Below, one piece after another: positions 1 to 64,000 of a stretch of 64,000 bases of DNA (the stretch's first letter is position 1; each line of letters begins with the position of its first letter). Made by a program: the position numbers and the translations under genes. The notes below the pieces were generated by a model, which saw only the letters and a program-made list of their open reading frames with translations, was not told where the DNA came from and made no database searches. The DNA is taken from contig NC_086376.1 of assembly GCF_036588685.1 (NCBI RefSeq), positions 76,859,630 to 76,923,629 of the forward strand, written 5' to 3'. This stretch comes from Mytilus trossulus. Lineage: Eukaryota.

Positions 1-1228
1 TTGTGGGACGATATGTTCTACGAACAAAAAAAGGAAAAAATATGTCAACGATTTCGTTTCTAGCTACAAATAAAAGTCGAAAAATTTCAGCCCATCAGCC
101 CAGTATATTTATATTTTACGAAAAGAGTTAACTCCCCTTATATTGAGTATTTTAAAAAAAATGGATTGCTAAAACACAAATTTTGATATTTGATTGAATA
201 TTTTGATTTATACAATACATCACAAAGTTTTCTGTATATGAATAAACAGTCTACCAATAAATTGCAAATATGTCTCCAATAAAGGCAACAGTAGTAAACC
301 GCTGTTCGAAATTCATAAATTGATTGAGAAAAACAAATTCGGACTACAAACTAAAACTGAGGAAAACACATCAAATATAAGAGGAAAACTACGACACAAC
401 AGAAACACAAGTTAACATTAAACTCTAAAACACACTTGGCACAGGACATTTTAAGAAAAAAATGGTGGGATGAACCCGGTTTTGTGGCATGCCAAACCTC
501 CCGCTTCTACGACAATGGTAAATATATCATTTAAAGACAACATTACATGACAGGACTACAATACAAATAAATGAGAGAACATATAGGACAGAGAAACACG
601 TCAATTATAGCTAACAAAAGGTACTAGGTTAAAAAAAAAACTTATACGTCAGACTCATCTTTCGTCCACACAAGGGGCTTACCAGTGACGCTCAGATGAA
701 ATAAGTTAGAAAGCCAAGACAAGTACATCGAGGAACAAAAGTTCCAAAAAGTTGTGCCTAATACTGCTAGGGTTTCTGTCTGGAATAAGAACATCTTTGT
801 TATTTCGATTAATTCATAAATTTGCAACCAGTGAAGTTTTATAAAATGACTATATAATAGATATACATGATAAAATCGAAGTGGTGACTAACTGCACAAT
901 AAAAACGGATACATAAAACAACCTTAACAAGCACATAAAAATTCACAGCCGAGTTAGCCATACCATCAACGCACAAAGTTACGTCTCATGAATTTCTTAA
1001 ACAATATTCCAAAAATAGGATAGACAAAATCAGATTAGATTTGCAATACTGATATAACAACATTAATTAATATCAAATTGTGGTAGTAAACTATACCGAT
1101 TATTTGTCCATATCCACGAATTTGAAGACATATTTGAAATTTATTGGTTAGACTTTTATTCATAAAAAGAAAACTTGGTGATTTATTGTTATTTCAAAAT
1201 TCTATCTCATAATTTTTATTTATGCACA

Positions 1229-1812
1229 CAAAGGAGTAGGTCCAGTAAGACTTCTTTTGGCCCCAAAATATAGCAGTTTTACAAAATTGTTAAAATGTAA
1301 ACTTAAAGTTATTTATTGGATAGAAGAATGCTTCTGCTACATAAATATGGGCTGTTTTTGAAAATACAATGCACATATATCGGATAGTAGCACCATTAAG
1401 TCATGCTAAATTACTGAAATCTCCACAATTCTAGCATTTTAGTTAAATTTTTGACGGTTTCCGTGTAAAACGAAAGTGGCCACATTCGTGTTCATCCTTA
1501 ATATTGAAATAGAAGTTGTATTTGATGATAATACATAACATATATAAAGGTTGTGGATGAACACGGATGCGGCCACTTTCATTTTTCACAATAAACATCT
1601 GAAAAGTGACATTTTTCGTCATATTTGGTAGTTTTATATATTTAAGCTTGAATCGGATCGTTTCTTATGACTAAATTAGTTAAAATCTTTCACATAAATT
1701 GATTGAATCCATTGAAATAGACACTTAAGTATTTAAAAAGTGGTCAAAGTCTTTCGTTAAATGAACCTGAAATTTGAGGCCAAAATCGGTCCTTACCGGA
1801 CCTACTCCTTTG
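1229..1812. mobile_element. MITE (non-autonomous TIR element)
   Basis: Terminal inverted repeats CAAAGGAGTAGGTCCAGTAAG ... CTTACCGGACCTACTCCTTTG; no coding capacity; no clear TSD. Confidence 0.75.
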
Positions 1813-2500
1813 TTTTTTCATAAACAATCTAACCATATCAAGACAACTTTCAACGACTGATAGCTTATATATAAAGAAATATAATTCCAAGTCCCCTCAC
1901 GCATTCACGATGTCCTCAATCAGAACCGATCCCCTCACGCATGACAAAATGAAAATATGATGTTTTTAGATTTATTAAGATGTCTATCAACACCGGACAG
2001 CGTAAACGCCGCCCAAAACGATATTCATACCCATTGACCGAATAAAAAGTTTGAACTTGTAGGTCTGTTAATAGAACCATTTCAAAATCTAAATGTCACT
2101 TTTTTCGGCAAACTCTTGTGGGGCAACTGATTTTGTAGGAGTTTAACTCCACGTACAACAAAAAAAATCAATATTTTGATCAGTCGAATAAGAAAATTGC
2201 GATTTAGAAATGTATATACCCTTTGAAGCGGTGACAATTGCTCCACTCAAGCACAACCGGAAAATCCTCTCACGGTTTTCATTGCAGAGCCAAATGTTCT
2301 GCGTGTGTAGATTACCAGCCGTGATAGAAATCAGTATCTTTTTTTTTAGGACCTTAATAATTGAAATAGGTGAACATATCAGAAAATGAGATGTGTTTAG
2401 TTCAAAATAATTAGTTTCATATGAATGAATTTGCTTGAATTTAAGTACTGTGATGATGACAATCTTAAGGTTTTATTTGACATAGTTCTAAATAGATTAC

Positions 2501-5500
2501 CTGCCATTGGAGAAAACGCTGCTTCGATAACTTCCTTCGTTTGGTTGAATGCCATTTCTTGACCACATGTTGAACTGTCAGACATAACAAGTACATTTTT
2601 GTTGAAGTTCTGTACAGGATGGTTCATAACAAGTACAACAGCATACATTAACAAAAATGTTCTACCTTTACCTAAAGTTTTAATAAAAATTAGTAGGAAC
2701 AACATAATTAGACATTTGAATATTAAACAAGCTCTCATTTCGATCGTTGTTAAAATGGTCCAAGAAACGTATTGTTCTAGGAACTATATTTCTTATGTTT
2801 TATAAGTGAAAGAGTGGCAACATTGACTTATCAAATGATCAAACTATATAATATGATCAAATAATATTTTTTTTGCGTTATAGACCATTTGTGTGATAGT
2901 TTGTGTTCGTGTTGTTTATTCTTTAGTTTTCTATGTTGTGTCATGTGTACTATTGTTTTTCTGTTTGTCTTTTTCATTTTTAGCCATGGCGTTGTCAGTT
3001 TGTTTTAGATTTACGACTTTGACTGTCCCTTTGGTATCTTTCGTCCCTCTTGTATAAGTGCAACAAATAAATAAAATATAAGGTTGCAAAGTAAAAGATC
3101 TGATTCTAATATTATTGGCTAACTCGTTACCTATCTTGCAATATAGATTACAAAACACGTTTCCATGCAAGAAAATAAACTCATTATAGATACCAGGAAT
3201 AAACTTTGTATATACGCCAGACGCGCGTGTCGTCTGCAAAAGACTCATCGGTGACGCTCGAATCCAAAAAAAAGTTAAAAAGCCAAAAAAAAGTACGAAT
3301 TTGAAGAGCATTGAGGACCAAAATTCCTAAAAGTTTGGCCAAATACAGCTAAAGTTATCTATGCCTGAGGTAGAAAAGCCTCAGTATTTCAAAAATTCTT
3401 TATTTTGTAAACATATCATTAATAAATATAACCATATCAATGATAAGTCATATCAGCAAAAAATTCTCGATACATTTTGCAAGTTAGCCGACAAATTGCC
3501 AATGCAGATGAATTGCTGACAACAAAAATAGTCTTTGATCTTGAAATGTTATATTCAGCAGCTTACACTATAAAAATCAAATTTTTGAAATTACTTTGTT
3601 AACATTGTTTTTACAAGGTATTTATAAGACAGAAGACAATACAACAGACACCGTTTAATTACATCAATTTTACAAAATATGTAAATGCAATGAATGAAAA
3701 AGAAGAAAAATATAGTAATTGCAAGTATAAGCAGTTTAATTACATCGATTTCACAAATAAGGTAAATGCATGGCATAAAAAATAGAAAATATACTATTTG
3801 CAAATAGACACCGTTTAATTAAATCAATTTCACAAAATGGTTAAATGCAAAATACTAAAAAGAAGAAAAATCTATCCTTTTTTGCAAATAGACACAGTTT
3901 AATTAGATCAATTTCACAAAATCAGCAAATAGACACAGTGTAATTAAATCAATTTCACAAATTAGGTAAATGCAAAGAAAAAAATAGAGGCAAATATATT
4001 ATATGCAAATATAGCTTGACACATTTTATTTGAACAGACTGACGAACATGTTAAGTCCTATTTTCCCACTTACTTGTAAAGAACTGTGGGATCATTAGTA
4101 AAACCATTAACCTTGTCTGCGACGTAAAAGCAAGTCCTAATGTTAGTACAGCACCAAGAAATGTAGATACTAATGATGACGTCAGAGGTGTAAATTTTAT
4201 TTGAAATACCATGATCAAGTATAATATTATCGTTACTAACACACCAAAAATGAAACCTGCAATTAAAAAAAGTTGAAAGAGACTTATAACATTCGAACAA
4301 TGTCAATTTAAGTACGTGTTTTTATTCTATTTAGCGACAATCAAAATTTACAAAAGTCTACAAACTTATCCTGGGAACATACAATCTTGAGGCCGGCCCA
4401 AGTTTCCATATCGAAATTGTTTTGCTGAAAAACTATTTGAAGCAAACAACTTATCAGTCTTAATATACTTTTTAAAATCAAAAAGTGTTTAAGGATAGAC
4501 ATTCACGCAACACAGATCAAATTTTACCTTTAAATATTTTTTTTATTTTGAAATTTTTAGTTAAATTAGTTTTTTTAGATTTATCTCGAACATCAAAAAC
4601 CAGCAAGATGACAAAAAGCATAAAAAAACAGCTTTAATTTAAAATCACGACAAAACAAAAAAAAAAGAAAACACTTCTTATATAATTCAAAACGGAATAT
4701 ATTTCCGTTAATATCAAATGGAAAAATCAAACGCACAAACACGTCAAACGAATGGACAGCAATTGTCATATATTTTCTGTCTTAGTACAGGCATTTTCTT
4801 AGCAGAAAATGGTGGATTATAACTGGTTTTATAGCTAGCATAACCTCTCACTTGTATGACATACGAATACAATTCCATAAGATTGACAACGAAGTGTGAA
4901 TAAAACAAACAGACATTATAGGTTTAAATGTCAAAAAAAGGGGTACAGCAGTTGGATTTACAACAATTTTTCTGAAAAGTCTTAAAGAAATCTACTAAAT
5001 TCGGGTGAACGGGGCAATTGTACTTATATTTTTTAGCAAAGATATTGACTGTTTCGGTTCTTGTACATACTCGGCTTTCAAATATTTGGCTTTGAGCGTT
5101 CTTGATGAAGGTAAATCAAGAAAAGCGCATCGGACCCATGGAATTATCTAACGTCTCGTTCTCACTTATTTACTACTTTAAGCATGAAAACAAAAACTTA
5201 CCATAATGATTAGAACACATAAAACCGTCTCGAATGACAAATGATATAGCGCAATTACTATTTTCAATCAACTGTACATAACAGGAGTTTACCTTATCAT
5301 TTAGAAATAGTTGTTCATGTTCTGTATTGATTTTCTTATTCCGTTTTATATAAATTCAGTTAACGGGACAGTTAAACCAATGCTCAAAAATCTCTTCAAT
5401 TTATTAAGAAGCCAAAACAAAACTAACACACCACGATAGAATCGCATGTACTCCTGCGAGACCGGGTGCCTCCGACGACAGTAAAGGCATCTCCTGCTAT

Positions 5501-8500
5501 GCATGGATCACTGTCTTAGAAGGTATGCAACTTTCCCAAATGTATTACAAATACTAGTAGTTGGAGGCTGTATGGTTATCTATTTAGCTGTTAATTTCTG
5601 TGTTGCTTAATCTCTTGTGGAGTGTCGTATCTGCCCTCATTGACAATCATACCACATTATGTTTTTTTTTATATGAATGAGATTTTTCAATCCTCAATTA
5701 CTGACCTAAAAATGTTTAATGTATATTTTATAACATTAGCTACACAATCAATATCGGATATCCAGGAAAAGGATTAAATACTCTTTATACCGACCTAGAA
5801 CATTTTTGAATACGTCATTCTCATATGTTCCATTGAAAAATATCCGTTTAATGCAGTTGTCTGGTACTTCTGGTCGTTTGATTTTACCAAGTACACAACA
5901 CGGTGTAAATATTTCACAGCAGGCAGTTCTCAGGGACGACATGAAACTAGCATAACATTCTTCTGTCCTGGAATAGGAATAAAAGAATAGAAATTGATGT
6001 GATTGCATTTCATTTTGCTGGAAGAAGAGTGTAATAAAATTCGTTGTCAATGTAATAGCCATTTTACGCACAGATTTTGGATGAAAAAGATATCAGCTGA
6101 CAGTAATAGCCACAAAGAAATGATATTTTTTTCACATTTACATCTATGTTAAATACATGCTGCAGCTAAATAGCTTTATGAGAAAAACTGTCACGTATTA
6201 ACGGCAATTGCATATTGTATTACATTCACCTAAAACATGAAGTATTCTGTGAAACTGTAACGTGCATACTCTAAAACAGGGACGGTTCACAAGGGTATAA
6301 TTGTGGTCATCCGTTTTGTCAGTGTCATTCCCAGAAAGACCCTTACTGTCAACTTTTAGAGAGACTATTACTAGAACAAAACCATTCCATTAATCTCCTT
6401 TATCCTCGGTCTTTGATACAACTTTGGTTGCTCGTTCTTTACTTTTCAGTGTTTCGCCTTTAAAATGTCTTTTGGTCCGGTCTTTAAATTTTCATTACGT
6501 TGATAATAATGTTCAGAGATTTCCCTTCTTTATTCGACTAACTATAGTGACTTCGGTATGTTCTGTTGATATCCTCTTACACTTTTAGCACAACCTTATC
6601 ACATTTAGTTTTACTCTATAGCAATTCTCACATTGCTGTTTCAATCTCCATTTTACAACCAGATTTCATTAAAAAAAACATGTACATGTACTTTTGTTTT
6701 GTGATCCGGATGAAACTCGACAATCAATGTATTTTTTTATATTTAAAGTTTATTGCAAACATATAAGTAAAAGGGGCCATTAAAAGACTACCTTATGGTT
6801 TCCTTTTTACACAGAAGAGTATTGCTTGACACTAGGTTTTAATTCTCCTTTATATCTTCTCAATGCAGATGTACCCTGTGAATTTAGTCGACTGATAAAT
6901 TTAACAGGAACTGCATGGACCTACTATATGATTTTTTGTATAATTTGTCGTACCTCCGATCGAAACAGACAAAAATTATCGCGCCGGGATCTCGAGTCGT
7001 GTTTCCATTCCTTGTTCTAAATATTATCTCATTTTGACACTATTTCCTTTTTTATTTTTCAACATTTTGAAAATTCCGTACTTCACTGCCATAATGCAAG
7101 ACACGTACATTTTGAAGGAATATTTAAATGCCAAACTGTAACTTAGGAAAATCATAGAAAATTCAGAAATTATACTAAAAAAAAAGAACCCAAATTCTAG
7201 ATTAATGTTTCAGTTTCATGGTGATATCAAAAATTTGTTTGGCCTTCTTTCATGTTTGTCGCGAGTTTTTAGAAAAAGATGAAACTGACGCAAATTCGGC
7301 AAACGATGTCTATTTTAGTATGATTTTATTTAAAAGTGTATTGCAAACATCTAGGCCGGCCAAAAGTCCTAATATAACAGTAATAATTATAACTGGTATC
7401 TCCTTTATTATTCTTTGTATTACTTAAGTTATATCATAATTTATCGATTCTGCGTAGTCCGGATCATGATCTCGATACCTTTCAGTTAAATATACAATCC
7501 TTTGCTAGCAACAACAAATAACGGGAAATAATCATGAATTCGTTCGCTTATTGGATTTTTTTAAAATGTAAAATGACATACCAGTGATAAAGGAATATCC
7601 TAACTTAAAAGAGGGGCGAAAGATACCGTATAGGGACAGTCAAACTCATAGATAGCAAATAAACTGACAACACCATGGCTAAAAAAGACAAAGACCAACA
7701 GACAAATAATGGTACACAAAACACAACATACACGTAGAAAACTAAACTAGAGACTAATAATAATCAAGACAACACGAACCCCACCAAAACCGGGGTGATC
7801 TCGTGTGCTCTGGTAGTGTCACGAACTTGCAGATCCTGCTCTACATGTGGCACCCGTCGTGTTGCTCATGTTATTGATATTAAAAACCCGATAAATAGTA
7901 TAATTCAGTAGGTCTTATTCATCACTGTTCATGATTCGAAAAAAGGGAAGGAAATTGTAATTACGACATATGAGGGTTTGGATGGGGTTAAATGATTAAA
8001 GAATAATGCCCTTAAAAAATAAGGATTAGAGAATAACGGGCAAAAAAATGAAGATTAGAGAAAAAAAAGGGGTTAATTTTTTGAAGATTAGAGAAAAAAA
8101 GGGTTAAATTTTTGAAGATTAGAGAAAAAAAGGGGTGAAAATTAAATGTTTACAGAATAACAGACCCCTCATCCAGACCCTCACATATGATAAGGAACAT
8201 ATCCGATAGGCCTACCAGCTGTGAAACGGTAAAATAAAATCCATAAGAGGTCGACCCTGGGAACAGTATACCTAACAATAGTTCCTGGTTGATCTGACAT
8301 GATTATAATAGTAAATAGTGTTTCAACATTCAGAAGGCGGCAACGGGCAACCGTCAGTTATAGCTAGTCGCTATCCCATGATTCGCTTTCCCTGAAGCCG
8401 GTTCTACTCAATGTCAAATATGGTCGGAAATGACCCCCCCCCCCCCCCCCCCCTCCTAATTTTTTTTAAAATTATGATTTCCTATACAGATTGTGTAGGG

Positions 8501-8781
8501 ATGGAGTCCAAACTCTCCGATTGATCAGATGAGTTAGGGGTGTTGCCAGTGGTTGGAACACGCACTTTTTAGATTTAGACGGAAATGCATTTGATGGATG
8601 GGCGGAACATATCGTTGGAACACCCACACCCCTCTTTACGATTACAGGCAATTTCTTACCATTTCGTTTTCGGGGGCAATCCCATGTGCAGCCGAACTGC
8701 ATTTTCTTTTAATCGTGATAGCCTGTTCAATGCTATTTTGACCTTGATCGCTTTGATGATAATCGACAGTGGATCTGCCAT
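2501..8781 (-). CDS. DCST2: DC-STAMP domain-containing protein 2-like (SPE-42/DCST2 family), 5' part; coding exons 8781-8660, 5967-5795, 4256-4074, 2671-2501; probably continues left of the window
   Basis: Four exons with GT-AG junctions and matching phases (2,1,1,1) splice to MADPLSIIIKAIKVKIALNRLSRLKENAVRLHMGLPPKTKW-TEECY...NVLG-FIFGVLVTIILYLIMVFQ...LGLAFTSQTRLMVLLMIPQFFTS-KGRTFLLMYAVVLVMNHPVQNFNKNVLVMSDSSTCGQEMAFNQTKEVIEAAFSPMA. Hydrophobic TM segments plus the PQxF..GRTxLL...PxxN...CGxExAxNQTxEV pattern match DCST2 as I recall it. The first exon is the least certain. Confidence 0.8.
3178..3420 (-). repeat. Dispersed repeat with a degenerate hammerhead motif (related copies near 640-830, 31812-31980, 53228-53292, 58960-59050, 60075-60290)
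   Basis: Shared GAGCGTCACTGATGAGTC...GACGAAACGCGCGTCTGGCG-like core and CCTGGTATC flank, mutated differently in each copy. Confidence 0.7.
3645..3990. repeat. Degenerate short tandem repeat
   Basis: Five copies of AAATAGACAC(C/A)GTTTAATTA(A/C/G)ATCAATTTCACAAAAT-like motif with variable spacing. Confidence 0.7.
4705..4950 (+). repeat. Dispersed repeat family (related copies near 275-620, 52255-52400, 53360-53660)
   Basis: Shared AAACGAATGGACA.CAACTGTCATAT...GTACAGGCATTTTC...AACCTCTCACTT.TATGACA blocks. Confidence 0.65.
7608..8250 (-). mobile_element. Retroelement-derived 3' fragment, same family as 38761-39240 and 58422-58855 (further copies at 10165-10378 and 2895-3051)
   Basis: Reverse complement of the AGCAACACGACGGGTGCCACATG..GCAGGATCTGC..GAGCACCTGAGATCACCCC..GTTGTCAG..TTGACTGTCCC..GGTATCTTTCG block. 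Confidence 0.7.
7971..8183. mobile_element. Small MITE with CATA target-site duplication, nested in the retro fragment
   Basis: TIRs TGAGGGTTTGGATGGGG / CCCCTCATCCAGACCCTCA, CATA on both sides, internal tandem GAAGATTAGAGAAAAAAAGGG x3. Confidence 0.75.
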
Positions 8782-8979
8782 TTTCTGGCATAGTCGCTAT
8801 GACGTCACTTTTCGTTCTACATGACGTTATTGAAATATAGTAATATCCGAAAGTTAAACGTTTCCCTTCCGGATTTGGAACATCCGGGGTATTGCAATGG
8901 ATGCGCCCATGAAACAAAAATTGTGCAATACTGAATGTTTAAAAAAATTATTAGTTAAAGATCTTAGAATAACCCAACA
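8782..8979. promoter_or_regulatory. Putative compact bidirectional promoter shared by DCST2-like and EXD2
   Basis: Only 198 bp between the divergent ATGs; palindromic CRE TGACGTCA at 8800-8807 and ETS-type CTTCCGG at 8866-8872. Confidence 0.55.
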
Positions 8980-11900
8980 ATGTTCAAAGACAGTTTAGCG
9001 ATAAGTAGAGTTATTGGTACTGTGTTGGTTGGAGGTAAGCGTGTTGACACAACATGATATAGGGAAATCGATAATATGAGGCAGGCATAACCTGTAAATG
9101 GGGACGAAGTCTGTATGAATTAGTTTTTTGTAACTTAAATATTTTGTTAACAGAAACGGAAATACCGTAACGTTTCCGATTTTGGTTCTGTTGTTAGGGA
9201 TTTTAGTTGTGACGTTATTTAAGTTATGACGTCAAATGTAATGAAAACAAAGAAACGCTATCATCAGGTAACGTTTTTTCATATCAAGGAATTTAATATT
9301 AAAAATGAAATTGGTATTGCGTTCCTTCCTATTTATACTAGACTGATAAATATATATTTTACTCGGCAAAGATTCATACAAACAAAACCGGAAAAAGGAA
9401 GTACATTGTAGATTTCTGCGCAGGTCCGGGATTTCAAAACATGACATAAAAAAATGAATGATTTTGAGTTCATTAGTACAATGAAAACTTCGGGAAATTT
9501 TTCCGAATTTTTTTTTTATTGAATTTTCTACTGTTTTTGGGGACTTCGTCCCCATATAAAATTAATGTTAAAAACTTTTTTTGTCAGTTTCAACTGAGTT
9601 GTCTGTTTTCACATGCACAGTTCCAAGTTTTAAATTATTTTTCATTTGAAATGCATTGTAATATGAGGGGGGCATTACCTTTGAAAGGGGGTGAAGTCTA
9701 TGAATTTGATATTGACTTATTGTTGTAATTTATTTCAAACATATATATTTAAATTCAAATTCTGTGAAGGTTCATCATAACAAATGGACAAATATGGATG
9801 TATTTAATGCCAAAATTACATTTTTGGTGTATGGGGTGATTGAAAGTTGCATGTAAGTCGAGTAGGAATGACAAGAATCATTAATTATGTCAGGTTAATG
9901 GAATAGTTGTCAAGGTTGTAGTAAAATTGTATCGTAAATATTTTTTCAATTAGATCAGTAAAGCCGATGAGACATTTAAGTGTTTGCACTCTTGTTAAAA
10001 AACATATTCGTTATGGCATGTATGGGTGAAAAGAACAAATTCTGACAAAGTTTCTTTTAAAATTAACATGCAAAAAACTACGTGATTTCATGAATAAGAA
10101 CAATGACATTTATTTTTCTGTGTATTTGTTTTCTGGAAGAATTGCTTTAATGATGCAAGTACAAAAAGAAGGGCAAAAGATACCAGAGGAAGAGTCAAAC
10201 TCATAAATTGAAAATAAACTAGCTTTGTGATGGCTGAAAATGAAAAATACATACTGACAAATAATAGTACACAAAAAACAACATTGAAAAATAAAGACTG
10301 AACAACACAAACCCAACCAAAAAACTGGGGGTGATCTCAGGTGCTCTGGTAGGGTAAGCAGATACTGCTCTACATGTACAGTAATTACTAGAAATGGATA
10401 ATGTAAAATTATGAAACCAACAGTCTCTGTCAGTAATGCACAACTTTATTGAATGTACATGTATCTATCTGATATTCCAGAAACTGTTTCTGCTACAAAA
10501 ATTCAAAAGAAAGCATTTGTTCAGATTGTCTAGATACAGATTTTTTATGCATATAGAAAAAAGATATTTTAACATTTGAAATTCAATTTTTCAGGCTTGG
10601 CAGCATATTTATATCTTAGATTTAAAGACACAAAGAAGTATAAACCATATAAAAGAAAAAAGGAAATATTCCTTATAGACACTGTTGAAGATTATGAAAG
10701 TTTTATTAATACTGTCACAATTGAAAAGGTTAGTTTTTTTGGTGGTACAAACTTAATTTGAGGACACACATGTATAAGGAAAATTTGAAGCATTTTAAAA
10801 AACACTTTAACTTTCTCAAATAAATTTGAAGAAATGTTTTTTTTTCTTTTCTTATATTTTCTTATTAAATTTGAATGGCTACTTGGAACATAGTACCTTT
10901 ATTATGAAATCACAAACTATTTCTTTTTAAAAGGCTACAAGTTATTTATTCAACTGTCGTGACTGTGTTCAGAAAGTATTGCAAATATTGTTACTCATAT
11001 TGTTTCATAAAATCCTGAATATTGAAAAAATGATGTTCTTACTTCTGACATATTTCAGGTTTTAGGACTAGATTGTGAATGGGTGTCCTTTAGTGGTAAG
11101 AGGCGTCCTGTTGCTTTGTTACAATTGGCTACACAACTGGGACAATGTGCATTGATTCGTTTGGATCGAATGGACTCTTTTCCTAAATCATTAAAAGATA
11201 TATTGGCAGATAAAAGGTAAATGTTTTAGTTATGATGTTATCATCAGCCAGTGGAGCAAACTTCAGTACATATATATTGCAAAAGATCAGACAGACATAC
11301 AAGACATACAATGTATTTGCAAGAAGTTATACAGAAAGACAAAAGCACATACACACAAAGAGTAATGACAAGATGTTACACACCTATATAGACAAAAACA
11401 CACACATACATAGACAAAATCCTACCCATGCATCAACAAAAAATTAAAATATCACACATAGACCAAAGACTATCTTTTGAAAAAGACTACCAATAAAAGT
11501 TCCTATAGTTTTAGTTTCTACATCATTGCTGAACAAAATTGATCAACCAATATATATGTCCTGAGACAAAAACAATGAGAAGAGTTGCGAGGACATACAG
11601 CAATTTATTGAAAGTTTATAATGATGTAATTGTCATTTTGTATGACCTAGATCACTGATACATATATTCTGGAAATTGGGTGACTTGAAATAAGGATGAA
11701 TGCTAACATTTTAATGCTGCTGGCAGCATTGAATAGATGGGAATTCAGAATTATCATTTACAATCTTTGTTTGAAACCTGTTTTAAAGTAAGTTAATTTT
11801 CTAGGCTATCTAACAATGACACTTGATAATGGTATAAATAAGAGAAACTGTTTATTGTTAATTTTTATGATATAATATTTCTTATCGCTATTTTGTGCAT

Positions 11901-14900
11901 TTTTCCTTTGATCTTTTTTTGTGATAATTTTCATATTATGCTTCTCGCTTGAGATGGAAAAATTATCGCTAGAAACTAAGGAGGCCACGTGGCGTTGCTA
12001 ACGAAATTGACATGAAATTGACAACGTCGTCATAGGTAAAATAGCGATAAACAGATTATCATTGGTCATCTCAACTCGATTGCTTTTCTCACTTTCGCTG
12101 TACCAGCTCAAGCAAGAAAATCAACCTCGTTGAGATGATCAACGATAATCTATAAATATATTTAGATTTTAAATTGTAGATAGTCTACTGATAAAAATTT
12201 TAAAGCTTTGAGTAATGAGACTGTTTCAAGATTATTCTTAAGTTTAGATTTTATTCATGTGTCTCTATGTTTACTGTCTTTAGTATACTGAAAGTAGGAG
12301 TTGCAGTTAAAGAAGATGGCAAAAAACTTCATCTTGATTATGGGCTAGTAGTAAATGGATGTGTAGACTTAAGACATGTCCTTAATAGAGTCAGAGGAAT
12401 ATACACCTGGTATGCTAAAGCTTTGTAGTCTTTTGTAGTTCATTCAGTATGTACAAAGCTAAGGGTTTAAGATTCTTTGTAGCAGGAATGGAAAAACATA
12501 AAACTTGATTTTTTCAGTCTTATTAAAAAATCACCAAAATCAGGTTTGTGGGTTCATAAATCAACAAATTAAAAAAAATAGAGCCTCTGGCATATTGCAT
12601 CCACTGACATAGTTAAACAAGATAGGCATATACAAGTACTCTCAATAGTTACAAATCTGCTATAGAATACAAGATGGTGTCTTATTTATATACATCAAAG
12701 AATTGTCTCTATCATTGATTTACCAAAACAATTGGGAAAAAAACAAACATGAAACTTGAACAATATATTATGATATAACATACATAACAGTTTAAAGTTT
12801 AGAAAATTATTCTTCATGCTAGTAATGTTAACTGTTAGTGATGAATATAACTTATCCAGTAGTGTTGTTTTTCAGTCGTAGTAAAGGACTACAGGGCCAA
12901 GCTGAGAGTATATTAGGAGTAATGTTAGATAAAAGTAACCGTATAAGATGTGGAGACTGGGAAGCTGATGATTTTTCACAAGAACAGGTAACCTATGATT
13001 TAAAAAGTACACAACTAGAAAATGCAAATTTCACAACCATTCTTAAGATTTATAGAGTATACAATTACGCTTAACAAAAAGATTTCTTTTACATTTGTTA
13101 AATGGGGAAAAATATCCTATTGATGTGAGAACTATGAATGGTACATAGTTTTACTTTGTGGTTCACTCAAGATACTTGTCTAGAATTGTATTTATCTCTT
13201 CTTTCACATGCTTTGGAAAGTTTCTAATTAAAAAGAATAAAGTCATGTTAGCTATACTGACAAGTCTGACATAAACATAAAAAAGGCCATGTGGTATTGC
13301 CAATGAGACAACTACCCACCAAAGTTTATGTAGTGGAAGTAAGTAATTAAATGTTGTTCATCAAAAATGGACATTTGTTTGTTCATGTAATGTAAACTGT
13401 ATTTTATTTCTAATTTTAGATAGAATATGCAGCCAATGATGCGCTAGTAGGTGTAGATATATTTATGAACTTAATCTTGGCCAAAATGTGGGGCAAGAAA
13501 CCAGATATTAATATAGAAGATATTTTCACCATTGTTGATGAAACAGAATTTTGGACCTTTACGAGGTCTTTGGTACAAGGGACAGTAGATGTTAATGTTG
13601 GAGGAGCATGGAATTCTAAAAATCCTGCTTACAAAGGACCACAACTAACAAATGATGAAGAGGTTTGGAAATAACCTTTTATTAACTTTTTACCATGTTT
13701 TAATTATTATTAATACATTTAGTAACAAGTTCAGAAACCATATAGTCAGCACTCTGAAATGAAAAATGTAAAAACAATTCAATCAAGAAAACTGATGGCC
13801 TAATTTAAAACAATACAAATTACAAAAAAAATAAAATATGACAGACATTAACCAACAACATCCAGTGAATTACTGGCTGCTGACTTACACACATGTTTAA
13901 CTTGTCTGCTTAAAGATTATGGTGGGGTTATAAAATAAACATGTTTGCGATTGCTCAAATATTTCTCTAACCTTAGATAGTGATGTTTTAAACAGCACAA
14001 CATCAGAACAAACTATAAATTCATTTGTAAATGGCTTAACTCAATAGTTGGTTCAAAGTACAATAAAAAAATCACATAAAAACTATTCTTTGGTCTGATA
14101 AATAGTGATCTAATTGAAGATCACATCAGGATCACATCACATCATCATAATTATTCTATAAAGAAGGTTCTGAAGGCAACATTATTACAAAAAGACAAAA
14201 ATGAATTATTTACTTCCAGATATCTGTCAAAGATAAAGAAACAAGAGCTTATGTATTACGACAACGGCCATTATACTACAACTGTTACCTTTTAGCTCCT
14301 GATGGAGAAAGTCTGTGTACCTGTGATATAAAAAAGGCAGAGTGGTATATAGAAAAGGGTTTAGCAGGTATATTGATACTTATCATGCTAATAGCCAGAT
14401 CCAATCTTATCAATTAAACTTTCTATTAGATTGTTACGTAAGTTATAGAAATACAAACTCAAAGAACTATGTTCTCACTTCTTTTGTTGAAACACTTGAA
14501 AAAGTCTGGCCAACACAACTTTTATTCAATTTTAATATTTGAGAAGTAAGATTACAGCACTATTCACAAGTTGAATCTTAGCTTTTCTTTGAATTGGAAA
14601 TCACAGTATTTCCTTGCAACCTGAGTTGCATATTAAAAACACTTGATGAGCTTTATAATGACATCTGCTCTTTACAAAAATATTATTTGTATGTTTCAGA
14701 CAAAGTAAATGATGACCCATTCACAGTTCAATTAAAATTTGAACCAGCTGGTCGTCCGGCATCTAAAGATGATTATTATTTACAAGAGAAAGAAAACATT
14801 TGTGTAGTTTGTGGATCAAAAGAATCCTATGTACGAAAGCAAGTAGTTCCTAAAGAATATAGAAGGTAAAATATTTCATTGATTTTTGGTATCTTTGTCT

Positions 14901-17900
14901 TACACATGACAAAAAACCAAAATATTATCCCAATGGTCATCATGACGCAAAAAAGAAAAGAAAAAAAAGGCACTATTAAAAACAATTTTTAAACAGACAC
15001 GTTTCTGTGAGGCAAAAAGACTGCTGGTACAATAATATTTGTGTATAGGGATAGACAGACAGAATTAAGGAGAAGGGTTTGATCTGTTTCTGAGGTAGTG
15101 TAAGCTAAAGGACCACTGTAATGGTGTATGGAATGATTTTTAGGTATACATGTTTCTCTGGCATGGTTCATATGACTGAACTCATTCTGATGGCAATTGA
15201 TAATGTGAAGTGGATGCTATACTTATAATAAAACTCGTATTACAGACTTTTAACAAAAATTCAATCTGAATCATAAGTAAAGCAGTTAAGACAATTGATA
15301 TCAGCATATGCACTCTTGTGTTTTGGCAATTAACTAGATTATTAAACTTTGTCATTGGCTTTATTTACTGGTACATATATTTCAGATATTTTCCTCCATC
15401 ACTGAAGGACCATGCCTCCCATGATATACTGTTACTATGTATGTCATGTCATGTTAGGAGCACACAGTATGATACAACTCTTAGGTACCAGTTAGCAGAT
15501 GAATGTAATGCACCTATAGATGAGGGATCTGGAACTAAACAATTAAGTGACCAGGACTTACAAAAAGTTAGATCAGCTGCAAGGTAAATATATATTTTGA
15601 CTTAAAATTGCACTATTTGTTAAATATATTTCTCTTTGAGTGTTCCAGATGAAGGTAAATTCAAAAAAGTGCTTTCGAACATGAAAAATATCAAGTGCTT
15701 TTTTTATGCCATGTCATAGTGGCCATTTATTTGTAAAACAAAATGTCAAAAAAAATGTTTGAAGGATTTATTTATTCCTGTAGCAAAATTAAGATGTTCA
15801 TCATATACTATAGTATAAATATTAGCTAGATATGCACAAAAGTGTGTGAAGTTGTCTGGATCTGAAGGTATGGTTGAATTCAAGTTCTTTAGACCAAGTG
15901 CCTGTTATACTTTTACAGTCCTCTGTAATAAACTGGGATTAATCCAATTCAAATATTACAGTTATGCTTAAGGGTGGTCATTTGTTGTCTGTTATTTCCT
16001 GAGCAAAGCTATCTAAAAAAAGCAATTTGTAAAATTTGTATGACTTTGAATTATGTGAGACTTTTTATGAGAACATGCAATTTAGCTCTTGAAACTTGTT
16101 TTGCAGAAGACTGTTAGTTAACACATAGTTAGTTTTTTGTGGCTTTATGTAGTGATCTATAGTGCAGTTTGGTTATTGGCTAATAAGAACTGCAATTTTC
16201 TTTTATAGAGCATTGTTAAATCCAAAAGCTAAAATTCCTGAATTAAGAAAGACAGAATTAAAGAAGACATTAGAAGATTTTTATGGAATAACAGATTTCT
16301 CACCTGAAATACTGACACAGGCAGCAGAAATTGAATACAGGTATGATCTGCTGTAATTAAGTGCCAGTTTTTCACTCTTCCAGTCTGTTGTTTATATGAA
16401 ATCTAGTATTTCTCCATGAACATTTGTACTGCAACTTTTTCAACTATCAAATATTCTTGAAGTACGTCTGTTTTGATGGAGTACTATTTTTATACAACTT
16501 TCGTCCTATATTGCTATCACGTTGGTGTCGTGGTCTGCGTCATCGTCGTCCGAATACTTTCTGTTTTCGCACTCTAACTTTAGTAAAAGTGAATAGAAAT
16601 CTATGAAATTTTAACACAAGGTTTATGACCACAAAAGGAATGTCAGGATTGATTTTGGGAGTTTTGGTCCCATCAGTTTAGGAATTAGGGGCCAAAAAGG
16701 GCCCAAATAAGCATTTTCTTGGTTCTCACACTATAAATTTACTTTAACAGTCAGGGGCGTTACTTAAACAAGTTATTTTTTTTAGTTACTTATATAAGTA
16801 ATTTTTGTTTTTGAAAATAATAAAATAACTTAATAGAGTTATTTTAATTTTCAATAGAAACATAGACTAAATGTAGTTTTCATGATTTTAAACAACATTT
16901 TGTATCATAAAATAAAGAAATTATCAGATTTGAGAGGAGTATAGAGATAAAGGGTTACTTTAGAAATAATGACAAAAATATTACTTGAATAAGTTATTTT
17001 ATACAAATTTGATTTTTTTTTAGCAATTACGCTTATTCAAGGCACATATGTAATTGATTCCGGTTACGAATTATAAATAACTTAAGGTCTTAATTAATTC
17101 ACAAGTATCTATCTATTTATATCAGTCTACCTTCAAGATTTTAGAGGAAAATGATAATTTAATAGTCCCAAGAGACCAATTTTTGACCCAGAAGCGTTGG
17201 TATGAAAGATAAGTGGGTCAGAAAGTTAGTTAGTGTTTCGGAAGAATTAGTTTTTATATATCAAGGGAAAAATAACCAGATGACTGAAAATTATTAAAAG
17301 CTAGTAAAATCTGTATTATTGGACACCTATAAAAATAATATTCAGAAAAATAACTTATATAAGTTATATTTAAATAAGCCTCGTTTTCAACATTACTTGT
17401 ATAGGTAATTTTAATTGTTACATGTTTAAGTAATACCCCTGACTGTTTAAGTAAATAGAAATCTATAAAATTTTGACACAAGGTTTATGACTACAAAAGA
17501 AAGGTTGGGATCAATTTTGGGAGTTTTGGTTATAACAGTTTAGGAAATAGGGCCCAAAAAAGGGCCCAAATAAGCATTATTCTTGGTTTTCGCACAATAA
17601 CTTTTCTATAAGTAAATAGAAATCAATGAAATTTAAACACAAGGTCTATAACCACAATAGGAAGATTGGGAATGATTTTGGGAGTTGAGGTCAGAACAGT
17701 TTAGGAAAAAGGGGCCCAAATAAGCATTTTCTTGGTTTTGGCACCAAAACTTTAGTATAAGTAAATAGAAATCTATGAAATTTTAACACAAGGTTTATAA
17801 CCGAAAAAGGAAGGTTGGAATTGATTTCAGGAGTTTTGGTCCCAACAGTTTAGGAATAAGGGGCCCAAAGGGTCCAACATTAAACTTTGTTTGATTTCAT

Positions 17901-19324
17901 CAAAAATTGAATAATTGGGGTTCTTGATATGCCAAATCTAACTGTTTAAATATGAAGATTCTTAATTTTTGGTCCCGTTTTCAAATTGGTCTACATTAAG
18001 GTCCAAAGGGTCCAAAATTAAACTTTAGTTTGATTTTAACAAAAATTGAATTCTTGGGGTTCTTTGTTATGCTGAATCTAAAAATGTACTTAGATTTTTG
18101 ATTATTGGCCCAGTTTTCAAGTTGGTCCAAATCGGGTCCAAAATTAAAATTTGTTTGATTTCATCAAAAATTGAATAATTGGGGTTCTTTGATATGCCAA
18201 ATCTAAATGTGTATGTAGATTCTTAATTTTTGGTCCCGTTTTCAAATTGATCTACATTAAAGTCCAAAAGGTCCAAAATTAAACTAAGTTTGATTTAAAC
18301 AAAAATTGAATTCTTGGGCTTTTTTGATATGCTGAATCTAAACATGTACTTAGATTTTTGATTATGGGACCAGTTTTCAAGTTGGTCCAAATCAGGATCC
18401 AAATTTATTATATTAAGTATTGTGCAATAGGTGTCATACCACCAATTAAAAGTCCCTATCTGTTCAACCAAATTTTACAATTTTCACAGCTTTCTAAATA
18501 TTTTACCTTAAGTTTAACTTCACAGAAACCAGGTATGTCCTGAATCCTACATGTATCAGCTTTCTACATGCCAATTTTCAATAGGTGTTTAAAATCATAT
18601 AAAAAAGAAAAGGTGTTCCGAATAGAGGTACCACTAAAAATAACCCCTGGTTTTCTGGAAATCTTAAATTAGTATACTATGGAGTGCATTAATCCTCAAT
18701 TTTTAATGCAAACTCATAAACAAGTAAATTTTAGCTCAAAATGGTCTTAATATATTTCTCTTTAACCAAAAGTTTCATTTCTGCCAATTTGTCGGTTAGT
18801 TTAAGTAAAAAAGGACATCAAATGCACTATTTTTTGTCCGAGCAGGCCTACTTTCACATACGTTCTAAATTTGAGTGAGTAATTGGTGGTATGACACCAA
18901 TAGCAAGAAATTTTCAAATGCACAGCATTCAACAATAGCAAAAAATCTCCAATTGCACAGTATTGTGCAATAGCAAGAAATTTTCCATTGCACAGTATTG
19001 AACAATAGCAAGAAATCTTCAATTGCACAGTATTGTGCAATAGCAAGTATTTTCAATTGCACAATATTGCGCAATAGCAAGAAATATCTAATTGCACAAT
19101 ATTGTGCAATAGAAAGAAATTTTTTAATTGGAGTTATCTTTCTTTGTCCAGAATAGTAGTTGAATCAACTTAAATCATTGTTTTATTTATACAATATACA
19201 ATGTATATTCACTTTTACTTCCAACTGATAAATTAAAACAATCTTTACCATTCAGTGATAACAAGCACTTTTTATACGACCGCCAATTTTGAAAAAATTT
19301 TCGTCGTATATTGCTATCACGTTG

Positions 19325-19362
<38 letters not shown>

Positions 19363-22300
19363 CGAATACTTTTAGTTTTCGCACTCTAACTTTAGTAAAA
19401 GTGAATAGAAATCTATGAAATTTTAACACAAGGTTTATGACCATAAAAGGAAGGCTGGTATTGATTTTGGGAGTTTTGGTCCCAACATTTTAGGAATTAG
19501 GGGCCAAAAAGGGCCCAAATAATCATTTCTTGGTTTTCGCACTATAACTTTAGTTAAAGTTAATAGAAATCTATGAAATTTTGACACAAGGTTTATAACC
19601 ACAAAATAAAGGTTGGGATTGATTTTGGGAGTTTTATTTTCAACAGTTTAGGAATTAGGGGCCAAAAAAGGGCCCAAATAAGCATTATTCTTGGTTTTCG
19701 CACAATAACTTTAGTTAAAGTAAATAGAAATCAATGAAATTTAAACACAATGTTTATGACCACAAAAGGAAGGTTGGTATTGATTTTGGGAGTTTCGGTC
19801 CCAACAGTTTAGGAATTAGGGGCCAAAAAGGGACCCAAATAAGCATTTTTCTTGGTTTTCGCACCATAGCGTTAGTATAAGTAAATAGAAATCTATGAAA
19901 TTTAAACACAAGGTTTATGACTATAAAAGGAAGGTTGGTATTGATTTTGGAAGTTTTTGGTCCCAACAGTTAAGAAAAAAGGGGCCCAAAGGGTCCAAAA
20001 TTAAACTTTGTTTGATTTCATCAAAATTGAATAATTGGGGTTCTTTAATATGCCGAATCTAACTGTGTATGTAGATTCTTAATTTTTGGTCCCGTTTTCA
20101 AATTGGTCTACATTAAGGTCCAAAGGGTCAAAAATTAAACTTAGTTTGATTTTAACAAAAATTGAAACCTTGGGGTTCTTTGATATGCTGAATCTAAAAA
20201 TGTACTTAGATTTTTTATTATTTGCCCAGTTTTCAAGTTGGCCCAAATCGGGGTCCAAAATTAAACATTGTTTGATTTCATCAAAAATTGAATAATTGGG
20301 GTTCTTTGATATGCCAAATCTAACTGTGTATGTAGATTCATAATTTTTGGTCCAGTTTTAAAATTGGTCTAAATTAAAGTGCAAAGGGTCCAAAATTAAA
20401 CTAAGTTTGATTTTTACAAAAATTAAATTCTTGGGCCTCTTTGATATGCTGAATCTTAACATGTACTTAGATTTTTGATTATGGGCCCAGTTTTCAAGTT
20501 GGTCCAAATCAGGATCTAAAATTATTATATTAAGTATTGTGCAATAGCAAGTCTTTTCAATTGCACAGTATTGTGCAATGGCAAGAAATATCTAATTTCA
20601 CAATATTGTGAAATAGCAAATTTTTTTTTAATTAAGAGTTATCTTTCTTTGTCCAGTATAGTAAGCAAGAAATATCTGCAAGAATTTTTTTTAATTGGAG
20701 TTATCTTTCTTTGTCCAGAATCAACTTAAATCTTTGTTATATACAATATACAATGTATATTCACTTTTTACTACCAACTGATAAATTTGAATAATCTTTA
20801 CCATTCAGTGATAACAAGCAGTTTTTTTACATCATGTATTTAAATGAGTAGTAATTGTTGCAAACTCCATTAGAATATTTTAATTGAAATTAGTTTTGGA
20901 ATAAGGGAAAGGGGGATGTGAATAAAAAATTGGGTTAAATTTTTCTCATTTGAAATTTCATAAATAAAAAGAAAATTTCTTCAAACATTTTTTTGAGAGG
21001 ATTAATATTCAACAGCATAGTGAATTGCTCTAAGAGAAAACAAAAATTTTAAGTTCATTTGAATACATTCATTCTGTGTCAGAAACCTATGCTGTGTCAA
21101 CTATTTAATCACAATCCAAATTTAGAGCGGAATCCAGCTTGAATGTTGTGTCCATACTTGCCCCAACCGTTCAGGGTTCAACCTCTGCGGTCGTATAAAG
21201 CTACGCCCTGCGGAGCATCTGGTTTTACATCTTTTATGATGTGTAACCATAGCAACAAATTAGGCCCTATATCAACACCATCTATCAGAGAGAACAAGTT
21301 GTAACAAAATTGTTCAATATCAATGTATAACGTAAGGGTACCCAAATTGTAATGAGTACCCAAATTACACCTATTTAGCAAAAATAGCAGTGGAAATCTT
21401 AAAAGATTTCCTAGAGACTAAACAAGTTGTATTTCAATGATCTGATAGTATCCACGTCTTTCAACATAGGTAAATATATTTAGATATACACGCAACGTTT
21501 ACAGTATTTATCAACAGATGAAGTGTTTACTGAAAAAGCAAAATGTACTGAAACATTGCCATGCGACATCATCAAAACGTCATCTTTTTAAAATTAGCAA
21601 TTACAATATGTTTCAAGTATCCATTTCTTAAAAAAAGAAAAGTCAACATGGACAAATATCCTATTGTTCAAAATATTTGAAAAAAGTAAACAAATGCTCT
21701 GTTATTCAACTTTTGACGATGCAAATTTTAGCATGGATGCGATTTGGGTACTCCTCATTACAGAATCATTGATGATTGAAATCAAATTGATGTACCTACA
21801 TGTATATAATAAAGAAGGATATGGCTACAAAATAAACACAAAATGGAAATGTTTGTCTTGATCATAAAAAAACGTAGTCGGAAAAATGTCAAAATAGGTG
21901 CAATTTGGGTACTGTCACGTTATGTTTGTGAAAATTATGATTTATTTTAGCTTTCTTCATTAAAGTGTTGACAATTTAGCCAATGTTAACTAAGAAAACA
22001 TTACATAGGAACCAAAATATGTTATAAGCAACCAAAATGTAGGAACTAACAATTATGGGTTTATATGCTCCATAGAAAATGAGGTGACATTTAGTTGTAC
22101 TCTTGTTTGTCTGTACCTCTGTCTGTCTGTATGTCTCAAAATTTGTTTCCATTCTCTAACTTTGGTTTGCCTGAAATCTGAAATCCATTACTGTCTAAGT
22201 ATAGAAGTTTCCAGGAGTGATTCTGTATACACTTCTTTGCTTACGGTAACACATTTATAACTTTCATGCCTCATCTTGACATTGATTTGTACACATCATT

Positions 22301-25300
22301 GGTTACAAGCTGGTAAAATCTATCATTTTATAAAACAAAGACAGAGAAACAAAGGTACAAGTTACCTCAATTTGGGATTGTATAGTCAGTGGTTTTTACT
22401 CCAAAAATTTTAAATTGCCAGGCAGGGGTGCAGGTTATAGAGAAGGATAATCAAGAGAAAAAAAATAACTATTAAAATGAAAATGTTTATGCTTAGGCTG
22501 TTAAGGGTCTTAAATAAAGTGCCTCCCATCCCCCATCTGTTTAATTTTGAAATAATTGTAATGTACTTCTGGCCAGCTCAATCCCTTGTTATTCAATTAC
22601 ACTTTCTAGGGTTGATAACAAGAACTATGAACCACATGGTAAACTGGTGGTTAGATATATGGAAAAAAATGGAGGATTACATACGTTTGAAAAAAGATGG
22701 AGGACAAATTTCATAAGCACAATGAAACCCCAGTTCCTTCCAAAATATTGGTCCATACATCACAGACATGAGCAACATAAACAATTAGAGGTCATTGAAT
22801 GAGCTGGAAGGTCACACATTGTGTAAGTAACAAACCTTGTAATAGATTGTTCAAATCCTGGCAATTAGGTTAAGCTAGCCATGGTGTTTTGCATGCCCTA
22901 AAGTCATTATTCTCCCTGTAGGTTATTCATTCTGGGACAGAACTTTACTTTCTTTTTTGATTGCAAGATTTTAACCAAAAGAGACCAAATATTTCATTGG
23001 TTTGCCACTTTCACTTGATTAATAAAAATGGAGATTTGTCTGTATTGAATTTGGAAACATGAACCTCTCTGAAAAAGTACAAATTTGAGGCCAGATCGTC
23101 TTTTTTCTCGACTGAATTTGATTGATGGGATTTATTTTTCATCTGATTCTTTTCTGTACATGGTATTTTTTCTTTAAAACTCTTTAAAGCATTAGTGATT
23201 TTGTTTGGTGTTTGAATAATAAATAAAGTAATTCTTGATGGAATCTGTTTTTAAACAAACATGATGTCATAGACCATAAAAGGCAGTAAATACTATGGAA
23301 ATTTAATTTTGACATCATAAACTTCCAAATTTCAGACACAATATATCATTGACTTCAATAATCAGTTTTGACAGAATTAACACTTTCTGTATACTGTCTG
23401 CATGTGTATCAGTGATCACTAAATCACCTATAAGAATTTCAGAAGAATGTTTTTAATGCTCTTTATGCCTTTAATCATGGTGTCCAGCCTATGGATAGTT
23501 CAGATGGCCACTAAATTTAAACTTTTATTATCGGTAATCATCTTCTCCCCTTTTAGCTTCATGTAGATTGGCTTAGCTTTGTTTATTTTATTACACTTTA
23601 AACACAGGCACTCGTCTCAGAAAAAAATTTCTTATTTGTCTTTATAAAAAAAAAATCTGAGAAAAGTGCCTTTGACTTTAAACCAATTAGGATTTTTTTA
23701 ACTGAATATTTCAATGAAAATATGACCTTGGAATTAACATTTTATCCACTTTTGATAGGATTTGTTTCTTTCTCATCTTGTAATGTTTGAAATGTTTTGA
23801 GATGGCTAGCATGTAGTGATCAAATGTTACTGGCAGAGGAAGCCATATGGGCCTGAAAATCCTACTATGGGCTAGTGTGTAGTGATCAAATGTTACTGGC
23901 AGAGGAAGCCATAGTGTCCTGAAAATCCTACTATGGGCTAGTGTGTAGTCATCAAATGTTACTGGCAGAGGAAGCCATATGGGCCTGAAAATCCTGCTAT
24001 GGGCTAGTGTGTAGTAATCAAATGTTACTGGCAGAGGAAGCCATGGGGTCCTGAAAATCCAACTATGGGCTAGTGTGTAGTGATCAAATGTTACTGGCAG
24101 AGGAAGCCATAGGGTCCTGAAAATCCTACTATGGGCTAGCGTGTAGTGATCAAATGTTACTGGCAGAGGAAGCCATGGGGTCCTGAAAATCCTACTATGG
24201 GCTATCGTGTAGTGATCAAATGTTACTGGCAGAGGAAGCCACGGGGTCCTGAAAATCCAACTATGGGCTAGTGTGTAGTAATCAAATGTTACTGGCAGAG
24301 GAAGCCATGGGGTCCTGAAAATCCTACTATGGGCTAGTGTGTAGTGATCAAATGTTACTGGCAGAGGAAGCCATAGGTTCCTGAAAATCCTACTATGGCC
24401 TATTGTGTAGTCATCAAATGTTACTGGCAGAGGAAGCCATAGGGTCCTGAAAATCCTACTATGGGCTAGTTTGTAGTCATCAAATGTTACAGGCAGAGGA
24501 AGCCATATGGGCCTGAAAATCCTACTATGGGCTAGTGTGTAGTGATCAAATGTTACTGGCAGAGAAAGCCATATGGTTCTGAAAATCCTACTATGGGCTA
24601 GTGTGTAGTGATCAAATGCTACTGGCAGAGGAAGCCATAGGGTCCTGAAAATCCTACTATGGGCTAGTGTGTAGTGATCAAATGTTACTGGCAGAGGAAG
24701 CCATACGGTCCTAAAAATCCTACTATGGGCTAGCGTGTAGTGATCAAATGCTTCTGGCAGAGGAAGCCATATGGGCCTGAAAATGCTACTATGGGCTAGC
24801 GTGTAGTCATCAAATGTTACTGGCAGAGGAAGCCATAGGGTCCTGAAAATCCTACTATAGACTAGCGTGTAGTGATCAAATGTTACTGGCAGAGGAAGCC
24901 ATACGGTCCTGAAAATCCTACTATGGGCTTGCGTGTAGTCATCAAATGTTACTGTCAGTGGAAGCCATAGGGTCCTGAAAATCCTACTATGGGCTAGCGT
25001 GTAGTCATCAAATGTTACTGGCAGAGGAAGCCATAGGGTCCTGAAAATCTTACTATGGGCTAGCGTGTAGTCATCAAATGTTACTGTCAGAGGAAGCCAT
25101 AGGGTCCTGAAAATCCTACTATGGGCTAGCGTGTAGTCATCAAATGTTACTGGCAGAGGAAGCCATAGGGTCCTGAAAATCCTAATATGGGCTAGCGTGT
25201 AGTCATCAAATGTTACTGTCAGAGGAAGCCATGGGGTCCTGAAAATCCTACTATGGGCTAGCGTGTAGTCATCAAATGTTACTGGCAGAGGAAGCCATAG

Positions 25301-28300
25301 GGTCCTGAAAATCCTACGATGGGCTAGTGTGTAGTGATCAAATGTTACTGGCAGAGGAAGCCATGGGGTCTTGAAAATCCTACTATGGGCTAGTGTGTAG
25401 TGATCAAATATTACTTGCAGAGGAAGCCATAGGTTTCTGAAAATCCTACTATGGGCTAGTGTTTAATGATCAAATGTTACTGGGAGAGGAAGCCATAGGG
25501 TCCTGAAAATCCTACTATGGGCTAGTGTGTAGTGATCAAATGTTACTGGCAGAGGAAGCCATAGGGTCCTGAAAATCCTACTATGGGCTAGTGTGTAGTG
25601 ATCAAATGTTACTGGCAGAGGAAGCCATAGGGTCCTGAAAATCCTACTATGGGCTAGTGTGTAGTGATCAAATGTTACTGGCAGAGGAAGCCATGGGGTC
25701 TTGAAAATCCTACTATGGGCTAGTGTGTAGTGATCAAATATTACTTGCAGAGGAAGCCATAGGTTTCTGAAAATCCTACTATGGGCTAGTGTTTAATGAT
25801 CAAATGTTACTGGCAGAGGAAGCCATAGGGTCCTCAAAATCCTACTATGGGCTAGTGTGTAGTGATCAAATGTTACTGGCAGAGGAATCCATAGGGTCCT
25901 GAAAATCCTACTATGGGCTAGTGTGTAGTAATCAAATGTTACTGGCAGAGGAAGCCATGGGGTCCTGAAAATCCTACTATGGGCTAGTGTGTAGTCATCA
26001 AATGTTACTGTCAGAGGAAGCCATATGGGCCTGAAAATGCTACTATGGGCTAGCATGTAGTGATCAAATGTTACTGGCAGAGGAAGCCATAGGGTCCTGA
26101 AAATCCTGCTATGGGCTAGTGTGTAGTCATCAAATGTTACATGCAGAGAAAGCCATATGGGCCTGAAAATCCTACTATGGGCTAGTGTGTAGTCATCAAA
26201 TGTTACTGGCAGAGAAAGCCATATGGTTCTGAAAATCCTTCTATGTGCTTGTGTGTAGTGATCAAATGCTACTGGTAGAGAAAGCCATAAGGTCCTGAAA
26301 ATCCTACTATGAGCTAGCGTGTAGTGATCAAATGCTACTGGCAGAGGAAGCCATATGGGCCTGAAAATCCTACTATGGGCTAGCGTGTAGTCATCAAATG
26401 TTACTGGCAGAGGAAGCCATAGGGTCCTGAAAATCCTACTATGGGCTAGCGTGTAGTGATCAAATGTTACTGGCAGAGGAAGCCATACGGTCCTGAAAAT
26501 CCTACTATTGGCTAGCGTGTAGTGATCAAATGTTACTGGCAGAGAAAGCCATATGGTTCTGAAAATCCTACTATGGGCTAGTGTGTAGTGATCAAATGCT
26601 ACTGGCAGAGGAAGCCATAGGGTCCTGAAAATCCTACTATGGGCTAGTGTGTAGTGATCAAATGTTACTTGCAGAGGAAGCCATACGGTCCTGAAAATCC
26701 TACTATGGGCTAGCGTGTAGTGATCAAATGCTACTGGCAGAGGAAGCCATATGGGCCTGAAAATGCTACTATGGGCTAGCGTGTAGTCATCAAATGTTAC
26801 TGGCAGAGGAAGCCATAGGGTCCTGAAAATCCTACTATGGACTAGCGTGTAGTGATCAAATGTTACTGGCAGAGGAAGCCATAGGGTCCTGAAAATCCTA
26901 CTATGGGCTAGCGTGTAGTGATCAAATGTTACTGGCAGAGGAAGCCATACGGTCCTGAAAATCCTACTATTGGCTAGCGTGTAGTCATCAAATGTTACTG
27001 GCAGAGGAAGCCATAGGGTCCTGAAAATCCTGCTATGGGCTAGTGTGTAGTCATCAAATGTTACAGGCAGAGAAAGCCATATGGGCCTGAAAATCCTACT
27101 ATGGGCTAGTGTGTAGTCATCAAATGTTACTGGCAGAGAAAGCCATATGGTTCTGAAAATCCTACTATGTGCTTGTGTGTAGTGATCAAATGCTACTGGT
27201 AGAGAAAGCCATAAGGTCCTGAAAATCCTACTATGGGCTAGCGTGTAGTGATCAAATGCTACTGGCAGAGGAAGCCATATGGGCCTGAAAATCCTACTAT
27301 GGGCTAGCGTGTAGTCATCAAATGTTACTGGCAGAGGAAGCCATAGGGTCCTGAAAATCCTACTATGGGCTAGCGTGTAGTGATCAAATGTTACTGGCAG
27401 AGGAAGCCATACGGTCCTGAAAATCCTACTATTGGCTAGCGTGTAGTCATCAAATGTTACTGGCAGAGGAAGCCATAGGGTCCTGAAAATCCTACTATGG
27501 GCTAGCGTGTAGTGATCAAATGCTACTGGCAGAGGAAGCCATATGGGCCTGAAAATCCTACTATGGACTAGTGTGTAGTGATCAAATGTTACTGGCAGAG
27601 GAAGCCATAGGGTCCTGAAAATCCTACTATGGGCTTTTGTGTAGTGATCAAATATTACTGGCAGAGGAAGCCATAGGGTCCTGAAAATCCTACCAACCTG
27701 TGGCAGGAAAACTGACAAAGCTAATAAAAGTGCTGTTCCTTTTCTTTTTTTGTTGTGCATGTACTAAGTTTGTGTCATTTATGGATACCCCATATCCTCG
27801 GTTTTTCTGAAGCTAGCTATATAGTCAATTAGGTTTGACTGGTGCATGTCTCGAGTCTACAACCTCAGTGTTGACAGGCTTTTGGTACTGTAGTTACTAT
27901 ATACCACTCTGCCATCATGACCAATCTATCTTTAAGGAATAAACATAATTTTTTAAAAAAATCAAATTTTACAAAAGGCTTATAATTACACATTTATATG
28001 GTAAATAAAATCAAAAACCGGTGTCCACTGGTTTACTTTGTTAACTGTGAGCACAGTAACTTTTAACCTATCAATTGTTTGCCTTTTTCATATAACCTTG
28101 TTGCAGATGTCAGAGTTAAAAACTTGATTAATTTGTTTGTGCAACCTTGTAACTTTTTACTTGTTGCAGCTGTACATGTGTCAATACAATTATTTAACTT
28201 TCCTCTGGTAACATGTTGACATCCCCATCATAGTACAAATGAAACATGTATTTTTTATAAGATTTAGCTGCAAAACAAGTGCATGGACCCCTATGTTTAT

Positions 28301-30451
28301 GCCCCCCACTGTAGTGGAAGGGGCATTAAGTTTTACCCTTGTCTGTCTTTCTATCCATAGGTAAATTCTCAAGTCTGAAAGTTCTTTTCCATTCTCTTAC
28401 TTTAGTTTGCCTCAACAAAATGCTTTGAAACAAATGGAAAAATTGCTGAAAAAATTAAGTAACCCAACCAATTTCCTCTGCCATATTCAGCTGTGTTCAG
28501 CAGAGCAATTTGTTAAAAAATAAGAAAACCAGATTTTAAGTTTTTTTCAGCCTGTGTTATGTATTAAACTACTCTGAAAACATATATTGAAAGCATTTCA
28601 GAATACTGTAGATGTAAAATTTAATAGATTAGTGTCCTAACATTAAGATTTTATAAAGTATTCAATCCTGCCACTGTCCCCAGTCCACAACTTACTGTAT
28701 GCCCATTTGTTTTAAAATTAATTTGAGCAAATGTTTTTGGTACCAGATTAATCATATATCTAACAAAATATGGGTAATAGTTAAGCCAGAAGTGTTTAAA
28801 CATTTTTGCAACCAGTTTAATTAAAAAAAGTTTTATAGATCTGACTGTTTAAAACTTTCTTTTTTGTCAGTTCAAAGCAAGTTTATTGTTTTCATTTACA
28901 TTATAGCCATTTATGATAATAGAATGAAATTTGTTATTTCCACAAGTTCAAAGCATGGTTATGGTATGATTTCAGTACAAAAGACATTTATAATTATAAA
29001 ACCACTGCCTTAAAGGTTAAGGTGTCGGGCTATAACCCATGAGTTGGGGATTATTCTCTATTTTTTGCCCCTGGATCCTAAAAAAGTGCACATGCATCTG
29101 TTTCCTTTTAAAAAAGGTCTCAATATTATGCAGTCTTCTTTTTGTCTCTTGAATAACCTCGTGGCCAGTTTGTAATCAAAATTTAAATTTTTCATTGAAA
29201 AAAAAACATGGAACAGATGAATATTTAATTCTATATAAGTGGTTACAGGTGCAAAATACATTTTCTTGTTGATTTGTTTTGAAGACTGTTATTTTTGTTT
29301 GCAGGACATGTCATTGAAACAATTCAAGGTTTCGTTAAACCTTGCCACTGATCTATACTGAACCTTAAACAGCTGTGAAACAACATTGTTTGTGACCTTC
29401 TGCTGTTGTTTTTTTATTTGGTCGGGTTGTTGTCTCTTTGACACATTCCCCATTTCCATTCTCAATTTTATAAGTTTTTGCTTATCAATTTTTGGCGCTG
29501 AGCATTTTTGAGCAAATTTTGTAGGTTTCAATTTTATATGCCTGTTTACAGGTTTTATTATGGTATACTCTTGTCTGTCTGTTAGTCTGTGTGTCTGTCC
29601 ATCTTCAACATGTTGAACAATATGTCAAAAGCACTAAAACCAATCTGCATGAAATTTTGGTGAATTGTTTGTATCTATTGATGCGAGCTCCCTTTTGATT
29701 TTCATAAATTTTAGATTGTATGTTTTTTTATTCATTAAACATGTTAAAAGTAAGATGATTTTCCTGTTTTCTTACTATAACTTAGAAATTCTTTGTGTGA
29801 AATTTTCATGAAACTTTGGCGAATTGTTTACCTTTATTGACATAAGCTCCCTTTTGATTTTCTTATAGCCTATCACAATGCAAAATTGTTCTTGTAAGTT
29901 ATTATTTACTGTAAATTTACAAGTTATTGCAAGGTTTTTATAAATGGGAACAGTAATCAACTGTGTGACTGTGTGAGTATCTCAAAGGATAAGAATTCCC
30001 AATTGATATTTTAAACATACATCTGTTTAGAGATTTTTCTGATACATGTACATGTGTTGCAATAATTAATCTCACATTTTTGTCCATTATTTAAAAAAAA
30101 AAAACATTAATGAATACAAACAATAATTTCTGAATTTACAGAATTTGGGATCATAAAAGAAGCAAGTTTTCTTTCATAGGATAATTCATTCTATGATTAT
30201 TGTGTGGAAATTTTACATTTTCTAAGAGTCATATTTCTGTTTGTTTCAGGGTTGACAATAGAGATTATATTCCCCATGGCAAGCTGGTTGTGAGAAGTAT
30301 AAAGAAGAGTGAAGGATTACACGAGTTTCAGAAAAGATGGCGTCAGCATTTTGTTAATACAATGAAACCACAATATCTGCCAACAAATTGGTCTATTGAT
30401 CACAAACATGAAAGATTAGAAACATTTACTGATTTTGTTTTATCAAACTAG
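8980..30451 (+). CDS. EXD2: Exonuclease 3'-5' domain-containing protein 2; shared exons 8980-9034, 10595-10728, 11059-11216, 12284-12409, 12876-12987, 13420-13662, 14220-14367, 14700-14865, 15386-15583, 16209-16340, then last exon 22610-22802 (554 aa) or 30250-30451 (557 aa)
   Basis: All junctions are GT-AG and phase-consistent. N-terminal hydrophobic anchor (VIGTVLVGGLAAYLYL), DEDDy ExoI VLGLDCEW, LKVGV...DLR, ExoIII YAANDA, and C-terminal HNH-like region LYYNCYLLAPDG...CVVCG...VVPKEYR...HDILLLCMSCH...PHGKLVV...RWRxxF...WSIxH, all characteristic of EXD2. Confidence 0.93.
11870..12155. mobile_element. Short double-hairpin non-autonomous element in EXD2 intron 3
   Basis: TTATCGCTATTTT (11882) pairs with AAAATAGCGATAA (ending 12050); AGATTATCATTGGTCATCTCAAC (12053) pairs with GTTGAGATGATCAACGATAATCT (ending 12151). 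Confidence 0.5.
16748..17445. mobile_element. MITE nested in the older HINE
   Basis: TIRs CAGTCAGGGGCGTTACTTAAACA / TGTTTAAGTAATACCCCTGACTG; flanks duplicate TTTAA (or TTA if the termini are one base longer); host sequence resumes afterwards. Confidence 0.85.
18430..18898. mobile_element. MITE with a 4-bp AATA TSD nested in the older HINE
   Basis: Perfect 19-bp TIRs GGTGTCATACCACCAATTA / TAATTGGTGGTATGACACC; the empty site TGTGCAATAGCAAG is seen in the sister copy near 20538. Confidence 0.9.
19271..21222 (+). mobile_element. Complete non-autonomous Helentron-like (HINE) element
   Basis: 13-bp subterminal inverted repeats TTTATACGACCGC (19271) / GCGGTCGTATAAA (21187-21199), (GTC)n microsatellite, central tandem repeats, 3' hairpin GCTACGCCCTGCGGAGC, inserted in a T-run with no TSD. 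Confidence 0.85.
21328..21922. mobile_element. Degenerate MITE
   Basis: Imperfect TIRs TAACGT..GTACCCAAATT..CACCTATTT versus AAATAGGTGCAATTTGGGTAC..ACGTTA. Confidence 0.55.
22610..22802 (+). CDS. EXD2: EXD2 alternative last coding exon A (proximal)
   Basis: Acceptor actttctag|G in phase 2 matches the donor at 16340; encodes VDNKNYEPHGKLVVRYMEKNGGLHTFEKRWRTNFISTMKPQFLPKYWSIHHRHEQHKQLEVIE*; AATAAA at 23021 and 23222. Confidence 0.8.
23802..27693. repeat. 66-bp tandem satellite/minisatellite, about 59 copies
   Basis: Consensus ATGGGCTAGTGTGTAGTGATCAAATGTTACTGGCAGAGGAAGCCATAGGGTCCTGAAAATCCTACT; the register recurs exactly every 660 bp (24061, 24721, 25381, 26041, 26701, 27361), so there is no net indel. 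Confidence 0.98.
30250..30451 (+). CDS. EXD2: EXD2 alternative last coding exon B (distal)
   Basis: Acceptor ttgtttcag|G in phase 2; encodes VDNRDYIPHGKLVVRSIKKSEGLHEFQKRWRQHFVNTMKPQYLPTNWSIDHKHERLETFTDFVLSN*; AATAAA at 30520 and 30695. Confidence 0.85.
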
Positions 30452-30759
30452 TAATATATTGCTTCAATAGTCAGATGAGATGAAAATAAGCAAAAGGCTG
30501 TGATACCATTTTATATTGTAATAAAATGTAGGGTTCTAAAGAAAGATTTTGTTCTTATTGTTGTTATTGGTTTTTATAGGCATCTTACTTATATAGTAGT
30601 TATGACTTAAATTCATATGACTTAGATATGTTATACTTGTAAGGTGTACATACATTCATATTAAAGTTTAGGAAATGTGTCATTATACTAGAAAAATAAA
30701 AATTTATTTAATTTTAATCGTACAAAAGAAAGATAACTTGGTACCATGAAGCCATTTAA

Positions 30760-31562
30760 GGTCAAGGAACAGTAAATGGGCTATGTCACAGATTTTGCTA
30801 AAAAATTTGCATACAACCTTGGCTCGTTGAACTACAACTAAAAATCGAAAAAATAATACAAATATCTCTTTTATTATCTGAAAAATTGCAGATTGATTTC
30901 TTTTAATATGGGTGAATATTTGTATAGAAAGCACATAAAATCGGTGAAAAACCTTCTAAAATTTGTCTAAAAATCGCCAAATCTTTAATTCCACTCCATA
31001 GATATTTCTTAAAAAACTATATATTGTTGACACATAAATTTCTGTTTTAATGATATAAAATAATCAAAGGGTCACCGACTTCGTTTTTTGTCTAATAGTC
31101 AATTTGTTACCTTGTTGGTAGTGAAAACCGTCAAAAATCAATGTTTTACGGCCTGCAACGCGATAACGTTACGATTATTTTGACGTTTTGTTGGATTTTT
31201 TCACAAAGAACGCAACTTTAAATGAAGTATACGTTAAAACAAAGTCGGTGACCCTATCTTTATTTTGCATCATTATAACGAAAATTTATGTATCAACAAC
31301 ATATAGTTTTTTAAGAGAAATCTATGGAGTAGAATTAGAGATTTGGTGATTTTAAGACAAATTTTAGAAGGGTTTTCGCCGATTTAATGTGCTTTCTATA
31401 CAAATGTTCACCCATTTTGTAAGAATTCAATCAGTAATATTTCAAATGATAATTGAGGTAAATGCAATATTTTTTCGATTTTCAGTTGAAGTTCATCGAG
31501 CCAGAGTTGTATGCCAAATTTTACTGAAATCTGCGACATAGCCCATTTACTGTTCCTTGACC
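30760..31562. mobile_element. Foldback MITE with TTAA TSD (Kolobok-like termini)
   Basis: TTAA|GGTCAAGGAACAGTAAATGGGCTATGTC ... GACATAGCCCATTTACTGTTCCTTGACC|TTAA; inverted arms ~330 bp around a ~150-bp spacer. Confidence 0.88.
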
Positions 31563-32901
31563 TTAAGTGTCAAGCCACATTGACATTCTGTTTATTTTAA
31601 CAATTATTTAATCATCTTAGATATTTTTTTCATAAATTTTGTTTACAAAGTTGGTTTATATATAAAATTCAAAAAAAATACAAAAATATTTGTGTAGAAA
31701 TAAGGGTTTTTTATTCAAAGAAAATATCAGAAAATGAATTGTGACTTTATGTCCTGTGCCTTTTTTTCCGTGACTTTATGTCCTGTGACTTTCTGTCCTA
31801 CACTCTAATAGATTACCATGACTGTATCAGGCAAAACTTGTAGGAATTGCTGGTCATGAATGCTCTTCAACTTCACACTTTGTTGAGCCTTATTAACTTT
31901 TTCAATTTGAGCATCACTGATCATAGTGATGAGTCCGGTGCAAATACAAAACTTCCATCCTGGTGTCTTAGATAGTTAATCTAAAATTGTGAAGCTAACT
32001 GAATAACTTTAATTTGTTTCATAATTATTTCATTTCATTTGAGGTGACTAATAGATCCATTAGGCCGGGTGTATTAATATCTATCATTTATTACAGTTTA
32101 TTGTATGTTTATAATCTGTTCATATTTACACATGTCACTAAAATAAGCAATTTACTCTACCTATTTACAAATAATTATGAGTGGAAGGGGGTTAGCTGCA
32201 CTGTGTTAGATAACAGGATACCTTAAGTTATATAAAAAAAATCATACAGATATAGTAAGACTGGTTTAAATGGGATAAACTCAGCTGTGAATGATTATAA
32301 AGTGTTATTTAATATAAAACAAAGAAATGTATTCCTCTGTTGAAATATTTGCAACAAATGCTCTTTTTAAAGGTCCAATTCAGACCAATGAAAATATTTA
32401 TTGCAAGTCATAAAAAAAAAACCACATTCATGTACATGTAAATAAAGTATGTAAAAGCATGCATGTTAGATGAAAGGATACATGTAGTTAAAAAAAAAAA
32501 ATTATCATATAAATATTCTAAGACTGGTTTAAATGGGACAAAAACTGGTATTAATTAACATAGATATTGAAATTTTATATGACATTTAAAAGAAAATGAA
32601 AGAAAACTCACATATTTCACAAGTATCTAATCAAAAATATAAACGAGACAAGATGTGAATATCAATTAGGCAACGACCGATTTCACACACAAAAATAAAA
32701 TAAAAAAGCTGAATGTGCAATATGAAACAAAAGACAACTTTTCAAGTGCTTATAAAATAAATGTCAGATTCAGGTTCAAATGTAAATTATGTAGAAATGT
32801 TTTAAACAGTTTTCTTAGAGGACCATATAAGTTTTAATCATTTATTTCTGTCCCTTTACACATTATCCAATAGCAAATAATATGTTTAAATGAATGTTTG
32901 A

Positions 32902-33872
32902 ATTTGTATGCCCTACCTACAATAGTAGAGGAGCTAATGTTTTCTGGTCTGTGTGTCCGTCTGTTCTTCTGTCAGTTTGTCTGTCTGTCCCGCATCAGTT
33001 TTTGGTCAAGGTAGTTTTTGATGAAGTTGAACTTCAATCAACTTGAAACTTGGTACACATGTGCCCTATGATATGATCTTTTTAATTTTTATGCCAAATT
33101 AGAGTTTTGATCCCTATTTCACGGTTCATTGAACATATAAAATGATATGTGACGAGTGAACCAACACCTTCTAACGGAAAAGCTGGTAGAGTAACCAAGA
33201 TGGATACCGAAGTATGCTGCGGTTGTCTTAAAACCTCATGGAAATATAATTTGTAGAGACAACAACATCTGGGTTTCCGCAAGGTGATAGTTTTATTGAG
33301 TCCACATGTTTCGCCGCTAATGCGGCGTCATCAGGACAATATTACAGAGTTTACATGTTCATAAAGTGTATATAATGCGGTTGTATTAATTATGACGTAA
33401 AAGAATAAAAGTGAAAGTGAAAATGTAAAATAGTGTTCATAATGTAGCAAGAATAAAAGTTAAGTTTCTAGTGGTAATATTGTAGAAATGATGGAAGTGG
33501 CTCATAAAATGTCAGTACATTTCCAAATGGGACAACACCCCATTGGCCATCCCGTACCAATATAAACTATATAAAATGATAGTGCAAAATTCAGGTTAAA
33601 GTTTTTGGTCAAGGTATTTTTTGATGAAGTTGAAGTCCAATCAACTTCAAACTTAGTATACATGTTCTCTATGATATGATCTTTCTTATTTAAAGGCCAA
33701 ATTAGAGTATTTTTCCCAATTACTCAGTCCACTAAACATAGAAAATGATAGTGCAAGTAGGGCATCCGTCTACCTGGGACGCATTCTTGTTTACCCAATT
33801 TTACCGTCCATTGAACATGGAAAATGATAGTGTGAGTGGGCCATCCTAGTACTTTGGACTCATTCTTGTTTT
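32902..33872 (+). mobile_element. Short HINE-type element with internal tandem units (other HINE-like fragments near 22060-22175, 28295-28430, 29533-29880)
   Basis: TTTGTATGCCC head, (GTCT/GTCC)n microsatellite, repeated GGTCAAGGTA..TTTTGATGAAGTTGAA..ATGATATGATC unit, GGGCATCC..CATTCTTGTT tail. Confidence 0.65.
33148..33568 (-). mobile_element. 421-bp retrotransposed insertion (Penelope-like terminal fragment) with a 13-bp TSD
   Basis: ATATAAAATGATA at 33135-33147 and 33569-33581; removing the insert restores the host unit GAACAT..AAAATGATAGTGC; contains a hammerhead-like core on the minus strand. Confidence 0.75.
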
Positions 33873-36100
33873 TAGAAGTAATGAAATGTTCTAAAATCCA
33901 ACCTTTATAATTAATGCTCTAAAGATATACAAGCATACTGTGGATTCATTTATTTTTGTGGGTACAGTTTAGTGGAATACAGGATTGAGTAAAAATTTCA
34001 TTTTCTTGAATATTTGATTTCATGGTTAGGACAAGTCTGCATTCATGCTTGTAGAAAATACGAAAATTCGAATTTCAGTTCACATTGAAATTTGTGGTTA
34101 AATCTGCATTCCACAAAACAATAAACAGAAAACAGAAGGTTTTGACATGGGAAATATAGAGGAAATTAAAAAAACATAATGAGACAGATGCATATACAAA
34201 AATGTACCACTGAATCCCATGTATAAAACAGACACACACAAAATAAACTTTGGGCAACATGTTCTCTCACTTCAAAGTGCTTTGGAGGATAATTTTCTTT
34301 TGCATACCATACAGTCCACAAATCATATTTTGCGATGGTTAAAGCAACAATGGGTTAGAAAATAGTGAAAATATGACGTTTGTCTTGATGTGGTGTTATT
34401 GTCCATGAGATAACCCTGATTCTCTACTAGAGACTCAATGATGTAGAAATTAACTACAAAAAAAGTCCATAGGTCACCAATCAGTTCTGTTCATTACATA
34501 AACGGTCGTTTAAATATTTATTCGAGATGAAAACCCGAGACAAGATTGAAACTTTATAAATATTATTTTAAGTCCTCACATTAGAAGGCGAATAAATATA
34601 TCCATATTGTAATTGTTGACTTCACACAAAAACATGTTGACCTAAATACTTAAATTTCTTTCAAGTGGTCAAGATAATCCTAACAACTGTTCTAGTATAC
34701 TGTCGTCCGTTCGTTCATGGTCTAGTTAAAGTTGAAAGCTTCTTTGTCGCCATCATAATTATATTATTTTTCCTAAAATATATGCGTGTCACAGATTTTC
34801 ACAAATATATTCCTCTTGTTGCAGTAACATATCTGTACAATAATACAGTATTAAGTCCATGTTGTCCTCAATCTAGAGCATTAGGGTTCTCCCATGGATT
34901 TTGATTAGGTCACGAAACTCAATCATAAACTTTCTAACCAATCTTCTCCTTTGAAACTAATGGGACAAATTTACAAAAGAGTGTCGTCTTCCAAAGACGC
35001 TAGAATAGAAAAAAGAAAAGAAAATCCAAGTAAAGTACGAAGGTGTAGAGCAATGAGGACCAACATTACTACAAGTTATTAATATATTACCTCTGCTGAC
35101 TAGCTTCCCAGGATTCGAAACAAACTACCTAACAAACAGAAAAGTTATTAATCATTGACCACGGCTGACTAGCTTCCCTAGGTAACAAACACCTAGAAAA
35201 CAGAAACAATTCATGTTCAAAAATATCTCGACTAGTTTTCTCAGAAACTTAACAAACAGAAAGAAAAAAGAAAAACCAATTATTTTCAATTCTTATAAAT
35301 AAAAAAAAAAGATTCACTATCCATATATTAAGGTATCCATAAAATTTGAATCACGTTAATGGATAATCTTAAGAAGTTACTAAAAGTTAGTTCAAACCAC
35401 TTATTATAATAACTTATTAATTGTAGTTTACAAAGATGGATCCCGAGGTCTGGAGGTGTGGGGGCACGGGCCCCTTTTGTGGGAAAATTTGTTTGATAAT
35501 ATAGGGACTCACTGAAGCATGACTGCAGCGACCCCCTGTTATGACAGGCAGTATTCACCCTTTAGGAACATTTCTGGATCCGCCACCATGATATCAAATC
35601 CCGTCCAACACTCTAACTATAGCATATCGACTTCACTATATGTCTTTAAATGTGTATACATTTGTTTTTTTTTCTCATCTTTTATTCATTATTAATAAAC
35701 CCTTTGATAAGTAGACAACTGATCAAAGTTGATTTTTGATAAGTTAACTTAAAAAGAATTACACTTTTGCTTGACGATATGATATAATTTTTTGAGTAAA
35801 CGCCAAAGAGGCAGCCAACGGATAAGATAAATCAAAAGGAAGCTCAAGGTCAATATGCGGTTTTAAACAATTATTTGCATTTTTCTCAGCATATTTTCTG
35901 TATGAAAATAAAAACAAATCTCTTGATGCAAACCGCCTGTGTCTACAAGTGAGATGAGTTGGTAATTTTTTAGAGAAGACTTCAAGTGTTATAAATTGTA
36001 TAGATTTACATGAAAATTAATTCTTCTCCGAGTGTCTTCAAATAATTTAGGCACTGTATGTTTTACTGTCGGCTTTGGTGACCAGACATTTCAGGAGAAC

Positions 36101-36635
36101 AGACGTGTCAGTATTCACCTCAGAAACTAACAAAACCTTTAAATAGACTTATTAACAAGGGATATAGTTACGATACTGTTGTCAGGTCATTAAAGAATGC
36201 ATATTTTGGCGTTAATATTGATTCACTTATAGGTCTTTGCATCGGAAATAAACACATTTATTCAAAAACCAGTTGTTGGCATGACACGGGTTATGTTCTT
36301 CTCATATATATGTTATGATGGTATGATACTAAACCCCTAACGGCCGGAAGGACTGTGCCTGATGTTCATATGATGAAATCATAATCTTTCAGTCAGTTTA
36401 GTTCAAATCTGAAGCTGGCATGTCAGTTATCTGCTAGCAGTCTGTTGTTTTTTTTATGTATTATTGTCATATTGTTTATTTTCTTCTGACATCAGACTCG
36501 GATTTCTCTTGAACTGAATTTTAATGTGCGTATTGTTATGCGTTTACTTTTCTACATTGGCTAGAGATATAGCGGGGTTTTCTCTATGCTCGGGTTGTTG
36601 TCTCTTTGACACATTCCCCATTTCCATTCTCAATC
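36101..36635 (+). mobile_element. 5'-truncated retroelement remnant (degraded ORF end plus 3' tail); tail also at 61429-62030 and 29392-29470
   Basis: Degraded reading frame KPLNRLINKGYSYDTVVRSLKNAYFGVNIDSLIG followed by GCATGACACGG.TTATGTTCTTCTC...GACACATTCCCCATTTCC tail shared with 61429-62030. Confidence 0.6.
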
Positions 36636-38760
36636 GTATTGTAAACTATACTTCAATGGAGTAACGAGTACTCAAATAAAACTTTACAAAAATGAATAAA
36701 AGGATTCATGTAATAGACTTTGTATGTAGAATTATAGATATAAAAATGTGTGATTTACGATGTGCGTTTATGGTTAAATAAGAAGGATCTAAGTAAAAAT
36801 ATCTGTAATTGTTTCAATTATTTTAGTTAATTGATGTCAAATATATAGGTGCATATTGTTTATGAACTCATGCGGATTTTAATGTTTTTTAATATACATT
36901 TTTTAAAATTTAGAAATGAATGAACTGTGGCGATGTTGGCATGACGGACGAATCACAGTTACTTATTGACATATCCTCATTTTCTCATTGAGCAGTAAGA
37001 CACTAGATTGAAATGGAAATTATAGGAAATCTTCAATATTATAATGACGTTGTTCACCTCCTTTCTAATTTTGTTTTCTCATCCGAATGGTTTTGGGGGT
37101 TGGTTTCCATCAGCAAAACATACACGATCAACGTTTTCAATTAAAAACTGTGTTAAAAAGTTTCGTGTAAACACATGTATAAAAAACCTTGAAACAACTT
37201 GAAAGACTTCGATTAAAATGATTAATAGAATACGGGCCTAAGTCTTTTATGTATAATGAATATGGATATGAACTGCCTCCTGAACTCCTCTTCAAAATTA
37301 AATTAAAAAATGATTTACAGATAAAAAAAAATATTTTGACTTTTGCACATGCTACCTAACGTTTGATTTGAGGGATTTTTTTTTCTTTTTTTTTTAGGGG
37401 AGGGGGGGGGGGGGGTAGGAGAACCTTCAGAAGCCATGCATATACCGACTCTGTCAGATGTTTAAGACAGAAAACAGCGGTGCTTTGCTTTTGCGTCAAT
37501 TGGCATTTCGTTTGCGCCAAAATATTTTTTTCGTTTGCGCCATAAACCATTATTCATTCGTGCTAAAATAAAACAATTAATTTGCGCAAATAATATATAA
37601 AAAAAAAGAGTTTTATTCAAAAGAGCCTATTGATACTAACATAGTTTTTAATTGCATGATAAAAACATATTCCTTCGAGATCAGTCACCGTAACCATAAT
37701 GAAAGCATGATACACTGGATACGTTCTGAATTAAAGACTTTTCATAAAAATGTTTAAACACAATTTAACCAAAGTTCAAATTAAGTGGTTGAAAGCAATA
37801 ATAAGCAACATTGTGGCCTTCAAAAATAAAAAAAACGAATACCGTATAATCGGATACAAACAGACATGAAAATTCTAACGGCCCGTTTGTCTCAGAATTG
37901 AAAATGTCAATCTTAAAACCTAAATAGGTGAACGCAATATTGTTTTAAAAAGTGATTCCCCGATTTATATTACAAATGACAATGCACATCCTTAGACTTA
38001 GTTATCCAGTCGAAACTTTAAAAAAATCTAATTCACGAGCGAATTTGAAGCGATGAATATTTTTAGATTTTCCGTTGTATGTTACTGGCGCAAATGTAGT
38101 TTTCATTTATTTTTTTTTAACGCAAATGAAATTTAACAGTTCCTCGAAGCGCAAATGAAAGGTTGGATTTTGTTAAAATTTGCGCAAATTTAATGCGCCC
38201 AAAAATGATTGTTTATTATAGTATAACATACTTCTATAAAACAATATCATACATCGTTTATGTCATTTAAATAAGTATACAAATATAAATTTTAATCAAA
38301 AGTTAAGATATTTGATATATAGCCAAAACAGTTTTTAAAACACTTTTAATTAAATACTTCTTTTAAACATTCATAAAAGAAGCTTTTCTAATAAAGAACC
38401 TGCTTTACACAATAGTTTCTGCTATAAAACGTAAAATATAAAAAGTTGGCTAAAAGAGGGTTGTCATTTGAAATAAGAGAAGTGAATTTGATATAAAAGA
38501 GAAAAAGTTAATCGAATTTTTCATCATTGCTAAAATTATTAAAATTGTAATTACTGGTAATTTCATGGGCTATCAGAAATAGATTGAAATATTTAAAGAT
38601 CTTTAAATGGTAGAGCTAGGCCAAGCAGGCGGAACTTGGGTTCATCTCAAAAAATCTTTGCGGTTATAATTGCAACATAGAAGATACATTGTAAAATTTG
38701 TGGACATGTTAAATGGATGTTAGCAGACTTCATCGATATGTGATTGCTACTCACAACTTG

Positions 38761-39240
38761 AAGGAAGTTATTAAACCAAGAGTTCCTAATGGTGAAGTTG
38801 AAATCATCCCTTCGTAAATTTTACGGACGCCATCACGAGTTGGTTGACCCATGGAAGTATTATATTGAATATAATACTTGCATGGTTGACCGTTATGGAA
38901 TAACCGTTTCACTGATATCGGATATTTTCCTTATGTCGTTACTACAATACCCTTCCCTTTCCACGAATGTGACCTGCCAAATTAGACAATTTACCGGATT
39001 TGTAATAACATAAGCAACACGACGGGTGCCACATATGGCGCAGGATCTGCTTACCGGCCTTCCAGAGCACCTGATATCACCCCAAGTTTTTGGTGGGGTT
39101 CGTGTTGCTTAGTCTTTAGCTTTCTATGTTGTGTCTTCCGTACTATTATTTGTCTGTTTGTCTTTTTATTTTTAGCTATGGCGTTGTCAGTTAATTTTCA
39201 ATCTATGAGTTTGACTCTCCCTCTGGTATCTTTCGTCCCT
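38761..39240 (+). mobile_element. 5'-truncated retroelement remnant (RT C-terminus plus 3' tail)
   Basis: RKLLNQEFLMVKLKSSLRKFYGRHHELVD..RYGITVS peptide; colinear with 58422-58855. Confidence 0.7.
38850..38884. mobile_element. 35-bp palindromic insertion with a 7-bp TSD (candidate P-superfamily excision footprint)
   Basis: CATGGAAGTATTATATT-G-AATATAATACTTGCATG flanked by GTTGACC twice; the sister copy at 58501 has the empty site. Confidence 0.7.
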
Positions 39241-41209
39241 ATATTGTCATGAACCAACTTAACAATTTTTTAAAGAAGAATCTCAACTTTTTTTTCCTTT
39301 ATAACTGCATGATGAAAGATAAATAGAGATTTCTATAATACATGTTCAAACTAAATATTTGATACATACTTTGTTAATATATGTATCATTGTCATTTTGT
39401 TTAAGTTTCTGCTCTTACCTATTCTGACATCTGACTCTTAAATCAGTTAAAATTTCCCAGATAGAAAAAAAAAGTAAATAATTATGGTTGCATTTATTAA
39501 CAAGTTTCAGTTAAACAATTAAAGACGGAGCTAAAGTGTGATGAAAATCATGTTGATAATTGTGCTTTTACATCACCATGCTGATATGATTTGAAACTGT
39601 GTTATGGTTTACAACTTCGATCTACCGTGTGTGTTTTCTTAAAAGGGATGTATGAGAGAACGTCTCTGTTAAGTATATATATGTTGTGTTATCTAGTTAC
39701 AGATTAGTTTTTTTAGATAAAGATCAAATATTTTAAACAATTATATTGTGTGACACAGTGTGTATAAACCCACATCTGGGGTAAAACTATCTTCCTCGTT
39801 ATATGATGCATTAAACAATGACATTGTTAAATTTCTCTTTCAATTGTTCAAATATTTTCTTACTTACTATTTTTTTCCTCAATTTCAATATGCTTTATGG
39901 AGTGAAAGTAATTCTCACGAAATAAATGTAAACACCAACATCTATGGGTTTATATGTCTATGCTCACGACAAATAATTCCATCATAAATATGTTATACCA
40001 CCATTGATTTACTTGATTTTCCTCTATTAGTCTTAGTTAAATTTGCACTTTTCAAAAAACTGTTCATAATTTATCTTTGTTTCAAATATAGATATACTCG
40101 ACAAGAGTAAAGATTAATCCTGCCCAGTACTATAGACAAAATTTTATATAACATTTTCAACGACAAACGCATATTTAAACATAAATAAATAAATTATAAA
40201 AATGTTTACTACCTGTGTTCTGGTGTTTTCTTGAAAAGTGATAATTGGTAGTGAGTTCTACTTAAAATCTGACATTTTTATCCAATATAAATTGTAAGAG
40301 GGGCCATGGCCCCTCGCTCTTAATTTCATAGTCTATAACTTTTTTATAGACTTACCTACCCTTGAATTAAAATTAGAAAACTGTCCAAACTAAACCTTAA
40401 ACAGAGATAAGATGTGCTTACTGTTAAATGAAGTGAAACCAATTTTCCACTTACTTATTCACTAAATAATTTTTTCTGGTTCTTCAATTATGATTCACTT
40501 TTAGTCAACATTTTACAAAGATTCTCTCCCGTTTTCTCTGTTCAAATATTAGTAACCATGTGACCTCAAGTTTCCGAAATACTCTGTAAAAACACCATAT
40601 GTAAAAAAAAATGGTGCTTTGAGAAACACCCAAGATATATGTTTATTTCTCCGTTTTTTTTACTGCAATGAAATGTAGGATTAATTTCCCACAACTGCAA
40701 AATTCAAGGGAAATTCAATATTTTGTTCGACCTTTTTTTGTTTCTATGATATAACTAACACCTAAAGCAGGATATAGTTTAAAAGGAAATCTAAAATAAT
40801 CTCAGAAGATCCTTATTTCTATTATAATTTAATTAAAACGTTGAATATATATAATCATGATTTTATATAAATTTGAAAGAAAAGTAAGAAGAGAAATTTT
40901 CTCAAAAATTTAATATTCCATCTTTAACTATCCTTAAACTTTAAAGGCATTGTCAAACACATAGCTCTTGGACTACATCTTTTAAAACATTAATACCCTA
41001 TAACAGGGACTTTCTATACAAAACCTTTCTCTCATAATAGACTATTTGCAGCTTCTTAAATATATTTTGTTTATTTCTTTCCGTTTAAGATTTAAAATTT
41101 TACATATGAATTTAGATATATCCTGTATTAATGTTTACTTGCGTTGATTAATTCATTCAACAAATCCTTATTCATGAATATGTACATAAAAGTTGTCAAC
41201 TGTCAGAAA

Positions 41210-41310
41210 GTCACATGACCACTCAAGTAATTGATCAGTATTTTGCCATTAACCTCCGTACCTTTAACAAGTTTATATAAATTTATTGCAGTATGTGAGT
41301 ATTTAGTGTG
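41210..41310 (+). promoter_or_regulatory. Putative core promoter of the CSRP gene (E-box, TATA, Inr)
   Basis: GTCACATGAC at 41210-41219, TATATAAA starting at 41274, Inr-like TTAGT with its A at 41305 (31 bp after the TATA start), ATG 58 nt further on. Confidence 0.5.
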
Positions 41311-41362
41311 ATTTTAAATCGGCATTTTCGACGGTACATTGAATAGTACCTATGACAAATAG

Positions 41363-44300
41363 ATGATGGATTTAATCAGTGTTTTACTCTGCTTTGTTTA
41401 CTTCGGTAAGTGTTTACCTGTAGTTTAACAGTTATGAAATCTACATGATAACATACACTTTGCTTTTACTTTATTCATTGTTATCTAAGTGTTAATAGGT
41501 ACAAATAGGACACCCAAGTATTTTCTTCCCCTTCTTGTGGTCTGATAACAATATTATATATAAATACGGGAAATAAGACTTCAAAGAAGTTTGTAGCTAG
41601 TCCATTAAAACATCTCAGATGTTTGATAGTATGAAAAAAAACGAAACGGAAACATGCAAAAAATAAAGTCGCTGAAATATTTGTACATGCTATTTGGCCG
41701 AAGGCAGATTAGTACATAATTATCTAGTGTTTGATATTAATAAGTAATAAATGCACGACATATGAGGGGTGGTATTGTAAAGGAGAGGCGAACCATGTGT
41801 TATTGAGTAGAAAACAAATATGACCTCAGATAATCCTCATATAATACATTGTGGTTATTTGTTTCTGTGCCCACAATGACTTGTCGGGAACAAGAAATAT
41901 CACCTTGCAAACGAATATGGACAATAATTATTATTCTTTTTCATTGAACAATTTAACAACCTCATTTTTGTGCAAAATATTATAGGCAAAATTCTGATGG
42001 TCATTCATTGCAATATTGCAAGTAATTCACATTAGAGCAGCTAGGACAATTTGTTTAGCCCATTTTCCATATTAAATCCGTTATATTTTTGTTTTCTTTT
42101 AATTTCAAATTACTCTCGTATTTTGTTTTGTATTTACATAAATATACTAGAAATAACATCGATTCATTATCTCTCTTTATATATTATAAGTGACCGCTTT
42201 TGGATAGTAATCTAGGAATTTATAATAAATAGCAAATACATATTACTTTAGTATATTTATGGCAATTGAAATAAGGGTTTGCTTTAACAAATTATGACTT
42301 GGATGGAGAGTTGTCTCATTGGCACTCTTACCACATATTTTTATATCTATAAACCTTTAATTCAATAGTTCAGCACACAATCAAGGGGTTGAGCCTGTTT
42401 CCACTGGAAGTAATATCACAGTATACTTGTTCCTGACTTATTAAAGGGTCTAACTTCTATAGTCTACAGCCCCAAAAGAGAAGAAACCCTTATGTGCTTA
42501 GAGCCAATTTGACGAGTAAAAGCCTTTTCCCAAATGATTTTTAACAGTATGTTCTTATGTCGTATTCCACAGTCAAAGTTAAGGTATGTTTGGATCAATC
42601 ATCCCATTTGGATTAATGTAGCAACTTACTGCTTTTCTAGAAATTGCTATCCAAAAGTTGTTTGTATTGATCCCAACAAATTTACTTATTTAGTTATTTA
42701 ATATTTTCTCTGAAATTTATCTAGTATTACAGATTAAGGTCAACATCACTCATATGAGTGGGTAACAGATTATCATACTCATATTTCTTCAATGCTTTTT
42801 TTCAACTGATTGTATAATTTGTTCTTATGTTGTGCTTTTACACCACTGCCGATATCCAACTATAGCAGTCATCACGTGACTTTTGTGACGTCACACATCA
42901 CCCGTATCAAGCCCAAGTAAATTGTATAGAAATGCATAGGGGCTATCTGGAATCGATGAAATACATTACTTTAAGTTCATGATACTAAAAGTGTGGGTCT
43001 TTGTAGTAATTCCACATATATTTAGAAATATAAATATTCCTTTCGGAATAGTTTAAATTTTGATCTTCTCCCTTCCAAATGCTTTTGAAAATTTGTCTTG
43101 TTGCCTCGATAGTTCACACTGTTAAATCATACAACTACGATAAATATTGGATTTTCTGTCGTCTTTAACCTTAAATTGCGATTTAAACAAAACAGATGGA
43201 ATAATTGTGGGTCTTTGTGCTTATTATTATATTCATAAATATTTGAAATATCGTATATAGAATAGTTTAATTTTCTATGATGTCCCTTCCAAATTGATTT
43301 GAAAATAAGCTATTTTCAGAAAATCTGCTATTATTTTTCAAGATGGCGACCAGATTGACAGCGTGGGGCGACATGGTAAAAATATTATTTGTACGATTTT
43401 TACTATGAAAATTAAATAACTGTTGGAAGCTCGCGTTTTCATTCATTGTCTTACCTTAAAGCAGCATGTAATCGAACATTGGTTCCTTTTTATCAAGCTT
43501 AAACATGCTGTTGTTATTTTTATAAAATTTTGAAAAATGGCGAACAAATATTTTTCAAACGTAGAGGATGTTCGACACTTATTTTGTTAATGCACATAAT
43601 TCAATTTATTTTCTCTGTTTATATTGCAATTAAATATGACACGTTATTGTAACTATAAGAATAGCCATAGCAAGATTAAGGAGATATTAATTAAGTCATA
43701 ACATCAACGTGATCAAAGAAAACAAACATGGCACCTAATCACGATGTAAGTTTTGACAATACCCATGTAGATGCATGTTTTGACAATACCTATGCCGGTT
43801 AGTGTTGTCCGATTACCAATGAGATTTTTTGCAATATTATTTTATATTCATAAAAGAAGACATCGAATGGATATAAACCGAGGTGAACTAAATATATTTT
43901 TCAATTTTCTTTAAATAATTCATCAGGTAACCAGTATAAAAATTCTAATTGAACCAGTCACATGCAGAGTTATCGAACGTGATTATGACTGTAATAGTTG
44001 CATATAGTCAAAGGTTGGGAGGGTTGAGCTGACACATACATGTATAACTCTGCAACATTCCTTAGATGGCTGTCCAAATTCAGTTGTTGTCGTTGGTTGC
44101 TTTCTGAGGTTTTTTCCGTTTATTGCTTTTAACATCAATTAGGCCGTTTGTTTTCATTCTTTATATGATACCAACTCATATGAGTGGGTAACAGATTATC
44201 ATACTCATAATTTTTCAATGCTTTTTTCAACTGATTGTGTAATTTTTTCTTATGTTGTGCTTTTACACCACTGTCAAAGGTTGGGAGGGTTGAGCTGACA

Positions 44301-47300
44301 CATACAAGTATAACTCTGCAACATTCCTTAGATGGCTGTCCAAATTCAGTTGTTGTCGTTGTTTGCTTTCGGAGGTTTTTTTCGTGTATCGCTTTTAACA
44401 TCAATCGGGCCGTTTGTTTTCATTCTTTGTGTTGGTTTAACATTGTGTCATGACAGGGCCTTTCAAGATTACTCAAATACGTGTGGCCTTTTCCCTATGT
44501 GGAAAGGCGCATAATGTGACCTTTTCATCTATATATCCTCGGCTTTTGATCTCTGTGGATAGACCTCTTATTGATAATCATGCCATATCCACAAATTGGT
44601 ATTTCTATATTCTATATTCTTATTTGAATTATTCTCATGTTTGATACTTTACTATTTCATGAGTGTAGTCAAGTTATAACATACAGGTGTCTTATTGTAA
44701 AACATGACTAGTTTTATGATGGCAATAATAAATATGTATAACATTTTCACAGGCATGCACAACTGCCTCGGCGTTCACATGTTTGACACTCGAATGTGCA
44801 TACTAAAGTCTTTAATATTGGTATTTTGCTTAATATCTTAGATAAGAGTAAAAGCAAAGCCGTCTAATGTGGTTCGGAGTCATAATGTTTCATTGTAGGA
44901 TAATAGGTGCATGTTCTTCATACGGACATTACGTTAAAAAATGAAGACTCAATAAAATGGTTAAAAGAGTATATTGATGTCTCATTTTAGTTCTTTCGTC
45001 CTGATTTTAAATGTTCCTTGTGTCGCTCGATCTTAAGCAACCATAAATCTACTTGGTTCATCAAAGAAAATAAAAAACAAACGTAGCACTATTATCGACA
45101 GCTCTAGTCGGCACTTTTTGGATTCTCTAGTTCTTTCTGTTACCAGTAAACCGTCTTTAGCTGGTCGTTAAAGAATAAGGTAGAATAAGGTAGCGAAAGA
45201 ATTAAATCTTACTTCTCAACTTCCCAATAGATCGGGAGATAATTTTCTATTATGTACATCCGGATCGACTTCCTTTTATTTTCATATACATTCCGTACAA
45301 TCTTGCATACCATCATGATTGAAAAGGACGTTGTTGGTAGTTCGATTGATTTATATATTTGAGACAACCCATATATAATATTTTTGCTTTTTATCCCCCA
45401 AAAGTCATTCGATGCAAAAATGGAAAATGAGATATATAAGGGTACCAGGGTAATAATTCCATGAAAGTTTACCTAGTTATTGAAAGTTTACACCAGATGT
45501 AGAAATGACTTAGTCCATATTTTCATATTAATTGAAAAACTCAAACCTTTCATCTACAACCAAACAATAGAACGATTTTATAACGTAATATTGTGATTTG
45601 TATTGCAAGGTCATAGCGCATTAAATGTTTTATTGTTGCGTGTTCATTGATCATGGCCAGTATATAATAATGAAGACTGCGAAGAAATACAGTTCGATTT
45701 TGTATCTTTCTTGTTAGCACTTATTCGCTGTATTATTTCAATTAAAGATCATCTTAACTTCGTAGAACATTAATATAATCACTGCAAGCAAGATTAAACA
45801 TTATATAACATGCATTCCATTTGCTTTGCTACTCAGTTCGTTCCATTGACCATTAACAGTGTCAGGTTTTACGTAATAGTTGTTATTTGTTATGATCTCC
45901 GAGTCTAGTAATGTTTATGCAGTAAACAAGAACTTGATGCTCAGTTGTTTATGTCTCCAAAATGTTCTAATTATAAATATATGTTAGATAATTTTTGTCT
46001 GCAATTTTATTTATGCAAACCAATTCCAAATGTTTACAAAAAATGTATTACAAAAATAAGATTAAGTAGCCACAACTTAGCTATAGAAAATGGAAGATTT
46101 TATGGTATAGCAAGAAATAATAGAATATGTACTTTTTGTAAAAATGATATAGAGGATGAGTTTCATTTCATCCTCAAATGTCCACGTTTTCAAGGTTTTA
46201 GAACAATTTATATTAAGCCATTTTATTGGAAAAAACCGTCGATGTACAAATTTATTAAACTGATGAGTACTAATAATGTAAAAGAATTGTGTAATTTAGG
46301 TAAATTTATATTAAGATCTTTTAAGCTCAGATCCGAAATGTTAAATTAATGTTTGTTTATTCTACAACACCTTCTGCTGTCACATAGTCTGTGTTTATGT
46401 ATGTATTATATGTATTATTGATGTTGATATAATTGTATACATATAGTTTATATAGACTTTGGTAATAAAGATATATAGTTAAAGAGTTCCAAGATTTTTG
46501 ATAATCAATCATGCAGCATTAACGGTGTGCATGTGACTCGTGAATGGCAAACGGAAAACCAAAAAGTTAATATTTTTAATCTGATAAATATATATATGGT
46601 CATATATAAAAGAATGGTAATACATGCATGTATGCACGAGGGTGTGCATGTTTTTTTTTCAAATACAGAATTATAGGCCAATATATTATGAATAGAGAAA
46701 TATATTCATGTCCAAGCGCAAACTCGTCGTGAGGCTAGAAATACACACCATCACATTTCGACCTGAACAAAAGCATAAAGCAATGGCAGTATGAAGATAA
46801 AAAGGGACGAGGTCCGTGAACTGGAGCAGAGACACGATTCATTTCCCTTTTCAATTGAGATCAGTGTTATAACTTAAAGGCACATAGGCGGAAGTGCAAT
46901 GAAAATCGTTTGTCTAAATAATGTCGAATATGTATGTTTGAGACTTATTTAAGGGGTAGTCCTCTTGATTATGTATTGGCCCATATACCGAAGTATGTAA
47001 GATATCTCATATCCCCGAAAACCAGAAATGCGTTGTTTATTGTATATAGGGCATTTAACTTATAATCTGATTGTAAACAACGGTTCGCTATCTGACGCAT
47101 ATACAGTTTCGTTGATATATCCTGGTAAATTCCTTCGTTTTATGAACTGAATAATATTTAATAGTAAGAATATTTAGTATGATTGCCAATGAGATAACTC
47201 TCTACCAGAGATCAATTATCCGCACAGCCTCAAACAATGAGCAAAACCAATACCGCATTATGTTGTCAAAACTGAAATTATATTCATTGTAATACATTGT

Positions 47301-50300
47301 GTTTGATTTCCTTAGTGTTAGTGCACCTCAGAATTGATATGAATAAAATATACATCTATGTCATCTTTTTAAATGACCCAGTAATCGTTTCTTTACACTT
47401 CAATATGTATACGATTTTTAGCTTATTACTGAATAAATACTTTGCAATTGTTCTTTTGCTTACACTTCACTTGAAATGTCAAGTTAAATACTTCAACTTT
47501 TGAAAGACCTGATTTGTTTTGTAGTGTTATATTTTCCTGCTTCGTTTATTCGTAGAGTAAAATTATATTCGATAGTTTTTCGAAAGTAACTGAACCAGTT
47601 TTTATTTTATTTTTATATTTATTTGTTTTATTATTTTGTTATTTTATTTTTAATATACCAATACATCTATTATTCTTATTTTTTACGGGAAAAAGGGTAA
47701 AAAAGGGGTGGGTGTGCTTATGAAGTACCATTGACTTCAATATTAACGTGCACGTCTGGCATAGACAGTATTAAGTAACGACTTATTTAATTTGCTGTTT
47801 ATGGCCACATGACTCACTCTTTTATAGTTAAATTACTTTTTTTTTACGTTACAAAATAAAGGTCTGAAATAATATTACGATTACATAATCTGTATCCAGG
47901 ATGCATCAAGTTCAACAATTTTTCCGTTTAAAAATGTTACTCTGAAATTTAAATTTATAGTTAACGTCCTCGTGAGATACGCATGATTTTTCTTCTGAAT
48001 CCACGCCTGCGGTTTCAAAACTGAGACGGAATACATCTTGGCAAATAGTGTCTGAGATTTATTTCTTAAACTCGTATTTTACTTTTATTTATTTTTTCTT
48101 AGTCAAAGTTGATCTCTTACCTCCTAATACTAACTTGAAATAAGCGTGTGCCAGACGGAGTACATTAAACTTTTTTAATGACGACAATGTCTGTATTTAA
48201 CCAGATTAAGATAGATAAATAAGAGGATATGGAATTATAACTGACAAAACATTTTATACAAAGCTTATAAATCATTGCACTGATTTATATAGAAATACAT
48301 TGCACTGATTTGTATAGAAATACACTGCACTGATTTATATAGAAATACATTGTGTAAGATTTGGTATTATTTTCAATGAGCCAACTCTCCACCAGAGGTC
48401 AAATGACACAGAAATATAGACTGGTACGGAATATATGTCAAAGATGACCTCATATGTGGTTTATTTGTTATAAACCATGAATCCATCCTTATCTCGTGTA
48501 TCGGAATTCGCTTTACCAAATTTAACTTGTCATGATCAAACGTAGTTTACCGACGTTCACATCTCATGGATCTATATTTATTAGATATAAATTAAGGTAC
48601 ATAAACGCATGAACTCCAAAAGTAGCAGAAGGGTAAGCTTTTCCATGATGCATGTCAAAGCCACAGGAGCTTGGGTATATAATACAGATATTTTTGTTTG
48701 TTTTTGTTGTTGATTAAAATATTCAATTTTCTATATTTATGATACATATCTATCGCTTCTGTCCATGTCTCACCTAGTTTCGAGTGATTTAAACGACTCA
48801 GAGAAAATCTCAGTATGGATAGTAAAATTGGGTACTTTTATCACTCGAAAGTAGGTGAGACATGCACAAAAGTGATAGAAATGTATTATAAATATAGAAC
48901 ATTGAATATTTTAATGAACAAGAAAAAATAATTATGTATATAGAATCATATTGAAAACAGTGTGGTCCTGGCCATTGATTGACGACCTAAATTATCCCAT
49001 TGACTGGGACAGATCAGGTGAACTTTTGTCTGTAACGACCATTGCTCACTTCTTATTTATTATAGAATTTAAACTGTGGGGTCACCAAAGGTTCTTAACG
49101 CCTTTAATAATAAAATAATTCGAAAAATTATTCAGGAATAACCTTTATGTTTTGATTTATATTATTGATATAAATCAACACATCGTATTATTCCGGATTC
49201 GTTTTTCGAATTGCTTTATTTAGGTGTTGAGAACCTTTTGTGACCCCACAGATTCAGTGTCTTTAACAAGTACATAGTGAGCAGTGATTGCAGTAATCTG
49301 TCCCAGTCAATGGGATAATTTAGATCGTCAATCAATGGCCAGGACCACACTGTTTTGAATATGATTCTATCATATACCCAAGCGCCTGTGTAAATTAGAC
49401 ACAGAACTGTATTTTGTATAAAATTTGCTTAACCAGACACACAAATATTTTTCCGAGCGCGGACATTCCCTATTTCCTTTCTCACTTTTATGTTATAACT
49501 TTTACCATCATCCGATTAGAAATCATGCTAACCAAATCTGTAAAAATACAATCATAATTTTTTTTCAATTTACTCATTGTGTTTGTGAATTACTCAAACA
49601 GAATAATTTAAACACAGCTTGTACAATTTGTATGTGATTATCATTAAGGATAAAAATTACAAAATACTTAAGTCTATAAAGGCGAATAGGAGATGATGTC
49701 GAATTTGTAGGCGATATAATTGTGTGTAGTAATTAAGGGATCAACTTTAGTAGCATGTGTAACGGATGCCTTTTATATATATATATATTCTTATAAACGA
49801 GTCTAAATTGAAAACTACGTTCAAACCTATGATTGCGTTGGATAAAAACCGCAATTTTTATACGTGTGCATGTTAAACAAATTTCGCTGTAGAAAGGTCT
49901 AAAAACAGCACAAACAACATTTTCCAAAAGACCAAAAAAGTGAAAAAGTATATTTCAACAAAACGCATTTGACTAACAGGTCGAACAACGAATGTTCTTG
50001 AACCCTGCTGACTGCCATTGGCGATTGCCAATTAAAATTGATCACAAGATGTAACAAAATGGATCTTAAAATAAATTTAATACTAAACAGAAAAACTTTT
50101 TAAACTTGTGGCCGCGATGTTATGCCACAAACATACGGTGTCAGTATATTTTAGTACACCAGATCCGGATTTCGACAATAAATGTCTCTTCAGTGATGTT
50201 AGGGATCGAAACGGTTCTTATATATATTCATTAACTATTTTTGACGATATGTTTTACCATTACAACAGTAATATTAATATTTCCTATAGCAATATGAAAT

Positions 50301-53300
50301 TGTAAATACAAATCAACATCCGTATCCTTAAAGTTATGACTGATCAGTAAATCATCTAGTTTACACTTGAGCTATAAAAAGTGCGAATTTGTAAAAGTGA
50401 AAATCAGATATGAATAGTTGAAAACTAATAAAAGGAAATGAGAAAAAAATAGTTTCGAATGTTTATAAGAATTTTTCTACCCGGCAGACTGGAATTCTAA
50501 AAATTAGATAAACTGGTTGTCGGGTTATACAGGTATTCAACGGGTTATATAGGTCTTCAACGGTAAATACTCCATCATTTGCACTGAACTGACATGAAGC
50601 TCGAACACAGTAGATTCACAACACGTGTAGTTAAATGCATCTGGTTCTATTTTTTTTTTGTGGGAAAATTTACACCGTCACTTTAATGAAAGGGAAAGTT
50701 TCCGAGTCAACACCATCTTGACTAGTTTGCTTTTAGAATAACACGAAGATTAATTTCAAAGTTTAATGTAGATTGGATATTTCAGTTGCCCTCCGTCTTG
50801 TTTTATACGAGAGGAATGAGGGGACTTAATTTTTTCCTGCTTTTATAAGTTTTAAATACGAAATTCAGTTACTAAATTACATATAGTTTCATGGTTAGAT
50901 GGATGTAAATAACATACATTCGATTGCAATAAAAAAAAACTTAATGAAGCAAAACATTAGATTTATATCTATTTGAATTGTTCTTCAATTAATGTTCTCG
51001 TTAACATTATTGACGACTCAATATTAACGAATTACTCTTCCAATAATTTGTATTCTAAATGGTAAAAAGGCAACATAACAAAGACCGAATAAAGATCCAA
51101 CATACACTTGGGTATAAGGATACAGCAGATTCAGAATAAACATTCATCGTTTATTTAATACTGGTATCAATGTAAAGTTTATTCGTATAGTTATTTGGTT
51201 TAATCAAGTTTCACTTATTTTTATTTCAGTAACTGAAGGATATGGTTTAACCTTAATAGCGAAAGTTGCTTTAAATGGAGTCACTGGTACCGTGACATTC
51301 ACACAAAATGGGGGAGACACCACGGTGAACTTTAATGCAGCTGGCTTAGCCAATACAAACACGTGGAACATCCGAAGTAATCGAATGGTGTATGATCGAC
51401 AGGTCAGGTGTTCCGATGCAGTTCTTGGAATGAAGTAAGAAGTCGTCATTATTTTTATGATGCAACTATAAAAATATATAATATACTATTCACTTTTTGA
51501 ATTTAAATATTTCAAGAAGACGTTTATAATCAAAGTTCAAAATAGCCCATATTACTGGTGGTATAGACATTTGTTCATACCATATAACCATGCAGATTTC
51601 AGTGTATAGTATTTTTTTTCAAATGAAATTTTTATATCTGCTTTTGTGTTAAATATTTTTAAAGCTGTGTTGAAGACAAATTATTGAAAAAGTGACACTA
51701 TTACATGATATTTTCAGTTTAAAAGTTCATGTTGAGTTGAACAAAACTGTGATAAACTACAGTCAGTAAATTGCGTGAGAAAAATGGATAAATATTTTTG
51801 AGAGTTTTTGCTGATATTGTTTTTCTCAAACTTGAGTAGTAAGAATACGTCACGTACTTATCAGATGACAAACAGCATTGATGTTTTATATCATATTGTA
51901 AGTGTATCATAATGACATTTATAACATTGTTGAATATGTTTCAAATTTGATTTATATGTCAAACAAGTTTTTATTACAATTTGTCATTAATCGGTTAGTA
52001 TTGCACTGTGCTACGGTCAATTTACAGAAACACTTTCTTTCGAATGCATAGTGGTAAATATTTTATCAGACGATGATCCGTAATACCAGAGGCACCAGAG
52101 AGTGATGTGTTACATGTAACTCTATTCTATTGAGATACTTGCCATCTTAAGCCTAAAGCCTTTAGTCAAACGTACAATCACTAAATATAAAAGGTAAACA
52201 CAAAAACGTAAACAAAAATAACAATCAGTCTTTAGATAAAAAAATAAAAACACAAAAATACCAAACTCAGAGGAATATTCAAACGGAAAGTCCCTGGTGA
52301 AATGACAAATCAAATGATAAAACACTTCGAACGAATGGACAACAAGTCAACTGTCATATTCCTGACTTGGTACAGGCATTTTCAAATGTAGAAAAGGTAA
52401 AATACTTCAAATTTGAGTCCGATATTTCGGCCAAAAAATTCTTTGACAAGAATTGTGTATAAAAATGTATCCAGACGATGTAATTTTGAAGTTTAAAGTT
52501 ACACTTCTAAAACAAAAACCACAGTCTATTGTTTAAAAGATACAATTTTATTTATAGTCGTGTTATAAGTCACATTTTTATCAAAATCAAAAGGTTTGGT
52601 CAAGCAATTTATTGATCGACAAAATTTTGATATTTGTACGGACTATGGTCAGATAAATTTATTAATATTTACCACGTATACTGTTACAATAAAACTTGAC
52701 CTGTCTACTAGTTGTAATATCTTTCTTATCGAATGAGATCAAATTTTACCTTTCAGTTATATCGAGTCAACTGGTACCGTTTCAAGTAGTGGAACAGCAA
52801 CAGAAACAATAACAACAGCAGTTCTACCCAACTTGAATTCTCTAACAGGTATTTTTGTCATGGTTAAAACTGACTGGTTTAAAAAAAAAAGGGAAACTAC
52901 CATATAAATGAATGACCAAATACATGTTTGAAAGAAATTTTAGTAAAACAAATATATTTAATGTTTCACAGAGTTAAACAGAAAAATACGTGTTATACTT
53001 TGAACGATATAAAAAGGGGCCCGATTTCCTTAACCTTCCCTTTGTGTTCATTGGTAATAGAAAGACAATAAAAACAGCAGTAATATACCGCTAGCCTATT
53101 CAAAATGTAATTCAAGTTGATGAAATTGATATTATGGGTTGAGTTTTTGAAACAGCGGTCGACTTAGGATTCAACGTGTTTGAAGGTTTTTCACAAATAA
53201 TCAAGACAACAAAGGTAGAAGTGTTTTGTAGACGTAACTCGCGTCTAGCTCAAATACAAAATTTCAAACCTGGTATCTATGATGAGTTTATATACACCAA

Positions 53301-56300
53301 TGCTGTGAATGACTTAGTGTATATTGACTGCATCATTGGTTTCAATTGAATAGAAAGTGAAATCATAAAAATACTGAACCCGAGGAAAATTCTATTAGGA
53401 AAATTTCTTCTCATGAGTCAAATGGCAATATCAAAAGTTCAAATACAACAAACGAATGGATAACAACTGACACATTCCTGAATTGGTACAGTCATTTTCT
53501 TATGTAGAAAACTGTAGATTGAGTCTGGTTTTATAGATAGCCAAACCTCTCACTTATATGACAGTCGCATCAAATTCCATTATATTGACAACGATGTTTG
53601 AACAAAATAAACAGTATTAATAAATAAACAAGTCAAACGAAGGAATACATCAGTCAACAAAAAATGTGTTCTTATATTAATAACTATAAAACAAAATAAA
53701 TATGTAGAAAAGAAGCACAAAAAGGCATATAGACAAAGCACATTAGCAAAAATTAAAGACAATAATACAAAAAAGTTCCGTTATGTAATAGACAACTGTG
53801 GAATAGAATAACAAAAATTCGCGTGACATACTTGGAAAATAAATGGAAAATGCAAGTTGGGTACTATTACGTTTTGTTATATAAAGGTATTAAGGTTTAA
53901 CACAATCAGAGAAAAGTGTATGTTGCAAATTTTATGTACAAATTAAAATAACAAAAATACTGGGCCCAAAAGAAAATTCAAAGCTTGATATATATTTCAA
54001 ATAGGACATATACTTCAAAACCTCAATTTAGGCCTATTAAACTATTTGATAAATTTTATCCATTAAAAGCAATATCAGAATTGTGAATACTTAGAAATAT
54101 TGTTAAACGAAAACAATAGAAGAGCACACACAAGGAAGTAATTAACGTTCTTAAAAGCTTGTTAAAAATAAAATTTGCCGTGTATATCATGTCATTAGAC
54201 GACAGAAACAATCGGAAAAGCCTCGCCTTTAAAACCTTAACTTAACCGGAAAATATATTGATTATGATATTGCACAAGATCTTATCATAGGAAAACTTTA
54301 GCTTTCTTGAAAACATGCCTTTAAGATCAATGTTTATGCGATGATTTTAAGACGAACGATTCAGTTTACAAAAATTATTCCAACTACAGGGTCCGAAAGG
54401 CATAAACATTTTACATGACTATTTATGATAGTGATCAAAACAAATAATATTCATTTGAGAGTTACATAGAAGGAAGTATGATTTGAGTGCTAATGAGACC
54501 CACCAAAGCCTAAATAACAAGGGTGTAAACAAATTCGGGTCATCTTACGACATTCAACTTATATAAATGGTATCATAATGTTATAAGTTAGTGTGTCATA
54601 TTTATATTTATAAATTATCTACGATTTACCTATGTTTACCTGTGAAAAAAAAATGCGCAAATGATCAGATTTTTATGATCAAATGTAATGAGTGCAAATG
54701 TAATGTACCGATGTAAACAACCTGCTATTTGTATTAATTGATAAACAAATGATCCAAACACAATAAACTTTACATAATGACAACTCCAAACTGTCATTCA
54801 AGTGCATTCAACACTTATACAATTATTTTTCAATAGCTTTTTCTAAGTTGTATATTTCTCATATTAACTCAGATAATCACGACCTCTTTTATTTTAAAAT
54901 CGTGTATAAACAGACTTCAAAAATGCACAGGAAATGTCTTATATGGACTTGCTCTCAAAACTCTGTTATTGGCTCATCTTAAGATTTTTTTTTACCTATA
55001 TAATGCATGCTTAATTATGTAAGCAAAAACATTATATTTCGCTATTACAGCAGATTCTGAGGGATAGTTATATCAATAAATGAAGCATTTTTACCAGTAC
55101 ATTCGATTAATGTTGAATTTAATTTTATCAGGTAGAGCACTGCTGCTGAATGATTCGACAACAGGTGATCGAGTGTGTAGCACTATAGAAGCTGACGAAG
55201 ATCACATAACAGGAGTAGCCAAACTTCAATCTGTAGTAGGAGGAACAATTTATTTCAGACAAGTATCATCATCGTCATCAGCAGCAACTTCTATATATGC
55301 AAATGCATTTCATTTAAAATACACAGCCACAAATTCAAATGAAACAGTTGCATGGGGTATATATTCTGGTACTTGTTCTAGTAAAGGTGCTTTATATAAT
55401 CCAACAAGTAGTTCCAGTTCACCATGTGATCAAGACAATCAAGGAAATTGTCCTATAGGAGATCTGTCTTCTAAAAATTCTTACTTACCCGTTGGGGAAA
55501 ATAGTGAAGAAATTTTGACTTCATTTGTTGATATTAACCTCCCATTGAGCGGAAGTAACTCTGTCATTGGCAAAATCTTAGTTTTGAAATCTAAAAGTGG
55601 AGATGTTCTAGTGTGTTCAAAAATTGTTCAGTATACAACAAGAAATGCTGTGGCAACTATAAGTAGGGACGGAGTAGTCGGAACGATATCATTCCAACAA
55701 AGATCACCATTTGATTCTACAACGACCTTTGTTGACCTTTCCGGACTTGGTAATAAAGCTGGTGGATATCATGTTCATAAATGGCCAGTTCCAGAAAAGT
55801 GGGCAACCGAACAGAAAGTATGTGACGCTGATTCTGTGAGTGGACATTTTAATCCTTTTGGAATTGATACTTCTTCAGACCCTGCAGCAACTGTGGGTAC
55901 GGACGATCAGTACGAACTTGGAGATCTCAGCAGTAAATACGGTTCGTTAAGTGGGTTAACAAATAAGATGGAGAATTACACTGACTATAATTTACCTTTA
56001 TTTGGTACGAATAGCGTAATAGGACGATCTATAGTTGTTCATTACGGCAATGGTAATAGATGGGTTTGTGCTACTATTGAATATGTTGGTACTACAGTCA
56101 CAGGATTAACAACGTTTACATATCCTGTCATTGGATACATCGCTTTTAAACAACCAACAGATATTGACATAGAGCTGGCCGACACTATGATTTACGTGTG
56201 TGTAGACTATGGGAATAATTCGAGTAGATCTATTGACCACAAATGGCACGTTCACGTGGGAAAAGTCGGTACCGATGCTTTGATCAGTAGTGGTCGTTGC

Positions 56301-57971
56301 AGTTCGGTTCAAGGGCATTATAATCCCTATTCGGTTGATCTAGCAGGAAATTATAATCCAGAATGTAACCCTAATAATCCTTTACGATGTGAGGTTGGCG
56401 ATATGTCAGGCAAACACGGAAAAATATCAGTACGGTCTACATCAGGATCTATTCAAAGAATTTTTTTCACAGATTATGACTTACCACTTACAGGGGACCT
56501 AAAGATTTTAGGTCGGTCTGTTGTAATACATGCAGCAGATTCAGGAGGAGGAAGGTTATCATGTGCTGATATTCATACAATCCCAAACCGTAAAGTCATT
56601 GTTAAAACTGGCACATGGGCCTCAGAATCTTCTGGGTCTGTAGATGGATCATTTATGATGACACGAAATACAGAAGGACTTATTGATGGTACAACAGATG
56701 TCAACATACAGTTAACAGGACTAGCTTCAATGGCAGGAGGATACCATGTCCATGTTAATCCTGTTCCAAAAGAAAGTTCGAGTCCATGTTCTGCATCTTC
56801 TGTTGGGGGACATTTCAATCCTTTTGGTGTTAATGCTACAGCAGGAGCGATCGATGGATCTAGTTCAGATGACGAATATGAAATAGGAGATTTGAGTACA
56901 AAATACGGCACTTTCCTCAACAACAAACTTACCTACATAAGGATGGAATCAGAAACCATGCTTCCTGTACGTGGACCTTTAAGCATCACAGGAAGATCTA
57001 TAGTTATTCACAAATCATCAACAGGTGCTCCGAGATGGGTATGTGGTAATATAACAGAAGATACTGCCAGTACTGGAGGAGAAATGTTTGAGGCAAAAGC
57101 TACATTTTCCACTGGATCAATAACTGGATATATTTATATGGTATGTTTAGTGGTATTTTGACAGTCATTTTATACACGGTTTGATATGAGGAGGGAAACA
57201 ATATGTGAAAATCTATGAACAAAATGTACATTTTGTACTGAAATTTGTTTCAAGATTTTCGAAACAACATTGCTAGATTCAAAGATATCTAAAATTTAAA
57301 AGACGAAATTTAATTTATACATACACACAGAGATAGGGGAAATATGAAGCTAGAGTTGTGAAAAAATCACGGGTTAAAAATACCAGAACAACTACATCTT
57401 TGGGCGAACAAAGAAATAAATCCATAAGACAACTTTAGAAATACACAAATAAAAACCATTGAATTGCATCGGTTGTTTGATTAAAGTTCCGTTTCTGTAA
57501 AGTGTTTTGGAACATATAACTTTCCTATCCTATATACATTAAATTAGCTTTCATAACAAGTATGTAACACGTTATGCAAAGTACGAATATGAGATTATGT
57601 CAGTCTGCATGGGTGTACTATAGTCTTGACACAAATATTGCTAAGAGGAGTTATTTTTGTCTTGTAGATTTTTATGTCATGTCTGATAAGAAATGAATCT
57701 GACGAAAAGATACAGATACTGTCAAGTTTCTCTAAAATGTCAGGTGTATTTGAGGCTATGACAAAATTATTTAGTGGCTGTCTTTTATGCGGATATTGGG
57801 CAGTAAATATGAACATTTCGAATGTACCTGAAGCTTGTAACTTGAAATTTATACTATTAATGTTTAATGAAATGTCATAATTTCACGTTACAGACACAAT
57901 ACCGATACAGTGACGGCGGTCTAAGTGATACCGGTGTATTGGTAGACTTGGTAAACACTGACAGATCAAAG
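41363..57971 (+). CDS. Secreted Cu-only superoxide dismutase repeat protein (CSRP/Rsod-like), 5' part; exons 41363-41405, 51230-51434, 52757-52848, 55132-57140, 57894-57971; probably continues right of the window
   Basis: Phase-consistent splicing (1,2,1,0,0) gives 809 codons beginning with signal-peptide-like MMDLISVLLCFVYFVTEGYG. Three complete SOD folds have HVH, GH(F/Y)NP, ExGD(L/M)S, GRS(I/V)V(V/I)H and RxxC motifs. The Zn-ligand His is replaced by Glu and the electrostatic loop is absent, which is the Cu-only SOD signature. Confidence 0.88.
42850..44007. mobile_element. ~1.16-kb non-autonomous TIR element splitting one copy of a local duplication
   Basis: Imperfect ~30-bp TIRs GATATCCAACTATAGCAGTCATCACGT / ACGTGATTATGACTGTAATAGTTGCATATA; flanks 42748-42848 and 44008-44160 join to match the uninterrupted copy 44174-44427. 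Confidence 0.7.
45947..46475 (+). mobile_element. 5'-truncated non-LTR retrotransposon (LINE ORF2 C-terminus plus short 3' UTR)
   Basis: 134-aa open frame with RLSSHNLAIENGR...RICTFC-x8-H-x4-C (CCHC knuckle), stop at 46349, AATAAA near 46463. Confidence 0.85.
48273..48352. repeat. 25-bp tandem repeat, 3.2 copies
   Basis: CATTGCACTGATTTATATAGAAATA x3. Confidence 0.9.
48662..49390. mobile_element. Foldback TIR element with a second palindromic element (~48683-48938) inserted in its left arm
   Basis: Termini CACAGGAGCTTGGGTATAT / ATATACCCAAGCGCCTGTG; arms continue as 48940-49015 versus 49296-49370; the inner element is self-complementary (CATGTCTCACCTA..TCGAGTGAT / ATCACTCGA..TAGGTGAGACATG). 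Confidence 0.8.
50156..50199 (-). ncRNA. Minimal type I hammerhead ribozyme with an intact catalytic core
   Basis: Minus-strand RNA ACAUCA-CUGAAGA-GACA-UUUAU-UGUC-GAA-AUCCGGAU-C-UGGUGU: stem I 6 bp, stem II 4 bp, palindromic stem III, AUC cleavage triplet. Confidence 0.8.
55132..57140 (+). CDS. 2,009-nt exon of the CSRP gene with one degenerate and three intact Cu-only SOD domains
   Basis: Lies within the 693-aa ORF 55080-57161; acceptor ttttatcag|GT, donor ATG|gtatgt. Confidence 0.92.
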
Positions 57972-58421
57972 GTAATGTTTCATTCAATATACATTAAAAT
58001 CATAAATATGCATTATATAAAATAAGTTGCACTTAATTCTCAGTCTGTTATTGTCATAGACACATAGTTAATTCACATTTGCTATTGCACAGCTAAATAA
58101 AACATATCGTACGATCAGTTATCATATCAAATGGTGTTTCTCATTCTAATGGACATTAAATATGAGAAAAAAGATAAACGTTCTGATTTATGGTTGCTGA
58201 ATTTATAAAATTTGACAGGATTTCATTATGTTTTCAACAAATAGATTTGATAAAAAATGCTCTCTTAGATTGTGTGCGTGAATGATACACGTTTTTTTTC
58301 ACTAGCCTAGTGAGCAGTATCGTTGTGCATTTAGTGTAAAAAACGACCATACTGTATATTAATATAAGTATGATTTACACTCCATTTTATGTATTTCTGG
58401 TGATTTTATTTTTTGTTTGCT

Positions 58422-58855
58422 CACAAGGAAGCTTTTTAATCAAGAGTTCCAAATGGTGAAGTTGAAATCATCTCTTCGTAAATTTTACGGACGCCATCAC
58501 GAGTTGGTTGACCGTTATGGAATAACCGTTTCACAAATGATATCGGATATGTTCCTTACGTCGTAAATACAAACCCTTTCCCTTTCATAAATGTGACCTA
58601 CAGAATTAGACTATTTACCGGATTTGTTATCCCATAAGCAACACGACGGGTGCAACATGTGGAGCAGGATCTGCCTACCCTTCCGGACCACCTGAGATCA
58701 CCCCTAGTTTTTTGTTGGGGTTAATGTTGTTTGTCCTTTAGTTTTCATGTGTACTATTGTTTGTCTGTTTGTCCTTTTCATTTTTAGCTATGGCGTTGTC
58801 AATTATTTTCGATTTATGAGTTTGACTGTCCCTCTGGTATCTTTCGTTCCTCTTT
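58422..58855 (+). mobile_element. 5'-truncated retroelement remnant (RT C-terminus plus 3' tail)
   Basis: TRKLFNQEFQMVKLKSSLRKFYGRHHELVDRYGITVSQMISDMFLTS* followed by the family tail. Confidence 0.75.
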
Positions 58856-59360
58856 TATGGTTATAACACAAATACTCAAAGAATATTAAGTGTAAAGTCT
58901 AACACTTGTTTCATAACTTTTGTTTTTCAATGCGCCTCTTCTTTGTATATGGCTTCCCAGCTGTTTTGATTCGAGGGCTATTGATACCTCGTCTGTTTTA
59001 GACGTTTCGCGAGTCTTGCTTACCAAATTATAAGCCTGGTATCTTTGTGGATTTTTTTCTTGGCCGATGTCGCTGCTGTTGGAGGTTCCATCTGCGATGT
59101 ATCAATGATGATGATTATTGCCCTTCCTTTTTGAGTTTTTCTAGGAGTTCAGTATTTTTGTGATTTTACTTTTCCCCCTCTCAGCAGTCACAATGTTGCT
59201 AAAATGTCAATTATCATTGATGGGTTATTTTCTGTTAATCTACTGTGTATTAAGAAATTAAGTGTGAAACTGCGCAATTTTCTGTAAATCTACTGTGCAT
59301 TTAGTGTTAAATTACCATAGGATCATCTACCCCATGAGTGGACCTATGCAATGCCTTATT

Positions 59361-60061
59361 GTCCGTTTGATTTCTATAAATCTTCAGAAATTAATTCTTA
59401 TAAATTCATTTTTACTAATAAATATTGTTTTTCTTCATGTGTGTTAATGTATGATATATACGAACTCTGATTATGAAAATCATAATTTTGAACCAATAAT
59501 CAAAAAAGTTACTCATTAGGTCTCTATGTTATTTCTTTTTAATTTAATATTAAATACTCAATGGATTCAGTATTAGTAGTGTAACAGCCTTCCAATCAAA
59601 ACAAAAACATTAGACATGTGCTTTAAACCTGTTTCAATGTACCATGTGACTTTACTCATTTAAATAACTCTGGTCATGTGATTACTGAGTTTTCTGTTTG
59701 CATGCTTTTGTATTTCTCATTGCATACAGAAAGCTCAGTAATCACATGACCAGAGTTATTTAAATGAGTAGAGTCACATGGTACAAAAAACAGGTTTAAA
59801 GCACATGTCTAATGTTTTTGTTTTGAATGGAAGGCTGTTACACTACTCATACTTACTCCATTGAGTATTTTATATTAATTTAAATAGAAATAACATAGAG
59901 ACCTAATGAGAAACTTTTTTGATCATAGGTTCAAAATTATGATTTTCATAGTCAGAGTTCGTATATATCATACATTAACACACATGAAGAAAAAAAATAT
60001 TTATTAGTAAAAATTAATTTTTAAGAATTAATTTCTGAAGATTTATAGAAATCAAACGGAC
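59361..60061. mobile_element. 701-bp near-perfect palindromic (foldback) element
   Basis: GTCCGTTTGATTTCTATAAATCTTCAG... arm to 59702 is the reverse complement of 59721-60061; 18-nt loop. Confidence 0.9.
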
Positions 60062-61428
60062 TATAGTCGAATTTATAAACTTACGATGTTCTTATCCCAG
60101 GAATAGATCACCATATAAACCGTATTTGACACACATTTTTGGAATTTTGGGTCATCAACGCTGTTCAACTTTGTATTTGTTTGGCTTTATAACAATTCTG
60201 GTCTGAGCGTCACTAATGAGTCTTAGGTTGACGAACCGCGCGTCTTGCGTACTAAATTATAATCCTGGTACCTTTGATCACTATTTACTCAAAGGTTTGG
60301 AATGTTTGTTTTAAATGTTTCAACTTCATATTTGATTGTCCCTTTAAATGTTTTGATATGAGCGCTAACGCTGAGTCTTATGTCTTATTAAAATATTATT
60401 ATCCTATTTTCTTTTATCAGATTAGTATATGAAATATGTCTGCTAATCGACCAAGGGGGTCATTTTATGACACTAAGAAATGTCCGCAGTTAACATCTGA
60501 CTTGAAAGTGGTTTAACTGAACAACGACTTTCTACGAACCTTGTTCTATTGTCACGGTTTAATTATAATTATCTTTGCAAAATACAAGTTTTTGCACCTT
60601 TTTATGAATACCTTCTTGAAGAAAGTATTATGGCGTACCAGTTATGGTAAAATGTACTTGATTTTCAATATAAATTTTCTCGACAAACACTTTCTTTGAA
60701 CATGTCGCGCAAACTTGGAGATTTCAAAGAGGCTAATTGCAGTAAACTTAACAAATATGTTGAACATATCGCTATCTGAATAATATCCAAATAATCAGTG
60801 CTGTGAATGTAAGTGGTGCCTTCTGTATATTCGAAAATCTTTAGTTTACCTGTTCAGTTTATCCAAAAATGAAAAATATTTTAATACATTAAAGATATAT
60901 TATTTTAGCTATTCAATAATTATTGAATAACAAATATTCTGGGAACTAAATTATGATCCTATTTATAATTTTACTAATGAAATCCAAAATGTGCGATAAG
61001 CTGAATAACCAATGAATGTATTATAATAATGTAAAAACACTTTTTATCATTGAACAAAAATTATCCTTATTTTTATGTAAGACGCTATGATTTCTATGAA
61101 TTATGACGTAAACACATATGACAGTGCACATCGTGTTCAAATGGAGATGGTTTTGAGAAAAGCATTATATATATTTGTGGTGTCTATGTTACAATATAGA
61201 TTAAGACATAATTAGACGTTGGACATATATTTGAGGCTTACATATATATAAAGTCCAAAATAACACTTTTTGGCTATATGTTGTCAGTGGTCATTTCAGA
61301 CATAATAGTAAGTTGACGAAATACAAGGATTATGCATAAATCATGTTGAGAAACTGTTTACATTATTTTTTTCAATGTGTATCCATGTATGGCTTTTAGT
61401 TATTCGAGAAATACATTTTCATATCAAT

Positions 61429-62030
61429 AGTTGCATGACACGGTTTATGTTCTTCTCATGTATTTTATGATAGTATGATAATAAACCCCTAACGGGAGGG
61501 ATTGTGCCTGATATTCATATGATGAAGACATGATCTTTCAATCAGTTGAATTGAGGTCTGGAGCTGGCATGTCAGTTACTGCTAGTAGTCTGCTGTTATT
61601 TATGTATTATTGTCATTTTATTTCTTTTCTTTTGTTACATCTTCTGACATCGGACTCAGACTTCTCGTGAACTGAATTCTAATGTGCGTATAGTTATGCG
61701 TTTACCTTTCTACATTGGTCAGATGTATAGGGGAGAGTTGAGATCTCATAAACATGTTTAACCCCTCCACAATTTTGCACCTGTCCCAAGACAGGAGCCT
61801 CTGGCCTTTGTTAGTCGTCTTTGATTTTTAATTTTAGTTTCTTGTGTTTAATTCGGAGTATAGTATGAGGTCCATTATCACTATACTAGTATACATATTT
61901 TTAAGGGGCCAGCTGAAGGACGCCTCCGGGTGCGGGAGTTTCTCGCTACATTGAAGACCCATTGGTGGCATTCGGCTGTTGTCTGCTTTATGGCCGGGCT
62001 GTTGTCGATTTGACACATTCCTCATTTCCT
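61429..62030 (+). repeat. Dispersed retroelement-tail/SINE-like repeat, same family as 36270-36635
   Basis: Colinear sequence similarity with 36270-36635. Confidence 0.7.
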
Positions 62031-64000
62031 TTCACATTTTTTTTCATCATTTTGAAGTCTCAGACAACTAAATTATAAAGATATGTTTCATCTTCTTTTA
62101 TATCTTTTTTACATTTTGCTTTTGTAGTTGTCAATTGATCCTCTTATTTCTCGTTCCTATAAGATTAAAGATGTAGATCAGTATTTTATATTGCTTATTA
62201 TTGCATAGTATTACCGGGAAAAAACTAGTTAAACCATACACTTTAAACCTGATTTGGATCATTTGAGAAAATTAAAAACAAAAAAAATAATAATTTGACA
62301 ATATATGATTATAATAGTTACATTTTACCTGTCCGTACTTGATCTTTGGCATATTTCAATTAAACAATAATAAATTATTGCAGTTTAAAAAATCCCCTAA
62401 TTTTCACACTGGTTTATATTTGGAATGTTCGCCTTACTTTTTTGACACCAATAACAAAATGGTAAGGATATGGCACATATAGAAAAGTTTGTGTTCATGA
62501 TAAAATCATTAATGTTGAAACACGAGAACAAAAAATTTTATAAACGTATCATATTTAGAAATTAAACAAAGTGTTGTTGTGTAATATTTTTCCTTCTGTA
62601 ATTTCCACATACTTTCTCAGAACTACTTTGACTTAGAGCGAAATGACGTCACAATATAAACCAGCATGTTCTTAGTTTTACACGAGTAGTCTTGGAACTC
62701 AATTATCATTTGTTTTTATTTCACTAATAAAATCCAAAATATTTGAGTACGTAGAAACATATTTTAGCATCGAACAAAAATTGTGAATGGACGACAATGG
62801 TGATCATTCATCTATTGATGGTTGAGATTTGTATATCCTACTTGACTATCAATGGGATGCACAGATCTTTATTTCAAACAATGTTCATAGCATCAGTTTC
62901 ACTGTTGGGTTTTATGAAGTTTTCAAAACTAATAGAGTGCCCACTTCCACTACACTATAAAAAATGTTTGTGAATTTATTTTGTCCATGTAAGAAAGTTT
63001 GTATCTATTTTATCCCAATATGAAGTATGTACGTACATTCAAGAGCACCTGCTTTCTTTGTTTTTTGATACTCTATAGAAAGATGTTTATTATAAGATTG
63101 AGCGCACGGGGCAAATCATCCATTGTCCAACCATAACATATATTATAATACTAAAATGTAACTCTTTGACTTCGTTTGACAGCGGTCAATTTAGACTGAG
63201 TAGTTATTTAATAAATTGAAAAGATTATGCATAGATATCATTGGGAAAACATTTGTTTTGTGTGACTTACAGTTGCTTGACCAATACCTACTGTAATGTA
63301 AACCAAATATCATTTGAATCTAGACAAGTGAATTATAAATCTTCTTCTACATATTACATTTGATGTTAATCCACGAATCCACTAATTTATTCTTTCTAAA
63401 ATATTTACAAAATTAGGACATGATATCAGTGGTTACTTTTTTGTAAGAACATCCAGTGTAGATAATAACTAAATAACTGACTAAAGTACTGTTTAAACAT
63501 GTTCTTTTTGCTACTATATTTTACTAAGATTTTTAAGAACATAATTATTCAACTTCTTGATAGATCTCTTTTCATACTTATACGGTTTGCAGTGCACACA
63601 ACGGGCGATGATAATCTTATTATTATCACACAAAACTTGCAAATATTTGTTAAACCGATTATTTTTTTTTTACTAGTTTGTTTTAATATTTTGCCATTTA
63701 CTTGGATTTCTTCAAATGATATAATTTTGTCGTCAATTTTTTTTATTTTCATCACGTAATTCTAGCTTTAAAGATAGTTTAAATTGAGAAAGAAAATGGG
63801 GAATGTTTTGCATAACATCTTATTTCACAGACATACACTCAAATTATGTAATACTGTATCTGTCTGAACAATACTTCTATAGGGTCTCAGTAGTTAAAAT
63901 TTATGTAGGATCATGTAGATTTTCGTCAAGTTATTTTCATTTTTATGAACTACACGCTTTGACTCTGTAATTTTAACTTGGAAGGTAGTTGAGTGTATTA

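What the first reader, a model, noticed from the sequence alone, without database searches (positions are those of the whole stretch)
22610..30451. EXD2 has two intact, diverged copies of its last coding exon: a candidate C-terminal isoform switch
Seen: the phase-2 donor at 16340 can splice in frame to either 22610 or 30250. Both exons begin RVDN, keep PHGKLVVR, GLHxFxKRWR, TMKPQxLP and WSIxHxHE, end in their own stop and have their own AATAAA. 35 of 54 aligned residues are identical with no indel, many conserved residues use different codons, and flanking intron/UTR shows no visible similarity. That pattern suggests an old duplication with both copies under purifying selection. Known: this exon encodes the conserved end of the EXD2 C-terminal (HNH-like/helical) region, and copy B retains the RWRQHF/WSxDH wording I recall from vertebrate EXD2, so A looks derived (RWRTNF, WSIHH). 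Inference: alternative last-exon choice yields two EXD2 proteins (554 and 557 aa) with different C-termini and 3' UTRs. I know of no description of this. Speculation: in a mussel with sex-linked mitochondrial inheritance, a mitochondria-anchored nuclease next to a sperm gene might use the copies in a sex- or tissue-specific way.
Basis: partly seen in the sequence, partly recalled or inferred. Interest (0 to 1): 0.82.

Follow-up and report, generated by a model that had tools for sequence, protein, structure and literature searches.

The report
Duplicated last exon of mussel EXD2
The mussel EXD2 nuclease gene really does carry two old, diverged, intact copies of its last coding exon that give two protein tails, but this isoform pair is already in the public annotation of four Mytilus species and belongs to a well-known kind of alternative splicing.

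Summary
Exon A (22610-22802) and exon B (30250-30451) both join in frame to the donor at 16340. They share 35 of 54 residues with no indel, and each ends in its own stop.

The GT-AG spliced CDS from the window translates exactly to Mytilus trossulus RefSeq isoform X1 (557 aa, B tail) and isoform X2 (554 aa, A tail). The same X1/X2 pair is annotated in M. edulis, M. galloprovincialis and M. californianus. So the isoforms are already on record, although I found no paper that describes them.

The duplication is old:
- Synonymous sites between A and B are saturated.
- A-type and B-type exons form separate clades that both include non-Mytilus mytilids.
- An origin inside the genus is rejected (AU p 0.0003).

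Evidence on each copy:
- B is slow-evolving and constrained as coding sequence: all 6 variant sites seen are synonymous.
- A evolves about three times faster than the shared part of the protein in Mytilus. It is nonetheless the tail found in transcript-sized contigs of three mytilid lineages.

A is probably not a separate terminal exon. It looks like a 213-nt stop-containing cassette exon with a GTAAGT donor 20 nt after its stop, spliced on to B.

This is an ordinary C-terminal substitution derived from tandem exon duplication. The link to sex-linked mitochondrial inheritance remains untested.

The parts
8980..15583 (+). EXD2 coding exons 1-9: 8980-9034, 10595-10728, 11059-11216, 12284-12409, 12876-12987, 13420-13662, 14220-14367, 14700-14865, 15386-15583. 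They encode the N-terminal helix, the DEDDy 3'-5' exonuclease domain and the Cys/His HNH-like region.
   Evidence: the GT-AG junctions reproduce P0181 and P0183 exactly. PF01612, E 3e-20; the fold matches the human EXD2 exonuclease domain (6K17/6K18).
16209..16340 (+). Coding exon 10, the last exon common to both isoforms. Its phase-2 donor is CAG|GTATGA.
22610..22802 (+). Exon A coding part: 1 nt plus 63 codons plus TGA. It gives the 554-aa isoform (RefSeq X2, A-type tail ending ...LEVIE).
   Evidence: The tail is identical to that of XP_063434724.1.
22803..22828 (+). The 20-nt tail after A's stop (22803-22822) plus the GTAAGT donor (22823-28). With this tail exon A is 213 nt (71 codons, phase 2 to phase 2) and can be spliced on to exon B.
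   Evidence: P0190 begins MSHSV|VDNRDY, which matches the window's RSHIV tail plus B. P0153 of another mytilid keeps SHI followed by a GT at the same spot.
30250..30451 (+). Exon B coding part: 1 nt plus 66 codons plus TAG. It gives the 557-aa isoform (RefSeq X1). In A-containing mRNA it would be 3' UTR.
   Evidence: a 1914-nt spliced contig enters B exactly at 30250; all 6 variant sites are synonymous.
30452..30543 (+). Short 3' UTR after B, with AATAAA at 30520-30525. Contigs end at 30498, 30523 and 30543.

Best explanation
This is the EXD2 orthologue of a Mytilus mussel; its sequence is identical to the M. trossulus RefSeq proteins. Its last coding exon was duplicated in tandem. This happened early in mytilid evolution, after the split from oysters and before Mytilus separated from other mytilid genera. 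Both copies stayed intact.

The exon encodes a short strand, two helices and a loop (residues about 492-545). The model places these confidently in the C-terminal domain that follows the Cys/His HNH-like region.

Two proteins result, identical for 491 residues and homologous but 35% different in the last 54 aligned positions:
- Splicing 16340 to 30250 gives the B-tail protein (557 aa). This tail is conservative and slow-evolving.
- Splicing 16340 to 22610 gives the A-tail protein (554 aa).

I infer that A is a frame-neutral 213-nt cassette exon. Its own stop lies 20 nt before a GTAAGT donor. A-containing mRNA therefore runs on into exon B and uses B's poly(A) site, and the stop is too close to the last junction to mark the mRNA for nonsense-mediated decay. 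Including or skipping A is then the switch.

The functional effect is inferred only. The fold is the same. The surface and motif residues differ: WSIDH versus WSIHH, FQKRWRQHF versus FEKRWRTNF, and different extreme tails. The most likely effect is a change in a binding or regulatory property of the C-terminal domain, not in the exonuclease core.
For: Shown:
- The two copies and their frames.
- The spliced CDS equals XP_063434723.1 and XP_063434724.1.
- X1/X2 pairs exist in four Mytilus species, plus CAG/VDI annotations.
- The whole genome holds only two copies.
- Between A and B, pS is 0.80 (saturated) and dN is 0.22.
- The A clade has 97/92 support. Both clades include non-Mytilus sequences. 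The AU test rejects a within-genus duplication at p 0.00027.
- A B-type exon ORF occurs in a non-Mytilus metagenome contig (P0194).
- A-type tails occur in transcript-sized Logan contigs encoding full-length proteins: P0192, P0162/3 and P0169/193.
- B sits in a spliced 1914-nt contig that enters it exactly at 30250.
- All 6 variant sites in B are synonymous, p about 5e-5, while the 3' UTR just behind diverges heavily.
- B diverges 3% between M. trossulus and M. californianus, against 6% for the shared part of the protein.
- Both isoforms are modelled with pLDDT 92-96 over the exon and the same secondary structure.

Inferred (cassette step):
- The GTAAGT donor at 22823 and the 213-nt symmetric exon.
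- The P0190 ORF needs two point changes from the window's A tail joined to B. The unspliced intron reading would need deletions that remove the acceptor.
- P0190 and P0192 share the longest-contig length of 2033.
- Contigs in X2 and X9 start exactly at 30250, as expected at a branch in the assembly graph.
Against: - No junction-level read evidence from this species was obtained for 16340->22610, 22822->30250 or 16340->30250. The single reads call covered only the B region, and the loose-end letters at 30250 were not listed.
- The 1914-nt contig fits either the skip form (193-nt 5' UTR) or a 5'-truncated A-included form.
- The runs are only guessed to be RNA.
- A evolves at 16-19% amino-acid divergence between M. 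californianus and the edulis complex, against 6% for the shared part of the protein. In the edulis complex it has lost a histidine kept in 87% of other animals. Relaxed constraint on A in Mytilus is therefore possible.
- The organisms behind the unnamed Logan and metagenome proteins are not known.
- The tree rests on 67 columns, and the tested group was named after a first tree had been seen.
- The fold models are driven by the alignment and cannot show a functional difference.
Confidence: 0.65

Rival explanations
1. One reading: A and B are two true alternative last exons, each with its own poly(A) site and 3' UTR. A-containing mRNA ends shortly after 22802.
For: AATAAA lies at 23021 and at 23218/23222 after A. 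Transcript contigs of other mytilids with an A tail (1993-2139 nt) leave little room for an added B exon plus UTRs. This form could also coexist with the cassette form.
Against: AATAAA occurs once per about 620 nt here by composition. A consensus GTAAGT donor sits 20 nt after the stop and makes the exon exactly 71 codons. P0190 reads the A tail joined to B. The post-stop SHI plus GT is kept in another genus (P0153).
Confidence: 0.22
2. Only the A-tail protein is made. B is always downstream of A's stop, so it is a fossil coding exon that now serves as 3' UTR. The X1 models would then be annotation artefacts.
For: Every transcript-sized contig in hand that encodes a full-length protein carries the A tail. 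No skip junction was seen directly.
Against: All 6 variant sites in B are synonymous third positions, while the adjacent UTR diverges about 10%. B is intact and 97-100% conserved across four Mytilus species. It is still 75-80% identical, with an intact acceptor, in a non-Mytilus relative. Isoform X1 was built independently in four RefSeq annotations and two other pipelines.
Confidence: 0.06
3. A is a decaying or noise exon in Mytilus, included at low level without function. B is the only functional tail.
For: A evolves about 3 times faster than the shared part of the protein and about 5 times faster than B in Mytilus. There is a long stem branch of 0.4. A nearly invariant His is lost in the edulis complex.
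Against: A keeps an open 63-codon frame of the same length in five Mytilus lineages and keeps nearly all strongly conserved positions. The A clade is the tail of full-length transcripts in three lineages. dN between A and B is only 0.22 against saturated dS.
Confidence: 0.06
4. Assembly artefact: a collapsed or duplicated haplotype creates a false second exon.
For: None specific. Mussel genomes are highly heterozygous.
Against: The copies differ at 35% of nucleotides, with saturated synonymous sites, and the flanks are unrelated. The same pair is present in four other species' assemblies.
Confidence: 0.01

Closest known systems
RefSeq 'exonuclease 3'-5' domain-containing protein 2-like' isoforms X1/X2 of Mytilus trossulus (XP_063434723.1 / XP_063434724.1). 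The same pairs exist in M. edulis, M. galloprovincialis and M. californianus, and as CAG2196970/1 and VDI72889/90.
   Same: Identical proteins: the window's spliced CDS translates exactly to both. The feature is therefore already on record in annotation.
   Different: The records are automatic models. No source I could search describes the two tails as products of a tandem duplicated exon, dates the duplication, or addresses how the exons are chosen (one search found no paper with EXD2 and Mytilus).
Tandem exon duplication-derived substitutions in human genes: 236 events, of which 77 are C-terminal, e.g. the swapped final coding exons of GNAO1 (PMC8373072; also PMC9741552, PMC9013439).
   Same: Adjacent homologous exons, ancient origin, isoforms identical except for a homologous segment, and purifying selection on the copies.
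   Different: The duplicated unit here is the stop-bearing last exon of EXD2, a gene for which no such event has been reported. The upstream copy appears to be included as a cassette exon with its own stop, not chosen in strict mutual exclusion. The lineage is mytilid bivalves.
[quoted passage not shown]
   Same: N-terminal helix, PF01612 exonuclease domain, Cys/His HNH-like region and the conserved C-terminal PHG...RWRQHF...WSVDH segment.
   Different: The paper describes no duplicated C-terminal exon. No solved structure covers the C-terminal region (the PDB hits cover only the exonuclease domain).

Membership tests
[quoted passage not shown] | DEDDy / DnaQ-type 3'-5' exonuclease domain | tested here: met
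   PF01612, E 3.4e-20, residues 46-213. Foldseek top hits are human EXD2 exonuclease domain 6K17/6K18 (E 4e-14, 33-37% identity) and WRN exonuclease with TM 0.82.
[quoted passage not shown] | N-terminal single membrane-anchor helix | tested here: inconclusive
   The AF2 model has one long helix at residues 2-31, with a hydrophobic stretch VIGTVLVGGLAAYLYL. No membrane-topology tool was run.
[quoted passage not shown] | Cys/His HNH-like region followed by the conserved C-terminal segment | tested here: met
   C360, C363, C399, C402 and H403 are nearly invariant in a 40-sequence alignment. The last-exon motifs H, G, VV, WR, F, M, P, LP, WS and H are conserved in 151 non-mytilid sequences and kept in both A and B. 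No Pfam model covers this part.
Tandem exon duplication-derived C-terminal substitution | Two adjacent homologous exons in one gene, same phase, each giving a complete protein | tested here: met
Tandem exon duplication-derived C-terminal substitution | Both alternative mRNAs are actually made | tested here: inconclusive
   A-tail transcripts were seen in relatives. B was seen in a spliced contig entering at 30250. Isoforms are annotated in four species. No junction counts were obtained for this species.
Tandem exon duplication-derived C-terminal substitution | Both copies under purifying selection | tested here: inconclusive
   B: 6 of 6 variants synonymous and 3% divergence. A: open frame and conserved motifs, but 16-19% divergence. 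A codon-level test was not possible without orthologous DNA.
Strict mutually exclusive exons | One and only one of the copies is present in any mature mRNA | tested here: not met
   P0190, from a congener's transcript-sized contig, reads A's post-stop tail spliced to B. This is inferred from a protein, not seen as DNA.
Alternative last exons with separate poly(A) sites | A poly(A) site used downstream of exon A | not tested
Only sequence motifs are available for A.

The most novel reading that the evidence does not exclude
The choice between the A and B tails of this mitochondria-anchored nuclease is regulated by sex or tissue (for example male germ line versus soma). It would then take part in the handling of paternal versus maternal mitochondria in mussels with doubly uniparental inheritance. 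The duplication has been kept in mytilids since before the genera split.
Probability: 0.04. Interest if true: 0.75.

Novelty: new member of a known kind. Interest (0 to 1): 0.3.

Why it matters
This would add one well-dated invertebrate example to the small class of isoform pairs born from tandem exon duplication, a class for which a function of both isoforms is thought likely. It points to the poorly understood C-terminal domain of EXD2 as the part that evolution chose to diversify. It also shows a tidy arrangement: the new copy carries its own stop 20 nt before a donor, so the old last exon serves both as coding exon and as 3' UTR. None of this overturns current knowledge, and the isoforms themselves are already annotated.

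Tried and rejected
I could not fetch the 2033-nt contig that should carry both P0192 and P0190, nor the contigs of the unnamed relatives.
- Two scans of metagenome contigs for A- or B-type exons found nothing. Synteny of A and B in another genus is therefore unshown.
- The single read-laying run was put on 27800-32800 in the hope of reading the letters joined to 30250. The loose-end table was swamped by a very abundant repeat at 29392-29473, and the row for 30250 was not listed. Only piece boundaries could be used.
- All laid runs are contigs with kind 'RNA?', so no depths, strands or tissue or sex information could be used.
- Pfam has no model for the last exon or the HNH-like exons taken singly.
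- A within-genus duplication was not rejected with the first data set (AU p 0.073). It was rejected only after adding P0194.
- Other apparent double hits in the library (P0009, P0024, P0078 and others) are an internally repeated model or insignificant second stretches, so no second lineage with this duplication was found.
- Misassembly was rejected (see rivals).
Searches used exon references or public protein ids. The join was only translated locally and compared with P0181 and P0183.

Full report
**Observation**

The donor after 16340 (CAG|GTATGA, phase 2) can be joined to two acceptors, at 22610 and at 30250. Either junction completes an Arg codon followed by VDN.
- Exon A reads 63 codons and then TGA at 22800-22802.
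- Exon B reads 66 codons and then TAG at 30449-30451.
- Over the first 54 codons, 35 residues are identical with no indel, and 17 of those 35 use different codons.
- DNA similarity (70%) is limited to 22603-22771 versus 30244-30411. The flanks are unrelated and no other EXD2 exon is repeated in the window.
- The whole assembly holds exactly these two copies.
- Only 2.2% of 63-codon frames are open by chance in this window.

**What the gene is**

tblastn and a GT-AG junction search place ten common coding exons between 8980 and 16340. Adding B gives a CDS that translates exactly to P0181 (XP_063434723.1, M. trossulus EXD2-like isoform X1, 557 aa). Adding A gives exactly P0183 (XP_063434724.1, isoform X2, 554 aa). 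This join was made only locally, to compare with public proteins.

The protein has these features:
- a PF01612 exonuclease domain;
- a fold that matches the human EXD2 and WRN exonuclease domains;
- a long N-terminal helix;
- nearly invariant Cys/His positions of the HNH-like region.

This agrees with the published architecture of human EXD2 (PMC6648332).

**Already annotated**

The 90% cluster around the Mytilus protein holds X1 (B tail) and X2 (A tail) pairs for M. trossulus, M. edulis, M. galloprovincialis and M. californianus. It also holds paired entries from two other annotation projects, CAG2196970/1 and VDI72889/90. A full-text search found no paper that mentions EXD2 together with Mytilus, so the event seems undescribed in prose.

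**Age of the duplication**

- Between A and B the synonymous proportion of differences is 0.80, which is saturated. dN is 0.22.
- A profile of A plus B found 867 relatives. The segment is the conserved PHG...RWRQHF...TMKP..LP..WSVDH end of animal EXD2.
- In a tree of this segment the mytilid sequences form one group next to oysters. They split into a B clade and an A clade.
- The B clade holds Mytilus B, P0190, the metagenome ORF P0194 and the long-branch P0003.
- The A clade (97/92) holds Mytilus A together with two other unnamed mytilid lineages and several metagenome ORFs.
- Holding all Mytilus A and B sequences together costs 25 log-likelihood units and is rejected (AU p 0.00027). Without P0194 the test gave p 0.073.
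- Discrete characters agree. All A-clade rows have His in place of the Asp of WSxDH. All B-clade rows have Gln in place of the Glu before KRWR.

The duplication therefore predates the split of Mytilus from other mytilids and follows the split from oysters. Two caveats apply: the alignment has 67 columns, and the relatives are unnamed.

**Constraint on the two copies**

Among four Mytilus species the shared 491 residues differ by up to 6.1%, B by 0-4.7% and A by 3-19%.

In the contigs laid on the B region, all six variant sites inside B are synonymous third positions. The expected synonymous fraction is 0.19, giving p about 5e-5. The 60 nt just after B's stop carry at least nine differences in the same contig. 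B is thus constrained as coding sequence, which argues that the A-skipping mRNA is translated.

A keeps its frame, its length and almost all strongly conserved positions. It evolves faster, however, and in the edulis complex it has replaced the His of RWRQHF. M. californianus and a coruscus-like transcript still have that His.

**Expression evidence**

- Transcript-sized Logan contigs (about 2 kb for 554-563 aa) encode full-length EXD2 with the A-type tail in a Mytilus congener (P0192) and in two other mytilid lineages (P0162/P0163, P0169/P0193).
- For the window itself, run X4 has a 1914-nt contig whose last 249 nt match 30250-30498 without a mismatch. Its first 1665 nt lie elsewhere, so it is spliced at B's acceptor.
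- Contigs in X2 and X9 begin exactly at 30250, as expected where an assembly graph branches.
- Contig ends at 30498-30543 fit the AATAAA at 30520.
- The 1914-nt contig fits either the skip form with a 193-nt 5' UTR or an A-containing form truncated by about 20 nt. This stays open.

**How A is used**

Twenty nucleotides after A's stop lies TGT|GTAAGT. With that donor, exon A is 213 nt, exactly 71 codons, and has the same phase at both ends.

P0190 is a 71-aa ORF from contigs whose longest length (2033) equals that of the A-tail protein P0192. It begins MSHSV and continues with the B exon. The window's A tail joined to B would read RSHIV followed by the same B exon, which is two point changes away. 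Deriving P0190 from the unspliced intron would need deletions that remove B's acceptor.

In another genus, the read-through ORF P0153 keeps SHI, followed by codons that must spell GTAYGG at the same place.

I therefore read A as a stop-containing cassette exon that is spliced on to B, so both isoforms share B's poly(A) site. The stop lies well within 50 nt of the last junction, which on the usual rule spares the mRNA from nonsense-mediated decay (established knowledge, not tested here). The AATAAA copies after A carry no weight, since the hexamer occurs once per 620 nt by composition. I give this step about 0.7. A separate poly(A) site after A may also exist.

**Structure**

AlphaFold2 models of both isoforms were built from 40-sequence alignments. 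Both give pLDDT 92-96 for residues 491-540 and the same elements: a strand at 491-493, helices at 500-511 and 514-529, a loop, and a low-confidence tail helix. The exon is thus part of the folded C-terminal domain, and the two tails are predicted to be structurally interchangeable. The models cannot show a functional difference. No solved structure covers this region.

**Comparison with what is known**

Isoform pairs made from tandem duplicated exons are a recognised class. A human survey lists 236 such substitutions, 77 of them at the C-terminus, for example GNAO1 (PMC8373072). The mussel EXD2 case is a new member of that kind, with a cassette-with-stop arrangement instead of strict mutual exclusion.

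**What could not be done**

- Two metagenome scans found nothing.
- The single reads call could not cover both exons within the 6000-letter limit, and its loose-end table did not list 30250.
- Tissue or sex specificity could not be addressed. The proposed link to doubly uniparental mitochondrial inheritance remains pure speculation.

**Verdict**

The feature is real and old, and both copies are probably functional. It is also already annotated and of a known kind. Interest is modest.

Noticed in passing
window 23804-27693: A 66-bp satellite of about 59 copies (93% matches) fills half of the interval between exons A and B. It reads as a spurious 655-aa ORF on the minus strand (25793-27760).
   Followed up: partly
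window 29392-29473: An approximately 80-nt element shows enormous word depth (up to 84,000) in all four laid runs, with many different flanks on both sides. It is a very abundant dispersed repeat (SINE/MITE-like) in the intron upstream of exon B.
   Followed up: no
window 55080-57161 (+): A single uninterrupted 693-aa ORF has four Cu/Zn superoxide dismutase stretches (PF00080, E 6e-40). It is a multi-SOD-domain protein gene downstream of EXD2.
   Followed up: partly
window 30640-31807: This stretch is covered by many short contigs at depth 50-600 in X1, X2 and X9 but not in X4, just beyond the EXD2 poly(A) site. It could be repeats or another transcript.
   Followed up: no
window 17556-20626: A block of tandem and interspersed repeats (periods 35, 135, 149, 161 and 260 bp, plus a CGT run at 19326-19362) lies in the intron between exon 10 and exon A.
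   Followed up: no
window 22098-22130 vs 29566-29598: A 33-nt match of 85% identity lies about 500-680 nt upstream of A and of B. It may be a last trace of the duplicated intron or a chance or repeat match.
   Followed up: no
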